A stretch of 64,000 bases of DNA, taken from an uncultured Alcaligenaceae bacterium. Its GTDB lineage: Bacteria; Planctomycetota; Planctomycetia; Gemmatales; Gemmataceae. Within the stretch, counting starts at the first letter, position 1. Every line of letters starts with the position of its first letter. Location of the stretch: the NCBI GenBank assembly GCA_964444365.1, contig CAYUHJ010000009.1:5880-69879 (forward strand), in the 5' to 3' direction. Shown in pieces: positions 1-64,000 of this stretch. The notes below the pieces were generated by a model, which made no database searches, was not told where the DNA came from, and saw only the letters and a program-made list of their open reading frames with translations. The translations under genes and the position numbers were made by a program.

Positions 1-536
1 CGGTCGTCCTCGACTTCGGCACCAGCGTCGTCGCGGAAGGGAAGGTGCGCGGCTACTTCCAGAAGAACGAACCGACGCCCGAGGGCTGGCTCCTCGATTC
101 GACCGGCAAGCCGACCACGAACGCGGGCGTACTCTACAACGACCCCCGCGGCACGATCCTCCCCTTCGGCGGGCAGCAAACCTACAAGGGGTTCGGCCTC
201 GGGTTGCTCATCGACCTGCTCACCGGCGGGCTCAGCGGCGGCCGGTGCAGCAACCCCGGCGACGCTCTCGCCGGCATCGGCAACGCCGTCGTGTTCACCG
301 TCTACGACCCCGCCGCGTTCGGGGGAACCGACTGCTTCCTGGCCCAAACCGACGGGCTGACGGGGTACGTCCGCGGCTGCCCACCGTCCGATCCGACGAA
401 GCCGATCACCCTTCCCGGCGACCCCGAACGGGCGATGAAGTCGGCCCGGCTCGCGGCAGGCATCGCCATCCCGGACGGAACATGGACGCTGATCCAGAAG
501 ACGGCCCAGGAACTGAGCGTCAGCGAACCAAAGTAA
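1..536 (+). CDS. Ldh_2 family (malate/L-lactate/ureidoglycolate-type) dehydrogenase, C-terminal part; the 5' end lies outside the window
   Basis: Frame 3 is open from the window edge to TAA at 534-536. The translation ...VVLDFGTSVVAEGKVRGYFQKNEPTPEGWLLDSTGKPTTN...LPFGGQQTYKGFGLGLLIDLLTGGLSG resembles the C-terminal half of Ldh_2 enzymes (recognised from memory). Confidence 0.6.
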   Translation, partial: VVLDFGTSVVAEGKVRGYFQKNEPTPEGWLLDSTGKPTTNAGVLYNDPRGTILPFGGQQTYKGFGLGLLIDLLTGGLSGGRCSNPGDALAGIGNAVVFTVYDPAAFGGTDCFLAQTDGLTGYVRGCPPSDPTKPITLPGDPERAMKSARLAAGIAIPDGTWTLIQKTAQELSVSEPK

Positions 537-541
537 GATTT

Positions 542-706
542 CACCACAAAGGCACAAAGATCCACAAAGGAACACAGAGAAGAGTTTTGACAGGATTAAC
601 AGGATGCTCAGGATTTGATTTTCATCCTGTTGATCCTGTTAATCCTGTCACAAATTCTGCATGGATCTCTTTGTGGCCCTTTGTGTGATCTTTGTGCCTT
701 TGTGGT
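542..706. repeat. Low-GC composite palindrome built from CACAAAG/CTTTGTG heptamer arrays plus a nested perfect 17-bp inverted repeat
   Basis: Outer arms 542-570 (caccacaaaggcacaaagatccacaaagg) and 678-706 are reverse complements with one internal mismatch. Inner arms 589-605 (gacaggattaacaggat) and 633-649 (atcctgttaatcctgtc) are perfect. CACAAAG starts at 545, 553 and 563; CTTTGTG starts at 669, 679, 690 and 698. The surrounding DNA is far more GC-rich. Confidence 0.85.
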
Positions 707-734
707 AAAACGGTTTTCATTCTGGAGCCATTCC

Positions 735-2084
735 ATGTTCGCCGACCGTTACGCCGCGACGTTCCCGAAGTCCCGCGAACGCTTCGCCGCCGCGAAGGAA
801 TGCTTCCCCAACGGCGTGACCCACGACATCCGCACGATGTCGCCGTTCCCCGTGTTCGTCGACCGCGCCTGCGGCGCGACGAAGCACACCATCGACGGCG
901 TCGAACTGATCGACTACTTCACCGGCCACGGCTCGCTCATTCTCGGGCACTCGCCGCCGGACTTCGTCGCGGCCGTGCAGGCGCAGATGGCGAAGGGGAC
1001 GCACTACGGTTCTAGCCACGATCTCGAAGTCGAGTGGGCGGGCTGGGTGAAGAAGCTCATCCCGTCCGCAGAGAAACTGCGGTTCACCGGCAGCGGCACC
1101 GAGGCGACGCTGATGGCCCTGCGGCTCGCCCGCATCCACACGGGAAAGCCCAAGTTCCTGCGGTTCCTCGGCCACTTCCACGGCTGGCACGACGCCGTCA
1201 CCGTCGGCTCCGACCCGCCCTACGAGACGCTGCCCGTGGTGGGGATTCCGGACGAAGTTGCGTCGCTGGCGGTACCGGTGCGGCCGAACGACTTGAACCT
1301 CGTCGAAGACGCGCTGCGGAAGAACGACCCGATCGGGGCCGTCATTCTCGAACCGACCGGCGGCCACTGGGGCGGCGTGCCGATCCGCGGTGAGTTCTTG
1401 AAGGGGCTGCGCGAAATCACGACTCGCCTCGGCCGGGTGCTGATCTTCGACGAAGTCATCACCGGCTTCCGCGTCTCCCCCGGCGGGGCCCAGGCCTCCT
1501 ACGGCGTCACCCCGGACCTGACTTCTCTGGCGAAGATTCTCGCGGGCGGGCTGCCCGGCGGCTGCCTCGCGGGGAAGGCGGACATCCTCGCGCACATCGA
1601 GTTCCGCCCCGGCAAGCCGCGGATGCGGCACCCCGGCACCTACAACGGCAACCCGCTCTCGGCCGCCGCCGGCATCGCCACGTTGACGCAAGTCGCCACC
1701 GGTGAGCCCACCGCCGCCGCAAACCGTGCCGGCCGGGAACTGCGGAACCGACTCAACTCGCTGTTCGAGCAAAAGAACTGGCCGTGGGTCGCGTATGGGG
1801 ACTTCTCCACCCTCCGCGTGTTGCCCGGCTACACCGGCCCCCGCCCGCGGACGGACGCCGGGGACCACGACGGCCTCGTCCCGTACCACGGCGACCTGAA
1901 CCGGCTCGACGGCGTCAAGGACGGCCACCTCGTCACCACGTTCCGGCAGGGGATGCTGCTCAACGGCGTCGACTGCCCCGGCCTGGGATTCTGGCTGAGC
2001 CGCTGTCACGCGGATGAGGCCGTGTTGACCCGGACCGTGGCGGCGGTCGAGGCGACGGTCGGGGAACTCCAGTCCCGGACGTGA
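735..2084 (+). CDS. Class III PLP-dependent aminotransferase (glutamate-1-semialdehyde aminomutase-like)
   Basis: ORF 615..2084, trimmed to the ATG at 735 (MFADRYAAT...) because the upstream residues are translated palindrome. Motifs seen: FTGSGTEATLMALRLAR, IFDEVITGFR and TSLAKILAGGLPGG (PLP-lysine context). Confidence 0.8.
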   Translation: MFADRYAATFPKSRERFAAAKECFPNGVTHDIRTMSPFPVFVDRACGATKHTIDGVELIDYFTGHGSLILGHSPPDFVAAVQAQMAKGTHYGSSHDLEVEWAGWVKKLIPSAEKLRFTGSGTEATLMALRLARIHTGKPKFLRFLGHFHGWHDAVTVGSDPPYETLPVVGIPDEVASLAVPVRPNDLNLVEDALRKNDPIGAVILEPTGGHWGGVPIRGEFLKGLREITTRLGRVLIFDEVITGFRVSPGGAQASYGVTPDLTSLAKILAGGLPGGCLAGKADILAHIEFRPGKPRMRHPGTYNGNPLSAAAGIATLTQVATGEPTAAANRAGRELRNRLNSLFEQKNWPWVAYGDFSTLRVLPGYTGPRPRTDAGDHDGLVPYHGDLNRLDGVKDGHLVTTFRQGMLLNGVDCPGLGFWLSRCHADEAVLTRTVAAVEATVGELQSRT

Positions 2085-2219
2085 ACGGAACGCCGCGAAC
2101 TTGCGTGCCGGCCGTTCGCGTCCTAGATTTGTTCCACTCGCGGCTCGCTCCGTCCCATCGCCCCCGCGGATTCGCTCGCGGTCACCACAACCCGTTCGCC
2201 CCTCTCCCGAGGCCTCGCC

Positions 2220-4595
2220 GTGCCGCACCCGCGTCGACCTTTCGCGGCGCTGCTGCGCCTGTGCCCGCTCGAAGAGCGCGTGACCCCGACGATCCTCGGG
2301 AACCCGGTGTTCCCGGCGGACAACCCGTGGAACCAGAAGATCGTCAACGCCCCGGTCGCGGCGAACTCCGCGGCGATCATCGCGAACATCATCGCGAACC
2401 AGGGCAGCGACGGCCGGCTCCACCCGGACTTCGGCGAAGCCTCGACCGGCAGCGGCGCGCCGCTGTACGGCATCCCGTACAACGTGGTTCGCGGCAACGT
2501 GCAGCCGTTCGTGCCGATCACGATCGATGCGTACCCGTCCCAGAGCGACCTGGTCGACGCCCCGATCCCTCTGAACGCCCGGCTGGAAGGCGACTTCCAG
2601 AACGGCCCGAACCCCACCCGCGGCTACGGGTCCGGCGGCCGGGGCGACTCGCACCTGATCGTGTACGACGCGGACAACAACATCCTGTACGAGTTCTTCA
2701 ACGCCTCCCGGCCGTCGGAGAACGGCGACGGCCGGTGGCACGCGGACTCGCAGGCGGTGTGGGACTTGAACCAGAACTCGTTCCGGCCGCTGGGCTGGAC
2801 CTCGGCGGACGCCGCGGGGCTGCCGATCCTGGCGGGGGTGGTGCGGCCGGACGAGATCGCCGCCGGGGTCATCACCCACCCGATCCGGATGACGCTGCGG
2901 AACGCGCTCATCTTGAACGATTACGTCTTCCCCGCGTCCCACACGGCGAACCCGGGGAACACCAACGCCGCGATCCAGCCGCCGATGGGGGCGCGGTTCC
3001 GCCTCAAGGCGAGCGTCGACATCTCCGGGCTCGACCCGCAGTCCCGCATCGTCGCGCAGGCGATGAAGGACTACGGCCTGATCGTCGCGGACAACGGCAG
3101 CAACTTCTTCTTCACCGGCGCGAGCTACTCCGTCGACGCGACCAACGCCGTCACCGGGACGTGGGACGACAGCGACGTCCAGTCCACGAGCAACGGGCTG
3201 AAGAGCCTGAATTTCAGCGACTTCGAGGTCGTCGACCTGACCCCGGTCGTGACCGGCGTGACCGCGAACTTCGGCCCGCCCGCCGGCGGGAACACGGTCG
3301 TCATCTCCGGGCTGAACTTCTCCGGGGCCGCCGGCGACCTGCACGTCTTCTTCGGCGCAGTCGAGGCGACCGTCGTCGCGATCAACTCGGACTCCCAACT
3401 CACGGTCATCGCCCCGGCCCAGGCCGCGGGGCTGGTCGACGTCCGGGTGCGGGCCGGCAGCGTCAAGCCGAACGGCGACCCGCCGCCCGCGACCGTGTTC
3501 TTCGGGTACGGCACGTCCGCGGTGTCGGCGGCGAGCCGGTACAACTACGGAACTGCCCCGCCGCCCCCGGTCGGCCCCGGCGGCGGCCCGGCGATCAACC
3601 TGTTCGCCGCCGGCGCGGACGCCGGCGGAAGTGGGGCGGTCGTCTACAACAACGACGGGTCGACGCGGTTCACGCTCGACCCGTTCCCCGGCTTCACCGG
3701 CGGGGTCCGCGTGGCGACCGGGGACGTGACCGGCGACGGGGTCGACGACCTGATCTTCGGCACCGGCCCCGGCGGCCCGCCGCGGGTCGCCGTGTTCGAC
3801 GGTGGGACGCAGGCGAAACGCCTCGAATTCCTCGCGTTCGAGTCCACATTCACCGGCGGGGTCTACGTCGCGGCCGGGGACTTCGACCGGGACGGCAAGG
3901 CGGACGTCGTCGTCACCCCGGACGAGGGCGGCGGGCCGGTGGTGGCGGTGTTCCGGGGCAGTGCGTTGGCGTCCGGAGACGTGGTCGAACTGGTGCGGTT
4001 CCTCGGCATCGACGACCCGAACTTCCGCGGCGGGGCCCGGGCCGCCGTGGGCGACGTGAACGGCGACGGCGTACCGGACATCGTCGTGAGCGCTGGGTTC
4101 CTCGGCGGGCCGCGGATCAGCATCTGGGACGGCACGACCGTTGCCGCGGGGACGAAGCCGACGACGCCCCTGGCGAACTTCTTCGCGTTCGAGGACACGC
4201 TCCGCAACGGCACGTTCGTCGCGGCCGGGGACGTGACCGGGGACGGGAAGGCGGACCTGATACTCGGCGGCGGGCCGGGCGGCGGGCCGCGGGTGCGGAT
4301 CGCGGACGCGGCGAAACTGCTGGCGGCCGGCAACTTCGGGTCGCTGGACGCCCGGCTCGACCTCGGCGTGGCGAACTTCTTCTCCGGCGACGATTCCGAC
4401 CGCGGCGGCGTCCGGCTCGCGGTCGCGGACCTCGACGGCGACGCCCGGGCCGATGTCGTGACCGGCGACGGGCCGGGGGGCGGTAGCGACGTGCGGGCCT
4501 ACCTCGGCACCGGCCTTTCTCAACCGACGCCGCCGGAAGCGTTCGGGCTCGACCCGTTCCCGCCGGCGTTCCGCGGCGGCGTGTTCGTCGGGTGA
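2220..4595 (+). CDS. Large secreted-type protein: conserved N-terminal domain, one IPT/TIG domain and about six FG-GAP (integrin-alpha-like) repeats
   Basis: IPT-like segment: VVTGVTANFGPPAGGNTVVISGLNFSG...VFFGAVEATVVAINSDSQLTVIAP. Repeated FG-GAP units: GDVTGDGVDDLIFGTGPGGPPRV, GDFDRDGKADVVVTP, GDVNGDGVPDIVVSA, GDVTGDGKADLILGGGPGGGPRV, ADLDGDARADVVTGDGPGGG. The start is a GTG at 2220 with no clear signal peptide, so the 5' end is uncertain. Confidence 0.75.
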   Translation: MPHPRRPFAALLRLCPLEERVTPTILGNPVFPADNPWNQKIVNAPVAANSAAIIANIIANQGSDGRLHPDFGEASTGSGAPLYGIPYNVVRGNVQPFVPITIDAYPSQSDLVDAPIPLNARLEGDFQNGPNPTRGYGSGGRGDSHLIVYDADNNILYEFFNASRPSENGDGRWHADSQAVWDLNQNSFRPLGWTSADAAGLPILAGVVRPDEIAAGVITHPIRMTLRNALILNDYVFPASHTANPGNTNAAIQPPMGARFRLKASVDISGLDPQSRIVAQAMKDYGLIVADNGSNFFFTGASYSVDATNAVTGTWDDSDVQSTSNGLKSLNFSDFEVVDLTPVVTGVTANFGPPAGGNTVVISGLNFSGAAGDLHVFFGAVEATVVAINSDSQLTVIAPAQAAGLVDVRVRAGSVKPNGDPPPATVFFGYGTSAVSAASRYNYGTAPPPPVGPGGGPAINLFAAGADAGGSGAVVYNNDGSTRFTLDPFPGFTGGVRVATGDVTGDGVDDLIFGTGPGGPPRVAVFDGGTQAKRLEFLAFESTFTGGVYVAAGDFDRDGKADVVVTPDEGGGPVVAVFRGSALASGDVVELVRFLGIDDPNFRGGARAAVGDVNGDGVPDIVVSAGFLGGPRISIWDGTTVAAGTKPTTPLANFFAFEDTLRNGTFVAAGDVTGDGKADLILGGGPGGGPRVRIADAAKLLAAGNFGSLDARLDLGVANFFSGDDSDRGGVRLAVADLDGDARADVVTGDGPGGGSDVRAYLGTGLSQPTPPEAFGLDPFPPAFRGGVFVG

Positions 4596-4604
4596 TCGCG
4601 CGGC

Positions 4605-5312
4605 TCAGATGCCCCACTTTTTCGACAACGGAACGCGCCGGCGGGCGTCGGCGGCGAGCCGCTTCGCGTAGCCCGTCGCCCACCCCGCCGGGAGGCCGAA
4701 CCGCGCCGTCAACGCCTCGAACATCTCGGATTCGGTACTCGCGGCGGCCTGCACTTCTTCCCGGCCGGCCAGCAGTTCGAGCCCGAGTTCGCTCGCGGAT
4801 CGTTCGGAGCGATCGTGCGAGTCGGGGTCGAACCCGCGGTGAAGGACGTGGACGGCGACGCCGACCCGCACCCCGGCGAGCCAGCCGGCGGCCTCCTCCG
4901 CGAACGTCGGCGGGCGGTCGCCGTCGAGGACGGGAAGGACCGCGTCCCCGAGGCGGCGGACGACCCGCTCGCGGGGGACGAGGTACTCCGCCAGGAAGTG
5001 CCCGAGTTCGTGGGCGACGATCACCCGTCGGTCGGCTTCGGGCAGGTTCGCGTCGACGAAGATGCCGCCGCTGCCGCGGTGGGCGACGACGCAGCCGAGC
5101 AGGGGGCGGTCGGTCTCGGTTCCGGGGGGGAGTGTCAAGCCGCGGTTCGCGAACCACTCGCGGACGCGGTGCGACGTGACGGCGGGCGTGGCTCGCACCC
5201 AGACGGGGCACGCGGCGGCCGCGGCGACCGCCAGGTTCCGGGGCGGGGCCGGGCGGCCGCCGGCGCGGTCCCAGAACCCGGCCGCGATCCGCTCACGCTG
5301 GGTCGGGGTCAT
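4605..5312 (-). CDS. ImmA/IrrE-family zinc metallopeptidase (COG2856-like)
   Basis: HEXXH motif in RRVIVAHELGHFLAEYLVP. I chose the ATG at 5312 (MTPTQRERIAAGFW) rather than the ORF-track start at 5369. The CDS overlaps the 3' end of the upstream HTH gene by 20 nt. Confidence 0.7.
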   Translation of the reverse strand: MTPTQRERIAAGFWDRAGGRPAPPRNLAVAAAAACPVWVRATPAVTSHRVREWFANRGLTLPPGTETDRPLLGCVVAHRGSGGIFVDANLPEADRRVIVAHELGHFLAEYLVPRERVVRRLGDAVLPVLDGDRPPTFAEEAAGWLAGVRVGVAVHVLHRGFDPDSHDRSERSASELGLELLAGREEVQAAASTESEMFEALTARFGLPAGWATGYAKRLAADARRRVPLSKKWGI

Positions 5313-5688
5313 CGGCGTCCCCCGGCGGCGGCTGGTCCGCGTCGTGCGCCGCGACGAGCCACCCCGCATCGGACGGAGACCGACTCCCCGACGGATTCGC
5401 CCACGCGGAAAGCGACTGTTCCTGCCGGAGCACGTTGACCAGCACCGACCCGTCGACCCCGCACCGGTTCGCGATCATCGCTGAGTCTGCCGCAAACGCC
5501 TCCGGCCGCGGGGTGGCGCACAGCGCCACCAGGGCCAGCCCGCGGGCGTCGGTCCGCAACTTCGCGGCGAGTTCGTCCGCGGACAGCCCCTCGGTTTCCC
5601 GGTGCCTCGCGAGCCAGAACCCGATCGTGTCGGGGTCGGCCGCGGTCACGCGAACCGCCGCAGCGTTCAACCGGTCGCGGGGCGTCAT
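5293..5688 (-). CDS. XRE-type helix-turn-helix protein (ImmR/CapH-like partner of the protease)
   Basis: The internal ATG at 5688 gives MTPRDRLNAAAV...IGFWLARHRETEGLSADELAAKLRTDARGLALVA, a typical XRE HTH. The ATG overlaps the TGA of the upstream gene (ATGA at 5685-5688). Confidence 0.6.
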   Translation of the reverse strand: MTPRDRLNAAAVRVTAADPDTIGFWLARHRETEGLSADELAAKLRTDARGLALVALCATPRPEAFAADSAMIANRCGVDGSVLVNVLRQEQSLSAWANPSGSRSPSDAGWLVAAHDADQPPPGDADDPDPA

Positions 5689-6197
5689 GCGCGGTCCTCC
5701 TCCTGTCGGTCGCGTTCCCGCTTGATGCGCTGGCGGAACCGGGCCAGAACCCGAACCGCTTCCTCCCGTTCGATTCCGAGCCTCGACGCGAGTTCGGCCG
5801 GGTCCGTGACGCCGCTCAGCCAGACGTCGAGTGCCCGGCGTTCGTCGTCCGTGGCCGCGATGCTCTCCCGACAGGTGGCGGCAAGTTCTCGGACTTCGAC
5901 CACCTCCAGCGGGGAAGGGGCCGCCGCAAGGTCGGTTGTGACGGATTTTTCTTCCCGCCGTTTTCGCCGGGTCTGGCTGCGAAGGAACACCCGCAGCCGG
6001 TCGCGGGCGTGCCGGGCCATCGCCCACTCGCAAGCGTCCCCGCCCGGCTTCGCGGCCGCCAGCACCGCTTCAACGACCGCGTCCGCGATCACTTGCGGGT
6101 CGACACCGCGGTACCGGCCGGCGAGCCGGGCTTCGAGCGCGTCCGAGTGGCGCTCGTACAGGGCGGCGGCGAGGGTGGGGTCGAACGCGGGCGGCAT
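5685..6197 (-). CDS. Small degenerate sigma-70/ECF-like protein (region 2-like N-terminus, region 4-like HTH)
   Basis: LYERHSDALEARLAGRYRGVDPQVIADAVVEAVL resembles sigma region 2. DERRALDVWLSGVTDPAELASRLGIEREEAVRVLARFRQRIKR resembles region 4. The assignment is by eye only. Confidence 0.5.
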   Translation of the reverse strand: MPPAFDPTLAAALYERHSDALEARLAGRYRGVDPQVIADAVVEAVLAAAKPGGDACEWAMARHARDRLRVFLRSQTRRKRREEKSVTTDLAAAPSPLEVVEVRELAATCRESIAATDDERRALDVWLSGVTDPAELASRLGIEREEAVRVLARFRQRIKRERDRQEEDRA

Positions 6198-6206
6198 GGG
6201 GGCAGT

Positions 6207-6821
6207 TTACCCGCCGGGACCGCGGGGGAAACGCTCATTCAGCCATTTGCGGAAGTTGATCGCCTCGATGGGGAACGTCGCATCCGCGACCGCCATGGGG
6301 AAGTACGCATCCACCCACCCGCGTGCGGCTGCATCGGGCCACGGCGTTCCGGGGGGGATGTCGGTGGATTTGAGCAGGATCAGGCGGGCGTTCGCGACCT
6401 TCGCGGCGAGGGCGGCAATCGAGTCGGTGGTGAACTCCCAGGTGTGGGGAACGGGGCCGAACCGCTCTTGGAAGTCATCGACGAATGTGGACGAATCCAG
6501 CATGACCGGGAACTGGTACTCGGATTTCCACCAATCCAGTCGAACGGTGAGGCTGAAAGGACCGCGGAAAGTGATGTGCCCGAGAAAGGATGTTGCAATC
6601 TCAAGAGTCCGCATCGCAAGACCGTGTGAGATCTTTTCTCCCAGACTGTGCCTGGCATCCAGTTCTCGAACCGCATCGGCGAACGGGCCACCGCCAGCGA
6701 CGGTCAGCGACTTCGCAGGAAGTAAGTCGTCGAGGAAGAGTCGAAGTCCTTCCCCCAGCCGCGGGTGGTCGTACAGGCTCCCCCCGACCTTCACCACGAC
6801 GAGATTCGGCGGCGCGCTCAT
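6207..6821 (-). CDS. Amino-acid-kinase (AAK) fold family protein
   Basis: N-terminal LVVVKVGGSL glycine motif typical of the aspartate/glutamate/uridylate kinase fold. It lies 9 nt upstream of the sigma-like gene on the same strand. Confidence 0.55.
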   Translation of the reverse strand: MSAPPNLVVVKVGGSLYDHPRLGEGLRLFLDDLLPAKSLTVAGGGPFADAVRELDARHSLGEKISHGLAMRTLEIATSFLGHITFRGPFSLTVRLDWWKSEYQFPVMLDSSTFVDDFQERFGPVPHTWEFTTDSIAALAAKVANARLILLKSTDIPPGTPWPDAAARGWVDAYFPMAVADATFPIEAINFRKWLNERFPRGPGG

Positions 6822-6880
6822 CCCGTGACTTTACACCCGCCGATGCCAAACGGCCCGCCGCGGCGGACAATGGCGGGATC

Positions 6881-8701
6881 ATGAGTTCTTCTCCGCCCGC
6901 GCTTATCGGTTCCTGGCTCCCCTGGCGTTCGGCGGCGGTCGGCTGGACCGTCGCGGTCGCCCTCGTCGTCGCGGGGGTGCCGCCGTTCCTCCGCATGCCC
7001 CCGTGGTGCGACATCACGCTGTACGACGTCGCCACCCGCACCGTGCTCGACGGCGGGATGCACTACCGCGACATCTTTGACACGAACCTGCCGGGCTTCA
7101 TCTGGCTGCTGTGCGTCATCCGCTCCGTGTTCGGGTGGTCGACGGAAGTCCTCCGCGCCGCGGACCTGCTCATCGTCGGCTCGGCGGTGTACCTGCTCGC
7201 GAAGTTGGCCCGGAGCGGCGGGGCGACCCCGTCGTCGGTCGCCTGGATGGTCGCGGGCACGGCCGGGTTTTACCTCTATGCCAGCGAAATGTGTCACGCC
7301 CAGCGCGACGTCTGGATGGTCCTCCCCGTCGCGGCGGCGGTCACGCTGCGGCTCTCGCGGCTCGGCCTGGAACCGGGGAACCGCTTCCGCTCGGCCGTCG
7401 CGGAAGGGGCACTCTGGGGGGCGGCGGTGTGGCTGAAGCCGCACGTCGTCGTCATTGCGGCGGTGATGTGGCTCGTCACCGCCCGGCGAGTGGCGGCAGG
7501 TTCACGGCGTGCAGCCGGTGCCGATCTACTCGGCTGCGTGGTCGGCGGGGCGGGCGTCGGGTTGCTCGGCGTGTCGTGGATGGTGGCCACCGGGACGTGG
7601 GCCGCGTTCGTCGAGGTGTTCGGGACGTGGAACCCGTACTACGTCGCAAAAACCGGGGAGGAACTCGACCTGCGGCTCGCCGCCGAGTTTTCGTACTTCC
7701 CCATGTGGAGCCAGATGAACGCCCTCGGCCTGATCCTTGCGGTCCTGGCAGTGCTCGACGGCCGGCTCTTCTCGCGTGCGGGAACCGAGGCACCGGGGCC
7801 GGTCGGCCAGTTCACGCACGGCTGGGTGTTCTCGTCCGCCGACACGGACGACGAGCGGTACCGGCGGGCGGTGCTGGCGATGCTCTACCTGTCCTGGGCG
7901 GTGCAGGCGGCCGTGACGCAGCGGGGCTACCACTACGTTCACGTCCCGGAAATGCTGCTGATGTTCGCGGTCGTGGCGTCCGTCCGCTGGGCGGCCCCGG
8001 CGTTCTTCCTCGGCTGGATGGTCGCGAACTCCCTGGTCTACCTCGCCACCGACACGCCGTTCCCCGGCACCGGTCGGCTCGGCGTGCCGCGGGACGGCAA
8101 GATCTTGCGGGCGGACTTCTACATCGGCCACCCCGCGCTCGACCCCGAACGCGCCAGGTGGTGGGCGGCGTGCTTCCGCGCCGGGCTCCCGACGCCCGAG
8201 TACATGGCCCGGCGGGACGCCGTCGGGTTCGACAAGGACTTCACCGCGGGCATCGCCTGGGAAGAACTCGCCGAGTGCGCGGAGTTCCTGAAGACGGTGC
8301 AACCCCCGCTCCGAGACGGCGAACTGATGTGCTGGCACGACACGCCGCACGCCCTGTACCTGATGCTCGGCGTGAAGCCCGCGTTCCGGTTCATGCACGT
8401 CACGACGATCAGCAGCCTGGACGACCAGACGTTTCTGTGGCTGCAAGCCGAGGCGAAAGAAGCATCCGGAAAGGCCCGCTACGCCGTCAGCGACCTGGAA
8501 CGGGTCGGGCACCTGTACCCGCGGGACCAAAAAGCGCTATTGTGGAAATCCGGCCCCGACCTGTTCCCGCCGCGGCTGCCGCAGGAAGCCCGAAAAGTGT
8601 TCCCGATGGACCAACCCGCCGTTTTCCGCAGCCGCAACGGAACGGGTCGGTACATCGTGCATCGCGTCACGCATCCGTCCGAGCACTTCAATATTCCGTG
8701 A
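6881..8701 (+). CDS. Polytopic membrane protein, GT-C-type glycosyltransferase-like, with a soluble C-terminal domain
   Basis: ORF 6590..8701, trimmed to the ATG at 6881 (MSSSPPALIGSWLPW...). There are many hydrophobic helices and an acidic first-loop motif (CDITLYDV) as in GT-C enzymes. The family assignment is tentative. Confidence 0.45.
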   Translation: MSSSPPALIGSWLPWRSAAVGWTVAVALVVAGVPPFLRMPPWCDITLYDVATRTVLDGGMHYRDIFDTNLPGFIWLLCVIRSVFGWSTEVLRAADLLIVGSAVYLLAKLARSGGATPSSVAWMVAGTAGFYLYASEMCHAQRDVWMVLPVAAAVTLRLSRLGLEPGNRFRSAVAEGALWGAAVWLKPHVVVIAAVMWLVTARRVAAGSRRAAGADLLGCVVGGAGVGLLGVSWMVATGTWAAFVEVFGTWNPYYVAKTGEELDLRLAAEFSYFPMWSQMNALGLILAVLAVLDGRLFSRAGTEAPGPVGQFTHGWVFSSADTDDERYRRAVLAMLYLSWAVQAAVTQRGYHYVHVPEMLLMFAVVASVRWAAPAFFLGWMVANSLVYLATDTPFPGTGRLGVPRDGKILRADFYIGHPALDPERARWWAACFRAGLPTPEYMARRDAVGFDKDFTAGIAWEELAECAEFLKTVQPPLRDGELMCWHDTPHALYLMLGVKPAFRFMHVTTISSLDDQTFLWLQAEAKEASGKARYAVSDLERVGHLYPRDQKALLWKSGPDLFPPRLPQEARKVFPMDQPAVFRSRNGTGRYIVHRVTHPSEHFNIP

Positions 8702-8755
8702 TGGCCGGGGGAACGAGGCGGAGGAACGCGGGTCGCCCGCGCGTTCGTCCTGTCG

Positions 8756-9169
8756 TCACTTCCCGGCGTGGGCCACCATGTCCTGACACGCCTTCTGGCA
8801 GTCGCGGCAGGCCTTCGCGCACTGCTTCATGTGTTCGTCCTGCGGGTGCTTCTCACACGCGATCGCGCACTGCTCGCAGACCTTCGCGCAGGCGTCGCAA
8901 ATCTGCGCGGCATAGGGCCCGCCTTTCCCCACGATCTTCGCGGCGACGGCACACACGGCCGCACAATCCCCGCACGAGAGGACGGTGTCCTTGTGCTCCT
9001 TCTTCCCCTGAGCCACCATTTCCAGGCAATGTCGTTCGCACGTGTTGCAGGCCCGCATGCAATCGGTGCAGGCCTTCGCGCACTGCTCCATCACGGCGTG
9101 GTGCTCGTTGGCTTTCGACGGTTGGGCGGCGGACAGGCTCCATGCGGCCAGGGCTGCGAGTGCATACAT
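8756..9169 (-). CDS. Cysteine-rich four-helix-bundle copper-binding protein (DUF326/Csp-like) with an N-terminal signal peptide
   Basis: The ATG at 9169 gives MYALAALAAWSLSAAQP... There are 18 Cys in about 137 aa, arranged as repeated CxxxC/CxxC blocks (QCAKACTDCMRACNTCERHC, CGDCAAVCA, ICDACAKVCEQCAIAC, QCAKACRDCQKAC). Confidence 0.7.
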   Translation of the reverse strand: MYALAALAAWSLSAAQPSKANEHHAVMEQCAKACTDCMRACNTCERHCLEMVAQGKKEHKDTVLSCGDCAAVCAVAAKIVGKGGPYAAQICDACAKVCEQCAIACEKHPQDEHMKQCAKACRDCQKACQDMVAHAGK

Positions 9170-9232
9170 GGTCGTCTCCGGATCTATCAGGTGAGAGGTC
9201 GAAATGAATGGGTATGATTCACTGAGACGTGC

Positions 9233-9265
9233 AATGAGCCGGACCCTTGATGAGTCCGGCTCATT
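9233..9265 (-). terminator. Perfect 12-bp stem/9-nt loop hairpin downstream of the DUF883-like gene
   Basis: aatgagccggac-ccttgatga-gtccggctcatt, 23 nt after the stop at 9288. No U-tract follows on the minus strand, so intrinsic-terminator function is not assured. Confidence 0.4.
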
Positions 9266-9287
9266 CTCTGCGATACGACCCGGCCGT

Positions 9288-9677
9288 TTACGCCCGGCTG
9301 TTGGCGGCGCGGCCGAGGAGCAGGCCGACACCGAACCCGACGAGCAGGGCCGGAATCGGGTAGCGACGAACCATGTCGGTCACGTCCTTGCCGATGTCCT
9401 TGAGGTTGTCTTCGTACATGTGGCTGGCCCATTCGCCGGCTTGCCGCATGCCGTCCCGGGCGTCGTGCGCCCATTCGCCGGCCTTTTCCTGGGCCTTGCC
9501 GGCGTAGTCGGCGGCCGTGCTCGCGACCGACTGCGCCCGGTCGCGGACCGCGTCCACCACGTTGTGGGCGGCCCCTTGCGCGTTCTGCGCCCCGTTACCC
9601 GCCTGATCGGTCGCCTTCTTGGCCTGTTCGGCGGCGTGGTCGATCCCGGTCTTCACCTTGTCTTTCATGTCGGCCAT
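9288..9677 (-). CDS. Stress-type membrane-anchored protein (DUF883/ElaB/YqjD-like)
   Basis: Ala/Gln/Lys-rich helical N-terminus (MADMKDKVKTGIDHAAEQAKKATDQAG...) and a C-terminal anchor, RRYPIPALLVGFGVGLLLGR. Confidence 0.6.
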   Translation of the reverse strand: MADMKDKVKTGIDHAAEQAKKATDQAGNGAQNAQGAAHNVVDAVRDRAQSVASTAADYAGKAQEKAGEWAHDARDGMRQAGEWASHMYEDNLKDIGKDVTDMVRRYPIPALLVGFGVGLLLGRAANSRA

Positions 9678-9747
9678 GATGATTGTCCTCTTAAAAAGGT
9701 CCAGGGCACCAGCACTGCGACGTCAACGGGTGTGACGTGTGATGGAG

Positions 9748-11622
9748 TTATGCACGGCCCGTGCCAACGGCGGCGGGAACGGCCGTGCCTCGGGTGACGG
9801 GAGTCCCTCCCTGTACTTCGCTCACCTTCTGTTGAGATTGCAGCACCGAGAGCCAGGAAGTCAGTTGCGTCGCGGCCTCGTCCACGGACGTGTGGACGGA
9901 ATCCGCCCCCACGGCCGTAAGGTCCGTCTTCGCCTCGTCGAGTTCGTCGACCTGGCCCCACCGGCCGACCAGCAGTTTCAACTCGGGGAACCGGGCGTTG
10001 ACCCGCTTGCACAAGTACCGGGTGTGCGCCAGACCGCCGGGGGGGAGCGAGCTGACGCAGAGCACCGCGGGCCGGAACTCGGCGATCCGGGCGAGCAGTT
10101 CGGAAGTGAGCGTTTCGCTCGCCGCGACGTTGACTTCCCACTTGTCCGCGGGCAGCAGGCGGACCAGCATCCGAACGGCGACCTCGTCGGCCTCGTGACG
10201 GGCGGCGCAGGCCAGCACGCGGACCCGGTCCCCCTCGAACGAGATTCCGGCCCCGGACCCGAGCCCGGCCGCGTCGTCGGCGGTGTCCTCGGCGATCTCC
10301 CGGGTCGCGGCGAGGATGAACTTTTCGTCCCCGGGTTCGAGTTCGCCGTCCGCCGCCGCTTGCTGGGTCATGGTCAGGGCCGGCACGAAGACCGTGTCAC
10401 ACGTGACCCCGAAGGCCTTCTTCGCCGCCGCGCCCTCGGCCACCCGGGCCGCCTCGTCCTGGTCCCGGGCCGCGAGCCGCTGGAAGAACATCACCCCGGG
10501 TTCGAGCGGCGGGGAGTCGCCGAGCAGAATGTCCAGGAACTGCAACTGCGGGACGTACTTCCCGAGGACCACCAGACAGGTCGTCAGCGGGCCGGACAGG
10601 ATCAGCCCGATCGGCCCCCACAGGAACGACCAGAACGCCGCGGCCATCAACTGGGCCACCTCGGACATCCCCAGGCTGGCCCCGTAGAGCCACGGCTCGA
10701 AGACGTTGTTGCAGACCAGTTCCAGCGTGACGAAGAAGGCGAGCACGACGAGCGGCTCCGCGAACCCGTCCGTCGTGGCGAGCGAGAACAGCACCGGGGG
10801 GATGACGCCGATCCACGTTCCGATGTACGGCACGTACCGCATCAGGGTGGCCAGAAACCCCCAGAGCAGGGCGTACTCGACCCCCAGGATCAACAGCCCG
10901 ATCGAGATCACGACCCCGAACGAGGCGTTCAGGATCAGTTGCGTCAACAGATACCGGCTGATCCGCCGGGAGGCGTCGTCGACGGCCTTCGTCGCCTGGG
11001 TCACCCGGCCGTGGGCGATCACCCGGAGCAGGCGGTTCCGCAGGTCTTCCCGCTTCAGCAGCATGAACACGACGAGCACGAAGGCGAACGCGGCCTGCCC
11101 GGCGACCTCGGCCGCCAGCCCGGCCACCGGCTCGATGCGGGTCATCCACGACGTCGGCTGTTCGACGACCAGCTTCGGGGGCTCAAGGGGCGAGCCGGTC
11201 GGGGCCGGGGCGGCCGGCGGGGCAATGGTCTGCTGGATCTCGCCGAGGAACTTCAGCATCCGGCTCTCCCCGCCGCCCGCCCACTCGCGGACGGTGGTGA
11301 TCTTCCCCTTGATCCGTTCCGCGTTGTCCGGAAGGGTGCGCATCAACCCGGCGAGTTGCTGCCCGAGAACCCACCCGGTTCCGACTGACGCCAGGCCGGT
11401 CGCCGTCATCACGAGGAGGACGGCGGCGACCCGCGGCACCCGGCGACGTTGCAGGGCGTTGACCAGCGGCGCGAGCACGAAGGTGAAGAACACCGCGAGC
11501 GCGACCGGGATCAGGATCGCCCGGCCCCAGTAGAGCACGCCCACCAGAACGGCGGCGATGGTGACGGCGGACAGGGCGACGAGGGCCCGTTGCCAGTCCG
11601 GGCGGAAGGTGACGCGGGTCAT
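9748..11622 (-). CDS. AI-2E (PerM/YhhT) family permease fused to a C-terminal cobalamin-binding-like module (helical cap plus Rossmann B12-binding fold)
   Basis: About 360 aa of polytopic permease come first. FFQRLAARDQDEAARVAEGAAAKKAFGVTCDTVFVPALTMTQQAAADGELEPGDEKF is like the B12-binding_2 cap. RVRVLACAARHEADEVAVRMLVRLLPADKWEVNVAASETLTSELLARIAEFRPAVLCVSSL...LKLLVGRWG is like the B12-binding Rossmann fold. The canonical DxHxxG is not intact (RHEADE). Confidence 0.65.
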   Translation of the reverse strand: MTRVTFRPDWQRALVALSAVTIAAVLVGVLYWGRAILIPVALAVFFTFVLAPLVNALQRRRVPRVAAVLLVMTATGLASVGTGWVLGQQLAGLMRTLPDNAERIKGKITTVREWAGGGESRMLKFLGEIQQTIAPPAAPAPTGSPLEPPKLVVEQPTSWMTRIEPVAGLAAEVAGQAAFAFVLVVFMLLKREDLRNRLLRVIAHGRVTQATKAVDDASRRISRYLLTQLILNASFGVVISIGLLILGVEYALLWGFLATLMRYVPYIGTWIGVIPPVLFSLATTDGFAEPLVVLAFFVTLELVCNNVFEPWLYGASLGMSEVAQLMAAAFWSFLWGPIGLILSGPLTTCLVVLGKYVPQLQFLDILLGDSPPLEPGVMFFQRLAARDQDEAARVAEGAAAKKAFGVTCDTVFVPALTMTQQAAADGELEPGDEKFILAATREIAEDTADDAAGLGSGAGISFEGDRVRVLACAARHEADEVAVRMLVRLLPADKWEVNVAASETLTSELLARIAEFRPAVLCVSSLPPGGLAHTRYLCKRVNARFPELKLLVGRWGQVDELDEAKTDLTAVGADSVHTSVDEAATQLTSWLSVLQSQQKVSEVQGGTPVTRGTAVPAAVGTGRA

Positions 11623-11740
11623 GGTCCGGGGTCCTGACGGTGCCGGCGCGGGATCGCGCGGGTCGCGAGGGACGGAGCAACCGAAGTGCCACCGCGGGGA
11701 CAGGCCGTTCCGGGCCGCGTGCGGGCGAGCGGTTCGCCCC

Positions 11741-11756
11741 TGGCACGCCGCGTGCT
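11741..11756 (+). promoter_or_regulatory. Sigma54-type -24/-12 promoter candidate
   Basis: TGGCACGCCGCGTGCT versus the consensus TGGCACG-N4-TTGCW: one mismatch, correct GG-N10-GC spacing. It is intergenic, 46 nt upstream of the ATG at 11802. Confidence 0.5.
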
Positions 11757-11801
11757 TCGAGATCCCACGGCTGGAACTGTCACATTCGAGAGAACCCTGT
11801 C

Positions 11802-12035
11802 ATGAAATACACCGGAATCGCCCTGCTCGTTCTGGGCCTGGGGATGGCGCTGTTCGGCGGTCTTTCTGCGGTCGCGCAGGCCGACTCCGTCGATAGCCGG
11901 CCGACAGACATGATGATCGGCAACATCCTGGTGCCGGTCGCGTTCGGGCTGATGGTCGGAACCGTCGGGGCGGCGATGTACTTCTACGGCGGGCGGGGGT
12001 ACATGCAGACGCGGAACCCCGCGGTGAGAAATTAG
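11802..12035 (+). CDS. Small two-TM membrane protein (77 aa, possibly DUF3185-like)
   Basis: The ATG at 11802 gives MKYTGIALLVLGLGMALFGGLSAV...ILVPVAFGLMVGTVGAAMYFYGG. Codon third positions are GC-rich and a sigma54-like promoter precedes it. Confidence 0.55.
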   Translation: MKYTGIALLVLGLGMALFGGLSAVAQADSVDSRPTDMMIGNILVPVAFGLMVGTVGAAMYFYGGRGYMQTRNPAVRN

Positions 12036-12163
12036 CGGCAAACGCTGTAAGGCCCGAACCGCCGGGCCGCTACAGACCGGTGTTCCCAGTCTCCCTGCTC
12101 ATCCCCCCGCCCCTGAGGGGTCTCGTCCCAACCCACGTTATCATCCGCTCGACACAGGACGGC

Positions 12164-13384
12164 TCAAGCGGATGGGTCACGTTCTTCGTCCGGGGGTTCA
12201 TCCCCCGGACGGTCTTTTCCGGCGAGCGGGAGGCGGACCACAAAGGTTGCCCCCAACCCGATCCCGTCACTGGCCGCGTCGATCGTGCCGCTGTGGAGTT
12301 CGACGAGCCGCTTGGCGAGGGCGAGGCCGATCCCGAGCCCGCCGTCGGTCCGGTTCAGGTTCCGGTCGACCTGGGTGAACAGTTCGAAGACGTGGGGCAG
12401 TGCGTCCGGGGGGATGCCGACGCCGGTGTCCCGTACCCGGACCGCGGCGTGGGAACCGTCTTGCGCGGCGGTCACCCGCACGTCCCCTCCGGACTCCGTG
12501 TACTTGGCCGCGTTGTTCAGCAGATTCGCGAACACCTGCGCCAGCCGGACCCGGTCCCCGCTCACCCAGATGGGGTCCGTCGGCAACTCTACGGCCAGCC
12601 TCAACCCGGCCTTGGTGAGTGCGGGGGTGCTCGCTTCGACGGCCACCTCGATCGGCTCGGCGAGGGACAGGCGTTCCTTGGTCAGCCGGAGTTTCCCGCG
12701 GGTGATGCGGGACACGTCGAGCAAGTCGTCGATGAGCCGGACCATCTGGCGGATCTGGCGGTCCATGATCTGCCGGGCCTGGTCGCCGGCGGCGGGGTTG
12801 GTCCCGCCGAGCCGGAGGATTTCCAGCGCGTTGCGGATGGGCGCGAGCGGGTTCCGCAGCTCGTGGGCGAGGGTGGCCAGGAACTCGTCCTTGCGGCGGT
12901 CCCCCTCGACGAGTGCCGCGTTCGCCCGGGCGAGTTCGGCCGTCCGCTCCCGGACCTGCTGGGCGAGGTCGGCCTCGTACCGCTTGCGGAGGAGGGCGTA
13001 CCGGACGGCCCGCTCCAGCAGGGTGGCGTCGAGCTTGCCCTTTTCCAGGTAGTCGTCGGCCCCGGCGGCGGCGGCCGCGAGGTCGATCTCCGACGCCGAC
13101 TGCCCCGTCAGCAGAATGATCGCGGCCGTCGACCCGGCCGTCCGGACTTCCGCCAGGAGGTCGAGCCCGGTCTTCGGCCCGAGCCGGTAGTCGAGCAGAC
13201 ACACGTCGTGCTGGCCGGCCAGGACGGCGGTCAGCCCGGACTCGTAGTCCGGTGCCCAGTCGAGCTTGTACCGGTCGCCGCGGATGTCGGCGAGCAGGTC
13301 CCGCGTCAGGACGTAGTCGTCGCGGTCGTCGTCGATCAGGAGCACCCGGACCGGGGGGCTACCGGGTAGGCTGTTCATCGACAT
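12164..13384 (-). CDS. Hybrid histidine kinase (REC-HisKA-HATPase_c)
   Basis: Receiver: VRVLLIDDDRDDYVLTRDLL...DVCLLDYRLG. H-box: FLATLAHELRNPLAPI. N/G boxes: NLLNNAAKYT and DTGVGIPP...GGLGIGLALAKRLVELHSG. Confidence 0.85.
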   Translation of the reverse strand: MSMNSLPGSPPVRVLLIDDDRDDYVLTRDLLADIRGDRYKLDWAPDYESGLTAVLAGQHDVCLLDYRLGPKTGLDLLAEVRTAGSTAAIILLTGQSASEIDLAAAAAGADDYLEKGKLDATLLERAVRYALLRKRYEADLAQQVRERTAELARANAALVEGDRRKDEFLATLAHELRNPLAPIRNALEILRLGGTNPAAGDQARQIMDRQIRQMVRLIDDLLDVSRITRGKLRLTKERLSLAEPIEVAVEASTPALTKAGLRLAVELPTDPIWVSGDRVRLAQVFANLLNNAAKYTESGGDVRVTAAQDGSHAAVRVRDTGVGIPPDALPHVFELFTQVDRNLNRTDGGLGIGLALAKRLVELHSGTIDAASDGIGLGATFVVRLPLAGKDRPGDEPPDEERDPSA

Positions 13385-13820
13385 GGTCGGGCAGCTCCAC
13401 GATCTCCAGCCAGTACCGACCGATGGTCCGGATAACTTCGACGAGGGCGTCGAACGTGACCGGCTTGGCGATGTACGAGGCGGCGGAGAGGTCGTACACG
13501 CGGAGGACGTCTTCCTCCGCCTTGGACGTGGTCATGATGATGATGCGGATCGCCCGGAACCGGGGGTCGGCCTTGATCTCGGCCAGGGCCTCGCGGCCGT
13601 CCTTCCGCGGCATGTTCAGGTCGAGCAGGATGATCCCTGGCCGGGGAGAGCTTGCCGGGTCCGCATACCTCCCGCGGCGGTTGAGATAGTCGAGCAGCTC
13701 GACCCCGTCCTCGACGAACCGCAGGTCGTTCGCCAGTCGGGCCTCCTCGAAGGCTTCTCGCGTCAGCGCCCGGTCGTCGGGGTCGTCGTCCGCGACCAGG
13801 ATCGTGATCGGCTTCGTCAT
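13359..13820 (-). CDS. Stand-alone response-regulator receiver protein
   Basis: The ATG at 13820 gives MTKPITILVADDDPDDRALTREAF...ILLDLNMPRKDGREALAEIK...IIIMTTS...SYIAKPV. No output domain is present. Confidence 0.85.
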   Translation of the reverse strand: MTKPITILVADDDPDDRALTREAFEEARLANDLRFVEDGVELLDYLNRRGRYADPASSPRPGIILLDLNMPRKDGREALAEIKADPRFRAIRIIIMTTSKAEEDVLRVYDLSAASYIAKPVTFDALVEVIRTIGRYWLEIVELPDHVDEQPTR

Positions 13821-13839
13821 CGTCGTCTCGTAAGGTACG

Positions 13840-16227
13840 TCAGGCGGGGAGGTCGATGACGATCGTCGCCCCGGTGCCCGGAACGCCCCGGGCGGCGATC
13901 GCCCCGCCGTGACGTTCGACAATCTTACGGCAAATCGCGAGCCCGATCCCGCTCCCTTCGTACTCGGCCCGGCCCTGGAGCCGCTGGAACACCTCGAAGA
14001 TCCGTTCCGCGTAGGCCTGCTCGAAGCCGATCCCGTTGTCGGCGACGGTCACCCGCCAGACCGCACTGTCGGCCGGCAGCGGGGCGGCGTCGGCCGGGAG
14101 TTCGCCGACCCGGCAGGCCGACACCGTGACGACCGGGGGCACGTCCGGCTTGTGGAACTTCAGCGCGTTCCCGAGCAGGTTCACGAACAGTTGCCGGAAC
14201 TGGCCGGGGTCGGCGGCAGAGAGCGTCGGGAGCGGCCCGATGTCGATCCGGCCTCCGGTCTGCGCGAGGCGAATCTCCAGGTCCGAGACGGCGTCCCGGG
14301 CGACCTCGGCCAGGTCGACGGGCTCGAACGTCCTGCCCCGCGTCGTCACCCGCGACAGCGACAGCAGGTCGTCGATCAAGACCCGCATTCGGGCGGCCGA
14401 CGCCAGCATCCGGTCGAGGTACTCTTTCCCCTGGTCGCCGAGCTCGGCCCGGTACTTCTTCGCCAGCCGGTCGCCGAACGCCTGAATCTTCCGGAGCGGC
14501 TCCTGCAGGTCGTGCGAGGCGACGTACGCGAACTGTTCCAGCTCGGCGTTGCTCGACGCCAGCGCCTTTTGTTGCTCCGTCAGCAGTGCCGTCCGATCGC
14601 GGACGAGGGCTTCCAAGTGTTCCGCCTCCCGCTTCTGGTCGTCGATGTCGGTACACGTCCCCACCCATCGGGTGACCGCACCGGCTTCGTCCTTCTGCGG
14701 AACGCCCCGCACCTTGAACCACCGGTAGCGATCGTGCCGACTGCGGATGCGAAACTCCACGTCGTACGCCGCGGTTCCGGCCACGGCCTTTTCCCACACC
14801 CGAAGGGTCGGGTCGCGGTCGTCCGGGTGGAGGCTCTCGAGCCAGCCGAAGCCCAGGTGGTTCGCGACCGGCACGCCGGTGTACTCCACCCATTGCCGGC
14901 TGAGGTAGTTGCACTCCCCGGAAGGGGACGTGGTCCAGACCATCTGGGGCGTCGCTTCGGTCAGGGTGCGGAACAGTTCCTCGCTGGCTTGAAGTTCGGA
15001 CTGAAGTCGTTTGACCTCATCGATATCTGTGCAAGTCCCGAACCACTGAACTACGTCTCCGCGTTCGTCCCGACGGGGCACCGCGCGGCCGATGAACCAC
15101 CGATACCGGCCGTCTCGACCCCGGAAGCGGTATTCGATCTCGTAGGGCTCCCCGGTGTCGGTGGCAAGCTTCCAGCGGGCCTCTGCCCGGGCCTTGTCGT
15201 CCGGGTGGAGTGGCCCACTCCAGCCGAAGCCGAGGCTCTCTTCGACGCTCTGGCCGGTGTACTCGTACCAACGCTGGTTGTAGTATTCGTGGTATCCGTC
15301 GGAACGGGTCACCCAGACAATTTGAGGAACCGATTCACTCAACAGTCGGAAGCGAGCTTCGCTTTCTTCGAGGTCCAGGGCCGCTTGAATGCGGATCGCG
15401 GCGTCCCGCTGCAGTTCCAATTGAGACCGGGCAAGAGCGTCGTTCGATTCCCGCAACTCGGCTAGAGTCTGGGAAACTTGCCGGCGGGCGTTCCGCTGCG
15501 CCTCTCCGAGCAACCCGACGGCGATCCCGCAAAACAAGAATGCCCCGGTGGCGATCTGATCCCGCGCCGCCGGAAGTTGCATCGTGCCACGGGGTTCGAT
15601 GAAGAAGTACACGGTCCCGACCAGCGTCCCGAGAAGGGTCAGCAGCGCGGGTCCGAACCCCCACCGCCACGCGAGGTAGACGACCGCCGTGAGCGGCAGG
15701 ATGTACAACTTTTCCCAGTCCAACAACGGGTCCAGCAGCGACCGGACGGCCAAACTCACGGCGATTGCGAGTACCGCCACAATGTACGCCGGTGCGCGAG
15801 CGTCCGACCACTCGTGGGGAACGGTGGGGGATCGGGGTTCGACCAGGCCCCGGTGGTCGACGAGCGCGAGCACCTTGGGGACCGCCGGGATCAGGGCCAC
15901 CACCGTCCCCCACGAGACGACCGCCGTGACCAGTTTCACGAGCCCCCCGAGCCGGTAGGCGGGGTAGTCGAACATGAGGGCTTCGAAAAAGTGGGTGAAG
16001 CCGCACGCGAGAATGAATGCCCCGAACAGCCAGAACAGGTGGTGGAACGGCAGCCCCCGCCGCTGCCGGGCGAAAAACCCGAGAACCACTGGGATAGAGA
16101 GGTACGCGAGCCAGATCAGCAGGTCGGACCCCCGGTGGAGCCAGATCAACCCCGTCGTCCAGTCGCCGCACGTTTTCCGGGGCACGAACCCGTCCGTGAC
16201 GAAGAGGTGGCGGAAAAACTCGAACAT
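13840..16227 (-). CDS. Membrane sensor histidine kinase: ethylene-receptor-like N-terminal TM domain, DUF4118-like TM block, two PAS domains, HisKA, HATPase_c
   Basis: N-terminus: GSDLLIWLAYLSIP...FGAFILACGFTH...KLVTAVVS (see findings). PAS-like: VWVTRSDGYHEYYNQRWYEYTG and MVWTTSPSGECNYLSRQWVEYTG. H-box: FAYVASHDLQEPLRKI. ATPase: NLLGNALKF...DNGIGFE...GSGIGLAICRKIVERHGG. Confidence 0.85.
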   Translation of the reverse strand: MFEFFRHLFVTDGFVPRKTCGDWTTGLIWLHRGSDLLIWLAYLSIPVVLGFFARQRRGLPFHHLFWLFGAFILACGFTHFFEALMFDYPAYRLGGLVKLVTAVVSWGTVVALIPAVPKVLALVDHRGLVEPRSPTVPHEWSDARAPAYIVAVLAIAVSLAVRSLLDPLLDWEKLYILPLTAVVYLAWRWGFGPALLTLLGTLVGTVYFFIEPRGTMQLPAARDQIATGAFLFCGIAVGLLGEAQRNARRQVSQTLAELRESNDALARSQLELQRDAAIRIQAALDLEESEARFRLLSESVPQIVWVTRSDGYHEYYNQRWYEYTGQSVEESLGFGWSGPLHPDDKARAEARWKLATDTGEPYEIEYRFRGRDGRYRWFIGRAVPRRDERGDVVQWFGTCTDIDEVKRLQSELQASEELFRTLTEATPQMVWTTSPSGECNYLSRQWVEYTGVPVANHLGFGWLESLHPDDRDPTLRVWEKAVAGTAAYDVEFRIRSRHDRYRWFKVRGVPQKDEAGAVTRWVGTCTDIDDQKREAEHLEALVRDRTALLTEQQKALASSNAELEQFAYVASHDLQEPLRKIQAFGDRLAKKYRAELGDQGKEYLDRMLASAARMRVLIDDLLSLSRVTTRGRTFEPVDLAEVARDAVSDLEIRLAQTGGRIDIGPLPTLSAADPGQFRQLFVNLLGNALKFHKPDVPPVVTVSACRVGELPADAAPLPADSAVWRVTVADNGIGFEQAYAERIFEVFQRLQGRAEYEGSGIGLAICRKIVERHGGAIAARGVPGTGATIVIDLPA

Positions 16228-16310
16228 GGCGACTCCGTCCCGTTCCGGTCTGCGAGAGGCGACCCGGTTGGTAGAATCCTAGCGGGCTACTCTTACACGT
16301 GGCAGAAATT

Positions 16311-16326
16311 TGGCGCGCCGCTTGCA
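16311..16326 (+). promoter_or_regulatory. Sigma54-type -24/-12 promoter candidate upstream of the NtrC-family activator
   Basis: TGGCGCGCCGCTTGCA versus the consensus TGGCACG-N4-TTGCW: one mismatch, correct GG-N10-GC spacing. It is about 70 nt upstream of the ATG at 16397 and has the same CCGC spacer as the 11741 site. Confidence 0.5.
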
Positions 16327-16396
16327 GGCAAATCTTCGCTCAGCAGGAAGCACGCTGCGTGCTCTCGAGAATCCCCCCGCCCGGGTCGAGCCGCTC

Positions 16397-17824
<1,428 letters not shown>

Positions 17825-17836
17825 CGACAACCGCCG

Positions 17837-18757
17837 TCAGCCCCCGCGGGGTCCGGCTTTCCACAGATACACGTCCTGCGAGTCGAACGGCCGAAACCCG
17901 TGCCGCTCGTAGAGCCGCAGGGCGGGGGCGTTCCGCACGTCGACGCTGAGGGTCAGCCACTCGGCCCCGGTGCCGCCGGCGTGGCGCAGGGTGAACCGCA
18001 GGCACTCGTCCCCGTGCCCCCGGCCGCGTGCGTCGGGAACCAACCCGACGTAACTCAACTCCGCCGTCGCCGCCCGGTTGGGCGGGCCGAACAGCAGCAC
18101 GCCGACCGGTTCGCCCCGGCAGGAGATGAGAAACCAGTCCGGGCGCTCCGTCGCCGACGCCCCCGCGGCGTACCCGGCGAGGACCTCCTCGCCGCTGCGA
18201 GTGCCGTTCAACTCGGGGCAGTCGAGGGTGCCTTCGTAAGTCGCAAGCAACACCGCGGCGAACTCGCGGGTCGGGCCGGGCACGGGGGTGAACTTGACCC
18301 GGCACGCGGCCGGGTCGAACGCCGGGAGCCCCGCCAGCCCCGGAATCGGACGGGACAGGAACGTCAGCTCCGTGACCCGGCGGAAGCCGACCCGTTCCAG
18401 GGCGGCGAAGCGCTCCCGGACGGCTTCCCGGCCGAAGGCGTGGGCGACCGTCACGCCGGACCCGGAGATCCGTTGAACTACCGCGTCGGCGACGGCGGCT
18501 GCGACGGTGTCGTCTTCTGCCCACGGCGGCCACGCCGCGGACGTGTTACCCGGCAACAGTTGGACCATCGCCGCTCCGACGACCCGGCCCGACCGTCGCG
18601 CCACGATCAATCCCGACGGATCGAGTTGCCCGGCTTCGAGCTGCCCGACGACCCGAGCCACGCTCGACGTGCGTTCCGGCTCCGGGGTGTGCGACACCAA
18701 CACGCGAACGGCGGCCGGCCAGTCCGCGGCGTCGGCGACGGAAGTGATGACGGACAT
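17837..18757 (-). CDS. Double-GNAT N-acetyltransferase (mycothiol-synthase-like architecture)
   Basis: Two acetyltransferase-like halves; the C-terminal half has VGLVPDARGRGHGDECLRFTL...RLYERHGF. Confidence 0.65.
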   Translation of the reverse strand: MSVITSVADAADWPAAVRVLVSHTPEPERTSSVARVVGQLEAGQLDPSGLIVARRSGRVVGAAMVQLLPGNTSAAWPPWAEDDTVAAAVADAVVQRISGSGVTVAHAFGREAVRERFAALERVGFRRVTELTFLSRPIPGLAGLPAFDPAACRVKFTPVPGPTREFAAVLLATYEGTLDCPELNGTRSGEEVLAGYAAGASATERPDWFLISCRGEPVGVLLFGPPNRAATAELSYVGLVPDARGRGHGDECLRFTLRHAGGTGAEWLTLSVDVRNAPALRLYERHGFRPFDSQDVYLWKAGPRGG

Positions 18758-18831
18758 GGAGGCGATCGGGAAGAACGAACAAGGCGGCGGGCACGCCCAC
18801 CGCCTTCAACGTTTGACTGGGGAGGATGGGG

Positions 18832-19212
18832 TTAGTAGCGGCCGCCGCCACCGCCACCGTACCCGCCGCCACCGCCGCCGTACCCGCCGCGGCCGCCGCC
18901 ACCGCCGCCGTACCCGCCGCGGCCGCCGCCACCGCCGCCGTACCCGCCGCGGCCGCCGCCACCGCCGCCTTCACGCGGCTTGGCTTCGTTGACGGTGAGC
19001 GGCCGACCGTCGAGTTGCGCGCCGTTCATGGCCGCGATCGCTGCATCCCCGCCGTCGCTCATTTCGACGAAAGCGAACCCGCGCGGGCGGCCGGTCTCCC
19101 GGTCCATGATGACCTGCACCTTCGTGACGGTGCCGTACTGGGAGAACACCTCCCGCAGCGTCGCCTCGGTCGTGGAGAAGGCCATGTTTCCGACGTACAA
19201 ATTCGTAGCCAC
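18832..19212 (-). CDS. RRM-type RNA-binding protein with a Gly/Arg/Tyr-rich tail
   Basis: The GTG at 19212 gives (M)ATNLYVGNMAFSTTEATLREVFSQYG (RNP2) and RGFAFVEM (RNP1), followed by a (GGGGGGRGGY)n tail. Confidence 0.85.
   Translation of the reverse strand: MATNLYVGNMAFSTTEATLREVFSQYGTVTKVQVIMDRETGRPRGFAFVEMSDGGDAAIAAMNGAQLDGRPLTVNEAKPREGGGGGGRGGYGGGGGGRGGYGGGGGGRGGYGGGGGGYGGGGGGRY
18871..18960. repeat. Three perfect tandem copies of a 30-bp unit inside the RNA-binding-protein gene
   Basis: accgccgccgtacccgccgcggccgccgcc at 18871-18900, 18901-18930 and 18931-18960. A degenerate copy lies at 18841-18870. The unit encodes GGGGGGRGGY. Confidence 0.95.
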
Positions 19213-19353
19213 GGTCGTGGTCCTCGGTGGCCCCGGAGGGCCGGTAGATTCACCGGGCAGACATCTGCCCGCGCTCATCGTACCCGCCCCGCCGCGAACC
19301 GCTACCTTATTCGTGCTACGATTCTGCGATTGTGCTGCGGGCCGAATTCCGAC

Positions 19354-20247
19354 TCACCGGGGACCGTCTCGGTGTTTGGCGTGGCACGAGGTGCAGGACT
19401 TGTGAATTCCTGCGAAGGATTCGGCGATCGCCCCGGCATCTTTGCCCGCCAGGGCCCGCTCGAAAGTCCGCCCCAAGCCTTCACTTTCCCGGAAAGCCGC
19501 GTGCAACCGGGCGTTCGCGGCCACCGCCGGAAGCCGTCCCGCCTCCCGGAAGTGTTCGACGATTTGCACCGCGTCCTCGGCGGAGTCGTTCGGCGACGGC
19601 CAGCCCTTCGCCTGTGCGGCTTTCAGCGAATCCCAGTGCTCGTCCACGCGGACCATCAGCCGGGTCAGGGTCGGAACCGCCGCGGTGTCCGGGAAGTCCG
19701 CCGGCGTCCGGGCCAGCTCCTCGGCCGACGGGCGGGTGAACGTCCGCGGGATCGCGACCAGCCCCCGATACCGCGGGTCGGTGCCGGCCTCCCGCATCCA
19801 CGCTTCCGCGCGAGCTGGCGTGAACCCCGGTTCGAGAGCGAGCAGCGCGCACGAAGCCGCCGCCGGCCCGCGGTGCATCCCGTGATGGCAATGAACGTAC
19901 ACCGGCCCCGGCAGCTCCCGCACGGCCTTCACGATGGCGAGGGCTTTGTCCCGCGAAATGCCGTCGTACCCGATCGGAACGTGAACGTACCGGAGCCCGT
20001 GTTTCTTCGCCCCAGTCACATCCGGCACCGCGCCGTCGACGGAAAGAACGGTCCGCACCCCGAGCTGGCGCAGAGACGCGAAGCCGGCGTCGCCCTCCGG
20101 ACTGCCGCCGCTGAAGACCCGATCGCCGATGCGGAAGACGTTGTGCAACCCGGCCGCCCCGACTCGCACCGGGGTCGGCGGCGGGTCCGGCGGGGCCCGC
20201 CAACACCCCACTGCGACGGCCAGGATCACGGGAATCAGATACTTCAC
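19354..20247 (-). CDS. Exported or anchored fusion protein: PTP/DUF442-like phosphatase domain plus a C-terminal cytochrome c'-like four-helix heme domain
   Basis: The GTG at 20247 gives (M)KYLIPVILAVAVGC (signal/anchor, possible lipobox). PTP loop: VYVHCHHGMHRGPAAAS (HCx5R). C-terminus: ...AIAESFAGIHKSCTSCHAKHRD, with a CxxCH placed as in cytochrome c'. Confidence 0.6.
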   Translation of the reverse strand: MKYLIPVILAVAVGCWRAPPDPPPTPVRVGAAGLHNVFRIGDRVFSGGSPEGDAGFASLRQLGVRTVLSVDGAVPDVTGAKKHGLRYVHVPIGYDGISRDKALAIVKAVRELPGPVYVHCHHGMHRGPAAASCALLALEPGFTPARAEAWMREAGTDPRYRGLVAIPRTFTRPSAEELARTPADFPDTAAVPTLTRLMVRVDEHWDSLKAAQAKGWPSPNDSAEDAVQIVEHFREAGRLPAVAANARLHAAFRESEGLGRTFERALAGKDAGAIAESFAGIHKSCTSCHAKHRDGPR

Positions 20248-21875
20248 CGCAAGCCTCGGACGCAATCTCGGATCACGACGCACAGGCTCACCCACGCCGT
20301 CCCGAGTAAGCCGGATGCCATCACGTCCGTCGGCCAGTGGACGCCGAGGTAGACCCGGGTCCACCCCACGCCGACGGCTGCCGCGACGAGCCCGAGCGCT
20401 GCCGGCCACGTCCACCACGCCCATCTCCGCGACAGCAGCACGGCGACGAACGCCCCGGCGAGGCCGACCGCGCGAAGGGTGTGCCCGCTGGGGAAACTAT
20501 ACTCGCCGATCGCCGTCAAGGCGTCGGCGGGGGCCGGGCGGGTGACGGCGTACCAGGATTTCGCAACGAGTTCGATCGCCACGGTGCCGAGCATGGCGGC
20601 GAGGAACAGCACCCCGGCCGACCGGTGCCGGCGCAGGAACGCCACGACCGCGGCCGCGACGCCGATGAAGACCGCCGGCCCGCCGCCCCCGAGCGTGGTG
20701 ACCGCGTTCGCGAACGAATCGAGTGCCGGCGTCGCCGCGGACCGGACGTCGGCCCGCACTGCGAGGTTCCAGTCGTCCCACCGGCCGGCGGTCACGCCGG
20801 TGGCCAGGACCGCGAACTCGCACAGGCACAGAACCGCGAGCAGGAGGGTGAACAGCGTGGCGGACGGCCCCGACCGGAGGACGTTCAAGACGCCCGCGAC
20901 GACGCCGAACAGCCGTCGCCCGAGGTCGCCGAACCGCGTGTTCCCGACCCACCCGAGCCGCGGCGACCGCCGGTACCCCGGCCCGACGTACACCCGGACC
21001 GCCCGCGGGACCGCCGCGAACGTGAACCGTTTCCCCTCGACGAGTTCGCCGTCGAAACTGAGCGGCAGCGGTTCCTCGGCGGTGAGCTCGACCCGCTTCG
21101 CCCGGCGGTGCGTGACGTTGTCGTCGGTGACGTAGTCGCCGGCGAGCAGGCGGGCCGCGATGACGCCCTGGTCCAGCGTGGAGTCGACGGCGTGAACCAG
21201 CACCACGTCGAGCCGGCCGTCTTCCGGGTCGGCCCGCGGGGCGACGACGTACCCGCCGGCCGCGGTGCGAGCGTTCGCGACGACGATGTTGAGCACGTCG
21301 AGCGTTTCCGTCTGCTTCCCGTCGTACCGAAGGGTCACGCGGAACTTCGGCGGATCGGCGATCGTCCCGGCGGCCCCGCGGAGGTACGCCAGCGGCCCCC
21401 ACGCGGCCTTCAAGTCGGACGTCACCTCCGCCGCGACCTTCCCGCTGAACCCGCCGGTCGCGACGTTCGCCAGGAACCCGGACCAGTCGCCGTCCACGCG
21501 GACCGCGTCGACCCCGCGGGTCCGGTTCCGCTTCAGCAGCCCGACCGCCTCGACCGGGTCCAGCGGCACGGCGAGCGTCCGGCAAAAGTCGTTGCCGGTG
21601 CCGAGCGGAAGGAGGAGCAGCGACACCCGGGGAAAGTCCGGGCCGAGGGCGTTGACGACGCCGTGAATGGTGCCGTCGCCCCCGGCGACCGCCAGCACAT
21701 CCACGCCGGCCTTGAGAGCCGCCTGCACCTGTTCGCGCAACTCCCGCTCCGGATCGACGGACACGAGCGACACGCCTGGGGTCGCTGCGAGCGCGGCGCG
21801 GACGGCCTCACCCTGTCCGGCGGACCCGGCCTTCGGGTTGAGCAGCAAGGCGAAGCGCAACGGTTTCATGGGCAT
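20244..21875 (-). CDS. Fusion of a diacylglycerol/lipid kinase catalytic domain (YegS/LCB5-like) with a membrane PAP2 phosphatase
   Basis: N-terminus: LLLNPKAGSAG...LAVAGGDGTIHGVVNAL...LPLGTGNDF. C-terminal TM region carries the PAP2 motifs AVTRP, SFPSGHT and RVYLGVHWPTDV. The stop overlaps the GTG of the downstream gene (GTGA at 20244-20247). Confidence 0.8.
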   Translation of the reverse strand: MPMKPLRFALLLNPKAGSAGQGEAVRAALAATPGVSLVSVDPERELREQVQAALKAGVDVLAVAGGDGTIHGVVNALGPDFPRVSLLLLPLGTGNDFCRTLAVPLDPVEAVGLLKRNRTRGVDAVRVDGDWSGFLANVATGGFSGKVAAEVTSDLKAAWGPLAYLRGAAGTIADPPKFRVTLRYDGKQTETLDVLNIVVANARTAAGGYVVAPRADPEDGRLDVVLVHAVDSTLDQGVIAARLLAGDYVTDDNVTHRRAKRVELTAEEPLPLSFDGELVEGKRFTFAAVPRAVRVYVGPGYRRSPRLGWVGNTRFGDLGRRLFGVVAGVLNVLRSGPSATLFTLLLAVLCLCEFAVLATGVTAGRWDDWNLAVRADVRSAATPALDSFANAVTTLGGGGPAVFIGVAAAVVAFLRRHRSAGVLFLAAMLGTVAIELVAKSWYAVTRPAPADALTAIGEYSFPSGHTLRAVGLAGAFVAVLLSRRWAWWTWPAALGLVAAAVGVGWTRVYLGVHWPTDVMASGLLGTAWVSLCVVIRDCVRGLR

Positions 21876-21896
21876 CGCAGGTGAGCGAGGACGAGT

Positions 21897-23723
21897 TCAC
21901 GATCGGCCGCGTAAATCCACGGTGGCGTCGACCACGGCCACGGAACGGTCGACCTTCTTCGCGGAGCGAATGCCCGACGACAGTAAGACCGCGTCTGGGC
22001 GGGCCGCCCACCATTCGGCCGCGCAGTCCGCGTTCCAGTCCGAGGCACACGCGCAGTCCGCCAGCGCCCGCTTCAGGCTCGCCGCGTCCGGGTAGCGTGC
22101 CCCCGGCGCTTTGGACAGACACCGCAGCACCACGGCTTCCAGGTCCGCGGGCACGTCCACGCCGCGGCGGGACGGCGGCACGACGGGCTCCTTCGTGTGG
22201 GCCACGATCTGCTCCAGGATCGTGTGGCCGTCGAACGGCGGGCGACCAGTCAGCAGAAAGTATGCCACGGCCCCGAGGGCGTACAGGTCGCTCCGGGCGT
22301 CGGACACGCCGCCGAGGAGTCCCTGTTCCGGGGCCATGTACGCCGGGGACCCGCTGATGCTCGCGGACTCGGCCGGTTCCTCGCCGCCCGAAACTTGCCG
22401 GACGAGGCCGAAGTCGAGCAGTTTGGCCACGTCCGGCACGCCGCCGCGGGTCGCCGCGAAGATGTTCGCGGGCTTGATGTCGCGGTGAATCAGCCCCTTC
22501 TCGTGGGCCTCCCGCAACGCATCACAGACCTGTGATAACAAATACACCGCCCGCCCCGGCGGCATCGGTCCATCCATTCGGACGAGGTCCGCGAAACTTA
22601 ACCCGGTGAGGAGTTCCATCACGTAGTAAAAGGTGCCGTCGTCGGTTCGCCCGTAGTCGTAAATCTCGACGGTGTTCCAGTGCGACAGCCGTGCGGTGGC
22701 CCGGACCTCCTTCTCGAACCGCGACACGGCTTCCGGGTCGGCGTCGATGCCGGGGCGGATCAGCTTGATGGCACAGTCGCGCTTGAGAAGTTCGTGTTCC
22801 GCTCGGTAGACCTCGCCCATGCCGCCGCTGCCGAGTTGTTCCTTGAGCCGGTACTGGCCGAACTTCTTCGCGCGAAAGACCTCCTTCCGGACCCCCGCGA
22901 TGTAGTGCGAGTAGACCATCCCTTCCAGCACCGCGAGCATCACCACCGGGAACGGCGTGCCGTGGTGCAGCGAGTCGAACGCCTCCTGCACCCGCGGTTC
23001 ATACAAGCCCAATAAGTATTGACTGAGGTAGGGTACACACCCCGCCGGGAACATGTATCGAAACGCCCGCTGCCAGGTGTTCGGGATGAGCAAGCCATAC
23101 GTGACGATGTTCAACACCCAGACCGCGTGGACGAAGTAGGCGTCCATGATGACGGTGGGGTATTCTCCCGCGCGGGCGCTCTGGACCATCAGCGCGCCCG
23201 GCATCAGGGTGATCTGCACCGCGACCGTGCCGAAGACGAGGAGTTCGATCCGCCGCAGCCACCGCATCGAGAGCGGCCGGGGGTTTCGCACCCGAACGAA
23301 GCAGAGCGATTCGATCAGGATGAACGCGAGCCGGGGGATCAGAAAGGGGTGCTGGGTCGTCGGGATCAGGGCGATGCTCATCGCCAGCGCGGTGACGAGC
23401 GATACGATCTGCAACCGGCGGCGGAGCAGGGCGGCGGTCTCGGCGTCGAACTCGTGGACGACGTTGTCCACCCGCACCTTCGGCGACGAGTCCCGCGGGA
23501 CCGGCGGCGGTGGGGTCGGCGGGTGCGTCGCGGCCATCGCGAGCAGGCGGTCGACCGGCACGGCCGGTGTGGACAGGAAACTCCCGGCCGCGTCGTGGGC
23601 GTGCAGCAGGGCGTCGACCTTCGCCCGCAAGGCCAGATCCTGGCACGCGGCGTCCAGGAACCGGCGGCGCGCGGCGGCGTCGGGTTGATCCAGCGCTTCG
23701 AGAAACAGCGACCGCTGGTTCAC
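21897..23723 (-). CDS. Ser/Thr protein kinase with a helical N-terminus, a multi-TM block and a C-terminal kinase domain
   Basis: GQYRLKEQLGSGGMGEVYRAEH...AIKLI...HRDIKPANIF...DFGL...GSPAYMAPE. The N-terminus SLFLEALDQPDAAARRRFLDAACQD is typical of planctomycete kinases. The GTG start at 23723 overlaps the Uma2 stop. Confidence 0.85.
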   Translation of the reverse strand: MNQRSLFLEALDQPDAAARRRFLDAACQDLALRAKVDALLHAHDAAGSFLSTPAVPVDRLLAMAATHPPTPPPPVPRDSSPKVRVDNVVHEFDAETAALLRRRLQIVSLVTALAMSIALIPTTQHPFLIPRLAFILIESLCFVRVRNPRPLSMRWLRRIELLVFGTVAVQITLMPGALMVQSARAGEYPTVIMDAYFVHAVWVLNIVTYGLLIPNTWQRAFRYMFPAGCVPYLSQYLLGLYEPRVQEAFDSLHHGTPFPVVMLAVLEGMVYSHYIAGVRKEVFRAKKFGQYRLKEQLGSGGMGEVYRAEHELLKRDCAIKLIRPGIDADPEAVSRFEKEVRATARLSHWNTVEIYDYGRTDDGTFYYVMELLTGLSFADLVRMDGPMPPGRAVYLLSQVCDALREAHEKGLIHRDIKPANIFAATRGGVPDVAKLLDFGLVRQVSGGEEPAESASISGSPAYMAPEQGLLGGVSDARSDLYALGAVAYFLLTGRPPFDGHTILEQIVAHTKEPVVPPSRRGVDVPADLEAVVLRCLSKAPGARYPDAASLKRALADCACASDWNADCAAEWWAARPDAVLLSSGIRSAKKVDRSVAVVDATVDLRGRS

Positions 23724-24322
23724 GTGATGGGCTCTCGCAGCGGCCGCGACGGGGGGAACGCGACCCCGCGGTAGACGTCCGCCATCGGAACGCGGAGCGG
23801 AACGAAGTCCAGCACGAACTCGGCGTCGAGTCCGATGACTTCGACGAGTACCCAGCGCCCGTCCGGCTGTCGGATCCGTCGCTCGATCGCGGGTTCGTCC
23901 TGGAAGACGAGGACGTATTCACGAAGCGATTCGATTTGTTTGTAGTGCCGAAACTTCACTGTCCGGTCGTACCGTTCGGTCGACGGGGAGAGGACTTCGA
24001 TCAGCACTGTTGGATTAATCAATGTGTCACGGTCGAGTGGATCGTATTCACCCGGACCACACACAATTCCCAAGTCCGGGTAGGTGTATAACCCGGTGGG
24101 ATCGACTTTGACGCGAAGGTCCGCGGCAAACCCCTCGCACGGCCCGCCACGGAGTCGCACTCCGAGCTCCACCGTGAGGTTGTAACTCACACGGTTATGT
24201 TCCCGACTGGCCCCCGCCATCGCGAACATTTCGCCGTCGTAGAACTCGCTCTTGAACTCGGCCGCCTTCTCGATGGCCAGGTACTCGGCCACCGTGAGTT
24301 TCTTCTTCGGTACCGCGGTCAT
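23720..24322 (-). CDS. Uma2 (DUF820) family putative endonuclease, copy 2
   Basis: The ATG at 24322 gives MTAVPKKKLTVAEYLAIEKAAEFKSEFYDGEMFAMAGASREHN...PDLGIVCG...IEVLSPSTERYDR, the PD-(D/E)xK-like Uma2 signature. Confidence 0.8.
   Translation of the reverse strand: MTAVPKKKLTVAEYLAIEKAAEFKSEFYDGEMFAMAGASREHNRVSYNLTVELGVRLRGGPCEGFAADLRVKVDPTGLYTYPDLGIVCGPGEYDPLDRDTLINPTVLIEVLSPSTERYDRTVKFRHYKQIESLREYVLVFQDEPAIERRIRQPDGRWVLVEVIGLDAEFVLDFVPLRVPMADVYRGVAFPPSRPLREPIT
24207..24307. repeat. 101-bp tract identical to 24830-24930 (the 5' ends of the two Uma2 genes)
   Basis: Direct comparison of the two stretches shows identity across 101 nt. The first differences appear just beyond each end. Downstream, the paralogs share only roughly half of their residues. 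Confidence 0.9.
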
Positions 24323-24342
24323 GGGATCCTCGGGGCTGACAC

Positions 24343-24948
24343 TTATTCGCGCTCCGGGCGAAGCGTGGCCGGCGAGACCAATTCCACATCTCGGTACAGT
24401 CTCGCAAGTGAGACGCGAACCGGCACGGCCGACATTTCGAGAAATGAGTCCGAACCGGAGAAGGTGGTCAGGGTCCATTTCTCGTTCGGCTGACGCACGA
24501 GGCTTTGGACCAAAATCGCCGATTGGGACACCAGGATGTATTCCCGCAGGGACGGGATGGTTTGGTAGTGAAGGAACTTGGTTCCTCGGTCGTACCGTTC
24601 CGTCGAGGGGGACAGGATTTCCACAATCGCGAGCGGGTTGATGAGCGCATCGCGGTCGTCGGGGTCGTACTGCGCCCCGCCGCACACGATGACCACGTCC
24701 GGGTAGGTCGACAGTCCAGTCGCTTGAACCCGGACGCGCTGATCGCTCGAATACGTCCGGCACGGGCCGCCGTCCAGTCGGCTTCCGATATCGATGACCA
24801 AGTTGTTATGGAGTGCGTTGTGTTCGCGGCTGGCCCCCGCCATCGCGAACATTTCGCCGTCGTAGAACTCGCTCTTGAACTCGGCCGCCTTCTCGATGGC
24901 CAGGTACTCGGCCACCGTGAGTTTCTTCTTGGGTACAGCGGTCATCAT
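24343..24948 (-). CDS. Uma2 (DUF820) family putative endonuclease, copy 1
   Basis: MMTAVPKKKLTVAEYLAIEKAAEFKSEFYDGEMFAMAGASREHN...PDVVIVCG...VEILSPSTERYDR. From MTAV to REHN (43 residues) it is identical to the first 43 residues of copy 2. Confidence 0.8.
   Translation of the reverse strand: MMTAVPKKKLTVAEYLAIEKAAEFKSEFYDGEMFAMAGASREHNALHNNLVIDIGSRLDGGPCRTYSSDQRVRVQATGLSTYPDVVIVCGGAQYDPDDRDALINPLAIVEILSPSTERYDRGTKFLHYQTIPSLREYILVSQSAILVQSLVRQPNEKWTLTTFSGSDSFLEMSAVPVRVSLARLYRDVELVSPATLRPERE
24830..24930. repeat. 101-bp tract identical to 24207-24307
   Basis: See the partner entry. The offset between the copies is 623 bp, in direct orientation. Confidence 0.9.
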
Positions 24949-24963
24949 CGCCTCCCGTTCCCG

Positions 24964-25518
24964 TCACGCCTCCATCTCACGATACAGCCACGCCCGCGCG
25001 AAGGCCCACAGCCGCTCCGCGGTTCGCTGCGAGAGGCCGAGGCAGTCCGCCGCTTGGGCGGACGTCAGGCCCGAGAAGTACCGCAACTGGACGAGTTGGG
25101 CCGCCTCCGCGTCTTCGGCGGCGAGCCGGGTCAGGGCCGCGTCGAGGGCCACCAGATCGACCACCCCCTCGTCCGTGGCGGCGTGGACCTCGTCGAGTGG
25201 GACGCGAGTTCGGCCGCCGCCGCGCTTGAGGCTGTGCTTCTTCCGGGCGTGGTCGACCAGGATCCGCCGCATGGACTCCGCGGCGGCGGCGTAGAAGTGG
25301 CCGCGGTGACTCCACGAAACGTCTTCGGCGGTGCCGACGAGCCGGAGGTAGGCTTCGTGGACGAGTGCGGTCGCGTTCAGCGTGTGGCCGGCGGATTCGC
25401 GGGCGAGGCGGAGGGCCGCCAGGCGGCGGAGTTCGTCGTACACGAGGGGAAGAAGTTGGTCGGCGGCCGCGCGATCGCCACCGTGAACGGCCGCCAGGAT
25501 TCGCGTGACATCGTCCAT
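24964..25518 (-). CDS. ECF-type RNA polymerase sigma factor (kinase-associated planctomycete/acidobacterial type)
   Basis: MDDVTRILAAVHGGDRAAADQLLPLVYDELRRLAALRLARE..LNATALVHEAYLRLVG, with region 4 LRYFSGLTSAQAADCLGLSQRTAERLWAFARAWL. Confidence 0.85.
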   Translation of the reverse strand: MDDVTRILAAVHGGDRAAADQLLPLVYDELRRLAALRLARESAGHTLNATALVHEAYLRLVGTAEDVSWSHRGHFYAAAAESMRRILVDHARKKHSLKRGGGRTRVPLDEVHAATDEGVVDLVALDAALTRLAAEDAEAAQLVQLRYFSGLTSAQAADCLGLSQRTAERLWAFARAWLYREMEA

Positions 25519-25530
25519 TGCTGACGACGA

Positions 25531-26901
25531 TTATAGCAACTCGTCGATCGGCTCCGGGTCGTCCAGGACCGGCACCGGCCGGCCGCTCGGATCCAGCAGT
25601 TGCAGCTTCGGGTCGATGCCGAGCACCTTGTACACCGTGGCGTGAATGTTCGACGGCGTCACCGGGCGGGATTTCGGGGCCGTTCCCTTGCTGTCCGTCG
25701 AGCCGACGATCTGCCCGCCCTTCACACCGCCACCGCCCATCAGGCAGAACATCGCGTCCCCCCAGTGGTCGCGGCCGGGGGTGCCCATGCTGCCGGCGGG
25801 TCCGCCGTTGCCGCCGTCGTTCATCTTCGGCGTGCGGCCGAACTCCCCGCACAGCATCACCAGCGTCGTGTCGAGCAGCCCGCGGTCGGCCAGGTCCGTG
25901 AACAGCGTGGCAACCAGCGCGTCCACCTGGGGGAGCAGCCGTTCGTAGCTCTTCTGCAAGTCCCAGTGGTGGTCCCACCCGCCGAGGTGAACCGTCACGA
26001 ACGTGGACCCGGCTTCGACCAGCCGGCGGGCCAGCAGCGTCGCCTGCCCCCAGCCGTTGCGGCCGTACTGGTCGCGGAGTTTCGGGTCTTCCTTCCCCAT
26101 GTCGAACGCCTTGCGGGCGACCGGGCCGGTGACGAAGTCGAACGCTTCCCCCGAGAACTTGTCCATCGCCTTCGTCGTCGGGTTGCCGTCGAAGCTGGAC
26201 TTTTGCTTGTCGAAGTGCCGGAGCAGTGTCCGCCGGTCGTCGAGCTTGTCGAGCGTCAGCCCGGACGCGAGGTTGAGGTTCCGCACCTGGAAGTTCGCGG
26301 GGCTCGGGTCGCCGCTGGCGAACGGGTCGTGCTGCACGCCGAGCATGTGCCCGCCGAAGTAGCCGGGGGTCAGCCCGACGCTCGCGGAGTGCGGCGTGGC
26401 GACGTGCCCCGGCATCCCCGCCACCCGCGGCCCGAATTCCCGGTTGACGATCGCCCCGATGCCGGGGAACTTTTGCGTGGTGTTCGCCCCGGACACGCCC
26501 ATGTCCTTGGTCGTGATCATCCGGTGCGCGCCGGCGAAGTGGTCGCCGGTCCCGTGGTGGAGCGACCGCACGACCGAGAACTTGTCCGTAACCCGTGCCT
26601 GTTTCGGGTACAGCTCGGTGACATCGAACCCCGGGACCGCCGTGCGGATCGGCTTCCACAGCCCGCGGTACTCGGCCGGCGCGTCCGGCTTCATGTCGTA
26701 CATGTCCATATGCCCCGGCCCGCCGTCGAGCCAGATCAGGATCACGGACGTGTTCTTTTTCTCCTTCCCGGACGCCTCGTTCGCGCGGAGGAGTTGCGGC
26801 AGGCCGACGCTCGCCAGCCCGGCGACGCCGAGTTGCAGGAAGCTGCGGCGATTCAGGCCGTCGCAGTACCGGCCCTGGGAACCGAGGTCGAGGCGGAACA
26901 T
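25531..26901 (-). CDS. DUF1501 (sulfatase-like) protein with a twin-arginine signal
   Basis: The ATG at 26901 gives MFRLDLGSQGRYCDGLNRRSFLQLGVAGLA...VILIWLDGGPGHMDMYDMKP...GGWDHHWD...GEFGRTP...GRDHW. The rest of ORF 25531..27543 is an artefactual upstream extension. Confidence 0.85.
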   Translation of the reverse strand: MFRLDLGSQGRYCDGLNRRSFLQLGVAGLASVGLPQLLRANEASGKEKKNTSVILIWLDGGPGHMDMYDMKPDAPAEYRGLWKPIRTAVPGFDVTELYPKQARVTDKFSVVRSLHHGTGDHFAGAHRMITTKDMGVSGANTTQKFPGIGAIVNREFGPRVAGMPGHVATPHSASVGLTPGYFGGHMLGVQHDPFASGDPSPANFQVRNLNLASGLTLDKLDDRRTLLRHFDKQKSSFDGNPTTKAMDKFSGEAFDFVTGPVARKAFDMGKEDPKLRDQYGRNGWGQATLLARRLVEAGSTFVTVHLGGWDHHWDLQKSYERLLPQVDALVATLFTDLADRGLLDTTLVMLCGEFGRTPKMNDGGNGGPAGSMGTPGRDHWGDAMFCLMGGGGVKGGQIVGSTDSKGTAPKSRPVTPSNIHATVYKVLGIDPKLQLLDPSGRPVPVLDDPEPIDELL

Positions 26902-26979
26902 GGCGGGATCCTGGGAGGGGACGAGTCGGCGGACTGGTACTGTCGCACACCACCGGCCGGGGGTCAAGCGACTGCTTCC

Positions 26980-27008
26980 TTGACACTTCGCCCCGGTCCT
27001 CGTCGAAT
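26980..27008 (+). promoter_or_regulatory. Sigma70-like -35/-10 candidate for the S46 peptidase gene
   Basis: TTGACA (26980-26985), a 17-nt spacer, then TCGAAT (27003-27008), about 33 nt before the ATG at 27041. Planctomycete promoter rules are poorly defined. Confidence 0.25.
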
Positions 27009-27040
27009 AACCACATCCCTTCTCACACCGGAACCCCACG

Positions 27041-29098
27041 ATGCGAACCGCCCTCGCGATCCTGCTCCTCGCCGGAGGCCCGGCCATGACCGCCCTGTCC
27101 GACGAAGGCATGTGGCTGCCCAACGACCCGCCGCGGGAGCTGCTGACAAAGAAGTACGACTTCGACCTGACGGACGCCTGGCTCGACCGGGCCACGCACG
27201 GGTCCGTCCGCTTCAACAACGGCGGGTCCGGCGGGTTCGTCTCCGCGGACGGGCTGATCGTCACGAACCACCACATCGCCGCGGATGCGTTGCAAAAGCT
27301 CTCCGGCCCTGGCAAAGACCTGTTCGCGGACGGGTTTGTCGCCAAGACGCGGGCGGACGAACTGAAATGCCCCGACCTGGAACTGAACGTGTTGCAGTCG
27401 ATCGAGGACGTGACCGCACGGGTGAACGCGGCCGTGAAGGACGGCATGAAACCGGCCGAGGCGTTCGCGGCCCGGCGGGCGGTCATGGGCGAGATCGAGA
27501 GCGAGTCGCTGAAAAAGACGGGGCTGCGGTCGGACATCGTCACGCTCTACAACGGCGGGGCGTACCACCTCTACCGCTACAAGAAGTACACCGACATCCG
27601 CCTCGTGTTCGCCCCGGAGGCGGGTATCGCGGCGTTCGGCGGGGACGTGGACAACTTCGAGTACCCCCGGCACGGGCTCGACGTGGCGTTCTTCCGGGCC
27701 TACGAGAAGGGCGAACCCGCGAAGGTGACTCACTTCTTCAAGTGGAGCGAAACCGGCCCGGCGGAGAACGACCTCGTCTTCGTCACCGGCCACCCCGGCA
27801 CGACGCAACGGCTGGAAACCCTCGCGAAATTGAAGCACCGCCGGGACGCGACGCTGCCGTACACGCTGTATCGGCTTCGCACCCTGGAAGCGGCCCTGAC
27901 GCAGTATTCCGAGGCCGACCCCGAGCAACGCCGCCAGGCCGCGACGGACCTGCACCGCGTCGCGAATGCGCGGAAGGCGTTCAGCGGGCAGCTGCAGGGG
28001 TTGCTCGACCCCAAGATTCTCGCGCAGAAGACCGACGGGGAGGACGCCATCGCCACCCGCCTCCAGGACGCGAAAGCCTACCGGGAGGCGGTCGACAAAG
28101 TGACGGCGGTGCAGAAAACGTTCCGCCCCTTCGAACGGGAGTACGCCCTGCTCGAACGCGGCGATGCGTTCTTCACGGATTTCCTGCCGATCGCCCGGCA
28201 CCTGGTGCGGCTCGGTGACGAACTCCCGAAGAAGTCCCCGGACCGGCTGCGGGAATACCGCGAATCGAACCTCGAATCGCTGAAATTCCAGCTCTTCAGC
28301 CCCGCGCCGATCTACCCGGACCTGGAGCGGGCCAAGCTCACCGCGTCGCTCACGTTCCTCGCCGAGAACCTGGGCGGCGAACACCCGCTGGTCGTGGCGG
28401 TCCTCGCCGGGAAGAACCCCGCCAACCGCGCCGCGGAACTGATCGCGGGGACCAAACTCGCGAACGTCGACGAACGCAAGAAGCTGTTCGACGGCGGCAA
28501 AACTGCCGTGGACGCCAGCACGGACACGATGATCGTGCTTGCCCGCACCGTCGACGCCGAAGCCCGAAAGCTCCGCAAACGCTACGAGGAAGAAGTCGAG
28601 GAACCCGAACGCCAGGCCTACGCCGAGATCGCGAAAGCCCGCTTCGCCGCCTTCGGCAAGACCATCGCCCCGGACGCGACATTCACCCTCCGCCTCGCGT
28701 TCGGCACCGCCAAGGGGTACGAAGTGGACGGTAAAACACTGCCGTTCCACACCACGTTCGGCAGCGCCTTCGAGAAGGCCACCAAGCTCGGCCACCGCGA
28801 CCCGTTCGACTTGCCAAAGCGGTGGAAAGACGGCAAGGACAAGCTCGACCTGACGACGCCGTTCGACTTCGTCAGCACGGCGGACACGATCGGCGGCAAC
28901 AGCGGCTCGCCGGTCCTCAACCGCGCCGGCGAACTCGTCGGCATCAACTTCGACCGCAACCGCCACGGCCTGGTGCGGAACTTCGTCTACACCGACGTGC
29001 AAGCCCGCCACATCGCCGTGCATTCGCGAGCGGTGTTGGAGGCGCTGCGAAAGCTGTACGACGCCGAACCGCTGGTGAAGGAACTGACCGGGAAGTGA
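27041..29098 (+). CDS. Peptidase family S46 (dipeptidyl-peptidase 7/11-like) with a signal peptide
   Basis: MRTALAILLLAGG..SDEGMWLP..., GGSGGFVSADGLIVTNHHIA (catalytic His region) and TIGGNSGSPVLNRAGELVGINFD (catalytic Ser). Confidence 0.85.
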   Translation: MRTALAILLLAGGPAMTALSDEGMWLPNDPPRELLTKKYDFDLTDAWLDRATHGSVRFNNGGSGGFVSADGLIVTNHHIAADALQKLSGPGKDLFADGFVAKTRADELKCPDLELNVLQSIEDVTARVNAAVKDGMKPAEAFAARRAVMGEIESESLKKTGLRSDIVTLYNGGAYHLYRYKKYTDIRLVFAPEAGIAAFGGDVDNFEYPRHGLDVAFFRAYEKGEPAKVTHFFKWSETGPAENDLVFVTGHPGTTQRLETLAKLKHRRDATLPYTLYRLRTLEAALTQYSEADPEQRRQAATDLHRVANARKAFSGQLQGLLDPKILAQKTDGEDAIATRLQDAKAYREAVDKVTAVQKTFRPFEREYALLERGDAFFTDFLPIARHLVRLGDELPKKSPDRLREYRESNLESLKFQLFSPAPIYPDLERAKLTASLTFLAENLGGEHPLVVAVLAGKNPANRAAELIAGTKLANVDERKKLFDGGKTAVDASTDTMIVLARTVDAEARKLRKRYEEEVEEPERQAYAEIAKARFAAFGKTIAPDATFTLRLAFGTAKGYEVDGKTLPFHTTFGSAFEKATKLGHRDPFDLPKRWKDGKDKLDLTTPFDFVSTADTIGGNSGSPVLNRAGELVGINFDRNRHGLVRNFVYTDVQARHIAVHSRAVLEALRKLYDAEPLVKELTGK

Positions 29099-29109
29099 GT
29101 GACACCCCC

Positions 29110-29643
29110 ATGTCACGGCTCTCGTTTCGCAGAGCACTGACGGCCTTCGTCGCGGTACTGGCCGTGGCATGGGCGGCGAACGTCGCTGTCGATTACGCCA
29201 TCGCGGAGCCGCCGAACTACAGCCAGATCGAACCGGGGTTGTACCTCGGCGGGTCGGTTCCGCGACCGCCGCGGGGGGTGACAGCGGTGCTGAACCTCTG
29301 CGAAGTCGAAGACCGGTACACGGCCGAGGTTCACTCCTGGCAACCGATCGCTGACGCTGCCCCCGCGCCCGACCTTGCATGGCTGCGTCGTCAGGTGGAC
29401 TTCGTCCGCGAGCACCGCACGGCGGGGCGGGCAATGTTCGTCCACTGCCACGCGGGGGTCAGTCGGAGTGCGATGGTCACGGCCGCATTCCTCATGGCCG
29501 ACCGCGGGCTGACGCGGGACGAGGCCCTGCGGCGTCTCCGCGAAGTTCGACCCCAGGTTCGCCCCAACCCGGCATTCATGGAACGGCTTACGGAATGGGA
29601 GAGGGAACTTCGCTCGGCCCCGTCGCGAGCCTGTCGAACTTGA
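29110..29643 (+). CDS. Membrane-anchored dual-specificity protein phosphatase
   Basis: The ATG at 29110 gives MSRLSFRRALTAFVAVLAVAWAA..., with the active-site loop VHCHAGVSRSAMVTAAFLM. It lies 11 nt after the S46 gene. Confidence 0.8.
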   Translation: MSRLSFRRALTAFVAVLAVAWAANVAVDYAIAEPPNYSQIEPGLYLGGSVPRPPRGVTAVLNLCEVEDRYTAEVHSWQPIADAAPAPDLAWLRRQVDFVREHRTAGRAMFVHCHAGVSRSAMVTAAFLMADRGLTRDEALRRLREVRPQVRPNPAFMERLTEWERELRSAPSRACRT

Positions 29644-29767
29644 CGATTCCGCTTCGAGACTTGCAACGGCCCGAACTTCGGGTAAACTTCGAATTGCCTC
29701 CCGGTCCGCTTCCGCGGACGACTGTTGATCACGCTGCCCCGCCTTCCCCGCCGACACGGGTTCCCCG

Positions 29768-32401
29768 ATGCGCCACCTCGCCTGGATCGTCACGGCCGTC
29801 GTGTTCGCTCCCACCGCATCCCGTGCGGCCGGGCCGGACGCGAAGGCGGTGGAATTCTTCGAGTCGAAGATTCGCCCGGTGCTGGTCGAGCAGTGCTACT
29901 CCTGCCACTCCGCGGACGCCGAGGGGAAGAAGAAACTCAAGGGGGGCTTGAAGCTCGACACCGCGGCGGCCGTCCTCAAGGGCGGCGACTCGGGGCCGGC
30001 CGTCGTGCCGGGGAAGCCGAAGGACAGTCTGCTCGTCAAGGCGCTGCACGCCAGCAACGACGTTTCGCTGATGCCGCCGAAGGGGAAGTTGGCCGCGAAC
30101 GTGATCGCCGACTTCGAGGCGTGGATCGCCACCGGGGCCGCCGACCCGCGGACCGACGGCGGGGCCACCGCGAAGGCGGGCATCGACATCGAAAAGGGCC
30201 GGCAACACTGGGCCTTCCAGCCGCCGAAGAAGGCGACTCCGCCCGCGAACGCCGGCAAGACTGACCTCGACAAGTTCGTCCTCGCGAAACTCGCCGAGAA
30301 GGGGCTGACCCCCGCGAAGCCCGCCGACAAGCGGACAATCCTGCGGCGCGTCTACTTCGACCTGATCGGGTTGCCGCCGACACCGGACGAGGTGGAAGCG
30401 TTCGAGAAGAACCCGTCGCCGACCGCCCTCGCGGACGTTGTGAATGAACTGCTCAAGTCACCCCGTTACGGCGAACGCTGGGCACGGCACTGGCTCGACG
30501 TGGCCCGGTACGCCGAGGACCAGGCCCACACGTTCGGCGTGAAGCCGTACTCGAACGCCTGGCAGTACCGCGACTGGGTCATCGCCGCCCTGAACGCGGA
30601 CACGCCCTACGACCAGTTCCTGAAGCTGCAACTCGCCGGCGACCTGATGCCGGAATCGGCCGGCGACCCGTTCACCCGCCTCGCCGGGCTAGGCCTGCTC
30701 GGGCTCGGGGCGCAGTATTACGGCGGCAACCCGACCGCCCGGGCCGACGAACTCGACGACAAACTCGACACCGTCACCCGCGGGATGCTCGGCGTCACGG
30801 TGGCGTGTGCCCGCTGCCACGACCACAAGTTCGACCCGATCCCGACCCGCGATTATTACTCCCTCGCCGGCATCTTCAACGGCGGCAAGATGGCGGAAGC
30901 CCCGCTCGCTCCCGAGGACATCGTCAAGAAGTACGACGACGCCCAGAAGAAGGTCAAGGAGCAGGACGACAAGGTGAAGGCGTGGCTGACCGAGAAGGCG
31001 AAGGCCGCCGGCGAGGCGGAGGTCGCCCGCACCGCGAAGTACCTGACGGCCGTTCGCAAGATGCGCGAGCCGGGGGCGAAACCGGACAAGATCGCCGCCG
31101 AGGAGCAGCTCGACCGGCGGTTCCTGGAGAAGTGGGCCAAGTTCCTCGACCCGAAGAACGCCCCGAAACTGCCGCCGATGATGAAGGCCCTCGCCGACGC
31201 CCCCGCGCAGGAAGTTCCGACGAAAGCGGGCGAGTTCCAGGCCGCGCTGGCATCCGCAATCGAGGCGGTGAAGAAGCCGAAGCCGCCGAAGGAGCAAGTC
31301 GAGTTGGTGAAGGCGATCCTTCAAGACCAGAACGGCCCGCTATTCGTGAAGCCGGAGGAAGTGGAAAAGGCACTGCCGAAGCCGGACTCGGAAACCCTCG
31401 CCGGGATGAAAAAGGAACTCGACGAGCGCAAGAAGGCGTCGCCGCCGATGTACCCCGTCGCGCACGTCATGAAGGGCGGCGGCACCGCGATGAAAGTCTT
31501 CGTCCGCGGCAACCCGGCCAAGCTCGGCGAGCCGGCCCCGAAGCGCTTCCTGCAAGTGCTCTCGCCCAGTGGTTCCGCCGACCCGAAGGAGTTCACCCGC
31601 CTCGACCTCGCGAACGCGATCGGCTCGAAGGACAACCCGCTGACGGCCCGCGTGATCGTGAACCGCGTCTGGGCGCAGCACTTCGGCCGGGGGATCGTCG
31701 GCACGCCGAGCAACTTTGGCAAGCTCGGCGATACGCCGACACACCCGGAACTGCTCGATTATCTCGCCGTGAAGTTCATGGAGAACGGCTGGTCGCTGAA
31801 GTGGCTGCACCGCGAGATTCTGCTGTCCGGCACCTACCAGATGGCGAGCGCCGGCGACGCGGCCAATGCCGAGAAAGATGGCGACAACGCCTACCTCTGG
31901 CGGCAGAACCGTCGCCGGCTGGAAGTCGAACCGTGGCGGGATTCGCTGCTCGCGGTGTCCGGCAAACTCGACCTTACGACCGGCGGGCCGACGACCGACC
32001 TCCGCAACTCTGGCAACGCCCGCCGCACCGTCTACGGCAAGATCAGCCGGCACGAACTCGACGGGTTGCTGCGGCTGTTCGACTTCCCCGACGCGAACGT
32101 GACCGCCGACAAGCGGACGCTGACGACGGTCCCCCAGCAGCAACTCTTCGCGATGAACAGCGAGTTCATGGTGACGCAAGCGAAGGCGTTCACCGCCCGC
32201 GTGGCGAAGCTCGGCAAGACCGAGGACGAGAAGATCGTCGCCGCGTACCGCCTCGCCTTCGGCCGCAAACCGAGCGACGAGGAAGTGTCCGTAGGCCGCC
32301 AATTCGTGGCGTTGCCGAACGACGCGAAGGACAAGCTGACGCGCTGGGAGCAGTATTCGCAAGTGCTCCTCGCGGCGAACGAGTTCCTGTACGTGGATTG
32401 A
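29768..32401 (+). CDS. Planctomycete cytochrome-c-domain protein with DUF1549 and DUF1553 (PSCyt/PSD family)
   Basis: Signal peptide. CYSCHS heme motif within FFESKIRPVLVEQCYSCHS. DUF1549-like: RRVYFDLIGLPPTPDEV...RYGERWARHWLDVARYAE. DUF1553-like: ACARCHDHKFDPI. C-terminal: NEFLYVD. Confidence 0.9.
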   Translation: MRHLAWIVTAVVFAPTASRAAGPDAKAVEFFESKIRPVLVEQCYSCHSADAEGKKKLKGGLKLDTAAAVLKGGDSGPAVVPGKPKDSLLVKALHASNDVSLMPPKGKLAANVIADFEAWIATGAADPRTDGGATAKAGIDIEKGRQHWAFQPPKKATPPANAGKTDLDKFVLAKLAEKGLTPAKPADKRTILRRVYFDLIGLPPTPDEVEAFEKNPSPTALADVVNELLKSPRYGERWARHWLDVARYAEDQAHTFGVKPYSNAWQYRDWVIAALNADTPYDQFLKLQLAGDLMPESAGDPFTRLAGLGLLGLGAQYYGGNPTARADELDDKLDTVTRGMLGVTVACARCHDHKFDPIPTRDYYSLAGIFNGGKMAEAPLAPEDIVKKYDDAQKKVKEQDDKVKAWLTEKAKAAGEAEVARTAKYLTAVRKMREPGAKPDKIAAEEQLDRRFLEKWAKFLDPKNAPKLPPMMKALADAPAQEVPTKAGEFQAALASAIEAVKKPKPPKEQVELVKAILQDQNGPLFVKPEEVEKALPKPDSETLAGMKKELDERKKASPPMYPVAHVMKGGGTAMKVFVRGNPAKLGEPAPKRFLQVLSPSGSADPKEFTRLDLANAIGSKDNPLTARVIVNRVWAQHFGRGIVGTPSNFGKLGDTPTHPELLDYLAVKFMENGWSLKWLHREILLSGTYQMASAGDAANAEKDGDNAYLWRQNRRRLEVEPWRDSLLAVSGKLDLTTGGPTTDLRNSGNARRTVYGKISRHELDGLLRLFDFPDANVTADKRTLTTVPQQQLFAMNSEFMVTQAKAFTARVAKLGKTEDEKIVAAYRLAFGRKPSDEEVSVGRQFVALPNDAKDKLTRWEQYSQVLLAANEFLYVD

Positions 32402-32418
32402 TGGAGTAAACTGGCACC

Positions 32419-32594
32419 ATGATCCGCATTACCTTCCCAACACCCGAAGCGAAGCGAGCCGCGCTCGGCAGCTTGCCGGGCGTTTCAGCTTCAAGAGTTT
32501 CGCCACCGGCGAAATGCTGGTGCCTGAAGAGGCGCTGGCATTTCTCGCCGTTGAGGGAGTTTCTTTCACCGTCGAGGGGCTAGTTGATTTGTAG
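32419..32594 (+). pseudogene. Small conserved-type ORF interrupted by a 1-nt frameshift near 32465-32470
   Basis: Frame A from the ATG at 32419 reads MIRITFPTPEAKRAALGS... and then turns to low-complexity text, stopping at 32581-32583. From about 32470 the other frame reads LAGRFSFKSFATGEMLVPEEALAFLAVEGVSFTVEGLVDL*, stopping at 32592-32594. Joined, the two parts resemble a small protein family I recall from cyanobacteria and planctomycetes (MIR.TF...ALG.LAGRFS...VPE.AL..L...G..F). Confidence 0.4.
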
Positions 32595-32625
32595 GTCGGG
32601 TCGAGCTTCGAGGCCCGACCTACAA
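32589..32625. repeat. 12-bp perfect-stem hairpin (ttgtaggtcggg / cccgacctacaa) with a 13-nt loop
   Basis: The arms 32589-32600 and 32614-32625 are exact reverse complements. The hairpin overlaps the stop of the frameshifted ORF and shares the core GGGTCGAGC with the hairpin at 60372-60467. Confidence 0.8.
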
Positions 32626-32660
32626 GAGTGAAAATTCGATCAATTATGTTGGGCTATGTC

Positions 32661-33209
32661 ATGCGAATCTTGGTCTACAAACGAACCCACAGTGGCGACC
32701 CAGACGCAAGAGGTTGCTTCGGCGCGTTTGATTGCATGGGTTCCGTGCGAAACCGAGCTTTTGAAGCGGTGATCGGTGTCGGTGGCCTTGGAGATGAAGC
32801 GATTTCCAACGACATCGCTGGTAAGGTAACTTGGATCGGAATCGGTCCACACAAACGCAACGTGAGTTCAAAACGCGGACCAGAAGTGTACTTCGATCAC
32901 TTTCTATATCTCGGCACAGCTGGCGAGGATTTTGCCACTGCGGCACCAACACTCGCTCATCGAATCTACACCAACAAAATTCGTCACATTATGGATGGAT
33001 TAAGTCCCGGCGAATCGGCTGAAGCATTGACGCTTGTCGAGACCGCTCGGAATGCTCCACCCTCGCCGGGACTAGAGCAACTCAAACGTCGACGGAAAGC
33101 AGTAGTTCATTGCGTACCGACCATCCGTTCGACAACAGGAATCAAACTCGCTCAACGTCGCAAACGCATTTGCCGCCCCGCGAAATCACTAGCCGGAGAT
33201 ATCACATGA
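32661..33209 (+). CDS. Hypothetical protein on a low-GC islet (MRILVYKRTHSGDPD... family, function unknown)
   Basis: ORF 32628..33209; the likely start is the ATG at 32661. Many A/T-ending codons (aaa, cga, att, tca) are atypical for this genome. Conserved-looking N-terminus: YKRTHSGDPDARGCFGAFDCMGSVRNRAFEAVIGVGGLG...TWIGIGPHK. The basic C-terminal tail may be read-through. The TGA overlaps the DUF1501 ATG (ATGA at 33206-33209). Confidence 0.5.
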   Translation: MRILVYKRTHSGDPDARGCFGAFDCMGSVRNRAFEAVIGVGGLGDEAISNDIAGKVTWIGIGPHKRNVSSKRGPEVYFDHFLYLGTAGEDFATAAPTLAHRIYTNKIRHIMDGLSPGESAEALTLVETARNAPPSPGLEQLKRRRKAVVHCVPTIRSTTGIKLAQRRKRICRPAKSLAGDIT

Positions 33210-34618
33210 CCCCCGCATTGCCGCTTGCTCTCGGCCCGAATGGGTTGCCGTTGAATCGCCGCGAGATGTTCCGCCGCGTCGGGGCGGGGCTCGGCAGCGT
33301 CGGGCTGGCGGGGGTGCTCGCGCAGGAAAGTCGCGCCGCGTCGGTGATCGCGAACCCGCTCGCGGAGAAGAAGTCGCACTTCGCGCCGAAGGCGAAGCAC
33401 GTCATTCACCTGTTCATGAACGGCGGGCCGTCGCAGGTCGACACGTTTGACCCGAAGCCGGAACTCGACAAGCAGCACGGCACCCGCCCGGCCGCGGCGA
33501 ACCTCAACACCGAACGCAAGACCGGCAACCTGTACCGGTCGCCGTTCAAGTTCAAGAAGTACGGCCAGTCCGGGATCGAAGTCTCCGAACTGTTCGACGG
33601 CGTCGGAAAGCACATTGACGACATCTGCGTCATCCGCTCGATGCACGCCGACGTGCCGAACCACGAGCCGTCGCTGCTTCTGATGACGTGCGGCAACAGC
33701 CAGCCGATCCGGCCGAGCATGGGGTCGTGGCTCTGCTACGGCCTCGGCACGGAGAACCAGTCGCTGCCGGGGTTCGTGGTGCTCTGCCCCGGCAAGCCGG
33801 TCGTCGGCCCGCAACTCTGGGCGAGTTCGTTCCTGCCCGGCATCTTTCAGGGCTGTCACATCCAGAACCTCGACCCGAAGCGCGTCGTCGAGCACATCAA
33901 CAACCAGTTCGTGTCGAAGGACACGCAACGCCAGCAACTCGACTTGCTTCAGAAGTTGAACGGAATGCACCGCGACGCCCGCCCGGCGGACGCCAACCTC
34001 GACGCGCGGATTCAGTCGCTCGAAGTCGCGTTCCGGATGCAGACGGAAGCCCAGGAAGCGTTCGACCTCAACCGCGAACCGCAGAAAATCCGCGAGGAAT
34101 ACGGCAAGGGCTACTTCGCCGATGCGTGCCTGTCCGCCCGCCGACTCGTCGAGCGCGGCGTTCGCACCGTCCAAGTTTTCTTTGGCGGCGGTCAACCCTG
34201 GGACGACCACGGCAACATCGAGGCCGGGCACCGCAACAAGGGGAAGGAAGCCGACAAGCCGATCGCGGCCCTCCTCGCGGACCTGAAGCGGACGGGGCTG
34301 CTCAAGGACACGCTCGTCGTCTGGGGCGGCGAGTTCGGCCGGACGCCGACTTCCGAAGGCGGCAACGGCCGGGACCACAACCACCTCGGGTTTACCGTCT
34401 GGATGGCCGGCGGCGGCGTGAAGGGTGGTATGGCTTACGGCAGCACCGACGACTTCGGCTTCGCCGCCGTGGACAAGAAGGTTCACGTCCACGACCTGCA
34501 CGCGACGATCCTGCACCTGATGGGCCTGGACCACGAGAAGTTGACGTACCGCTACAGCGGCCGCGACTTCCGCCTGACCGACGTCCACGGCCGGGTGCTG
34601 ACCGACATCATCGCGTGA
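33206..34618 (+). CDS. DUF1501 (sulfatase-like) protein with a twin-arginine signal
   Basis: The ATG at 33206 gives MTPALPLALGPNGLPLNRREMFRRVGAGLGSVGLAG...HLFMNGGPSQVDTFDPKP...WDDHGN...GEFGRTP...GRDHN. Confidence 0.9.
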   Translation: MTPALPLALGPNGLPLNRREMFRRVGAGLGSVGLAGVLAQESRAASVIANPLAEKKSHFAPKAKHVIHLFMNGGPSQVDTFDPKPELDKQHGTRPAAANLNTERKTGNLYRSPFKFKKYGQSGIEVSELFDGVGKHIDDICVIRSMHADVPNHEPSLLLMTCGNSQPIRPSMGSWLCYGLGTENQSLPGFVVLCPGKPVVGPQLWASSFLPGIFQGCHIQNLDPKRVVEHINNQFVSKDTQRQQLDLLQKLNGMHRDARPADANLDARIQSLEVAFRMQTEAQEAFDLNREPQKIREEYGKGYFADACLSARRLVERGVRTVQVFFGGGQPWDDHGNIEAGHRNKGKEADKPIAALLADLKRTGLLKDTLVVWGGEFGRTPTSEGGNGRDHNHLGFTVWMAGGGVKGGMAYGSTDDFGFAAVDKKVHVHDLHATILHLMGLDHEKLTYRYSGRDFRLTDVHGRVLTDIIA

Positions 34619-34631
34619 CGAGACCTCCCCG

Positions 34632-35138
34632 ATGCGAACCGCCCTGACCCTCGCCGCCCTCGTTTTGCCCGGGGGCGGCCTGTTCGCCTCGGACCCGTGC
34701 CTCTCGGCGAAGTCGCTGTTGCGGTCGACGCAGTGCGAACTCGAATCGCTCTACACCCGCTCCGAAATGGGCACCGCCCCGACCGGCACGACCCGCGGGA
34801 CCGCGATCTTTTCCCCCGGCACGCACAAGACGGTCCCCGTCTCGCGCATGATCCGCGTCCTGTGGCGCGGCAAAGAATTCCCCGACTGCGAGACGATGAT
34901 CAACCGCCTGCTCTGGGGCAAGGCGATCACCGCGAAGGTGTTCGTCGGCGAAAGCTGGTACGACGGCAAGCCGTCGCTGATTTTCGACTACGCCCCCACG
35001 TCCAAGCTCTTCGGCAACGCCCGCGACGAGGTCCGCGAGATCGCCCCCGGCCTCTGGCTCGGCCTGACGTACGTCCGGAAGAAGGACGGCCGCGTCGAAT
35101 TGACGAACTCCTTCGTGCTCGAAGCGACGTGCAAGTAA
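34632..35138 (+). CDS. Secreted hypothetical protein
   Basis: Signal-like MRTALTLAALVLPGGGLFA. Third positions are GC-rich. It follows the DUF1501 gene by 13 nt. I did not recognise a family with confidence. Confidence 0.55.
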   Translation: MRTALTLAALVLPGGGLFASDPCLSAKSLLRSTQCELESLYTRSEMGTAPTGTTRGTAIFSPGTHKTVPVSRMIRVLWRGKEFPDCETMINRLLWGKAITAKVFVGESWYDGKPSLIFDYAPTSKLFGNARDEVREIAPGLWLGLTYVRKKDGRVELTNSFVLEATCK

Positions 35139-35139
35139 A

Positions 35140-36204
35140 TCACCCGCCGAGGGTCACCGGCCGCCGTTCGCGGGACGAGGCGTAAATCGCCGTGAAGAGT
35201 TCGACCACGGCTCGACCGTCGGCCCCGGTCACGGCCGGCGGCCGGCCGGCGCGGATGGCCCCGAAAAAGTCTGCGAACTGTAGCGCGTGATAGTGGACCG
35301 TGCCGTCCACCTTCGCGAACCGCTCGGCGTCGTCGGTGCGGAATCTCGCGAGCAACTCTTCTTCGCCCGGCACCGTCCACACGTCGTTCAGCGGCGGCTC
35401 GGCGATGCCGGACATCCCCGCGATGAACGTCGCCCCGCGGTCCGTCTCGACGCCGACCGACGCCCCGTTCGTGCCGTGGACGTGGACCTTCGAGTAAATC
35501 CCCGGCTTCTGCGACACGGACGCGACGACCGACCCGAGTCCGCCGTTCCGGAATCGGATCGCGGCGACGGCGGTGTCCTCCACCTCCACCGCGGGGTGGT
35601 TGAGGTTCGCCCAGTAGCCGGTCACCTCCGCGGCCGGCCCCAGGAACCAGAGCAGCGTGTCGAGGTGGTGCGACGACTGGTTCGCGAGCACCCCGCCGCC
35701 CTCGGTGTCCCACCGGCCGCGCCACGGGTCGGACCGGTAGTAACTCGGGTCGCGCCACGAGTACATCTGAAACGTGCCGAGGCACGGGGTGCCGATCTTC
35801 CCGGCGTCGATCGCGTCTTTCACCCGGCGGACCGGCTCGAAGAACCGCCGCTGGCTGACCACGCCGAGGGTAACCCCGGACCGGGCGGCCGCGGCGAGCA
35901 TCGCGTCGCAGTCGGCCAGCGACGACGCCATCGGCTTCTCGGTGAGGACGTGAACCCCCGCCTCGGCGGCGACGATCGCGGGCTCGGCGTGCAGCGGGTG
36001 CGGCGTCCCGATGACGACGGCGTCGACTTCGCGGACCAGCGCGCGGACGTCGGTGAACGGTTGGACGCGAAACTTCGCGGCGAACGCTTCCGCCCGCGAC
36101 CGGTCGGCGTCGCACGCCCCGGCGAACGAAACGTCCGGCAGCGAGGCGAGCGCCGCCGCGTGGATCGTGCCGACTTTCCCGCACCCGACAATTCCGACCC
36201 GCAT
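35140..36204 (-). CDS. Gfo/Idh/MocA family NAD(P)-dependent oxidoreductase
   Basis: MRVGIVGCGKVGTIHAAALASLPDV... Rossmann N-terminus and the family-typical EKPMA motif. Confidence 0.85.
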   Translation of the reverse strand: MRVGIVGCGKVGTIHAAALASLPDVSFAGACDADRSRAEAFAAKFRVQPFTDVRALVREVDAVVIGTPHPLHAEPAIVAAEAGVHVLTEKPMASSLADCDAMLAAAARSGVTLGVVSQRRFFEPVRRVKDAIDAGKIGTPCLGTFQMYSWRDPSYYRSDPWRGRWDTEGGGVLANQSSHHLDTLLWFLGPAAEVTGYWANLNHPAVEVEDTAVAAIRFRNGGLGSVVASVSQKPGIYSKVHVHGTNGASVGVETDRGATFIAGMSGIAEPPLNDVWTVPGEEELLARFRTDDAERFAKVDGTVHYHALQFADFFGAIRAGRPPAVTGADGRAVVELFTAIYASSRERRPVTLGG

Positions 36205-36247
36205 GGCGGCCTCCGAAACGGCGTGAGATCCGAGCAGTTCCGTCCGG

Positions 36248-37132
36248 TCAACTCGCCAGGATCCTGCGGATCCGCCGCAGGGGCATCGCGTACTCGTCCC
36301 AGGACAACCCGTCCACGGTCGCGGTCGGCTTCCCGGTCACGCCGTCCACGAGCGGCCCCTCGCGGACCATGACTTCGAGGATCTCCCGCTCGCGGTCCGG
36401 GTCGAACAGGTCCGGCGGCGGCGTCTTCCCCCGCAGCACGTACACCCCGGCCGCGAGCGCGTACGCCCCCCAGTTGCTGACACCGGCGACGATCAGGAAG
36501 TCGGTCGCGACCCGGCAATGGATGAGGTCGCCGTTCGGGACATTCTCTGCGACGAGGTCGTGCGGCAACTTGCCCATGCCGATCTCGTTGCCGCCGTCAC
36601 CGATGCCGATGGTGTGGTGAAGGTGTTGAAACTTGTCCGCCACCATTTGCTTTCGTTTCGGCGGCGTTCGAGTCAATCTCGTGTCGTGATGTTCGGTAAT
36701 GTCGCGACCGCGCATGCTGTAGTGCCGGCCGCCCGCAGCGGGGCCACTCCGTTCAATTGCGATCGACACGTAGTGGCTATCCGGCCCAACGTCGATCATT
36801 GGGAGATCACAAAACCGATGGGCACATTGCAGGACGCGAGCCAATTCCGGCTCGGCGAAAAAACCCGCCAACACTTCCACGCCGCATGCTTGGAATGCCC
36901 GTCGAAGGAAAATGTCCCCGAGCGGCCCGTCCGTTTCGAACGCCGGGGGACTTGCCGACGGGACATAGAACCCGGTCGAGATTGTCACAACAGCGCACGG
37001 ATCGTCGGCAATACTCCGACACGCCGTCGCGAAGTCGGCCGCGCACACCGGAAACAGCTTCGCCAGCCCGCGGTTGCCGGGGTCCACCTGCACGGCCGCC
37101 AGAATCGCGGCGAGTTTCTCGTCGGTCGTCAT
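36248..37132 (-). CDS. DUF4392 (D-glutamate cyclase-like) domain protein
   Basis: TGFYVPSASPPAFETDGPLG...IGIGDGGNEIGMGK...VAGVSNWGAYALAA matches my memory of the DUF4392/glutamate cyclase domain. The central part of the gene is visibly less GC-rich than its neighbours. Confidence 0.6.
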   Translation of the reverse strand: MTTDEKLAAILAAVQVDPGNRGLAKLFPVCAADFATACRSIADDPCAVVTISTGFYVPSASPPAFETDGPLGDIFLRRAFQACGVEVLAGFFAEPELARVLQCAHRFCDLPMIDVGPDSHYVSIAIERSGPAAGGRHYSMRGRDITEHHDTRLTRTPPKRKQMVADKFQHLHHTIGIGDGGNEIGMGKLPHDLVAENVPNGDLIHCRVATDFLIVAGVSNWGAYALAAGVYVLRGKTPPPDLFDPDREREILEVMVREGPLVDGVTGKPTATVDGLSWDEYAMPLRRIRRILAS

Positions 37133-37148
37133 GTCGCGACCTTCTTTC

Positions 37149-37259
37149 TCCCCTCTCCCCGCTGGGAAGAGGGGCCGGGGGTGAGGGGATTCCTTCAGCC
37201 CGCATCAGCGATTGCGAATGGGTGAAGCCCAACCCCTCACCCCCGTGGGGAGAGGGGGG
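37149..37259. repeat. G/C-run inverted repeat pair (CCCCTCTCCCC...GGGGGTGAGGGG / CCCCTCACCCCC...GGGGAGAGGGG)
   Basis: 37151-37161 pairs with 37247-37257, and 37177-37188 pairs with 37233-37244. This is the sequence class that translates as ...SPLSPLGRGAGGEG... in ORF-track artefacts. It is intergenic between two minus-strand genes. Confidence 0.8.
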
Positions 37260-37265
37260 ACCGGA

Positions 37266-38147
37266 TTACATCGTCAGGTACACCCATGTCCCGAAGCCGA
37301 CGGCCACGAGGCCGGACAGGCCGGCGACCAGCCACAGGGCGCTCTTCCGCTTGCGGGCCAACCCCAGCGAGGCCAAGGTCGCCCCGACCTGAGCGGCGAG
37401 CATCGCGTAGAAGAAGTTCTCGCTCCGGGTGCGGTGTCGCACGGACTCGCCGACGGCCTTTCTCACCCGCAACTCGTAGAAACAGCCGACCCACTGGTTC
37501 ATCGTCGCCTGCGCCCGGTAGCGGTTATAGTCCGCCTCGAATCGGGCCGCCTGGGCGAGGTTCGCATCGGCAATCGCCTTCGCGTCGCCGGTGGATTGTG
37601 CGGCCGCGGTGGTCGCCTCGCGTGCCCGCTTCTCCGCCTCGGCCACCTCGGTGTCCCACGCGGTTTCGACTTCGTAGGCCGACCGCTCGGCCGATGCAAT
37701 CGTCTGCTCGATGGAGTCAAAACGCAGTTCCCGCGCCAGCTGGACGCCTTCCTCCTCGGACTTCTTGTCGCGAATCGCGTTCAAGACCGCGGCGATTTTC
37801 GCGTCCGCAACGGGCGGCTCCTCCCCGCCGCCGAGCCAACGACCCACCTTCCGAACGACCTCCGGCGGCGGCGTTCGCGGAAGCTCCTGTCCCGTGCGAT
37901 ACCCCGCCATCGCCCGGAGTTGAACCGCCGTCGTTTGCACGATCAGCGACCGGTCCCGCTTGAAGCCGGCGAGCGTCCACTGGTCGTTCGCCTTCGCCTG
38001 GTCCTGGGCGGCGGCGCTGCGCCAGTACATCGCCCGCGTCATCTCGGAGGTGCTCATCCCGGCGAACGCCGTCGCGATGGCCGTGAGCGCGATCGGCAGA
38101 GCGGCACCGATTTTCTCGGCCAAGGAACTCGGCGACTCGTCCGTCAT
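37266..38147 (-). CDS. Membrane-anchored coiled-coil hypothetical protein (possibly DUF4337-like)
   Basis: One TM near the N-terminus (AALPIALTAIATAFAG) and two near the C-terminus (FFYAMLAAQVGATLASLGL; LWLVAGLSGLVAVGFGTWVYL), with a helical Ala/Glu-rich middle. Confidence 0.5.
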   Translation of the reverse strand: MTDESPSSLAEKIGAALPIALTAIATAFAGMSTSEMTRAMYWRSAAAQDQAKANDQWTLAGFKRDRSLIVQTTAVQLRAMAGYRTGQELPRTPPPEVVRKVGRWLGGGEEPPVADAKIAAVLNAIRDKKSEEEGVQLARELRFDSIEQTIASAERSAYEVETAWDTEVAEAEKRAREATTAAAQSTGDAKAIADANLAQAARFEADYNRYRAQATMNQWVGCFYELRVRKAVGESVRHRTRSENFFYAMLAAQVGATLASLGLARKRKSALWLVAGLSGLVAVGFGTWVYLTM

Positions 38148-38174
38148 CGGGCGACCTCCGGGGGAGAAACCGGG

Positions 38175-39629
38175 TCAGTCCTTCGCCACGCCCGGCACCG
38201 GAACCGGCACCGCGTCGAGCGAGCCGTACCGCGCGATGACCGCGTCGAACGCGGCCCACTTGTACATCCAGCCCAGGGTGGGGTAGTTGAAGCAGGTGTG
38301 CAGCAGCAGGTCCGCCGCGCCGCCGGCCCGCATCACCATCAGCCCGATGTGGACCATTTCCGTCGCCTGCTCGCCGATGACGTGGACGCCGACCAGTTTC
38401 ATGTCCTCGGCCCGGAAGAGGAGCTTCAAGAACCCCTTGGAATCGCCGATGATCTTGCCCCGGGCGTTCTCGGCGTAGTCCCCGCGGCCGACGACGTAGG
38501 GGATGCCCTGCGACTTCAGCGAACCCTCCGTCTCGCCGACCATCGCCGCCTCCGGGATGGTGTAGATGCCTGTCGGGAGCAGCAGCGGCATCCGGCTCAG
38601 GACCGTCGACCCGCAGGCGTGGCTCGCGGCGATGCGGCCCTGTTCCGCACTCGTCGACGCGAGGGCCGGGAACCCGATCACGTCCCCGACGGCGTACACG
38701 TGCGGGACGTTGGTCTGGAAGTGTTCGTTCACGGGGATCAGGCCGCGCTTGCCGATCAACAGCCCGGCCGCGTCCGGGTTCAGTTCCGCGGTCTTGCTCT
38801 CCCGCCCCGCCGCGACCAGAACGGCGTCCGCCTCCAGGACGGCCCCGGAGGACATCGTCAGCCGGAGGTTTGCGCTGTCGTCCGCGGGCACGTCGCAGTG
38901 GGTGACCGTTTCCTTCCAGTGGAAGGTGATGCCGAGGTCCGTCATCGCCTCCGCCAGGGCGAGCGAGATCTGGAGGTCCAGGAACGGCAGCAAGGTGTCC
39001 CGACCGTCGATGACGTGGACCTGGCAACCGAGCGTGGCGAAGGTGCAGGCGTACTCGCTGCCGATGACCCCGGCCCCGATCACCGCGAGGGACTTCGGGA
39101 TCTCGTGGAGTTCGACGACTTCGTCCGAATCCAGCACGCGCGGGTGCTCGAACGGGAAGAGCGCCGGCCGGCTGGGCGTGGACCCGATCGCGAGGATGAC
39201 GCGGTCCGCCGTCAGGACCTGGTCCGGTTGCTTGTTCGGGTGCGAGACGCGGATCGTGTGGGGGTCGACGAACTCCGCCGAGCCGTGGACGACCGGCACC
39301 GCACTGCGGTCGAGCCGGCCGAGGATCTGCGTCTGTTCGGACGACTTCACCACCCGCTCGTGGGACATCAGGTCCGCGACGGTCGCCTCCCGGCGGATCG
39401 AGAGGTCGACCCCGTACAGCCGCCGGGACCGCAGCCCGGACAGGGCCAGGGCGGTCTCGCGGAGGGTCTTGCTGGGCAGGGTGCCGGTGTTCGCGCCGGC
39501 CCCGCCGACGGCGGCCGACTTCTCGACGACCACGACCTTCTTGCCGAACATCGCGGCGGTGAGGGCGGCGTTCACCCCGGCGGGGCCGGCCCCGATCACG
39601 ATCACGTCGTACTGTCTGGGTTCCGTCAT
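38175..39629 (-). CDS. sthA: Soluble pyridine nucleotide transhydrogenase-like flavoprotein (class I pyridine nucleotide-disulfide oxidoreductase lacking the redox Cys pair)
   Basis: YDVIVIGAGPAGVNAA FAD motif. GTLPSKTLRE stands where lipoamide dehydrogenases carry CxxxxC. A second Rossmann motif (LAVIGAGVIGSEYA) and a C-terminal dimerisation domain are present. Confidence 0.6.
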   Translation of the reverse strand: MTEPRQYDVIVIGAGPAGVNAALTAAMFGKKVVVVEKSAAVGGAGANTGTLPSKTLRETALALSGLRSRRLYGVDLSIRREATVADLMSHERVVKSSEQTQILGRLDRSAVPVVHGSAEFVDPHTIRVSHPNKQPDQVLTADRVILAIGSTPSRPALFPFEHPRVLDSDEVVELHEIPKSLAVIGAGVIGSEYACTFATLGCQVHVIDGRDTLLPFLDLQISLALAEAMTDLGITFHWKETVTHCDVPADDSANLRLTMSSGAVLEADAVLVAAGRESKTAELNPDAAGLLIGKRGLIPVNEHFQTNVPHVYAVGDVIGFPALASTSAEQGRIAASHACGSTVLSRMPLLLPTGIYTIPEAAMVGETEGSLKSQGIPYVVGRGDYAENARGKIIGDSKGFLKLLFRAEDMKLVGVHVIGEQATEMVHIGLMVMRAGGAADLLLHTCFNYPTLGWMYKWAAFDAVIARYGSLDAVPVPVPGVAKD

Positions 39630-39826
39630 CGAACCTCTCCGCGGTGGGGCCTCCCGCTCAGGATATGCGAACGCGGGCGGGTCGTGACGGTCGTGCCGCG
39701 CCCGAAGTCCGGCGGGGCGGCTCCGGGTGCCGGAATCTGGGGCAAGTTGCGACTTCCGGACCCGATCCCTACTGCGGGGCCGCCGAGAGTGCCCCGCACG
39801 AAAACCCTCGGGACCGGGAGCCAGCC

Positions 39827-40588
39827 ATGAACCGCACCGTCGTCGCCGCTGTCGTCGTCGGCCTCTTCGCCCCGGCCGCCCCCGCGGTCGACCTGGGCCT
39901 CGGCATCTTCAAGCGGAAGCCGAAGAACGACACGGCCGAGCGGGTCAAGCAACTCGTCGCCACCCTGCAAAGCGACCCGGACGAAAAGAAGCGGACCGCC
40001 GCCGTCGAGGAATTGAAGGGGCTCGACCCCCGGCAGCACGCGGACGTGATCCCCGCGCTGCTCGGGTCGCTGCAGAAAGACCCCGCCCCGGCCGTCCGCG
40101 CGGACGCGGCGGAAGCCCTCGGCAAGATCAAGCCGGTGACGCAGCCGGTCGCCCTCGCACTCGAAGCGGTGCAGGCGAACGACCCGACCCCGGCCGTCCG
40201 CGACGCGGCGAAGTCGGCGCTGTTCCAGTACCACCTGAACGGCTATCGCTCGGCGAACGCCGCGCCGACGGGGACGGCCCAGTCGAGCGAGCCGCCGTTC
40301 GCCGCGCCGCGGCCGGTGCTCAAGACGATCCCGTCGAACCCGCTGCCGGTCGCGACGGAGACGGGGTTCAAGCCGATCGCGAACGGGGTGGGGAAGGGGG
40401 TGTTCGCGAATCAAACGGCCGAGCCGCCGCTGGCCAAGCCGAAGGCGGAGCCGAAACCCGCGGTCGCTCCGCCGGCCCCCGCCCCCAACCCGGCCCCCGT
40501 TCCGGCGAACCCGCCGACGATCGCCGTCCCGCCGCTGCCCCCGACGATCACCCCGCCGCCGCTGGCGACGCCGGGCAGCGGGTTCTAG
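39827..40588 (+). CDS. Secreted HEAT-repeat protein with a Pro/Ala-rich tail
   Basis: The ATG at 39827 gives MNRTVVAAVVVGLFAPAAPA. HEAT-like: DPDEKKRTAAVEELKGL..., DPAPAVRADAAEALGKI, DPTPAVRDAAKSAL. Confidence 0.65.
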   Translation: MNRTVVAAVVVGLFAPAAPAVDLGLGIFKRKPKNDTAERVKQLVATLQSDPDEKKRTAAVEELKGLDPRQHADVIPALLGSLQKDPAPAVRADAAEALGKIKPVTQPVALALEAVQANDPTPAVRDAAKSALFQYHLNGYRSANAAPTGTAQSSEPPFAAPRPVLKTIPSNPLPVATETGFKPIANGVGKGVFANQTAEPPLAKPKAEPKPAVAPPAPAPNPAPVPANPPTIAVPPLPPTITPPPLATPGSGF

Positions 40589-40592
40589 CCGC

Positions 40593-42308
40593 TCAATTCT
40601 GTTGCCCGCCGTCGTAGACGAGGAGGGTGTCCGCCTCCGTCCGGGCCGCGAGCCAGCGGCCGTCGTGGCTGAAGTGGAGGCCGATGACCTTCACGCCGCC
40701 GGGCACGGGGAGGCGGATCAGCAACCGGCCGTCGTCGTCGTGGACGGCTAGGCCGCCCTCCGGGCCGACCACGACGCGGCGGCGGCGGTCGGGGGATATC
40801 GCTTCCGACCCCCGGCCGGGGGTGGGGAAGTCGAACCCGTGGCCCGTCGCTTCGTGCTTTTGCAGTTCCACCCGAGCGGGGCCGCCGGTGCGAACGGAGT
40901 TCGCGAGATAGTTCCACTCCCAGCCCCGTTCCTCGGACTGACAGGCGGCGAGCCACTCGTTCGCTTCGGCGAGTCGGTTGCCCGCCGCCGCACGGTCCAC
41001 GAGCGCGACACGGGCGGCGTACAAGTCCTGGCCCATCTCTTCGGACTCGTGGCGGAGTCGGGCGACGTCACGGGCGGCCGTCGCGAGTTCGCTCCGCGCG
41101 ACGAGCCAGCCCCCGGCGACCAAGGAGACCCCGGCCGCCGCGAGCGAACCCCCGAGGATCCAGCCGGCGGCGCGGGCGGGGTGACGGCGGGCGCGGTCGA
41201 CCTGGCGGAACAACCACAACCGCGGCCGGGCGAGCACCGGCTTCCCGGCGAGAAACCGGTCCAGGTCGTCGCGGAGATCGCCCGCCGACGGGTAACGGCT
41301 GCGCGGGTCTTTTTCCAGGCACTTGAGACTGATCGCGCACAGCTCGGGGGGGAGCCCGAGCCGCAACCGCGAGGGGGGGACGGGGTCGGCCGCCCGGACT
41401 TGCTGCAGGGTCAGACTCCGCGTCATGGCGGTAAACGGCGGCCGGCCGGTGAGCACTTCGTAAAGCGTGGCCCCGAGCGCCCAGATGTCCGTCGCCGGGC
41501 CGATGAGGTCGCCGCGGCCGGCGGCTTGTTCGGGGGACATGAACTCCGGCGTGCCGAGGACTTCCCCGGACGCGGTCCGGCGGTCGTCGTCCAGGAAGCG
41601 GGCGAGGCCGAAGTCGGCGATCTTCGGCACCTGTCCACCGTCCGCAGTAAGCAGCACGTTCCCGGGCTTCAAGTCCCGGTGGACGATGCCCAGTTTGTGC
41701 GCGGCCGCCGTGGCGTCGGCGAGGGTCCGAACGAGCTTCGCGGCGGGTTCGGGGTCCCACGGGCCGGCCCGGAGGCTCTGCCGCAGGTTCCCCCCGGCGA
41801 CGTACTCCATGACCAGAAACGGCCGGCCGGCGGCGTCCCCGGCGTGGAAGAGCTGGACCACGTTCGGGTGCTGGAGCGCGGCGAGGGCACGGGCTTCTGT
41901 CAGGAACCGGGCCAACCGATCGCCGTCCGGGGCCACCTCCGGCGGCAGCATCTTGACCGCGACCGTGCGGCCGACCGTCGTGTCGCGGCCCCGGTACACG
42001 ACCCCCATCCCGCCGCGGGCGATTTCGGCTTCGATGTCGTAGCCGGGCAACACGAGGCCGGGGTCGGGGCGGCCGGTGACGGTGTACCGGACGGCGGCCT
42101 TCATGCGGTCCAGGAACCACGGGTTCGGGTCGCCGGCGGCGGGCGGCCGGGACGACAGCCCCTTGAAGCTCACGGGGCCGTCCGTCAGTTCCAGCTTCCG
42201 CTGGCACGACGGGCACGCGGCGACGTGGGCCAGAACATCGGTCGGGATCGAGTCGAGGTCGTCGTCGAGCCGGGTGATGACCTCCTCGGGCGGGCAGTCG
42301 TCGGTCAC
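40593..42308 (-). CDS. Ser/Thr protein kinase with an N-terminal CxxC segment, one TM and a C-terminal extracytoplasmic domain
   Basis: HVAACPSCQRKL, then YDIEAEIARGGMGVVYRG...AVKML...HRDLKPGNVLL...DFGLAR...GTPEFMSPE. The GTG start at 42308 overlaps the sigma-gene stop (GTGA). Confidence 0.85.
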   Translation of the reverse strand: MTDDCPPEEVITRLDDDLDSIPTDVLAHVAACPSCQRKLELTDGPVSFKGLSSRPPAAGDPNPWFLDRMKAAVRYTVTGRPDPGLVLPGYDIEAEIARGGMGVVYRGRDTTVGRTVAVKMLPPEVAPDGDRLARFLTEARALAALQHPNVVQLFHAGDAAGRPFLVMEYVAGGNLRQSLRAGPWDPEPAAKLVRTLADATAAAHKLGIVHRDLKPGNVLLTADGGQVPKIADFGLARFLDDDRRTASGEVLGTPEFMSPEQAAGRGDLIGPATDIWALGATLYEVLTGRPPFTAMTRSLTLQQVRAADPVPPSRLRLGLPPELCAISLKCLEKDPRSRYPSAGDLRDDLDRFLAGKPVLARPRLWLFRQVDRARRHPARAAGWILGGSLAAAGVSLVAGGWLVARSELATAARDVARLRHESEEMGQDLYAARVALVDRAAAGNRLAEANEWLAACQSEERGWEWNYLANSVRTGGPARVELQKHEATGHGFDFPTPGRGSEAISPDRRRRVVVGPEGGLAVHDDDGRLLIRLPVPGGVKVIGLHFSHDGRWLAARTEADTLLVYDGGQQN

Positions 42309-42922
42309 GGGGCATCCCCCTCGGCGGGGCCGAGCAGTTTCTCGACCTCGGCCCGAATCATCCGGGCGACCTTCGAGCGCGCGACCAGTGCGGCCCCGAC
42401 GTTCATGCCGACCCGCTCCGCGGCGTCCTTACCGGACAACCCTTCCACGGCCAGTAGCCGGAACGCCTCCCAGGTGTGGGGTTGGACCCGGCGGCGGACG
42501 GCGACGGCGGCGAGTTCCATCACCTCGCGGTCGGCCTCTTCTTCCATCTTGCGAACGAAGTCCTCGGCCGCGGGCGCGGACTCGAGCATCCGCCAGATGC
42601 CGCTGTCGCCGGACCCGGTGCCGGGGCGCTTGCGGTGTTCGAGGAACCTGGCCCACGCCCGGTAGGCCACGGTCCGGAGCCACGCCCGGAAGCGGCCGTC
42701 GGGCCGGTACTGGAAGTCCCGCATTTGCTTCGCGAGTTGGAGCAGGACGCCCTGGGTCACGTCCTCGGCGTCGGCTTCCTGCAAGTTCCACCGGCGGCAC
42801 CAGCGGAAGACCATGCGGCCGTAACGGTCGACGAACGCGTCCCACGCCGCGGCGTCGGCCGGTTCCGCGGCGACCCGGCGGAGCAGGGTGGTGCTGGTGC
42901 TCTCTTCGTCGGTGTCGATCAT
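42305..42922 (-). CDS. ECF-type sigma factor translationally coupled to the downstream Ser/Thr kinase
   Basis: The ATG at 42922 gives MIDTDEESTSTTLLRRVAAEPADAAAWDAFVDRYGRMVFRWCRRW..EDVTQGVLLQL. Region 4: AVEGLSGKDAAERVGMNVGAALVARSKVARMI. Confidence 0.85.
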   Translation of the reverse strand: MIDTDEESTSTTLLRRVAAEPADAAAWDAFVDRYGRMVFRWCRRWNLQEADAEDVTQGVLLQLAKQMRDFQYRPDGRFRAWLRTVAYRAWARFLEHRKRPGTGSGDSGIWRMLESAPAAEDFVRKMEEEADREVMELAAVAVRRRVQPHTWEAFRLLAVEGLSGKDAAERVGMNVGAALVARSKVARMIRAEVEKLLGPAEGDAP

Positions 42923-43009
42923 GGGCGAGGTCGTGAGGGCGGGAACGCCGCAATTATAGGACGCGGCGTTCCGAACCCCCAAGCCGACCGCGATTCGCCC
43001 GAGGCGGGG

Positions 43010-45127
43010 TTACTTCTTCTCCTTCAACTTGTCGAGCTTTGCCTTGGCCGCGGCGAGCTCGGCGGCGGCGGCGTCCGCGGCGGTCTTGGCGGGACCGACG
43101 GCGGCTTTCGCCTTCTCGTAGTCCGCCTTCACCGGCGGAACGCCGTCCGTCGCGGCCTTGACCGTCGGGGCGAGATCCTTCACTTTCTTCTCCGCGTCGG
43201 CGATGTCCTTTTGCGAAGTCGCCAGCACCTTGTTCGCATCCGCGACTTGTTTCTGGGCGTTCTTCAGGGCGAAGTCGATGTCGTTCAGCAGCTTCGTGGC
43301 TTGCTGGACCTCGTTGTTCGCGGTTTGAACGTCGGCCGTCGCTTTCGCGAGGGCTTGCTGGGCTTGCTTGTTCTTCGGGTCGGCCGCCGCGGCCTGCTTG
43401 GCCTTGTTGAACGCGTCGGCGGCTGTTTTCAACGCGGTCGCCTTCGTCGCCGCGGTTTGGGCCGCTTGCACCTTGAGCGGGCCGAATTTGTTCACGTCCG
43501 CGGTCGCCGAGTCGACGACGGTCTTCGCCTTCTTCGCGTCCGCGTTCTCGCCGTCAAGCTTGCGTTGAGCGGCTGCCAGGTCCGCGTTCACCTTCTGGAG
43601 CCGGGCCTGGGCCGCAAGGAGTTCCTTGTTGGCGTCGTCCAGACGGGACTGAGCCGACTTCAACGCCTCGGCGGTGTCGCGGGCCTTGATTTCCGCGGCG
43701 GAAACGGCGAATTCCGCTTCCTTGATTTGTTCCTCGACGGGAGCCGGATTGCCATCCAGGGCGAACGCGAACTTGCCGTCCGCGGCCGTCCACGCCTTGA
43801 TGGCCCCGGTCCAGTCGCCGGCGAAGACGCGCTTGCCGTCGTAGGCCACCGCGACCCGCAGGCCGATATCGGTGAACGCATCGAACTGCTTCTGCAGCGT
43901 GCCGGCCGCGTCCCAGGTCTTGGTCAGCTTGTCCCGCCCGGTGGAGGCGAGCTTGCCGTCCATCGCGAACCGCACGGCCTGGACGCCGCCGGGGTGGGCG
44001 TTCCAGTTCTTCACTTGGGATGCGTTTTCCATTTCCCACAACCGGACGGTTCCGTCCTCGCTGCCGGTGGCAAGCAGGTTCGAGTCCGACCGCCAGGACA
44101 CGTCGGTGACGCAGGCGGTGTGCCCGCGGATGCTGTGGAACTCGCGGGCGGTGGCCGCCTCCCACACGAAGACGCCGCCGTTGCGGTCGCCGGTCGCGAG
44201 GAGGACGCCGTCCGGGGAGAACTCGACGGCCGTCACCCAGTCGGTGTGCTTCTTGATGGAGTGCGAAACGGTGCCGTCCGCGGTGGCGTAGATCCGCACC
44301 ATCTTCGTCGGCGTGCCGACCGCGATCATCGTCTGGTCCGCGGAAATGTCAGCCGAAAGAATCGCATCGGATTCCGCCGATCCGACTTCCGTGACCTTCT
44401 CGCCGGTCTCGACGTTGAACAGAATCGCCTTGCCCGAGTGCCCGCCCCGCCCGCCGGCCGCGAGGACATACTTGCCGGTGCGGGAGAATTTCAGCGAGTT
44501 GATTTGCCCGTCGAACGGCAAAATGCCGAGAAGTTCCCCGGAATCGGCGTGATAAAGAAGCACTTGCTTTTGCCCGCCAACGGCGACGAGCGGAGCCCAC
44601 GGGCTGGCCGCGAGTGCCAGCACCGCCCCGGCCCGGCGAGCTTTCACGACCGGATCGAGCTTCAACTTCCCGGCCAACGGCATCGGCGGCACGTCGGGCT
44701 TGCCCTTCGCGACGGTCTTCAGCCCGATGTCGACCTTCGGCTTCGTGACGGTGACCTTGCTGCCGGCGTTCTCGCGGCCGCCCTGTTCGATCCAGAGTTT
44801 CAGCGTGTCGAGTTGCGCTGCCGGGATCTTGTCCCCCTTCGGCGGCATCTTCGGCTCTTCGGTGTGATTCGTCAACGAGTACAGCCGCGACTTGTCCGGG
44901 TCGCCCGGCTTGACCACGTCCCCCGACGACCCGCCGGCCTTCATTGCCGCGAACGTGGCGAGGTTGAGCCCGCCCTTTTGCTTGTCGTTCGAGTGGCACC
45001 CGACGCAGTGCTGCTTCAGCACCGGCAACACGTCGTCGTCGAAGGTGGGGTTCTTCGGGTCGGCGAACGCCTGCCCCGCGAGGGCGAGCACGCCAACCAG
45101 AGCCGCGAACCGGAACGAGTGCCGCAT
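43010..45127 (-). CDS. Planctomycete cytochrome c domain, WD40 beta-propeller and C-terminal coiled-coil protein
   Basis: MRHSFRFAALVGVLALAGQAFA signal peptide. VLPVLKQHCVGCHS heme motif. Repeated WD-like units (HTDWVTAVEFSPDG, GHTACVTDVSWRSD, AHPGGVQAVRF). Ala/Lys-rich coiled coil at the C-terminus. An alternative TTG start at 45148 would overlap the PIN-gene stop. Confidence 0.85.
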   Translation of the reverse strand: MRHSFRFAALVGVLALAGQAFADPKNPTFDDDVLPVLKQHCVGCHSNDKQKGGLNLATFAAMKAGGSSGDVVKPGDPDKSRLYSLTNHTEEPKMPPKGDKIPAAQLDTLKLWIEQGGRENAGSKVTVTKPKVDIGLKTVAKGKPDVPPMPLAGKLKLDPVVKARRAGAVLALAASPWAPLVAVGGQKQVLLYHADSGELLGILPFDGQINSLKFSRTGKYVLAAGGRGGHSGKAILFNVETGEKVTEVGSAESDAILSADISADQTMIAVGTPTKMVRIYATADGTVSHSIKKHTDWVTAVEFSPDGVLLATGDRNGGVFVWEAATAREFHSIRGHTACVTDVSWRSDSNLLATGSEDGTVRLWEMENASQVKNWNAHPGGVQAVRFAMDGKLASTGRDKLTKTWDAAGTLQKQFDAFTDIGLRVAVAYDGKRVFAGDWTGAIKAWTAADGKFAFALDGNPAPVEEQIKEAEFAVSAAEIKARDTAEALKSAQSRLDDANKELLAAQARLQKVNADLAAAQRKLDGENADAKKAKTVVDSATADVNKFGPLKVQAAQTAATKATALKTAADAFNKAKQAAAADPKNKQAQQALAKATADVQTANNEVQQATKLLNDIDFALKNAQKQVADANKVLATSQKDIADAEKKVKDLAPTVKAATDGVPPVKADYEKAKAAVGPAKTAADAAAAELAAAKAKLDKLKEKK

Positions 45128-45144
45128 GGCGGGAAACCTCGGAG

Positions 45145-45615
45145 TCAAGGAGTGTGCGGAAGCGTCGCGAGGAACGCCACGGGGTCGAGGATCCGGATGC
45201 CGGGGTACGCGGTGCGGAAGGCAATCGCTTCTGCGTCGGTGCCGGTCATCAGGTCGAGCAGGTCGTTGTCTCGGCTGACGACGAACGCGGCGTTTGCTGC
45301 AATGGCGAGATCGAGGTACATCGCATCTTTGGGGTCGCGCGTGAGTCTCACGACTGAAGGAACCGAGTCGATATTCATCGTGGTGCGACTGAGCCGGGAG
45401 AAGAACTCGGCGATGTCTTGGTCCGTGGCGCGGATGAACGTCTTCCGTAAACCGGGGCGAGTGATGACGTCGAGTGCTTCAGCGAGGATCGGGTCGCTCA
45501 CAAGCAATTCAAACCGCCCCGCTTCGGCTTCGTTGAGGCACCTCGCAGCCGGGCCGTTTCCGCGAGCGATCGCTTGCACATACAGCATGCAATCGAAAAC
45601 GACGCGAATCATCAT
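45145..45615 (-). CDS. PIN-domain toxin (type II toxin-antitoxin)
   Basis: MMIRVVFDCMLYVQA...SDPILAEALDVITRP...TRDPKDAMYLDLAIAANAAFVVSRDNDLL is the PIN_3-type pattern of acidic residues. GC content is visibly lower than in the flanking genes. Confidence 0.75.
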   Translation of the reverse strand: MMIRVVFDCMLYVQAIARGNGPAARCLNEAEAGRFELLVSDPILAEALDVITRPGLRKTFIRATDQDIAEFFSRLSRTTMNIDSVPSVVRLTRDPKDAMYLDLAIAANAAFVVSRDNDLLDLMTGTDAEAIAFRTAYPGIRILDPVAFLATLPHTP

Positions 45616-45869
45616 TCTGCAGCCTGTTGTTTTTCCTGCCAGTGAAGTTCGCGCGCTTCTTCCACGAGAGCGTCGAGTTCCTCGTCAGTCATCCCGCTCT
45701 CGGCGACCGATTGTCGAAACGGAGCCAGGATTTCGTCGAACGTCCGCGGTTCCATGAACTTCTGCTCGACGAGTTCCTTCACCACGGCTTCCGCGGTCGT
45801 GCCTTGCCTGGCCGCATGTGCAGCAAGCCGGCTTTCGACCGTTGGCGAGAGTTCGATGGTCAGCCTCAT
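45612..45869 (-). CDS. Antitoxin partner of the PIN toxin
   Basis: The ATG at 45869 gives MRLTIELSPTVESRLAAHAARQGTTAEAVVKELV..., an RHH/Phd-like start. The stop overlaps the toxin ATG (ATGA at 45612-45615). Confidence 0.65.
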   Translation of the reverse strand: MRLTIELSPTVESRLAAHAARQGTTAEAVVKELVEQKFMEPRTFDEILAPFRQSVAESGMTDEELDALVEEARELHWQEKQQAAE

Positions 45870-46022
45870 GGCTCTGCCCTCACAGTCCTGCAACGCTTTT
45901 CCGACTCAGACGTTGGGTCATTTTAGCCGAAGGTCTGCGAGAAAGTGTGGTTGCTTCGCTTCACTGGTGCGCGTTCAGAACGCGCCGTAACCCCGAACGC
46001 AGTCGCGTACCGGACTTGCGCG

Positions 46023-48440
46023 TCAATGGTTGAACATGAATTCCCGCGAGTTCAGCACGGCCCAGAAAACGTCTTCCAGCGCCTGGGCCTTGTTCGCGTT
46101 CGCGTCCACCGCCGTGAGGAGCTTCTGCAACTCCTCCGAACGCGGGGTGCGGCTCAGGCTGCGGACGTAGATCGCCTCGATCACCTGGGCCGGGGTTTTC
46201 TTGTCCTTCAGCATCTTCGCGACGAGTCCACCGGCGGTGATCTTCGGGCCGACGGTGTCGCCGTTCATCAGGTGCAGGCTCTGGCTGAGCGTCGGTTCCA
46301 GGCGGACTTCGCAGGAGCAGACGGTTTCGCGCGTCGGCCGGCCGAAGGTCGTGAGGAAGTAGGTCGTCACAGTGCCGTCGGCGATTTGCACGGCCCGGGA
46401 ACCGAGCGGCAGGCCGGGGAACTTGTTCTTCGTGTCCGTCACCTGCGTCACGATGTCGAGCATCGTCTCCGCCCGGATGCGGCGGATCGGGCCGCGGGCG
46501 AAGTTGCGGGTGTCCCCCTCGTTCGACTTGTTCGGCTGCGTGGAGCGCTGGTACGCCGCGCTCAGGCAGATGTCGCGGACGAGTTTCTTGAAGTCGTACT
46601 TGTACCCCGTGAACCGCTTGCCGAGTTCGTCGAGCAGTTCCTGGTTCGACGCCGGGTTCGAGATCCGCACGTCGTCGACCTCGTTGATGATCCCCATGCC
46701 GAAGAACTGCGCCCAGACGATGTTCGCCAGGTTCTTCGCGAAGTACGGGTTCTCGGGCGAGGCGAGCCAGTTGGCCAGCACCGTCCGGCGGTCCTTCCCG
46801 GCCACGTCCGCGGGGGCGGTCGCGCCGAGGAATTTCGCGGGCATCGGCTTCTTGTGGACGGGGTGGTTCGTCTCGCCGCCGCCGCTGTTGAAGACGATCA
46901 GTTCGCGCGGGTCGTCGCCGGGCTTCCGGCCGATCTGCGTGAAGAACGCGGCGAACCCGTAGTAGTCGTCCATCGTCCAGCGGTCGAACGGGTGGTTGTG
47001 GCACTGGGCGCACTGGACGCGCATCCCCATGAACACCTGGGCGACGTTTTCCGTCACCTTGAGGATGTCGCGTTCGAGCTGGTAGTAGTTCGTGACCGGG
47101 TTCTTGAAGGTGCCGCCGTTGGCGGAGAGGAGTTCCCGGACCCACACGTCGGTCGGCACGTTCTTCGCGATCTGGTCTTGCAGCCAGTTGAAGTAGAGCA
47201 GCATCGCCTTCCGGCTGACGTTGTTGCCGTCCGAGCGGATTTGCAAAAGCTCCGCCCACTTCAGCACCCACAACTCGGCGAATTCCTTGCGCCCGAGTAA
47301 CTCGTCGACGAGTAGTTCCCGCTTGTTCGCCCGCTGGTCCGCCGCGAACTTCTCGTACTCCTCCGCCGTCGGCAACATGCCGACGACATCGAGGTACACC
47401 CGGCGAACGAAGGTGTCGTCGTCGCAGATGCCGGATGGCTCGATGCGGAGCTTCTTGAGCTTCGCGTTGACGAGGCCGTCGATGTAGTTGTGTTCCGCAT
47501 GGTTGCCCCACGCGAACTGCAACCCCTTCGGCAACGTGATGAACGGCACCCCGACGGTGAACGTGGCGAAGCGGGCCAGCACGAACGCCTCGCCCCGTTC
47601 GCCGGCGGTCACGCTGCCGTCGCCGTCGGCGGCGATCTTTGCGGCGTTGTCGTTGTTCGACATGAACAGCGCGAGCGAGGTCACGTCCCGGTCGGTGCCG
47701 TCGCTGTACTTGGCGCGAACGATGACACGTTGCTTCTCGCCCTTGCCGTCGAGCACCGCGGACGGCGGGAAGACCTCGATGCCGGTCGGGGTGGCGACGG
47801 TCGGCGGGTCGAGTGGGGCGTCGGCTTCGAGCCAGCGGATGATGGTGCGGTAGTACTCGTCGCCGTCCTTGATCTTGCCGCCGCCGGTGTGAGGGACTTT
47901 ACCGGCCGCCTTCTCGACGAGCAGCGAATCCGCCGGCAACGCAAGATTCACCCGGCGACCGTTGAGTTCGCGCGTCAGGCGGTAGTGGTCGCCGTCCGGG
48001 TCGAAGCCGAACAGCGACAGGCGGAAGCCGTCTTTGCCGCGGGCGGCCCCGTGGCAACCGCCGGAGTTGCACCCCGACCGCATGAACACCGGCATCACGT
48101 CGAGCTTGAACGACACCGGGCGATCCGCCTTCGCGTTCGTCACCTTCACCGGCAACTTGACTGTTTGCCCACCCGCGGTGACGGTCATTTCCGTCGTTCC
48201 ATCCGCGACCGGTAGCACGACGTTCTTATCGAGTTTGACCAGTGACGGGTTCGCGAACGACACCCTGGCGGCGTCGGTGATGTCCCGAGTCAGGCCGTCC
48301 GGTTGCGTGAGTTGAACGACGAACGCTTGCCGGTCGCGGCTCGTTTCGAGGTTCACGTCCGGCGGGTAGACGGCGACCTTCTGTGCCTGCGCGGTGCCGG
48401 TCACGAGCAAAACGGTGAGCGTCGGAAGTGCGGAACGCAT
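46023..48440 (-). CDS. DUF1549/DUF1553 (PSD family) protein with an N-terminal Ig-like (Big_2-type) domain
   Basis: Signal peptide MRSALPTLTVLLVTGTAQA. SGCNSGGCHG. RRVYLDVVGMLPTAEE (DUF1549). QCAQCHNHPFDRW (DUF1553). C-terminus: VLNSREFMFNH. Confidence 0.9.
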   Translation of the reverse strand: MRSALPTLTVLLVTGTAQAQKVAVYPPDVNLETSRDRQAFVVQLTQPDGLTRDITDAARVSFANPSLVKLDKNVVLPVADGTTEMTVTAGGQTVKLPVKVTNAKADRPVSFKLDVMPVFMRSGCNSGGCHGAARGKDGFRLSLFGFDPDGDHYRLTRELNGRRVNLALPADSLLVEKAAGKVPHTGGGKIKDGDEYYRTIIRWLEADAPLDPPTVATPTGIEVFPPSAVLDGKGEKQRVIVRAKYSDGTDRDVTSLALFMSNNDNAAKIAADGDGSVTAGERGEAFVLARFATFTVGVPFITLPKGLQFAWGNHAEHNYIDGLVNAKLKKLRIEPSGICDDDTFVRRVYLDVVGMLPTAEEYEKFAADQRANKRELLVDELLGRKEFAELWVLKWAELLQIRSDGNNVSRKAMLLYFNWLQDQIAKNVPTDVWVRELLSANGGTFKNPVTNYYQLERDILKVTENVAQVFMGMRVQCAQCHNHPFDRWTMDDYYGFAAFFTQIGRKPGDDPRELIVFNSGGGETNHPVHKKPMPAKFLGATAPADVAGKDRRTVLANWLASPENPYFAKNLANIVWAQFFGMGIINEVDDVRISNPASNQELLDELGKRFTGYKYDFKKLVRDICLSAAYQRSTQPNKSNEGDTRNFARGPIRRIRAETMLDIVTQVTDTKNKFPGLPLGSRAVQIADGTVTTYFLTTFGRPTRETVCSCEVRLEPTLSQSLHLMNGDTVGPKITAGGLVAKMLKDKKTPAQVIEAIYVRSLSRTPRSEELQKLLTAVDANANKAQALEDVFWAVLNSREFMFNH

Positions 48441-48548
48441 GGTGGGTCTCGTCAGGAGGGCAGGTGATCAGGTTGGCGGGCTGCAAGAGACTAGTCGGCG
48501 GGATCTAGGAACCTGGGAACAGCACCTCGGCGGGAATGCCATTCGGGC

Positions 48549-48740
48549 TCATCGGCTCTCCCCCGGCTTCGGGTCGTCGAACTGGAACTCCGGGTTGACC
48601 ACTTCCTTCGGCCGTTCCGGCACCCGGCTGCGTCGCGGCGGCTTCGGGAAGTGGCCCGCTTGCTCGCGCCGGCGCATCGACACCACCGTGTAAACGATGT
48701 ACGCCGCGGCGAGAACAGAGATGACGAGGGCCACGTACAT
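48549..48740 (-). CDS. Small single-TM protein (63 aa)
   Basis: MYVALVISVLAAAYIVYTVV followed by a charged tail. Third positions are GC-rich. It lies 108 nt upstream of the PSD gene. Confidence 0.5.
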   Translation of the reverse strand: MYVALVISVLAAAYIVYTVVSMRRREQAGHFPKPPRRSRVPERPKEVVNPEFQFDDPKPGESR

Positions 48741-48749
48741 GGAGCAATC

Positions 48750-49046
48750 TCAGGGCGGACGAAGTCGGTTTCGCCAGTATCCCGGCCGTTGTTTGTGGTG
48801 GGGGAAGGCCAAAACGTGGAGGACTGGCGGGTCATCCAGATAAATGATGCTGTAGGGCAACCGCTTTGGCAGGCTGTACAGGCGAATCGATTTTGAACGT
48901 CCGACGAGCGGCATAAACTTGGGGTTTGCGACGATCGCGGCAACAACTTGATTCACAATCGACTGGAAGAATGCCGGGCGTGGCGAATTTGCCAACGCGC
49001 GGTCCAGTTCGAGCAAGGCGTCGGGTTCCCAAGTGAGTCCGTTCAC
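48750..49046 (-). CDS. RelE/ParE-family type II toxin
   Basis: The GTG at 49046 gives (M)NGLTWEPDALLELDRAL...RLPYSIIYLDDPPVLHVLAFPHHKQRPGYW. The GTG overlaps the antitoxin stop (GTGA at 49043-49046). Confidence 0.7.
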   Translation of the reverse strand: MNGLTWEPDALLELDRALANSPRPAFFQSIVNQVVAAIVANPKFMPLVGRSKSIRLYSLPKRLPYSIIYLDDPPVLHVLAFPHHKQRPGYWRNRLRPP

Positions 49047-49282
49047 CCGTACTTCTCCCGCATCCGACGCATCACTTCTTCGTGCGGAACAGATTCTGTC
49101 TCGCCAGCTTGTGCCCTTGCCAACCGTCGCTCGCACTCGACGAGCCACGCCTCCTCCCATTCCTCTTGGGATACTGTCTCCTCCTCGCCGAGTTGCTCGT
49201 CGAGTTGTGCCTGAATCACATCCAGGGTCGCGTCGTCGGGCAAGGCACGAATCAGGGCGATTGCGGCCTCTTTGGTACTCAT
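49043..49282 (-). CDS. Addiction-module antitoxin component
   Basis: MSTKEAAIALIRALPDDATLDVIQAQLDEQLG...WLVECERRLARAQAGETESVPHEEVMRRMREKYG resembles the 'putative addiction module component' family. Confidence 0.65.
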   Translation of the reverse strand: MSTKEAAIALIRALPDDATLDVIQAQLDEQLGEEETVSQEEWEEAWLVECERRLARAQAGETESVPHEEVMRRMREKYG

Positions 49283-49342
49283 CTCGGGTCCTCCCGGTTG
49301 GCCTTCATTATCCCCCGACGCACGCCCGACCGCAACGGAAGG

Positions 49343-51790
49343 TCACTTCTTCCCGTCCTTGGCGGCTTTCTCGCGTTCCTCCTGTTCGAGCCGCAGCTGT
49401 TCCAGCCGGCTCAGGCGTTTCGGCGGCTGGGCCGGGGTTGGCGTCGGTTGCGGGGTCGCCACCGGCGTCGTCGGCTTCGGCGTTGACGCGACCTTCGGTG
49501 GTAGCGGCACGTCGACGCGGAGTTCGTTGCCGCCCACGGAATGAATGACTTGCTCGCCGTTCACGTTCACGATCACCTGGCAGAACACGCGGTGCTTCCC
49601 GGCCGGCGTGGTCTTGTCCGTCGCCACGGGGAACGTCAGATCTTTCGAGTCCTTCGTCAACTTCAGGTCCGGGGTCGTCGCCTTCGCGGGCAACCCCAGC
49701 AACTTCACCACCGCCTCGCCGTCGAACGGAGTGTTGACCGTGACCTTGCCGAAGACTTGCGCGGACGCCCCTTGTTCGACGGCAGTCCGATCCTGGGCGA
49801 ACGTCACGAACGGCGGGGCGATCTCGATGCCGAACAGCTGGCTCGACACCCACACGGTTCCCTTGCCGGCGTCCGCCGACGCGAGGAGCGCCGTCTTCCA
49901 CTTCCGGGCGGCGGCGTTCGGGGCGGCGTTCATGCTCAGCACCGCTTCCGTCGCGTTCTCGGAGATCGTCGCGGACCCCTGAATCCCCATCCCCGGCGGC
50001 GTCCACAGCGGCACGACGGTGATCGGCCCCTTGAAGCCGTCCGCCCGCTTCGCGACGATCCGCAGGTTCAGCGACCCGTTCTGCACGACCGGGGCCTTCG
50101 GCTCGATCACCTCGATCGAGTACGGGGCCGGGTCCGCGACCGCGACGGCCATGCGGTCGGTCTGGATCGAGTGGAACGGCGTGTTGTTCAGCCCGATCGA
50201 GTAGAAGACCGGCTGCCCGACCTTCGACGCGGCTTGCACCTTCGGGTCCACCGGGTTAGCCCGGACGTCGACGAGCTTCCCGGCGGTGCCGGCGTCGGGC
50301 TTCGCGTCGAACACGACGGGAACCACGCCCTGGCCGGGATCGACGTGGTCCGCGCGGAAGCTCATCCCCGCGGGAAGTTGGTCGAAGCCCAGGACCGCGG
50401 CCCCGCCCCAGTCCGTGCGGTTCACCGCGACCAGGGTCGCGTAGCGGTTCCCCTTCGGGACGACGATGGTTTGCCGGGTCTGGTTCGACACGTTGTTGCC
50501 GTCCACGCGCGGCAAGTCCGTCGTCGTCTTGGCGGCGATCGGCGTCACCTCGATGCGGTAGAAGTAATCCGGCCCGCCCTTTTTCAGGTGGTCGTGAATC
50601 CAAACCGCGAGTTCGCCGTCGACCGGCGACGTGACGCGCAGGTGGCTGTCCGGCCCGCGGGTGTCGTCGTTGCCGGCGATGTACGCACCGCCCGCCACGC
50701 CGACGTGCAGCACCGGGTCGAGCGGCGAGCCGATGTTCCGGGCGTAGGCGTGGACCTCGAAGACTTGCCCCTTTTTCGCGGGGAATTTGAAGTAGTCGGT
50801 TTCGCCAGCGGACGCGACGACGCCGTTGAACGCGCCGGGGGCGACGCCCGCCGTTGCGGTGGCAACATCCTTGTTGGCCCCGGATTCGAGCGTGTTCGGC
50901 AAGTCGTTCAGCCGGAAGCGAAAGCCCGCGGGGTGAACTCCGTCTGCGGTCTGGGCGTGAACGCGGAACATCGGGTCGGCCGTTGCGGGGAGCTTGATCT
51001 TCTGTCGCAGTTCACCGGACGGGTCACCGACGAAGCGGAGTTCGACTTCGTCACCCGGCTTGCCCCCCGCGGGGATCACCCCTGTGGGGCGGGGGAAGTG
51101 GCCGACGTGTAGCCGGTACGGGCCGTTGCCGGAGTACGCACTCTCGCGGATTTGCACGACGTAGGTGCCGTCCGCCGGGATGATGGCGGAACATCCGCCG
51201 TCCTGGCCGGTGTTCGCGGCGTCGTCGCCGGTGGCGATCTCAAAGCGTTTCGAGTCGAGAATCGCGACGTACGGATCGAAGAAGCTCGACGCGAGCCGCA
51301 TCCCCTCGACTTCGACGGACAGCCGTTGGCCCTTCTTGCACTCGACCGCGAAGTAGTCGACGTCGTCGCCGGCAATGGTGCCGTGAACGGTCACGTTCAG
51401 CGGAATCGCCTGCGGTTTGTCGAACTCGGAGTTCGGCTCCTTCTCCTCGACGCTCGGCAACGCCCCGACCCAGAACGTGCGGGCGTCCGAGATTCCCGTC
51501 GCGGTTCGCACCCGGAACAGGTGCTCGCCGAGCCGACAGTCCGGGGCAATCGCGAGCGTCACCTTGAGCGAGTTGTCCTGCACTGGCTCGAGCTTCTTCA
51601 CCGCGATGCCGGGGTGGTACGCAATCACCTCGACGGCGTCGCCGAGCCGGGCACCTTGGAAGGTGACGATGGCTTCGGTTCCGCGCTGAGCGCCCCGCGG
51701 CGAGATGCTGCTGAGCTGGGGCGAGGCAGCAAAGGCCGAGTCGCACGCAAAGCCGCAAAGCACGCCAAGAACACCCAGAATCCGAAACAT
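49343..51790 (-). CDS. Large secreted protein with pre-peptidase C-terminal (PPC) and Ig-like domains
   Basis: The ATG at 51790 gives MFRILGVLGVLCGFACDSAFA. PPC-like: GTIAGDDVDYFAVECKKGQRLSVEVEGMRL and SAGETDYFKFPAKKGQVFEVHAYARNIGSPLDPVL. Pro/Thr-rich linker and a basic tail. Confidence 0.75.
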   Translation of the reverse strand: MFRILGVLGVLCGFACDSAFAASPQLSSISPRGAQRGTEAIVTFQGARLGDAVEVIAYHPGIAVKKLEPVQDNSLKVTLAIAPDCRLGEHLFRVRTATGISDARTFWVGALPSVEEKEPNSEFDKPQAIPLNVTVHGTIAGDDVDYFAVECKKGQRLSVEVEGMRLASSFFDPYVAILDSKRFEIATGDDAANTGQDGGCSAIIPADGTYVVQIRESAYSGNGPYRLHVGHFPRPTGVIPAGGKPGDEVELRFVGDPSGELRQKIKLPATADPMFRVHAQTADGVHPAGFRFRLNDLPNTLESGANKDVATATAGVAPGAFNGVVASAGETDYFKFPAKKGQVFEVHAYARNIGSPLDPVLHVGVAGGAYIAGNDDTRGPDSHLRVTSPVDGELAVWIHDHLKKGGPDYFYRIEVTPIAAKTTTDLPRVDGNNVSNQTRQTIVVPKGNRYATLVAVNRTDWGGAAVLGFDQLPAGMSFRADHVDPGQGVVPVVFDAKPDAGTAGKLVDVRANPVDPKVQAASKVGQPVFYSIGLNNTPFHSIQTDRMAVAVADPAPYSIEVIEPKAPVVQNGSLNLRIVAKRADGFKGPITVVPLWTPPGMGIQGSATISENATEAVLSMNAAPNAAARKWKTALLASADAGKGTVWVSSQLFGIEIAPPFVTFAQDRTAVEQGASAQVFGKVTVNTPFDGEAVVKLLGLPAKATTPDLKLTKDSKDLTFPVATDKTTPAGKHRVFCQVIVNVNGEQVIHSVGGNELRVDVPLPPKVASTPKPTTPVATPQPTPTPAQPPKRLSRLEQLRLEQEEREKAAKDGKK

Positions 51791-51816
51791 CTGAAACTCC
51801 GGTCGAATCTGTAATT

Positions 51817-51843
51817 CTTTGTGGCTTTGCGTCTTTGTGTGAG
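51817..51843. repeat. Single arm of the CTTTGTG heptamer array, related to 669-706
   Basis: ctttgtggctttgcgtctttgtgtgag lies in the low-GC spacer between the DUF1501 and PPC genes. Compare ctttgtggccctttgtgtgatctttgtg at 669-696. Confidence 0.6.
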
Positions 51844-51854
51844 ACTGTGCTGAC

Positions 51855-53132
51855 TTATGCGAGCAGTTCCTTCCGCGTGTGCCCTTCCCGGACGATGTCG
51901 ATCGGCCGGTCACCCGGCGACATCAGTTTCTTGTCCGCGTCGATGCCGAGGCAGTGGTAGACGGTGTGGGCCAGGTCCTCGACGCCGAGGGGGTCTTCGT
52001 CGGGTTCGCTGGCCGTCGCGTCGGACGTGCCGTAGACGAGGCCCTTCTTGATGCCGCCGCCCGCGAGGACGACGCTGAACACTTTTGGCCAGTGGTCCCG
52101 GCCCGCCGTCGCGTTGATCTTCGGCGTCCGGCCGAACTCGCTCGACACCATGACGAGCGTCTTGTCGAGCATCCCCCGGCTCGACAGGTCGCGGACGAGG
52201 GCGGCGAACGCCTGGTCGAACGCGGGGAGCTGGTTCTTGGTCCCCTGCACGATGTTGCCGTGCAAGTCCCAGCCGCCGTAGTTGAGGGTCACGAACCGGA
52301 CGCCGCTCTCGACGAGCCGCCGGGCGAGCAGCATCCGTTGACCCGCGGCGTTGCGGCCGTACTCGTCGCGGAGCTTGGCGTCTTCCTTGTTGATGTCGAA
52401 CGCGGCCTTCGCCTTGTCGCTGGAAATCAGGCCGTAGGCCCGCTGGTAGAAGGTGTCCATCGCGTCGAGGTTGTCGGACTTCTCCTTCGTGGCGAAGTGC
52501 GTGTTGACCGCGTCGAGCATGGTCCGCCGGCTGGTGAACCGCTTCTCGTCGACGCCGCCGGGCAGGGACAGGTCCTTCACCTGGAAGTTGCCGTTGGCCG
52601 GGTCCGCGCCGAGGGCGAAGGGGCCGTAGGCGCTCGATAGGTAGCCGCTACCCGCGAAGTTCGTGATGAGGTTGGGCAGCGACACGTACGGCGGCAGGTT
52701 GTTCCGCACGCCGAGTTCGTGGGCGACGACGCTGCCCATGCTCGGGAACGTGATCGCCGGGCTGGGGCGGTAGCCGGTGAACATGTTGTGCGTGCCGCGC
52801 TCGTGGGCGGCCTCGCCGTGCGTCATGCTGCGGACGACCGTGATCTGGTTCGCGACCTTCGCCGTGTCTTTCAGAAGTTCGTTGAAGAGCACGCCGTCGA
52901 GCTTGGTCTGAATCTGACCCATGTCGCCGCGGTATTCGACGGGTGCGAGCGGCTTGGGGTCGAAACTTTCCTGGTGGGCCATTCCGCCCGGCAAGTAAAT
53001 GTGAATGCACGCCTCGGCCTTCGGCCCCTTCTTCCCCGGCACGTCGGCCCCGGTGGCGGCTCGCGCCCGGAAGAACTGGTCCAGGGTGACGCCGGCCGCG
53101 ACGCCGACTTGCAGGAACGAACGGCGATCCAT
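51855..53132 (-). CDS. DUF1501 (sulfatase-like) protein
   Basis: MDRRSFLQVGVAAG...CIHIYLPGGMAHQESFDPKP...GGWDLHGN...SEFGRTP...GRDHW. Confidence 0.9.
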   Translation of the reverse strand: MDRRSFLQVGVAAGVTLDQFFRARAATGADVPGKKGPKAEACIHIYLPGGMAHQESFDPKPLAPVEYRGDMGQIQTKLDGVLFNELLKDTAKVANQITVVRSMTHGEAAHERGTHNMFTGYRPSPAITFPSMGSVVAHELGVRNNLPPYVSLPNLITNFAGSGYLSSAYGPFALGADPANGNFQVKDLSLPGGVDEKRFTSRRTMLDAVNTHFATKEKSDNLDAMDTFYQRAYGLISSDKAKAAFDINKEDAKLRDEYGRNAAGQRMLLARRLVESGVRFVTLNYGGWDLHGNIVQGTKNQLPAFDQAFAALVRDLSSRGMLDKTLVMVSSEFGRTPKINATAGRDHWPKVFSVVLAGGGIKKGLVYGTSDATASEPDEDPLGVEDLAHTVYHCLGIDADKKLMSPGDRPIDIVREGHTRKELLA

Positions 53133-53467
53133 GACGGCACTCCGGGAACGAGGAGACTAGCAGGTGGGTTTAACTGTCCGGCCTCGGCGGGCAGGATCGA
53201 GTACCGGTGACGGCAGGGGGTCGGCGGGGGAGAGTTCGACAGACACCGCGCGAGTGCGGCATTCGGCAGCACTGAAACCATACGATGCGATCAACCCGGC
53301 GTCAACGACGAACGATGAATCGCGGGGCGATCTTCCGAGCGTCACACTCCCCGCGGCCGGTTCATTTTCTTCCGGTGGGAGAAAAAGCCGGATAACTCGG
53401 CCCGGTCGCGGGAGAGTCCTTGTTGAAGCCGGCGAGTCGCGACCCTGGATCTCAAGGAAGTCAACAC

Positions 53468-55069
53468 ATGGCCCGCGCGACTGAGACCCGACTCCGTGCG
53501 CTGGTCCACGCGGCGCTCGGAACGGTCCGACTGGAAGAACTCACCGACGGCGAGCTGCTCACCCGGTACGCGCAGCATCGTGACGAGGAGGCGTTCGCCG
53601 AGCTCGTCCGCCGCCTCGGGCCGGCGGTGTACGGGGTCTGTCGCCGCGTACTGGGGGCGTCGCCGGACGCAGACGATGCGTTCCAGGTGGTCTTCCTGGT
53701 CCTGGCACGGAAGGCGGCGTCGGTCCGGCCGCCGAGCCGGGTCGCCGCGTGGCTCCACGGGGTCGCCGTGCTCGCGGCGCGGAAGGCGAGGGCCGGCCGG
53801 CTGAAGCGGTTCGCTCGGGAAGACCGGCTCGATTCCGCCCCCGAACCGACCGCGACCTCGCCCGCCATCGACCCCGATCTGGCCGAGGTACTCGACGACG
53901 AGATTCACCGGCTTCCGGAACGGTATCGGCTCCCGATCCTGCTCTGCGAGCTGCGCGAGTTGCCGCTCGCCCGGGCGGCGGTCGAACTCGGGTGGCCGGT
54001 CGGCACCGTGGCCAGCCGGCTCAGTCGCGGGCGGAAAATGCTGGCGAACCGACTCCGTCAGCGGGGGATTCTGGCGACGTCCGCGATCTTCGCGGCCGGG
54101 TCCGTGTCCCGCGTCGCGGCAACGTCTCTTCCGGCGAAGTTGGTGCTGAAGGCGACAATCCCGGCGGCGACCGGGGCGGGGCTCGGAACCCTGCCCGCCG
54201 ATCCGCCACTCTTTCGAGAGGTCATGTGGGCCATGACGATGACCAAAGTCCGTGCGGCAGCGGTGGGTGTGATGGCGGTGGCGGCAGTCGCCACCAGCGG
54301 CGTCGGCTTCTTCGGGGCGACCCTGGCCGCACCCGTTCCCTCAGCCAGCGCGAAGGCGGCGCAAGACACCGCGGATGACGCTCTCGCCCGCGTTCCGGCG
54401 GACAATCTTTCCGCAATTCTGAAGGTCAAGGCGGTGCAAACCGACCTCGCAATGACGGAGGAACAAGTCAAGAAGTGCGACACCCTGCGGGCGAAACACA
54501 ATGGGGGAGGCATCAAGCTGAACGTGAAAGGGGCCGGCGTCGTGAATCCGGTCGGCCCGGCGGGGGCACCAGGCGGCATCCAGATCGAAGCCATCGCCGA
54601 TTCGTTTACCCTCACTGATTCCAGCCCGCAACTCCACAAGGCACTGACGGAAGTCTTGACCGCGAAGCAGGTCCGACGGGTCAAGCAACTGTCGCTTCAA
54701 GCCAAGGGGCCGGTCGCCTTGTTGGACCGCCGGGTGATCCGTGCCCTCGGGCTGACGGCCGAACAGGAAGACAAGATCGAGGCCGCGATTCCGGCGGAAC
54801 CGAACGGGATGATTCAGATCCAGGTCAACGGCGTCGTCCGCGACCCGATTGCCGAGAAGCGCGAAGCGGCGTGGACGACCACGCTGGAGGTGCTCACGAA
54901 GGAGCAACGGGCGAAGTGGGACGCGATGGTCGGGGAAATGTTGCCGGCCGCCGAACTCAGGAAAGTCGGTCTGCCGGACATCACCTTTGGTGAGATCCAG
55001 AACCTGATTCCTGGTGGTCAGGGTGTTGTCCCGCCGATGCCGGTTCCGAACCAGGATGACGATGACTGA
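53468..55069 (+). CDS. ECF sigma factor fused via a TM helix to an extracytoplasmic domain carrying four LTxxQ-type motifs
   Basis: Sigma part: LLTRYAQHRDEEAFAELVRRLGPAVYGVCRRVLG..DAFQVVFLVLA and PILLCELRELPLARAAVELGWPVGTVASRLSRGRKML. TM helix: AAAVGVMAVAAVATSGVGFFGATLAA. Then MTEEQVKKC, LTAKQVRRV, LTAEQEDKI and LTKEQRAKW. Confidence 0.8.
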   Translation: MARATETRLRALVHAALGTVRLEELTDGELLTRYAQHRDEEAFAELVRRLGPAVYGVCRRVLGASPDADDAFQVVFLVLARKAASVRPPSRVAAWLHGVAVLAARKARAGRLKRFAREDRLDSAPEPTATSPAIDPDLAEVLDDEIHRLPERYRLPILLCELRELPLARAAVELGWPVGTVASRLSRGRKMLANRLRQRGILATSAIFAAGSVSRVAATSLPAKLVLKATIPAATGAGLGTLPADPPLFREVMWAMTMTKVRAAAVGVMAVAAVATSGVGFFGATLAAPVPSASAKAAQDTADDALARVPADNLSAILKVKAVQTDLAMTEEQVKKCDTLRAKHNGGGIKLNVKGAGVVNPVGPAGAPGGIQIEAIADSFTLTDSSPQLHKALTEVLTAKQVRRVKQLSLQAKGPVALLDRRVIRALGLTAEQEDKIEAAIPAEPNGMIQIQVNGVVRDPIAEKREAAWTTTLEVLTKEQRAKWDAMVGEMLPAAELRKVGLPDITFGEIQNLIPGGQGVVPPMPVPNQDDDD

Positions 55070-55137
55070 GCCGGACTCTCTCCTTGCCCACCAAGCCGGC
55101 CCGAGCAATCGCTGGGGCCGGCTCGACTTCATTCACC

Positions 55138-56136
55138 TCACTTGTCGCTTCGCTCGGAACTGATCTTTTCCCCCTTCTCGGCGAGTTTGATGACCTCGAC
55201 GAGGTCGACGTTCCCCCCCTTCGCGGCTCCTGCTACCAACACGACCTCCGCCGAGGACAGCGGCACGAGGCGGGCCACCATCCGCGGCTTCCGGGCGGTG
55301 CCGACCTTTTCCCACTCCTTGCCGTCCGCCGTCAGCCGGTAGACCGGTCCGCTCGACGTGTGGACCACGACCCGGTCGCCGGCGGCGGCAGCGGCGGGGG
55401 AAAACGCAGGCAGACCGGCGTCCTTCCCGCCGTCGGGCAGGGCGGGTCCGTCGGCCCATTTCCCGGTCGCGACGTCGAGAATGTCCACCCGGGGATCGGT
55501 CCCCTTTTCCGTCAGCCCGCCGAGGACGTAGACCTTCCCGCCGGCCGCGGCCGCGGTCAGCGCCCGCCGCTTGAACGGCTGGGGAATCTCGACCCACTTC
55601 GCGTCCTTCGCCGTCAGGTCCAGTGACAGCGCGGTGTCGTGCCAGCTGCTCTTGCCGTCCTTTCCGCCCATCTGCCAGCCGCCGACCACGACGAGTTTGT
55701 CCCCGACCACGACGACATCGTGAGACGACCGGCCGGCCGGCAACGCGGGGAGTTCCTCCCACTTGCCCGATTTCGGGTCGAACCGGGCCACGTCCGCAAC
55801 CGAGACGCTGTCCGCGGGTTCGCCCGGCGCGTTCCGGGGGGACATGCCGCCGACGCGGTACACCTTCCCGCCGTGGGCGGCAAGGTTCATGCCCTGCAGC
55901 ACCGGACCGCCGGGGAGTTCCTCCCACTTCGTGCCGCCGTCGAGTTTCAGCCGGTGGAAGGTGCCGAGGGTGGACTTGTTGTCGTAGGCGTGGGTCTTCC
56001 CGGAGTGGCCGCCGTAGAGGTACAGGTAGCCGTCGGACACGGCCGCCCCGGCGCTGGCCACGGCCGCCGGGGTCGGGGGGTACTCGGCAGCCGCGGCGGG
56101 GGCAACCAGCAAGCAAGCAGCCAACACGGATCGCAT
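55138..56136 (-). CDS. Secreted Kelch-repeat beta-propeller protein
   Basis: The ATG at 56136 gives MRSVLAACLLVAPAAAA. Repeated units: GYLYLYGG, GGKVYRVGG, GDKLVVVGG, GGKVYVLGG, GDRVVVH. Confidence 0.8.
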   Translation of the reverse strand: MRSVLAACLLVAPAAAAEYPPTPAAVASAGAAVSDGYLYLYGGHSGKTHAYDNKSTLGTFHRLKLDGGTKWEELPGGPVLQGMNLAAHGGKVYRVGGMSPRNAPGEPADSVSVADVARFDPKSGKWEELPALPAGRSSHDVVVVGDKLVVVGGWQMGGKDGKSSWHDTALSLDLTAKDAKWVEIPQPFKRRALTAAAAGGKVYVLGGLTEKGTDPRVDILDVATGKWADGPALPDGGKDAGLPAFSPAAAAAGDRVVVHTSSGPVYRLTADGKEWEKVGTARKPRMVARLVPLSSAEVVLVAGAAKGGNVDLVEVIKLAEKGEKISSERSDK

Positions 56137-56435
56137 GGGAACCTCGGGGGAAACGCGGGTGGCGGAACAGTCCGGGCTCTCAGCCATGCTACGAGCACGT
56201 CGCGTGCGGTTGGACGGAAGCTAGCGACTCCAGCACTTTCTGAGAACGAATCTCAATAAGACACCGTGATGCTATCACCCGACGAGGGGCCGTCAAGTGA
56301 CGAGCTTGCCGGGGCGCGAGGGGGTTCGACGGGGCTTGTGGCTTGTCGCCGTCTTGACATCGGTCCGGCGAAACGGCATAGCGTAGCCGATTTCGTCCGG
56401 TGGGGACGCTCGGGGCAGGGCAGGGGGGGTAGCGA

Positions 56436-57038
56436 ATGTGGAACCGCGTCGGTGTCGGCGGGTGCGTGGCGGCGCTCGGGGTGACCGGGTGCGCCAGCGT
56501 GCCGCCGCAGGAGAACCCGTCCCTGGTTCGCCCGGCGGACCCGTGCTGCGAGAACCCGATCCTCGTCCAGCCGGGCACGCCCACGCCGGACGGCTACCGC
56601 GAGGTGTACGAACGCGTCCTGGACGCGCTCGACGACTATTTCACCGTCAAGCCGGCCTCGCGGTACGACGGGCAGATCGAGACGCTGCCGCGGATCGCGC
56701 CGGGGTACGAACAGCCGTGGAAGCCGGGCTCGCCGGACGCCCACGAGCGGTGGCTCGCGACGCTGCAAACGATCCGGCACTACGCGATCGTCCAGATTCG
56801 GGCCGGGGAGCGCGGGGGGTATCGCGTCTTCGTCGAGGTCCACAAGGAACTGGAAGACCTGGCCCAGCCGAGCGCGGCCCGCGGCGGGTCGGCCGTCTTC
56901 CGCGACAACCCGACCGTGGACCGGCAGGTCGACCTCGTCGGCACCCCGGCGGCCAGCAAGACGTGGATCCCCGTCGGCCGCGACCCGGCGATGGAGCAGG
57001 CGATTCTCAACAAGATTCAGCGGTCGTTCTGCCGCTAA
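56436..57038 (+). CDS. Lipoprotein of unknown function
   Basis: MWNRVGVGGCVAALGVTGCASVPP contains the lipobox LGVTGC. Third positions are GC-rich. Confidence 0.6.
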   Translation: MWNRVGVGGCVAALGVTGCASVPPQENPSLVRPADPCCENPILVQPGTPTPDGYREVYERVLDALDDYFTVKPASRYDGQIETLPRIAPGYEQPWKPGSPDAHERWLATLQTIRHYAIVQIRAGERGGYRVFVEVHKELEDLAQPSAARGGSAVFRDNPTVDRQVDLVGTPAASKTWIPVGRDPAMEQAILNKIQRSFCR

Positions 57039-57046
57039 TGGGTCCG

Positions 57047-57104
57047 TGTTTCAGGTTTCCCAAATTTCAGGATTGATGCAACCTGAAACTTGGGAAACCT
57101 GAAA
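57047..57104. terminator. Low-GC 24-bp-arm hairpin between convergent genes (bidirectional terminator candidate or repeat element)
   Basis: gtttcaggtttcccaaatttcagg (57047-57070), loop attgatgcaa, cctgaaacttgggaaacctgaaac (57081-57104). The arms have one mismatch. It sits between the stops at 57038 (+) and 57109 (-). Confidence 0.6.
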
Positions 57105-57108
57105 CTCT

Positions 57109-57864
57109 TTACTCCGTCGGCGGCGTCTTGGGCAGCTTCACGGTGAACGTCGAGCCTTTCCCGACGACGCTTTCCACGCGAATCCGGCCGTGGTGCTGCT
57201 CGATGATCTGTCGGCAGACGCTCAGCCCGAGCCCGGTCCCGCCGCGGCCGTACTCGTCGGGCTGCTTGGTCGTGAAGAACGGCTCGAAGATTTGTCGCAA
57301 GTTTTCCGGGGCGATGCCGACCCCGCTGTCCGCGATCCGGACCTCGACCATGTCCCCGTCGGCACTGTCCTTCACTTCCACCTTGAGCCGGCCGCCGGTC
57401 GGCATCGACTGCCGGGCGTTGAGGACGAGGTTGACCAGGATCTGCTCGATCTGCCCGGCCACGACGTAGGCGATCGGCCGGCCGTGGAACCGCTTCTCGA
57501 CGTGGACGCGGTGCTTGCTCAGCTCCTTTTCGGTGAGCAGCAGCGCTTCTTCGACCAGGTGAACGATGTCCGTCGGCTCGCGGGTGGCGGTGCCGTTCCG
57601 GGCGAACCCGAGCATGCTGTTGACGATCGCCGCCGCCCGCTGGCCGCCGCGGTGGATCTTTTCGAACGCCTGGGCCTGGGTCGCGGGGTTGGTGCTCCGC
57701 ATGCCCATCTTGGAGTAGTTGATGATGGTGGTGAGGATGTTGTTGAACTCGTGGGCGACGCTGGACGCCAGTTCCCCGACGCTGCTGAGCCGTTGCGCCT
57801 GAAGCAGCTGCTGGCGGAGCGTCTCGAGCTCGTTCGTCGGCAGCAGCACCTCTTGGCCGGTCAT
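57109..57864 (-). CDS. Cytoplasmic histidine kinase core (HisKA plus HATPase_c, no sensor domain)
   Basis: The ATG at 57864 is the chosen start. H-box: LASSVAHEFNNILTTI. N box: NLVLNARQSM. G boxes: DSGVGIAP and GTGLGLSVCRQIIEQHHG. Confidence 0.85.
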   Translation of the reverse strand: MTGQEVLLPTNELETLRQQLLQAQRLSSVGELASSVAHEFNNILTTIINYSKMGMRSTNPATQAQAFEKIHRGGQRAAAIVNSMLGFARNGTATREPTDIVHLVEEALLLTEKELSKHRVHVEKRFHGRPIAYVVAGQIEQILVNLVLNARQSMPTGGRLKVEVKDSADGDMVEVRIADSGVGIAPENLRQIFEPFFTTKQPDEYGRGGTGLGLSVCRQIIEQHHGRIRVESVVGKGSTFTVKLPKTPPTE

Positions 57865-57973
57865 GGACGCCTCCGTTCGACGTGACACCTCGTTCCGAGA
57901 AGTGGTATCGGTCGCGCCGGTCGAACCACTTCATCGGAACCGGTCAAGACGAATCGCGGAAGATGTCCTCAAG

Positions 57974-58654
57974 TCAGGCTTCGGAGCGCACCTTCGGGTG
58001 CCCGATTCCCGTGGGTTCCCCGTTCGACAGGTCCGCCACCGGCGGGGGCACCCGGAGCAGCGACGCCGCCCGCCAGCAGCCCTCGTGCGGCACCAGTTCC
58101 GTCACCGACAGGTTCGCCACCCGCCCGAGCTTCACCCACCCGGTCGCGTCCCAGCCGGGCAGCAGCGACAGCAGCAGGACCTTGCACACGACCCCGTGCG
58201 CGACGACCAGCACGTCCCCGCCGGGGTGCGCGGCGACCAGGTTCCCCCACGCCGCCAGAACCCGCGCCTTGACCTCGTCGAACGACTCCGCCCCCGGCGT
58301 CGTGTACGCCGTGTCCCCCGCGGACCACCGGGCTACCGTCTCCGCCCACGGCCCCTCGGTCATGGAGAATTCGACGCCGCACAAGGCCCCGACCTTCCGC
58401 TCGTGCAGTCCGAACTCGACGGCGTGGGGAACCCCGCACGCCCGGGCGGTGGGGGCCGCGGTGGCGACCGCCCGCGCCATGCCCGACGACACGACCGCCG
58501 TCAGCGACTTGCCCCGGAACCACTCGGCCGCCGCGTCCGCCTGCCGCCGGCCGAGATCGCTCAGCCCGACGTCGGACTCGTACCCGTGGAACAGCATCGG
58601 CGTCGCGGTCTCGGCGTGTCGGGTCAGCCAGACGCGGGCGGGGCAGGGGGGCAT
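57974..58654 (-). CDS. Histidine phosphatase (phosphoglycerate-mutase-like) family protein
   Basis: VWLTRHAETA (RHG-type motif) ...LSDLGRRQA...VVAHGVV. Confidence 0.75.
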   Translation of the reverse strand: MPPCPARVWLTRHAETATPMLFHGYESDVGLSDLGRRQADAAAEWFRGKSLTAVVSSGMARAVATAAPTARACGVPHAVEFGLHERKVGALCGVEFSMTEGPWAETVARWSAGDTAYTTPGAESFDEVKARVLAAWGNLVAAHPGGDVLVVAHGVVCKVLLLSLLPGWDATGWVKLGRVANLSVTELVPHEGCWRAASLLRVPPPVADLSNGEPTGIGHPKVRSEA

Positions 58655-58759
58655 GCGTGTCTCCGTCTGTAACGACCGGGCCGGGTCCGAACTTGGAACC
58701 CGCCGACTTCCGGGTTACCATCGGAGGTGGTCGGTGGTTCTTCAACCGGAGGGGGCGGG

Positions 58760-60373
58760 ATGACGGGGTCCGCACTCGCACTGTTGCTCGCCCTTTCGCC
58801 CGGCACCCCGCCGTTCAAGGATCCGCCGCCGAAACCGTTCCCGACGCTCCCCGAACCCGCCGACGAAGCCACCGAGCGCGACGCGTGGCTGTACGCCGAG
58901 GTCGTGCTGCAACTCGCCGAGCGGATCGCGGCGGAGTACGTGTCCCCGGTCAAGGTGGAAGACCTGCTGGTCGCGGCGGCCGAGGAAACCTGGGCCGCCG
59001 CCGGGCTCGAACTGCCGAAGCACATCCGCACCCGGCTGGCGAACGCGATCGGCCCCGACCAGCAGATGAAGGCGCTGCACCTCGCGCGAACCGCACTCGG
59101 GAAAGTCGACGCCCTCGAAGGCACCCGGGCCACCGTCGTCGCGGTCAGCGGGTTCGCCCGGAAGACCGACCCGTACTGCGGACTCTACGCCGCGCGGGGA
59201 AACTCGTTCGCGTCCTCGGACGCCGAGTTCGGCCTCGGGTTCGAGTTAGAAGGGGCGACCGGCCAGCCGTGGCTGGCGTACCAGCTCGAACTACACCAGA
59301 TCATCGGCAAGCGCGCCCCGCCGTCGTTCTGTCCGGTGCAGGTCCCGTGGGTGGTGAAGCGGGTCGTCCCCGGCGGCCCGGCCGCGCGGGCAGGACTCCG
59401 CCCGGGAGACGTCGTCACCCACCTCAACGGCGACGCCGTCACCGCGAAATCCTCGCCCGCGCTGTTCCGCCGACTGGTGTCCTTCGTCCAGCCGGACGTC
59501 CGCGAGCCGGGCACCGCGATCGACGCCGGGAAGCCAGTGGAACTCCGCGCGAACAGGGCAGGGGGGGTGAAGCCGATCGAAGCCCGGGTCGTCCGCGACG
59601 CCTACCAGCCGGACACCATCTTCGGGGTCATCCGCCGCAAGGACGGGTCGTGGGACTACCTCCTCGACCCGGCCGCCAAGATCGGCTACGTCCGCGTCGG
59701 GGCGGTCGAGAGCGGCACGGCCGCGGCCTTTCAGGACGCGCTCAAGGAGATCGTCAAGCATGGCGGGAAAGGGCTCGTCCTCGACCTGCGGTGGTGCCCC
59801 GGCGGGTACGTCGACCCCACGGTCCGCATCGCGGGGACGCTGCTGCCGCCGGACAAGACCGTCGTCGCGATGCAGTACCGCCATCCGGAACGGCAAGGGC
59901 AGCGGGACTACAAGTCCGAGCCCGCCGAGGGCCGGGAGGACTTCATCGCCCTGCCGCTCGTCGTGCTCGTCGGCCCCGAGACGACCGGCGGCGGCGAGAT
60001 GATCGCGGCCGCTCTTCAGGACCACGGCCGGGGGCTGATCGTCGGCCAGCGGACGTTCGGAAAGGCGAACATCATGACCCCGATCACGACCCGGTTTCCC
60101 GGCCTGTCGTACAAGGTGTCGACCGGTTATTCCCTCCGGCCGAACGGCAAAAACCGCCACCGCTTCCCCGACAGCAAACGGACCGACGACTGGGGCGTGC
60201 GGCCCGACCCCGGCTACGAAATCCCCGTCACCCCGGACCTGATGGCCCGCCTCCGCGAGTCGGCCGAACGGCAGGCCATGCGGCCCCCCGAGGACCGCGA
60301 CGCCGTCGAGTACGACGACCCGCTCGCCGACCCGATCCGACTCGTCGCGGTGAAGTTCCTGAAAAAGAAGTAG
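58760..60373 (+). CDS. S41 family C-terminal processing peptidase with a PDZ-like domain
   Basis: The ATG at 58760 gives MTGSALALLLALSPG. PDZ-like: VKRVVPGGPAARAGLRPGDVVTHLNG. S41 core: LVLDLRWCPGGYV...VLVGPETTGGGEMIAAALQDHGRGLIVGQRTFGK. Confidence 0.8.
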   Translation: MTGSALALLLALSPGTPPFKDPPPKPFPTLPEPADEATERDAWLYAEVVLQLAERIAAEYVSPVKVEDLLVAAAEETWAAAGLELPKHIRTRLANAIGPDQQMKALHLARTALGKVDALEGTRATVVAVSGFARKTDPYCGLYAARGNSFASSDAEFGLGFELEGATGQPWLAYQLELHQIIGKRAPPSFCPVQVPWVVKRVVPGGPAARAGLRPGDVVTHLNGDAVTAKSSPALFRRLVSFVQPDVREPGTAIDAGKPVELRANRAGGVKPIEARVVRDAYQPDTIFGVIRRKDGSWDYLLDPAAKIGYVRVGAVESGTAAAFQDALKEIVKHGGKGLVLDLRWCPGGYVDPTVRIAGTLLPPDKTVVAMQYRHPERQGQRDYKSEPAEGREDFIALPLVVLVGPETTGGGEMIAAALQDHGRGLIVGQRTFGKANIMTPITTRFPGLSYKVSTGYSLRPNGKNRHRFPDSKRTDDWGVRPDPGYEIPVTPDLMARLRESAERQAMRPPEDRDAVEYDDPLADPIRLVAVKFLKKK

Positions 60374-60467
60374 GGTGGGTCGAGCCGGCTTTGCGGCGAA
60401 GACCCACCGGGGTGGCAAGCACTCGTTGCCGTTTCGGTGGGTCTTCGCGAAGCGCTCGACCCACCCT
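60372..60467. repeat. Long compound hairpin directly after the S41 peptidase stop
   Basis: Outer stem 60373-60385 (gggtgggtcgagc) pairs with 60454-60466 (gctcgacccaccc). Inner stem 60396-60409 (gcgaagacccaccg) pairs with 60435-60448 (cggtgggtcttcgc). A small apical ggcaa/ttgcc stem is also present. Confidence 0.8.
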
Positions 60468-60575
60468 CCGCCATGCCCGTCTGGGCCCTGGCAGTTCTGT
60501 CGCCTTTTCGCAACAATACTCCCGTCTCATGTGCCTTCCCCAGGAGCCTTTCCCGTGACGCACTCGCACCCGCCG

Positions 60576-61424
60576 ATGGACCGCCGCCGCTTCCTGCACA
60601 CGTCGGCCGCCCTCGCCGCCACCGCAGCCGTGACCCGAACCGCGCCCGCCGCGGACGACCCGTTCGGCGGCTTCATCGTCGGCGTCCAGTCGTACAGTTT
60701 CCGCAAGTTCACGCTGGAACAGGCACTCAAGCGGACGCAGGATCTCGGCCTGAAGTACGCCGAGTTCTACCGCGGCCACATCCCGACCGACAGTTCCCCG
60801 GAGAAGCTGAACGTCGCGAAGAAACTGTGCGCCGAATACGGCGTCACCCCGATCGCCTTCGGCGTCGAACGTTTCTCCAAGAACACGGACGCGAACAAGA
60901 AACTCTTCGACTTCGCCGCCGCCCTCGGCGTCAAGCACATCAGCGCCGACCCCGACCCGGACAGTTTTGACAGCCTGGACAAACTCGTTTCCGAGTACAA
61001 GATCACGATCGCGATCCACCCGCACGGCCCGGTGGGGAAGGGGATGCACCGCTGGCCGTCGGCGGAAGCCATCATGAAGGCCGTCGAAAAGCACGACGAA
61101 CGCATCGGCACCTGCCTCGACACCGGCCACCTGATCCGCTCCGCCCAGCTCGGCGAGAAGCTCGACCCCGTCGAGCAGATCAAGGTGATGGGCAAGCGCA
61201 ACTTCGGCCTGCACTTGAAGGACCACGACAACAAGCGAAAGACCGACGTCCCCTTCGGCGACCCGACCGGCGTCCTCGACGTGGCCGGCGTGCTGAAGGC
61301 ACTGAAGGACGTGAAGTTCACGGGGTACATTGCGCTGGAGTACGAAGCGAACGAGTCGAACCCGTCCCCGGATCTGGAAAAGTGCGTGGCGTTCTTCAAG
61401 GAGTCGGTGAAGAAGGTGGGGTAA
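60576..61424 (+). CDS. Xylose-isomerase-like TIM-barrel protein (sugar phosphate isomerase/epimerase family) with a twin-arginine signal
   Basis: The ATG at 60576 gives MDRRRFLHTSAALAATAAVT...VQSYSFRKFTLEQALKRTQDLGLKYAEF...IAIHPHG...CLDTGH...LHLKD...IALEYE. Confidence 0.8.
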   Translation: MDRRRFLHTSAALAATAAVTRTAPAADDPFGGFIVGVQSYSFRKFTLEQALKRTQDLGLKYAEFYRGHIPTDSSPEKLNVAKKLCAEYGVTPIAFGVERFSKNTDANKKLFDFAAALGVKHISADPDPDSFDSLDKLVSEYKITIAIHPHGPVGKGMHRWPSAEAIMKAVEKHDERIGTCLDTGHLIRSAQLGEKLDPVEQIKVMGKRNFGLHLKDHDNKRKTDVPFGDPTGVLDVAGVLKALKDVKFTGYIALEYEANESNPSPDLEKCVAFFKESVKKVG

Positions 61425-61599
61425 GCGCCGCTGTTCAGCCGCGAGGGGGCACGAGTCCCATTTCCATCCGCACGTTCCGGCCGTCGGACCCGTCCCCGCT
61501 CGGCTTCGCCTCGCGGCTAACCGCCGCGAGACACTCCTTCTATACTGTCCGAACGACCCGAACTCCTCCCCTGTCCGTGGCCGCGGCAAGGTGCCCCCG

Positions 61600-62529
61600 A
61601 TGACGGCTGATGAAATCGCCGAACACCGACGGAAGCGCTACAACGGCACCGTCGTGTACCTCAAGAAAATCCACTCGGACCTGATGGTCTTCCGGGTCAA
61701 ACCGGACTTCCCCCGGCCGCAGCACCTGCCCGGCCAGTACTGCGCCCTCGGCCTCGGAAACTGGGAGCCTCGGGTCGAGGGGTGCCAGCACGAGGACTTG
61801 AAGCCGGAGGATTTGACGAAAGTCGTCCGCCGGTCGTACTCGATCAGCAACTCGATTTACTCCGAACCGGGCGTCCTCCGGGATTTGACGAAGGACGACT
61901 TCGTCGAGTTCTACGTGGTCCTCGTCCGCGAAAACCCGGACGGCCGGGTGCCGGCCCTCACGCCGCGGCTCTTCGCGATGAAGGAAGGGGACCGGCTCAG
62001 CATCGGCGAAAAATTCGTCGGCCACTTCACCGCGGAGCACGTCAAGCCGGGCGACACCGTCCTGTTCCTCGGCACCGGCACCGGCGAGGCCCCGCACAAC
62101 TACATGCTCTGGGACCTGCTCCGGAAGAAGCACACCGGCCGGATTCTGTCCGCGTGCTGCGTCCGCTACAAGAAAGACCTCGGCTACCTCGACACGCACA
62201 AGCAGTTGATGAAGCAGTTCCCGAACTACGTCTACGTCCCGCTGACGACCCGCGAGCCGGGCCTCTCGAAAAAGGTCTACGTTCAAGACCTGTTCCAGGA
62301 CGGCGAGATCGAAGACTACCTCGGCGAAAAACTCGACCCGGCGAAGACGCACGTCTTCCTGTGCGGCAACCCGAAGATGATCGGCGTGCCGACCAAGGAC
62401 AAGGAGACCGGGGCGCGGGTCTACCCCGAACCGCTCGGCGTGATCGAGATCCTGGAACGCCGCGGGTTCGTGACGGACAACGCCGCGGCGAAGGTGAAGG
62501 GGAACGTCCACTTCGAAGAGTACTGGTAA
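61600..62529 (+). CDS. Ferredoxin-NADP(+) reductase
   Basis: GQYCALGL, RSYSISNS (RxYS FAD motif), FLGTGTGEAP (NADP site), VFLCGNPKM, C-terminal EEYW. The start is the ATG at 61600 or the GTG at 61591. Confidence 0.85.
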   Translation: MTADEIAEHRRKRYNGTVVYLKKIHSDLMVFRVKPDFPRPQHLPGQYCALGLGNWEPRVEGCQHEDLKPEDLTKVVRRSYSISNSIYSEPGVLRDLTKDDFVEFYVVLVRENPDGRVPALTPRLFAMKEGDRLSIGEKFVGHFTAEHVKPGDTVLFLGTGTGEAPHNYMLWDLLRKKHTGRILSACCVRYKKDLGYLDTHKQLMKQFPNYVYVPLTTREPGLSKKVYVQDLFQDGEIEDYLGEKLDPAKTHVFLCGNPKMIGVPTKDKETGARVYPEPLGVIEILERRGFVTDNAAAKVKGNVHFEEYW

Positions 62530-62555
62530 CGGCCGCCGGCAGGGAAGGGGGGGCG

Positions 62556-63446
62556 ATGCCCGAGATCAACGAAATCATCGGCGGCTACAAGCTGCGGACG
62601 CTGATCCACCAGGCCCAGTACACGAAGGTGTACGAGGTGGTGGAGCCGCGCAGCAACCGCCACTTCGCGATGAAGCTGATCGACATCCCGTCCGACCACA
62701 AGGAGTTCGAGCCGCAGAAGCAGATGCTGCTGAACGAGGCGGAGATCGGGAAGAAGATGAAGCACGACAACGTCGTGAACATCTCCGCGGTCGGCAAGAC
62801 GAGCAAGATCCCTTACTTTGTGATGGAGTACTTCCCGGCCGGCAGCATCCGGGTCCGGCTCATGTCCAAGGAGCCGAAGGAGAAGCAGTTCCTGATCGAC
62901 AAGGGGAAGGACATCTTCCGGCAGGTCGCGACGGGGCTCGCGTACATGAACGCGAGCGGGTACGTTCACTGCGACATCAAGCCGGACAACATTTTGGTCA
63001 ACTCGCTGGGGCAGGCGAAGATCATCGACTTCGCGATCTCGAAGCCGATCAAGAAGGGGTTCCTGGCCAAGCTCTTCCACCGGGCGGGCAAGCCGCAGGG
63101 GACCCCGAGCTACATGTCCCCGGAGCAGATCAACGACGAACTCCTCGACGGCCGGGCGGACGTCTACTGCTACGGGGCGATGCTGTACGAGATCGTGTGC
63201 GGCCGGCCGCCGTTCCGCGGGGCGAACACGAACGAACTGCTGAAGAAGCACCTCGTCGAGAAGCCGCCGCCGCCGCAGTCGTGGAACCCGGAGCTGACGG
63301 ACGACTTCTCGAACTACGTGTTGAAGTTGCTGGCCAAGAAGAAGGACGAGCGGCCGCGGAACTTCCACGAGATTCTCATGGCGTTGAAAGACTTGCGGGT
63401 CTACAAGGTGACCGGCGGGAAAGGGAAGGCCCCCGCGGCGGGGTAG
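62556..63446 (+). CDS. Stand-alone Ser/Thr protein kinase catalytic domain
   Basis: The ATG at 62556 gives MPEINEIIGGYKLRTLIHQAQYTKVYEV...AMKLI...HCDIKPDNILV...DFAIS...GTPSYMSPE. The rest of ORF 61782..63446 is an upstream artefact. Confidence 0.85.
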   Translation: MPEINEIIGGYKLRTLIHQAQYTKVYEVVEPRSNRHFAMKLIDIPSDHKEFEPQKQMLLNEAEIGKKMKHDNVVNISAVGKTSKIPYFVMEYFPAGSIRVRLMSKEPKEKQFLIDKGKDIFRQVATGLAYMNASGYVHCDIKPDNILVNSLGQAKIIDFAISKPIKKGFLAKLFHRAGKPQGTPSYMSPEQINDELLDGRADVYCYGAMLYEIVCGRPPFRGANTNELLKKHLVEKPPPPQSWNPELTDDFSNYVLKLLAKKKDERPRNFHEILMALKDLRVYKVTGGKGKAPAAG

Positions 63447-63464
63447 GGAACAGGGAACGCACGC

Positions 63465-64000
63465 ATGTCGACGATCGCACCGTTGGCGTTTGAACAAGAC
63501 ATCCACGAGCTGGAACTGGCCCTCGCGAAGCTGGAGTCGGCCGACGACGCGGCCGCGCAGGCCGAGGAGGTCCGGCGGGTTCGCAAGGAACTCGCCGCGA
63601 TGCGGAAGGCGCGGTACGCCAACCTCACCGCGTGGGACACGATCCTCGTCTCCCGCCACAAGCAGCGGCCGCAGTTTTTGGATTACGTCGACCTGGCCTT
63701 CGACGAGTTCGTCGAGCTTCACGGCGACCGTGCCTTCGGCGACGACCGCGCGATCCGCACGGGTTTTGCCCGAATTGGCGATTACAAGGTCATGCTGATC
63801 GGCCACCACAAAGGAAGGACCACCGCGGAGCGGGTGCAGTGCTTTTACGGCTGCGCCCACCCGGAGGGGTACCGCAAGGCGCTCGGGAAGATGCAACTGG
63901 CGGCGAAGTACGGGTTGCCGGTCGTCTGCCTGATCGACACGCCCGGCGCGTACCCCGGCATCGGGGCCGAGGAACGGGGTCAGTCGCAGTTGATCGCGAC
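63465..64000 (+). CDS. accA: Acetyl-CoA carboxylase carboxyltransferase alpha subunit, N-terminal part; the 3' end lies outside the window
   Basis: The ATG at 63465 opens a frame that stays open to the window end. It was absent from the track because no stop is reached. Motifs: ...LTAWDTILVSRHKQRPQFLDY...LHGDRAFGDD.AI..GFARIG...HPEGYRKALGKMQLAAKYGLPVVCLIDTPGAYPGIGAEERGQSQ. Confidence 0.9.
   Translation, partial: MSTIAPLAFEQDIHELELALAKLESADDAAAQAEEVRRVRKELAAMRKARYANLTAWDTILVSRHKQRPQFLDYVDLAFDEFVELHGDRAFGDDRAIRTGFARIGDYKVMLIGHHKGRTTAERVQCFYGCAHPEGYRKALGKMQLAAKYGLPVVCLIDTPGAYPGIGAEERGQSQLIA

Follow-up and report, generated by a model that had tools for sequence, protein, structure and literature searches.

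A histidine kinase of Gemmataceae with a homologue of the ethylene-binding domain, within a conserved cassette beside an NtrC-type activator

Does a planctomycete histidine kinase that begins like a plant ethylene receptor really carry an ethylene-binding domain and, if so, what might it control? The question is raised by a gene on the minus strand (13840–16227) of the stretch of 64,000 nucleotides analysed here, referred to below as the window. The gene starts with ATG, with GGAG just 5' of it, and encodes a sensor histidine kinase of 795 aa in which Pfam places ETR1_N, DUF4118, two PAS, HisKA and HATPase_c. A preliminary description of the locus, drawn from the letters alone, had given this same reading frame; the peptide and residue numbers it quoted are exact, and its attribution of the kinase operon to a planctomycete holds.

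The ETR1_N match (PF25487) spans residues 27–122 (15862–16149, minus strand), i.e. three transmembrane helices, with an E-value of 2.8e-35 and 120.9 bits for a cut-off of 27, from position 2 to 97 of the 97 positions of the profile. Among transmembrane families, the profile search assigns this block to ETR1_N alone; no further ETR1_N copy appeared in the window by six-frame HMM search. The segment first singled out, 15853–16155, corresponds to residues 25–125. BLASTP against ETR1 of Brassicaceae gives 32% identity (E 4e-15), and in computed pairwise and multiple alignments D35, Y42, I45, P46, I72, C75, H79 and K98 fall on D25, Y32, I35, P36, I62, C65, H69 and K91 of ETR1, which bears out the earlier pairing of Cys75/His79 with C65/H69 and of Asp35/Tyr42 with D25/Y32. 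Read directly from the sequence, the codons of Cys75 (TGC, 16005–16003) and His79 (CAC, 15993–15991) are those initially reported, while D35 and K98 are encoded at 16125–16123 and 15936–15934, all on the minus strand. Also as described, 29 residues separate Pro46 from Cys75, like P36 from C65 in ETR1, and the loop leading into helix 3 lacks 3 residues relative to ETR1, as His79 and Lys98 are 19 residues apart instead of 22. The ETR1 string used for that comparison is identical there to the Camelina ETR1-like protein P0177, its sole difference from the Noccaea ETR1 orthologue P0178 being I29V.

In a window of 67.6% G+C, where every frame yields many long spurious ORFs, one may ask whether the likeness is only that of hydrophobic helices met by chance, or whether the ORF is a gene at all. 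The profile E-value counters the first supposition. As for the second, the ORF has a third-position GC of 0.85 with a normal codon-position pattern, nine Pfam domains in sensible order, and an orthologue (P0057) 92% identical over its full length, against which the dN/dS of the whole kinase is 0.11. This reading, to which we give practically no weight, is already refuted. Judged by sequence, the resemblance to the ETR1 domain is far above chance, and the kinase opens with ~125 residues that are truly homologous to the Cu(I)-dependent ethylene-binding domain found in ETR1, SynEtr1 and AzoEtr1.

The conservation is concordant with what is said of the binding residues. Wang et al. in 2006 reportedly found that D25, Y32, I35, P36 and I62 of ETR1 are required for ethylene binding. 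"Seven amino acids" are elsewhere cited as needed for it, without a list (PMC11819568), and the polar pair Asp25-Lys91 of ETR1 connects helices 1 and 3 (PMC10266040). K98 is invariant across the 151 bacterial database homologues compared (95 + 56) and is shared by AzoEtr1 and the window protein. The full residue set is kept in 115 of 153 bacterial homologues; the window kinase keeps C20, W23, D35, Y42, I45, P46, I72, C75, H79 and K98. Compared with the 92% orthologue, the dN/dS of the domain is 0.097, a purifying selection that leaves it as low as the catalytic part.

Ahead of the domain, residues 1–26 (16150–16227, minus strand) form a conserved segment, presumed periplasmic, with Cys20 (codon 16170–16168) and Trp23. 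Neither varies among 74 representative bacterial homologues, and both occupy identical positions in AzoEtr1. Plant receptors form a disulfide-linked dimer via N-terminal Cys4 and Cys6; the window kinase has a single conserved cysteine, Cys20, 15 residues ahead of Asp35, which was aligned with a plant cysteine in one MAFFT run and unaligned in another. The three-helix fold anticipated for the domain is what AF2 predicts (helices 25–55, 62–84 and 91–125; mean pLDDT 92.9, pTM 0.79), and the positively charged loop RQRRG, read from the sequence between helices 1 and 2, is consistent with an N-terminus-out topology. A sequence search with residues 1–140 gave no solved relative and Foldseek with the AF2 model of the domain gave no match at E<=0.001, so that the domain has no experimental template among these searches.

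The domain had been assumed to be rare, and this assumption has to be abandoned: it has its own Pfam model, the ETR1_N family comprises 5,251 clusters at 50% identity (E<=1e-30), and GTDB species genomes contain at least 566 binding-domain loci, of which Planctomycetota contribute many. No recorded protein is identical to the kinase; the best of these GTDB loci reaches 64–65% identity over the binding domain, and AzoEtr1 itself is 46% identical. With thousands of bacterial proteins carrying the domain, the kinase is a member of a known family and not a new type of sensor. It had likewise been stated that binding is established for plants and Synechocystis; both examples stand, but not as the only ones, since AzoEtr1 binds ethylene too (PMC11819568).

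The domain might nevertheless hold Cu(I) without ethylene being its physiological signal, "ethylene receptor" then being merely a family name: copper availability or redox, another alkene, CO, isonitrile or NO could be sensed instead. Members of the Gemmataceae live freely in soil and fresh water and are not plant partners, and the presence of several paralogues in single genomes (MAG JAIEMG01 has three loci, Urbifossiella limnaea two proteins) suggests a general-purpose input module. On the other hand, every ethylene-binding residue of ETR1 is kept and under purifying selection, and the bacterial homologues reported as tested (SynEtr1, other cyanobacterial ones and AzoEtr1) all bind ethylene (PMC11819568, PMC6682694). 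For copper in particular, a homologue of the copper-storage Csp family lies ~4.7 kb downstream of the kinase on the same strand, but this link is not conserved: in a survey of 84 loci (83 plus the AzoEtr1 locus, L001) it occurs in 2, one of which is L082, the locus of the 92% orthologue, and the Csp gene is absent from L085 and L086. We do not count the Csp gene among the conserved elements of the system. A signal other than ethylene appears to us rather improbable, though worth keeping in mind, and ethylene remains the preferred ligand in what follows.

Behind the binding domain, the Pfam search recovered all the downstream domains initially announced, on the minus strand: a four-helix DUF4118 membrane block at residues 148–252 (15472–15786; PF13493, E 1.5e-15), two PAS domains at about residues 292–402 and 415–538 (14614–15354; PAS_3, PAS_4 and PAS each matching two stretches), and a kinase core (13846–14541) made of HisKA (residues 563–628, E 4e-11) and HATPase_c (residues 673–794, E 8e-20). 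None of the H, N, G1 and G2 boxes is missing: SHDLQEPL from residue 571, with His572 (codon 14514–14512) as the predicted phospho-acceptor, then NLLGNA at 683, DNGIG at 730 and GSGIGL at 758. The closest solved kinase cores are those of bacteriophytochrome kinases (E 1e-38). An identity as KdpD, considered on account of DUF4118, was rejected: Pfam detects no KdpD or Usp domain, and with the NCBIfam model of KdpD the score is 85 bits for a cut-off of 1123, restricted to the kinase core.

Between the binding domain and DUF4118, AF2 gives a linker at residues 128–143 with a pLDDT near 50; the model of residues 1–290 has a high pLDDT (91.2) but a pTM of 0.59. The layout of binding domain, floppy linker and DUF4118 is an architecture restricted to Gemmataceae. 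With a linker of such low confidence and a further membrane bundle in between, transmission cannot follow the manner of ETR1 or AzoEtr1, and on this model the binding domain might be only loosely coupled to the output.

One step further, the domain could be largely vestigial, or a structural anchor, the kinase being governed by the PAS pair or by DUF4118. The floppy linker and the separate four-helix bundle standing before the PAS stalk point this way, as do close relatives with the DUF4118-PAS-kinase arrangement and no binding domain (P0058, P0090, P0092, P0095, P0100) and the loss of Cys75 or His79 in some paralogues. Yet the window kinase retains the full residue set, the low dN/dS given above extends to this domain, and copper ligands together with an Asp-Lys pair would be needless for mere anchoring. 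We regard a vestigial domain as unlikely, more so than a change of signal, and keep to a functional sensor domain.

What the kinase might control is suggested by its neighbours, all identified by Pfam, in agreement with the operon first described (kinase, stand-alone receiver and REC-HisKA-HATPase protein, facing a divergent NtrC-type activator). A receiver of 153 aa (13359–13820, minus strand; Response_reg) begins 19 nt past the kinase stop codon; it is of the Rcp1/RcpA/RcpB type, its PDB matches being RcpB, RcpA and Rcp1 at E 1e-29 to 1e-30, with CheY at 1e-11. A receiver-kinase of 406 aa (REC-HisKA-HATPase, 12164–13384, minus strand; H-box at residue 174) starts within the receiver gene, overlapping its end by 26 nt. 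On the plus strand, the sigma-54 activator counts 475 aa from its ATG (16397–17824), its ORF opening upstream at 16310; it comprises Response_reg (E 3e-25), Sigma54_activat, the AAA+ module (E 8e-73), and HTH_8 (E 2.5e-8), with Walker A GETGTGKE and the sigma-54 loop GSFTGA.

This cassette of activator, kinase, receiver and receiver-kinase is conserved in four related loci, L082, L083, L085 and L086, where the receiver and the receiver-kinase keep equivalent positions, and this includes kinases only ~50% identical as well as kinases whose middle part differs. An orthologue of the divergent activator (~70% identity) adjoins the kinase in L031, L039, L042/L085, L061/L086 and L083. More widely, an NtrC-type gene lies beside the binding-domain locus in 11 of 86 cases and is absent in the other 75; the linkage was rejected on this count as a general trait of bacterial binding-domain kinases, so that the proposed output is limited to one sub-group.

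The sigma-54 motifs were located by consensus matching; allowing one mismatch, the window has 5 of them for 2.9 expected by chance, which is a caveat for the proposed output. Upstream by 55 nt of a gene for an AI-2E-family membrane protein (624 aa, 9748–11622, minus strand; PF01594, E 4e-49) lies TGGCACTTCGGTTGC (11677–11691, minus strand), an exact TGGCAC-N5-TTGC consensus, whose GGCA-N7-TTGC core is found at the equivalent position in L082, L085, L086, L039 and L031. In these same five loci the AI-2E gene follows the receiver-kinase gene; its product ends with a B12-binding-like domain (PF02310, E 1.8e-6). A second motif, TGGCACGGGCCGTGC (9752–9766, minus strand), stands 75 nt upstream of a gene (9288–9677, minus strand) whose product of 129 aa is anchored in the membrane by its C-terminus; orthologues with 44–51% identity come directly after the AI-2E gene in L039, L042 and L061. 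Here the flanks have diverged between the window, L085, L086 and L039, yet all four keep GTTGGCACG-N4-GTGCATAA unchanged. A likeness of the 129-aa protein to ElaB/DUF883 was seen by eye alone and is unsupported by Pfam. We propose the AI-2E-family and 129-aa proteins as candidate targets of the cassette.

The evidence is weaker for TGGCACGCCGCGTGC (11741–11755, plus strand), which precedes by 47 nt a membrane-protein ORF of 77 aa (11802–12035, plus strand) that is called as a gene in L082. The assignment of TGGCGCGCCGCTTGC (16311–16325, plus strand; one mismatch, 72 nt upstream of the activator ATG) as a motif of the activator gene is tentative, its presence in L082 being left out of account because this locus is too close a relative. 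A palindrome GCACGC-N-GCGTGC, present in exact copies at 11743–11755 and 16350–16362, was considered as the site of the activator and rejected: across loci it mostly coincides with the sigma-54 motifs, themselves partly palindromic, and the intergenic regions of L083, L085 and L086 have none. A search of Rfam and a scan for sigma-70 promoters and terminators added nothing.

Altogether, we consider it fairly probable, with real room for doubt, that the kinase is a Cu(I)/ethylene sensor driving a sigma-54 regulon. By homology, one Cu(I) would be held by the three transmembrane helices, through Cys75 and His79 of helix 2 with the aid of Asp35 of helix 1. Ethylene, or a similar small unsaturated ligand, would bind the copper, and an Asp35-Lys98 bridge would relay the event to helix 3, as proposed from work on ETR1 (PMC10266040). 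Helix 3, instead of continuing directly as a cytoplasmic coiled coil, gives way to the flexible linker and then to the four-helix DUF4118 bundle; the signal would thus have to travel sideways in the membrane or via the dimer to the DUF4118-PAS-PAS stalk. This architecture is observed; the coupling is what we infer from it. Autophosphorylation of His572 would then be altered, ethylene probably being inhibitory by analogy with ETR1 and SynEtr1.

The phosphate would presumably go first to the Rcp1-type stand-alone receiver; kinase core and adjacent receiver are both of the phytochrome-pair type. The receiver-kinase may form a second tier controlling the divergent NtrC-type activator, as their conserved synteny suggests, and the activator would turn on the sigma-54 promoters of the AI-2E gene, the 129-aa gene and probably the 77-aa gene. 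The promoter motifs are conserved; their dependence on the NtrC-type activator is presumed. The complete scheme, in which a Gemmataceae-specific seven-helix ethylene sensor acts by a two-tier phosphorelay on an NtrC-type activator and thus on a small set of membrane-protein genes under sigma-54, is more tentative, and we give it somewhat less than an even chance.

To our knowledge, experimental demonstrations of ethylene sensing by bacteria are limited to cyanobacteria and, since 2025, Azospirillum. The searchable literature gave no paper linking ethylene receptors or binding domains to planctomycetes, which fits the initial remark that no planctomycete system had been studied; the review coverage of bacterial ethylene receptors concerns mainly cyanobacteria and proteobacteria (PMC7700396). 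The census and the locus indicate that the intact domain is common in Planctomycetota and several other phyla, and the Gemmataceae cassette offers a testable wiring (receiver, second kinase, NtrC-type activator, sigma-54 promoters on named targets). If the proposal is true, free-living planctomycetes would take ethylene as a cue from their environment, where waterlogged soil, the decay of biomass or the action of sunlight on dissolved organic matter are possible sources; theirs would also be the first bacterial circuit for ethylene, beyond cyanobacteria and proteobacteria, whose transcriptional output is predicted. The locus leaves our knowledge of the binding domain itself unchanged; it gives an entry point to the purpose of ethylene perception in bacteria not associated with plants, and to the way the domain may signal without a continuous helix to the output.

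Among known systems, AzoEtr1 of Azospirillum brasilense Sp7 is gaplessly aligned with kinase residues 1–122 (46% identity, BLASTP E 7e-27), so that Asp35, Cys75, His79 and Lys98 are numbered alike in both. Its first 130 residues bind 14C-ethylene saturably, the D35A and C75A mutants serving as binding-dead controls (PMC11819568, 2025). The two proteins share a PAS plus HisKA/HATPase output and a stand-alone receiver gene directly after, but AzoEtr1 has 525 aa and its helix 3 leads straight to one PAS, whereas the window kinase has in addition the linker and the four-helix DUF4118 block, and two PAS domains. The receivers show generic similarity only (33% identity, E 2e-8), and within the 2.5 kb flanks of the AzoEtr1 locus no receiver-kinase adjoins the receiver.

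With plant ETR1 and ERS1, the kinase shares the three-helix domain, all seven binding residues, the Asp-Lys pair and the 29-residue Pro-Cys spacing; the bacterial Cys20/Trp23 segment takes the place of the plant Cys4/Cys6 segment. In plant receptors a GAF domain follows and the signal goes mainly via CTR1, not by phosphotransfer (PMC11819568). SynEtr1 (slr1212 of Synechocystis sp. PCC 6803) is, by its description, likewise a bacterial binding-domain kinase, acting on transcription through His-Asp phosphotransfer (PMC11819568); it differs by an extra light-sensing phytochrome-like domain and by its targets, slr1213 and the small RNA csiR1. Cph1-Rcp1 and bacteriophytochrome pairs are the nearest counterparts of the output, the kinase core and the 153-aa receiver being most similar to phytochrome kinases and to the Rcp1/RcpA/RcpB families, but the input is a membrane domain of copper/ethylene type instead of a bilin-binding PAS-GAF-PHY. 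At last, the cassette recalls NtrB/NtrC circuits by its REC-AAA+-HTH_8 activator (GSFTGA) set beside presumed kinases, and by TGGCAC-N5-TTGC before neighbour genes; it departs from them by two kinases and an extra stand-alone receiver upstream of the activator, and by its candidate targets, where small membrane proteins and a member of the AI-2E family stand in place of nitrogen-assimilation genes.

The kinase gene lies on the minus strand at 13840-16227 and encodes 795 residues; GGAG precedes its ATG, its third-position GC is 0.85 in a window of 67.6% G+C, and its codon-position pattern is that of real genes. A preliminary description, made from the sequence alone, had seen in this protein a planctomycete PAS histidine kinase carrying an ETR1-like Cu(I)/ethylene-binding domain at 15853-16155, i.e. 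residues 25-125. The peptide and residue numbers it quoted are exact when checked against the ORF translation, and the minus-strand codons TGC at 16005-16003 and CAC at 15993-15991 are indeed those of Cys75 and His79.

Residues 27-122 match the Pfam family ETR1_N (PF25487) over profile positions 2-97 of 97, with an E value of 2.8e-35 and 120.9 bits (gathering score 27); the Pfam search gave no rival membrane family for this stretch. The plant receptors were taken from the protein database, so that the comparison is independent of the Arabidopsis sequence quoted in the preliminary description: Camelina P0177 is identical to the quoted string over that stretch, and the N-terminal domain of the Noccaea ETR1 orthologue P0178 departs from it only by I29V. 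BLASTP of window-protein residues 1-140 against residues 1-140 of P0178 gave 32% identity over 110 residues (E 4e-15), pairing D35, Y42, I45, P46, I72, C75, H79 and K98 of the kinase with D25, Y32, I35, P36, I62, C65, H69 and K91 of ETR1 respectively, and MAFFT alignments returned the same eight pairs. AlphaFold2, run on residues 1-134 with 51 homologues, predicts three long helices (25-55, 62-84 and 91-125; mean pLDDT 92.9, pTM 0.79); no solved structure related to the domain was found, either by sequence search or by fold search. Chance resemblance or artefact is excluded as an explanation of the match. Wherever the preliminary description could be challenged by computation it held, C75/H79 and D35/Y42 falling on their ETR1 counterparts and the profile being that of ETR1_N: membership of the kinase N-terminus in the family is close to certain, and its interpretation as an ethylene-binding-domain homologue is supported.

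This domain is far from rare in planctomycetes. Among 1.84 billion representatives of 50%-identity clusters, its profile matches 10,765 at E<=0.001 and 5,251 at E<=1e-30. When one genome of each GTDB species was scanned with a single peptide pattern, F[GA][ALV]FILACG, at least 566 stretches were confirmed as relatives; Planctomycetota (Gemmataceae, Pirellulales, Isosphaeraceae, Kolteria, Aeoliella) account for most of the best 80 of these loci, the others belonging to Bacteroidota, Verrucomicrobiota, Acidobacteriota, Myxococcota, Bdellovibrionota, Cyanobacteria and Pseudomonadota. The full-length search returned well over a hundred relatives, among them named proteins of Gemmata, Fimbriiglobus, Zavarzinella formosa and, as two paralogues, Urbifossiella limnaea. 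The majority of the relatives already bear PF25487 in precomputed annotation, although their source names them only "PAS domain S-box protein". The reviews consulted mention mainly cyanobacteria and proteobacteria (PMC7700396), and no publication tying ethylene receptors to planctomycetes was found in the searchable literature. The window kinase is a new member of a family that is large, curated and annotated already; to this the analysis adds a DUF4118 architecture specific to Gemmataceae, a conserved cassette and predicted sigma-54 targets.

The family also includes other architectures, seen in P0297, P0003, P0020, P0051 and P0031. In P0297, a protein of 378 aa, the domain is fused straight to a receiver; several short proteins of 155-233 aa, with little beyond the domain and encoded on long contigs of up to 7.8 Mb, may be stand-alone proteins or truncated gene calls. 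Six full-length homologues of the Gemmataceae type have a Cys in place of Tyr42, and in five of these Cys75 too is replaced (by I, L, V, L and A) while His79, Asp35 and Lys98 are kept; P0098 of Zavarzinella formosa, P0091, P0160, P0123 and P0125 are listed with this variation. The copper-ligand cysteine may have shifted from helix 2 to helix 1 in these proteins, and the double change could be the mark of a variant binding site.

The kinase belongs to a cassette. Downstream, on the same strand, a stand-alone receiver of 153 aa follows after a 19-nt gap, and its gene is overlapped by 26 nt by that of a REC-HisKA-HATPase protein of 406 aa; upstream and divergent lies the gene of a REC-AAA+-HTH_8 activator of 475 aa, with Walker A and a GSFTGA loop. 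The receiver resembles the phytochrome response regulators RcpB, RcpA and Rcp1 (E 1e-29 to 1e-30) far more than CheY (1e-11), and the nearest matches of the kinase core are bacteriophytochrome kinases (E 1e-38), which gives the two proteins the look of a Cph1-Rcp1-type cognate pair. The order of the four genes is kept around orthologues of 92% (locus L082) and 50% (L083) identity, and also in L085 and L086, around kinases of 1,275-1,326 aa where CHASE3, PAS and GAF replace DUF4118. The divergent activator is found in 11 of 86 loci carrying the binding domain, so that the cassette represents one orthologous sub-group. Behind the receiver-kinase gene, L082, L085, L086, L039 and L031 all encode an AI-2E-family membrane protein whose tail is B12-binding-like, and the first four, like the window, go on with a tail-anchored protein of about 130 aa (the L031 sequence ends inside the AI-2E gene). 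In the window this AI-2E-family (PF01594) protein, with its C-terminal B12-binding-like fusion, is encoded downstream of the cassette at 9748-11622 on the minus strand; it is kept in five loci together with a sigma-54 motif ahead of it.

This motif, an exact sigma-54 consensus TGGCACTTCGGTTGC at 11691-11677 on the minus strand, stands 55 nt ahead of the AI-2E gene, and a second one (9766-9752, minus) stands 75 nt ahead of a gene of 129 aa. Two more are tentative: a third motif at 11741-11755 on the plus strand, ahead of a 77-aa membrane-protein ORF, and a one-mismatch motif at 16311-16325, also plus, ahead of the activator gene. With one mismatch allowed the window contains 5 matches versus 2.9 expected by chance, 4 of which lie within 9.7-16.4 kb, each correctly oriented and 47-75 nt 5' of a start codon. 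Conservation across loci is more telling than this count: the GGCA-N7-TTGC core occupies the same place ahead of the AI-2E gene in five loci, and GTTGGCACG-N4-GTGCATAA ahead of the 129-aa gene is invariant in the window, L085, L086 and L039 while its flanks have diverged. Because of this synteny and of the conserved motifs, the NtrC-type activator would be the end of the relay and the motif-preceded genes its targets. We consider it rather probable that the protein is a Cu(I)-dependent ethylene-type sensor kinase, which would signal to a sigma-54 regulon via a two-tier relay.

More sigma-54-like motifs occur on the activator side of related cassettes (L085 3060-7000, L086 2376-6700 and L083 6330-6344), preceding genes of small proteins of membrane or stress type: DUF1328, BrkB-like, Phage_holin_3_6, DUF883_C and DUF4142/DUF305. 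This hints at a regulon made up of envelope or stress proteins. Besides, the palindrome GCACGC-N-GCGTGC is present in two exact copies. That at 11743-11755 overlaps a sigma-54-like motif; that at 16350-16362, between kinase and activator, is without the GG of a -24 box, and nothing in L083, L085 or L086 corresponds to it.

On the strand of the kinase gene, some 4.7 kb further downstream (8756-9166, minus), lies the gene of a copper storage protein family member, a Cys-rich four-helix bundle of 137 aa (Pfam DUF326; match to Csp3, PDB 5fig, E 2.7e-14) whose short hydrophobic N-terminus is a putative signal peptide. It is a suggestive neighbour for a Cu(I)-dependent sensor. It would also suit a copper site sensing something other than ethylene, or copper itself, a reading that the free-living habit and the several paralogues per genome favour as well; however, the linkage is not conserved, such a gene being found beside the domain in only 2 of the 84 loci searched, one of them that of the 92% orthologue, and we hold this alternative for rather unlikely.

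The planctomycete origin given in the preliminary description is right, as the window holds hallmark genes of the group: a PF07638 ECF sigma factor (24964-25518) and, at 25531-34618, typical planctomycete gene pairs with two DUF1501 genes and one PSCyt1-PSCyt2-PSD1 gene, all useful as a taxonomic marker. We also observe an RRM-domain RNA-binding protein (18832-19278, minus) with a glycine-rich C-terminal tail of GGGGGGRGGYG repeat units, the opposite strand of which reads as Ala/Thr-rich repeats, and a Ser/Thr protein kinase (21897-23723, minus; Pkinase E 8e-40) adjoined by a diacylglycerol-kinase-like and PAP2 phosphatase domain fusion (20244-21875, minus).

The binding domain is followed by DUF4118 in 7 of the best 80 of at least 566 GTDB loci, all 7 labelled Gemmataceae, Gemmata, Urbifossiella or Fimbriiglobus. 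Close relatives with DUF4118-PAS-kinase and no binding domain were also found in the full-length search, which suggests that the domain was a later addition to a pre-existing kinase type. In the model of residues 1-290 (pLDDT 91.2), helix 3 is followed by about 16 residues at pLDDT near 50, then by a four-helix DUF4118 block running on as a single long helix into the PAS region; the pTM is only 0.59, so that two well-folded membrane modules are predicted, whose mutual arrangement is not fixed. Such a loose tether, like the existence of degenerate paralogues, would fit a vestigial domain serving mainly as a membrane anchor. We find this improbable, since the residue set is complete in the window protein and the dN/dS of the domain is low (0.097 against the L082 orthologue, as low as the catalytic part); the ethylene-type sensor remains our preferred reading.

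The segment before helix 1, LFDT-GF-PR--CG-WT, is kept among bacterial homologues including AzoEtr1 of Azospirillum brasilense. Its Cys20 (16168-16170, minus) and Trp23 (16159-16161, minus) are invariant in 74 representatives chosen by similarity of the binding domain alone, being conserved like the copper ligands; an alignment of the segment with plant Cys4/Cys6 is not obvious, and a role in dimer disulfide formation or copper loading is possible. The partners of the domain in these 74 representatives are PAS (about 50), HATPase_c (46), receiver (28) and GAF (8), and DUF4118 in none: in their consensus, unlike in the window protein, helix 3 continues straight into a coiled coil, as in AzoEtr1. 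The latter, published in 2025, is the closest tested relative of the window kinase. Its ORF (525 aa), taken from plasmid p1 of strain Sp7, starts with MFGGVEAF, in exact agreement with the cloning primer given in PMC11819568, and it aligns with the window protein without any gap over residues 1-122 (46% identity, E 7e-27). D35, C75, H79 and K98 of that study are therefore the same positions in the window protein, and residues 1-130 of AzoEtr1 bind 14C-ethylene saturably (PMC11819568).

Follow-up and report, generated by a model that had tools for sequence, protein, structure and literature searches.

Genes A and B, two overlapping genes in a 64,000-nt stretch of DNA (the window), are neighbors only within a narrow lineage, and we judge the chances slightly better than even that they are functionally unrelated. 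Under this reading, gene A, a fusion of a lipid kinase to a PAP2 membrane phosphatase, would serve to recycle a lipid phosphate or a lipid carrier, and gene B, an exported fusion of a Cys-phosphatase fold to a class II cytochrome c, is a periplasmic Cys-phosphohydrolase that scavenges phosphate and carries a redox heme. The lineage of the window is Gemmataceae-like, and both genes are planctomycete.

The locus and its genomic context

Both open reading frames are on the minus strand, at the positions given in the preliminary description of this DNA. Gene A (20244..21875) encodes a protein of 543 aa with Pfam and NCBIfam matches to a YegS/DgkB-type kinase and a PAP2 phosphatase, and gene B (19354..20247) encodes a protein of 297 aa. 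Translation confirmed that the gene A stop and the gene B start overlap in the sequence GTGA (20244..20247, minus strand): gene A ends in TTG CGG TGA, and the last base of CGG is the first base of the gene B GTG. The same overlap geometry is present in a close relative (L108). Because of this 4-nt overlap, genes A and B are very probably co-transcribed in the lineage of the window. Downstream of gene B, the first hairpin resembling a terminator, detected by a consensus scan only, is at 18781..18806 (minus strand); it has an 11-pair stem with 8 G-C pairs and lies 3' of a gene for an RRM protein (18832-19278).

The GTG start of gene B is supported by its three closest homologues, each of which was independently predicted to be 297 aa long and aligned at 100% coverage. 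Initiation at an alternative ATG (20424) would create an overlap of 181 nt with the conserved PAP2 coding sequence of gene A. On the other side of gene A, 21 nt ahead of it and on the same strand, is a gene for a Ser/Thr protein kinase (21897..23723, minus strand; Pkinase, E = 7.6e-40). L108 has the same succession of Ser/Thr kinase, gene A and gene B. This kinase does not adjoin the gene A orthologues of two other genomes (G001 and G018); it is a context gene and not a conserved partner.

Genes A and B are not a conserved pair

The preliminary description had presented genes A and B as a coupled lipid-signaling pair and had looked to linkage across genomes as a test of that claim. None of 80 species-representative loci had homologues of both genes within about 6 kb of each other, and none of 14 loci from relatives had a gene A homologue near gene B. 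The pair is kept in two of 14 metagenome loci, both from close kin, with a gene B copy 85% identical to that of the window. In G001, which belongs to the same genus as the window, and in G018, the two genes are on different contigs, and the neighbors of gene A differ from those in the window. Among 41 related genomes, full-length homologues of gene B were found in 15 and the fused form of gene A in three. Given the absence of linkage in the 80 and 14 loci, and its presence in close kin only among the metagenomes, the A-B pair is a lineage-specific juxtaposition and not a conserved two-gene system. The adjacency and the GTGA overlap would have arisen only in the narrow Gemmataceae-like lineage; the overlap and the likely co-transcription make a local functional link possible there.

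These results bear on the reading of the preliminary description, in which a cytochrome c' that senses NO, CO or redox state controls a phosphatase acting with gene A on envelope lipid phosphorylation. We consider this highly improbable. The overlap, the gene order kept in L108, the predicted exposure of gene B and of the PAP2 site to the periplasm, and one gene B family member fused to a lipid-head-group enzyme (PI-PLC; see below) are all in its favor. Against these stand the lack of linkage, also within one genus, the very different distributions of the two genes over the 41 related genomes, and the properties of the heme domain described below.

Gene A joins a lipid kinase and a PAP2 phosphatase

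As originally described, gene A combines a YegS/LCB5-type lipid kinase and a PAP2 phosphatase in one polypeptide. Its matches exceed the Pfam curated cut-offs for DAGK_cat (residues 8-127; 77.2 bits versus 23.6), YegS_C (residues 142-296; 78.1 bits versus 27) and PAP2 (residues 422-535; 65.7 bits versus 27.2), and also the cut-off of the NCBIfam model TIGR00147 for YegS/Rv2252/BmrU lipid kinases (142.9 bits versus 118.65). The kinase part (residues 8-296, DAGK_cat and YegS_C; 20988..21854, minus strand) is predicted to be cytoplasmic, and its translation contains both nucleotide-binding motifs, GGDGT and LGTGNDF. The PAP2 domain (20271..20612, minus strand) has all three motifs of its family: Kx6RP (as KSWYAVTRP), PSGH, and SRx5Hx3D (as TRVYLGVHWPTD). 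By curated scores and motifs, gene A is thus both a YegS/Rv2252/BmrU lipid kinase and a PAP2 phosphatase. It did not reach the cut-off of any NCBIfam equivalog model; the best matches of the PAP2 part were to the undecaprenyl-diphosphatase SepP (E = 7.3e-15) and to PgpB (E = 4.8e-8).

A scan of hydropathy and charge revealed six membrane segments, with a stretch rich in Lys and Arg ahead of the first helix and K/R-rich loops on the kinase side. The PAP2 motifs are predicted from this topology to sit in periplasm-facing loops, which is the outcome of a check that the preliminary description had suggested. Gene A would then consist of a cytoplasmic YegS/DgkB-type kinase tethered to a six-helix PAP2 phosphatase with its catalytic motifs facing the periplasm, and the topology implies that kinase and phosphatase would work from different sides of the membrane. 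A futile cycle would fit such an arrangement less well than a pathway that recycles a lipid phosphate or lipid carrier, and the fusion is a candidate for lipid-carrier recycling.

As a membrane enzyme, gene A is typical of its group; the three-domain form (kinase, YegS_C, PAP2) was found in about 100 of its best 120 homologues. The databases name these homologues only "YegS/Rv2252/BmrU family lipid kinase" or "diacylglycerol kinase", and our literature search found no study of the kinase-PAP2 fusion.

Gene B has a phosphatase fold with a His-lined P-loop

The N-terminus of gene B, VKYLIPVILAVAVGC, is a signal peptide with the lipobox-like sequence AVGC (residues 1-15; 20203..20247, minus strand), bearing out the earlier statement that the protein has a signal or anchor. 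Of the 64 aligned family members, 29 have a lipobox-like pattern among their first 70 residues. The protein is exported and probably lipid-anchored via Cys15. The AlphaFold2 model of gene B has a mean pLDDT of 96.0 and a pTM of 0.90.

Residues 30-181 (19705..20160, minus strand) form a PTP/DSP alpha-beta fold that aligned with many dual-specificity phosphatases at Z scores from 17.4 down to 13 (VIA-align). The profile of the gene B family matched TpbA in the PDB with E = 3.4e-13 and the DUF442 entry 3gxg with E = 8.2e-7. In structure comparisons, TpbA (4r0s) aligned with the model with E = 7.6e-7 and a TM score of 0.76 on the target (Foldseek), and with Z = 17.4 and an rmsd of 2.8 over 154 residues (VIA-align). 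The VIA-align Z scores were 16.1 for Siw14 and, for DUF442 entries, 15.6 (3gxg) and 13.5 (2f46). The gene B family is nearer to TpbA than to DUF442.

Gene B has the HCx5R P-loop of these phosphatases (HCHHGMHR, residues 119-126) within the sequence HCHHGMHRGP (residues 119-128; 19864..19893, minus strand), in agreement with the Cys-based phosphatase loop noted originally. The presumed nucleophile is Cys120, and Arg126 would bind phosphate. The pattern HCHHG[K/R]HRGP is invariant or nearly so across 64 family sequences: H119, H122, G123, H125 and R126 are present in all 64, C120 in 63 and H121 in 62. The fourth variable position is Lys in 41 of the 64, and the fifth is the invariant His. The canonical Ser or Thr after the P-loop Arg is missing in most of the family, in which this position is Gly127 in 59 of 64 sequences and Ser in three. 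Asp95, the presumed general acid, aligns with the loop Asp of TpbA and is present in only 51 of the 64. By analogy with the Lys/Arg/His-rich P-loop of inositol-pyrophosphate phosphatases, His121, His122, His125 and, in most members, Lys124 may line the pocket of the gene B family. The N-terminal domain would thus be a Cys-based phosphohydrolase with an atypical dual-specificity fold.

Gene B scored below the curated cut-off of every Pfam phosphatase family, including Tc-R-P (25.8 bits versus 27), PTP-SAK (21.5 versus 27), DSPc (17.4 versus 33.5) and BLH_phosphatase (17.4 versus 26.1; E = 0.0054). Among the 64 family members, 12 matched BLH_phosphatase at E ≤ 0.001 and eight matched Y_phosphatase2 (PF03162). 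Matches of gene B to the NCBIfam sulfur-transferase models Blh and TIGR01244 (E = 3.8e-4 and 0.017) were far below the cut-offs. Many homologues of gene B are labeled "DUF442 family" by one source.

TpbA, the closest solved relative by profile, Foldseek and VIA-align, is described in PMC4409338 as a dual-specific tyrosine phosphatase that controls biofilm formation. Gene B could by this comparison be a periplasmic signaling phosphatase that acts on Tyr, Ser or Thr of a membrane signaling protein, with the heme as a redox on/off switch, which we regard as unlikely. Its His-lined P-loop, with no Ser or Thr after the Arg, differs from the HCKHGNNRTG of TpbA, and the genomic surroundings of the family (see below) do not favor a signaling role. 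The weak matches to BLH_phosphatase, Blh and TIGR01244 raise another alternative, that gene B is a redox or sulfur-transfer enzyme in which the P-loop Cys binds an oxyanion (thiosulfate, arsenate, chromate) or sulfane sulfur and the heme moves electrons. PMC5823870 attributes a sulfur transferase function to the DUF442 domain of Blh in spite of its phosphatase fold, and the lack of Ser or Thr after the P-loop Arg is also consistent with such chemistry. We find this alternative quite doubtful, in view of the greater proximity of the family to TpbA than to DUF442 and the distance of the sulfur-transferase matches from their cut-offs.

The C-terminal domain of gene B has a class II cytochrome c fold

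The C-terminal segment had been described as four helices ending in CTSCH, and the AlphaFold2 model has such helices at residues 193-213, 219-243, 246-267 and 271-292. Residues 191-297 (19357..19677, minus strand) aligned with class II cytochrome c structures: Z = 15.0 and an rmsd of 2.5 over 105 residues for 6r6n_A, Z = 13.9 for the cytochrome c' 6a3k, and Z = 13.0 for 2ccy (VIA-align). The family profile matched the class II cytochrome c 4cx9 (E = 4.5e-5) and b562 (E = 7.4e-5). The domain is thus a four-helix bundle with a CxxCH near the C-terminus, as in class II cytochromes c. The heme c attachment motif CTSCH (Cys285, Cys288 and His289; 19381..19395, minus strand) is nine residues from the C-terminus; CxxCH is invariant in all 64 family sequences, and Arg293 is invariant or nearly so. 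A Cytochrom_C_2 (PF01322) search, which the preliminary description had proposed as a check, gave a divided result: the gene B of the window is below the cut-off (16.9 bits versus 26.5; E = 0.013), and 32 of 64 family members matched at E ≤ 0.001 (the strongest at 2.3e-8). Three proteins encoded in the genome exceed the cut-off for Cytochrom_C_asm, and gene B would receive covalent heme c at Cys285, Cys288 and His289 in the periplasm.

Cytochromes b562 and c-556 are six-coordinate class II members. Met198 (19654..19656, minus strand), invariant in all 64 family sequences, is the predicted sixth (distal) ligand of the gene B heme. It corresponds to state 202 of the family profile, and His289 corresponds to state 300; because the b562 match spans states 201-304 and residues 6-106, the two fall at b562 residues 7 and 102, counted from the range starts with no gaps assumed. 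We take b562 residue 7 to be the position of the sixth heme ligand. By the same gap-free counting (6r6n_A 25..132 versus model 191..297), Met198 falls at residue 32 of 6r6n_A, in an entry that is a C32M/C101M mutant. Arithmetic on these alignment ranges thus predicts a six-coordinate His289/Met198 heme of the electron-transfer type. An invariant Met at the inferred distal ligand position argues against a five-coordinate, gas-binding cytochrome c' proper, and so against the NO/CO-binding type that had been suggested for this domain and against the reading of the pair built on it. The best structural match of the heme domain nevertheless speaks for gas binding: it is Kusta0087/88 of Kuenenia, a nitric-oxide-binding cytochrome c complex according to PMC11897245.

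The gene B family may be a new type of periplasmic enzyme, with a His/Met c-type heme wired to a His-lined Cys/Arg P-loop; we consider this possible but not likely. By exchanging electrons with the active-site Cys, the heme could make a phosphatase respond to periplasmic redox state, or could take part in redox chemistry on a tetrahedral oxyanion bound there (arsenate, chromate, thiosulfate). No heme-coupled member of the PTP fold was found described in the literature. A His/Met heme, if present, would be an electron carrier, which would also suit the redox or sulfur-transfer alternative.

Distribution, fusions and neighbors of the gene B family

Most members of the gene B family come from Planctomycetota and Verrucomicrobiota. 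The family comprises 2200 representative clusters at E ≤ 0.001 (807 at E ≤ 1e-30), with at least 580 loci in species-representative genomes. HCHHGxHR is present in 261 of 270 collected family proteins, 251 of which also have CxxCH in the last 40 residues. The family is unnamed in databases, and we found no paper on it.

Fused forms are few, eight in a family of thousands, and all of them keep both motifs. The gene B module is fused to alkaline phosphatase (P0395, from a cluster of six members, and P0397), to an Exo_endo_phos (EEP) domain (P0396), to a Ca-dependent PI-PLC (P0237; E = 2.1e-102) and to a nucleoside transporter (P0398). There are also fusions unrelated to phosphate: to ChrB_C, a chromate-resistance domain (P0195), to PDZ, and to a TIM-barrel domain. 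In five of 108 loci, from at least three lineages, a gene B homologue and a Porin_O_P gene are at most about 1 kb apart, and the five genomes that we checked have only 2-5 Porin_O_P genes each. The porin adjacency is missing in two genomes that share a genus with porin-linked ones. The rare phosphoesterase and transporter fusions and the recurring phosphate-porin neighbors point to scavenging of phosphoesters in the periplasm.

Of 80 loci, eight have a histidine kinase and five a Ser/Thr kinase near the gene B homologue, and in the window a Ser/Thr kinase is two genes upstream of gene B, as a signaling phosphatase might have it. Nearness to kinases is, however, expected by chance from the huge expansion of these families; no particular kinase recurs, and the fusion partners of gene B are hydrolases and a transporter, with no signaling domains. 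Most neighbors of gene B belong to hugely expanded planctomycete families and are uninformative.

For a redox or sulfur-transfer enzyme, the single ChrB_C fusion and a single locus can be cited. In this locus, a gene B-type gene adjoins a pair of LMWPc and SBF-family genes, which presumably are arsC/ACR3-like and hint at other oxyanions. We found no second LMWPc/SBF pair among the loci queried and no sulfur-oxidation or arsenic genes among the recurring neighbor clusters, and the phosphoesterase fusions, in four forms, outnumber the redox-related ones.

Discussion

The claim of a gas-sensing lipid-signaling operon can be dropped. What is left standing is the gene B family, very large and conserved to a striking degree, on which we found no study and in which a Cys-phosphatase fold is permanently fused to a c-type cytochrome, an unusual pairing. 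In the reading that we prefer, that of unrelated neighbors, we infer that gene B scavenges phosphate in the periplasm by hydrolyzing phosphoesters or phosphoanhydrides that are small and highly charged, and that its heme links the state of the oxidation-prone catalytic Cys to periplasmic redox conditions. If the heme controls or protects the catalytic Cys, the fusion would carry its own solution to the problem of a thiol enzyme working in the oxidizing periplasm. If phosphate scavenging is correct, gene B is a candidate route for the use of organic phosphate or polyphosphate in abundant soil and freshwater bacteria.

Among known systems, TpbA of Pseudomonas aeruginosa (PA3885; PDB 4r0s, 2m3v) shares with gene B export to the periplasm, an atypical DSP fold, an HCxHGxxR P-loop and the aligned loop Asp. 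In contrast to gene B, TpbA has no heme domain and has a Thr after the P-loop Arg; the two are about 21% identical, and RGP and three further invariant His set gene B apart. The DUF442/BLH_phosphatase fold (PF04273; PDB 3gxg, 2f46; Blh sulfur transferase) is common to gene B, but Blh is cytoplasmic and pairs it with a dioxygenase, whereas gene B pairs it with a cytochrome c. The PFA-DSP/Siw14 inositol-pyrophosphate phosphatases (Y_phosphatase2) share the P-loop pattern HCxxGKHR with the gene B family. According to PMC9038691, the P-loop residues of AtPFA-DSP1 are Cys150, Lys151, Arg152, Lys154, His155 and Arg156, mutation of His155 causes a 95-98% loss of activity, and PFA-DSPs function without a general-acid Asp. 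These enzymes are eukaryotic and cytosolic, without a heme domain, and unlike gene B they have Thr after the Arg and Lys/Arg at the positions of His121 and His122.

In the class II cytochromes (c', c-556, b562 and NaxLS of Kuenenia, 6r6n), as in gene B, CxxCH ends helix 4 and is followed by a basic residue, and the family profile matched this class with E values of 4.5e-5 to 1e-3. The bundle of gene B differs in being fused behind an enzyme domain, and its invariant Met198 resembles the six-coordinate members and not the five-coordinate cytochrome c'. Gene A, finally, joins in one polypeptide what is found separately in the soluble kinases YegS, DgkB and Rv2252 and in bacterial PAP2 phosphatases of the PgpB, SepP and BcrC types.

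Two overlapping genes and their surroundings

Gene A, a 543-codon open reading frame at 20244-21875 (-), encodes a fusion of a YegS-type lipid kinase and a PAP2 phosphatase. Gene B, with 297 codons at 19354-20247 (-), encodes an exported protein that joins a Cys-phosphatase fold to a class II cytochrome c. Gene A ends in ...TTG CGG TGA, and the GTG start codon of gene B takes its first G from the end of CGG and its TG from that stop codon, so that the two share GTGA. Both reading frames and their overlap were thus confirmed as first described from the sequence, and the domains then assigned (kinase, PAP2, Cys-phosphatase-like, class II cytochrome) were all recovered by Pfam or NCBIfam models, profile matches or structure matches. 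The window is rich in G+C (0.60-0.74 per 2-kb block), and the closest named homologues are from Gemmata, Urbifossiella, Fimbriiglobus and Gemmataceae.

Because the reading frames overlap, gene A and gene B are likely to be co-transcribed in this lineage. The first terminator-like hairpin downstream, at 18781-18806, lies after the gene that follows gene B. That gene, at 18832-19278 (-), encodes a small RNA-binding protein of the RRM type whose repeated tail is rich in Gly, Arg and Tyr, and the hairpin behind it is the sole strong one of its kind in the area. A promoter scan of 18700-24000 found none, planctomycete promoters being outside what the scan covers. Four DNA runs, all from a single biofilm-metagenome study, contain the window sequence, with no RNA run listed.

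Several other genes in the window deserve mention. Two tandem genes for Uma2-family endonucleases (23720-24948 (-)) lie between an ECF sigma factor gene (24964-25518) and a Ser/Thr kinase gene. The corresponding place in a close relative (locus L108) has a single Uma2 gene, whereas the window has two, which suggests a recent duplication or insertion. A PAS histidine kinase (13840-16227 (-)) has an N-terminus matching ETR1_N, an ethylene-receptor-like membrane domain (E 2.8e-35), and adjoins a sigma-54 activator (16310-17824 (+)).

The lipid kinase-phosphatase fusion

Gene A matched three Pfam models above their curated cut-offs, DAGK_cat (residues 8-127), YegS_C (142-296) and PAP2 (422-535), and also scored above the cut-off of the NCBIfam YegS/Rv2252/BmrU model. 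The kinase motifs GGDGT and LGTGNDF are intact, as are all three PAP2 motifs (KSWYAVTRP, PSGH and TRVYLGVHWPTD). A scan of hydropathy and charge predicted six membrane segments, all past residue 335. Stretches rich in Lys and Arg precede helix 1, separate helices 2 and 3, follow helix 4 and form the C-terminus, and the PAP2 motifs fall in the remaining loops. Bacterial PAP2 enzymes are usually oriented with the active site toward the periplasm. Given a cytoplasmic kinase, the position of the PAP2 motifs opposite the Lys/Arg-rich loops likewise predicts a phosphatase site facing the periplasm. The proposal that one polypeptide holds a kinase and a phosphatase therefore stands as far as intact domains and motifs are concerned, but the two sites are predicted to lie on opposite faces of the membrane.

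The three-domain form is common to approximately 100 of the best 120 homologues of gene A, which are named in databases solely as "YegS/Rv2252/BmrU family lipid kinase" or "diacylglycerol kinase". The best match of the PAP2 part was to undecaprenyl-diphosphatase SepP (E 7.3e-15), far below the cut-off of that model. No study of a YegS-PAP2 fusion was found in the open-access literature searched. Positions 246-539 of NCBIfam PRK12361 ("hypothetical protein", 546 positions) match the kinase part of gene A (E 2.3e-26); another family therefore has a YegS-like kinase that is preceded by approximately 245 residues of N-terminal sequence.

The association of gene A with gene B is recent and local

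The preliminary description had presented the two genes as a coupled lipid-signalling pair and suggested redox- or gas-responsive control of envelope lipid phosphorylation. We searched for gene A by tblastn (E≤1e-3) near each homologue of gene B. There was no match at any of 14 loci from relatives (up to ±6 kb, three limited by contig ends) or at any of the best 80 loci from species-representative genomes. Two of 14 metagenome loci, several of them on short contigs, were positive (L107 and L108), and these are close to the window, with gene B 85% and gene A 94-95% identical. L108 has the identical 4-nt overlap and keeps the order ECF sigma factor, Uma2, Ser/Thr kinase, gene A, gene B. On these counts we rejected gene A and gene B as a conserved pair; their partnership is recent and local. 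The account of coupled lipid signalling and gas sensing is not supported.

Of 41 related genomes, 15 have a full-length homologue of gene B, and only three have the full fused form of gene A: the genome of the window, a member of the same genus (G001) and G018. Ten further genomes match the kinase part alone. In G001 and G018 the gene A orthologue and the gene B homologue are on different contigs: C2 (65% identity) and C16 (52%), respectively, in the former, C300 and C177 in the latter. Neither gene A orthologue adjoins a Ser/Thr kinase gene or gene B. Their neighbors are CYTH, DUF2071 and DUF1501 genes in G001 and S9 peptidase and HAD hydrolase genes in G018, with no conserved gene A neighbor common to the two.

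Gene B belongs to a widespread family

What remains of interest is a widespread, unstudied family in which a Cys-phosphatase fold is fused to a haem domain. Among 8000 candidates examined, 1668 proteins matched gene B at E≤0.001, and representative clusters at 50% identity numbered 2200 at E≤0.001 and 807 at E≤1e-30. At least 580 loci of this type occur in species-representative genomes. Going by record titles, some of which look mislabelled, most carriers belong to Planctomycetota (Gemmatales, Isosphaeraceae, Pirellulales) or Verrucomicrobiota, and a few to Armatimonadota or Hydrogenedentales. A cultured species among them is Singulisphaera acidiphila DSM 18658 (locus L050). The motif HCHHGxHR was found in 261 of 270 collected members, 251 of which also have the C-terminal CxxCH. 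ESM Atlas labels the clusters "hypothetical protein", and the open-access literature searched yielded no report of a phosphatase fused to a cytochrome c. The genome of the window has one full-length copy of gene B and three cytochrome c assembly proteins.

The haem domain is probably six-coordinate

In the structural model, residues 191-297 of gene B form four helices with CTSCH at the end. Pfam Cytochrom_C_2 matched the protein from the window at only E 0.013 and was matched at E≤0.001 by 32 of 64 aligned family members. A search of the PDB with the single sequence gave no cytochrome at E≤10; the family profile alone found them, matching class II cytochrome c 4cx9 (E 4.5e-5), c-type variants of cytochrome b562 (E 7.4e-5) and, at E 7.5e-5 and weaker, cytochromes c'. 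Similarly, full-length Foldseek returned only phosphatases, and the haem domain was seen only with VIA-align, which aligned 105 of 111 residues with 6r6n_A, from the Kuenenia Kusta0087/88 complex (Z 15.0, rmsd 2.5), and also matched cytochrome c' 6a3k (Z 13.9) and b562 fusions (Z ~13, a value that in helical bundles may reflect arrangement alone). The assignment to the class II cytochromes c is firm because of the placement of CxxCH and the profile matches rather than the Z values.

The subtype probably differs from the gas-binding cytochrome c' originally proposed. Met198, in helix 1, is invariant (64 of 64 sequences) and falls at the reckoned position of the distal ligand. The b562 match pairs profile states 201-304 with b562 residues 6-106. 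Counting from the start of the range, Met198 (state 202) corresponds to b562 residue 7 and His289 (state 300) to residue 102, which we take to be the two axial haem ligands of b562. The same count on 6r6n_A, whose residues 25-132 align with 191-297 of the model, puts residue 32 at Met198; this entry is a C32M/C101M mutant, and Cys32 is presumably the distal ligand in the wild-type protein. By this arithmetic on alignment ranges, rather than on coordinates, the haem of gene B is probably six-coordinate with His and Met, which would make it an electron-transfer haem and not an open-sided gas binder.

The genome of the window encodes another exported protein with a class II cytochrome-like end, CTACHNEYRD (contig C32; 589-1692 (+) of locus L126). 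A Porin_O_P gene (C32:11514-12581) is approximately 1.8 kb from it.

The phosphatase-fold domain and its possible substrates

The N-terminus of gene B is a signal peptide with a lipobox-like AVGC. All matches of the single protein to Pfam phosphatase models were below threshold (Tc-R-P, E 1.7e-5; PTP-SAK; DSPc; BLH_phosphatase), and Y_phosphatase2 was matched by eight of the 64 family members. The profile built from these members gave clearer matches in the PDB, to TpbA (E 3.4e-13) and the DUF442 entry 3gxg (E 8.2e-7). With an AlphaFold2 model (mean pLDDT 96.0, pTM 0.90), Foldseek matched TpbA 4r0s (E 7.6e-7), and VIA-align matched TpbA (Z 17.4), VHZ (Z 16.7), Siw14 (Z 16.1) and DUF442 (Z 15.6).

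The family P-loop is HCHHG[K/R]HRGP. His119, His122, Gly123, His125 and Arg126 are present in all 64 sequences, Cys120 in 63, His121 in 62, Pro128 in 61, Gly127 in 59, and Lys or Arg at 124 in 48. Two canonical features of Cys-phosphatases are weak: there is no Ser or Thr after the P-loop Arg, and the loop Asp95 is found in just 51 of 64. A second, classic dual-specificity phosphatase-like reading frame lies 9 kb from gene B at 28822-29643 (+), with a probable start near 29113, directly after the gene for a 685-aa exported protein (27041-29098 (+)). It has the P-loop VHCHAGVSRS and a hydrophobic N-terminus, and matches the family profile weakly (E 8e-4).

We clustered 755 reading frames from 80 loci around gene B homologues. 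The recurring clusters were DUF1559/N_methyl (at 16 loci), histidine kinases (8), DUF1501 (7), Ser/Thr kinases (5) and PSCyt/DUF1549/DUF1553 (5); because these are expanded planctomycete families, they were set aside as background. Rare fused forms from other genomes and metagenomes, all retaining HCHHG[K/R]HR and CxxCH, join the gene B module to alkaline phosphatase (P0395, 837 aa, in a cluster of six members; P0397), an endonuclease/exonuclease/phosphatase (EEP) domain (P0396), Ca-dependent PI-PLC (P0237, E 2.1e-102), a concentrative nucleoside transporter (P0398), ChrB_C (P0195), PDZ (P0393) or a TIM-barrel domain (P0394). No separate neighboring genes for alkaline phosphatase, PI-PLC, EEP, ChrB_C or the nucleoside transporter were found by tblastn at 108 loci, a set that includes two duplicates of one place. 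At five of these 108 loci (L016, L019, L083, L088, L090), representing at least three lineages, a gene for phosphate-selective porin O/P is within approximately 1 kb of the gene B homologue. Each of five genomes checked has only 2-5 such porin genes. Two genomes of the L016/L019 genus are without this adjacency.

A role in sulfur transfer or oxyanion redox is a live rival reading. It is supported by the precedent of DUF442 (PMC5823870), by the ChrB_C fusion, and by one locus (L024, 7438-8923 (+), in genome G024) at which an LMWPc and SBF-family gene pair is divergent from the gene B homologue. We read this pair as arsC/ACR3-like; no second such pair was found near gene B homologues in the loci searched. 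The function that we infer for gene B, and the one best supported by the phosphate-related fusions, the porin O/P adjacency and the polyanion-type P-loop together, is hydrolysis of charged phosphoesters or phosphoanhydrides in the periplasm.

The family pattern HCxxGKHR resembles that of the PFA-DSP/Siw14 phosphatases. In AtPFA-DSP1, inositol pyrophosphates are held by their many phosphates through the P-loop side chains of Lys151, Arg152, Lys154, His155 and Arg156, and His155 is needed for 95-98% of the activity (PMC9038691).
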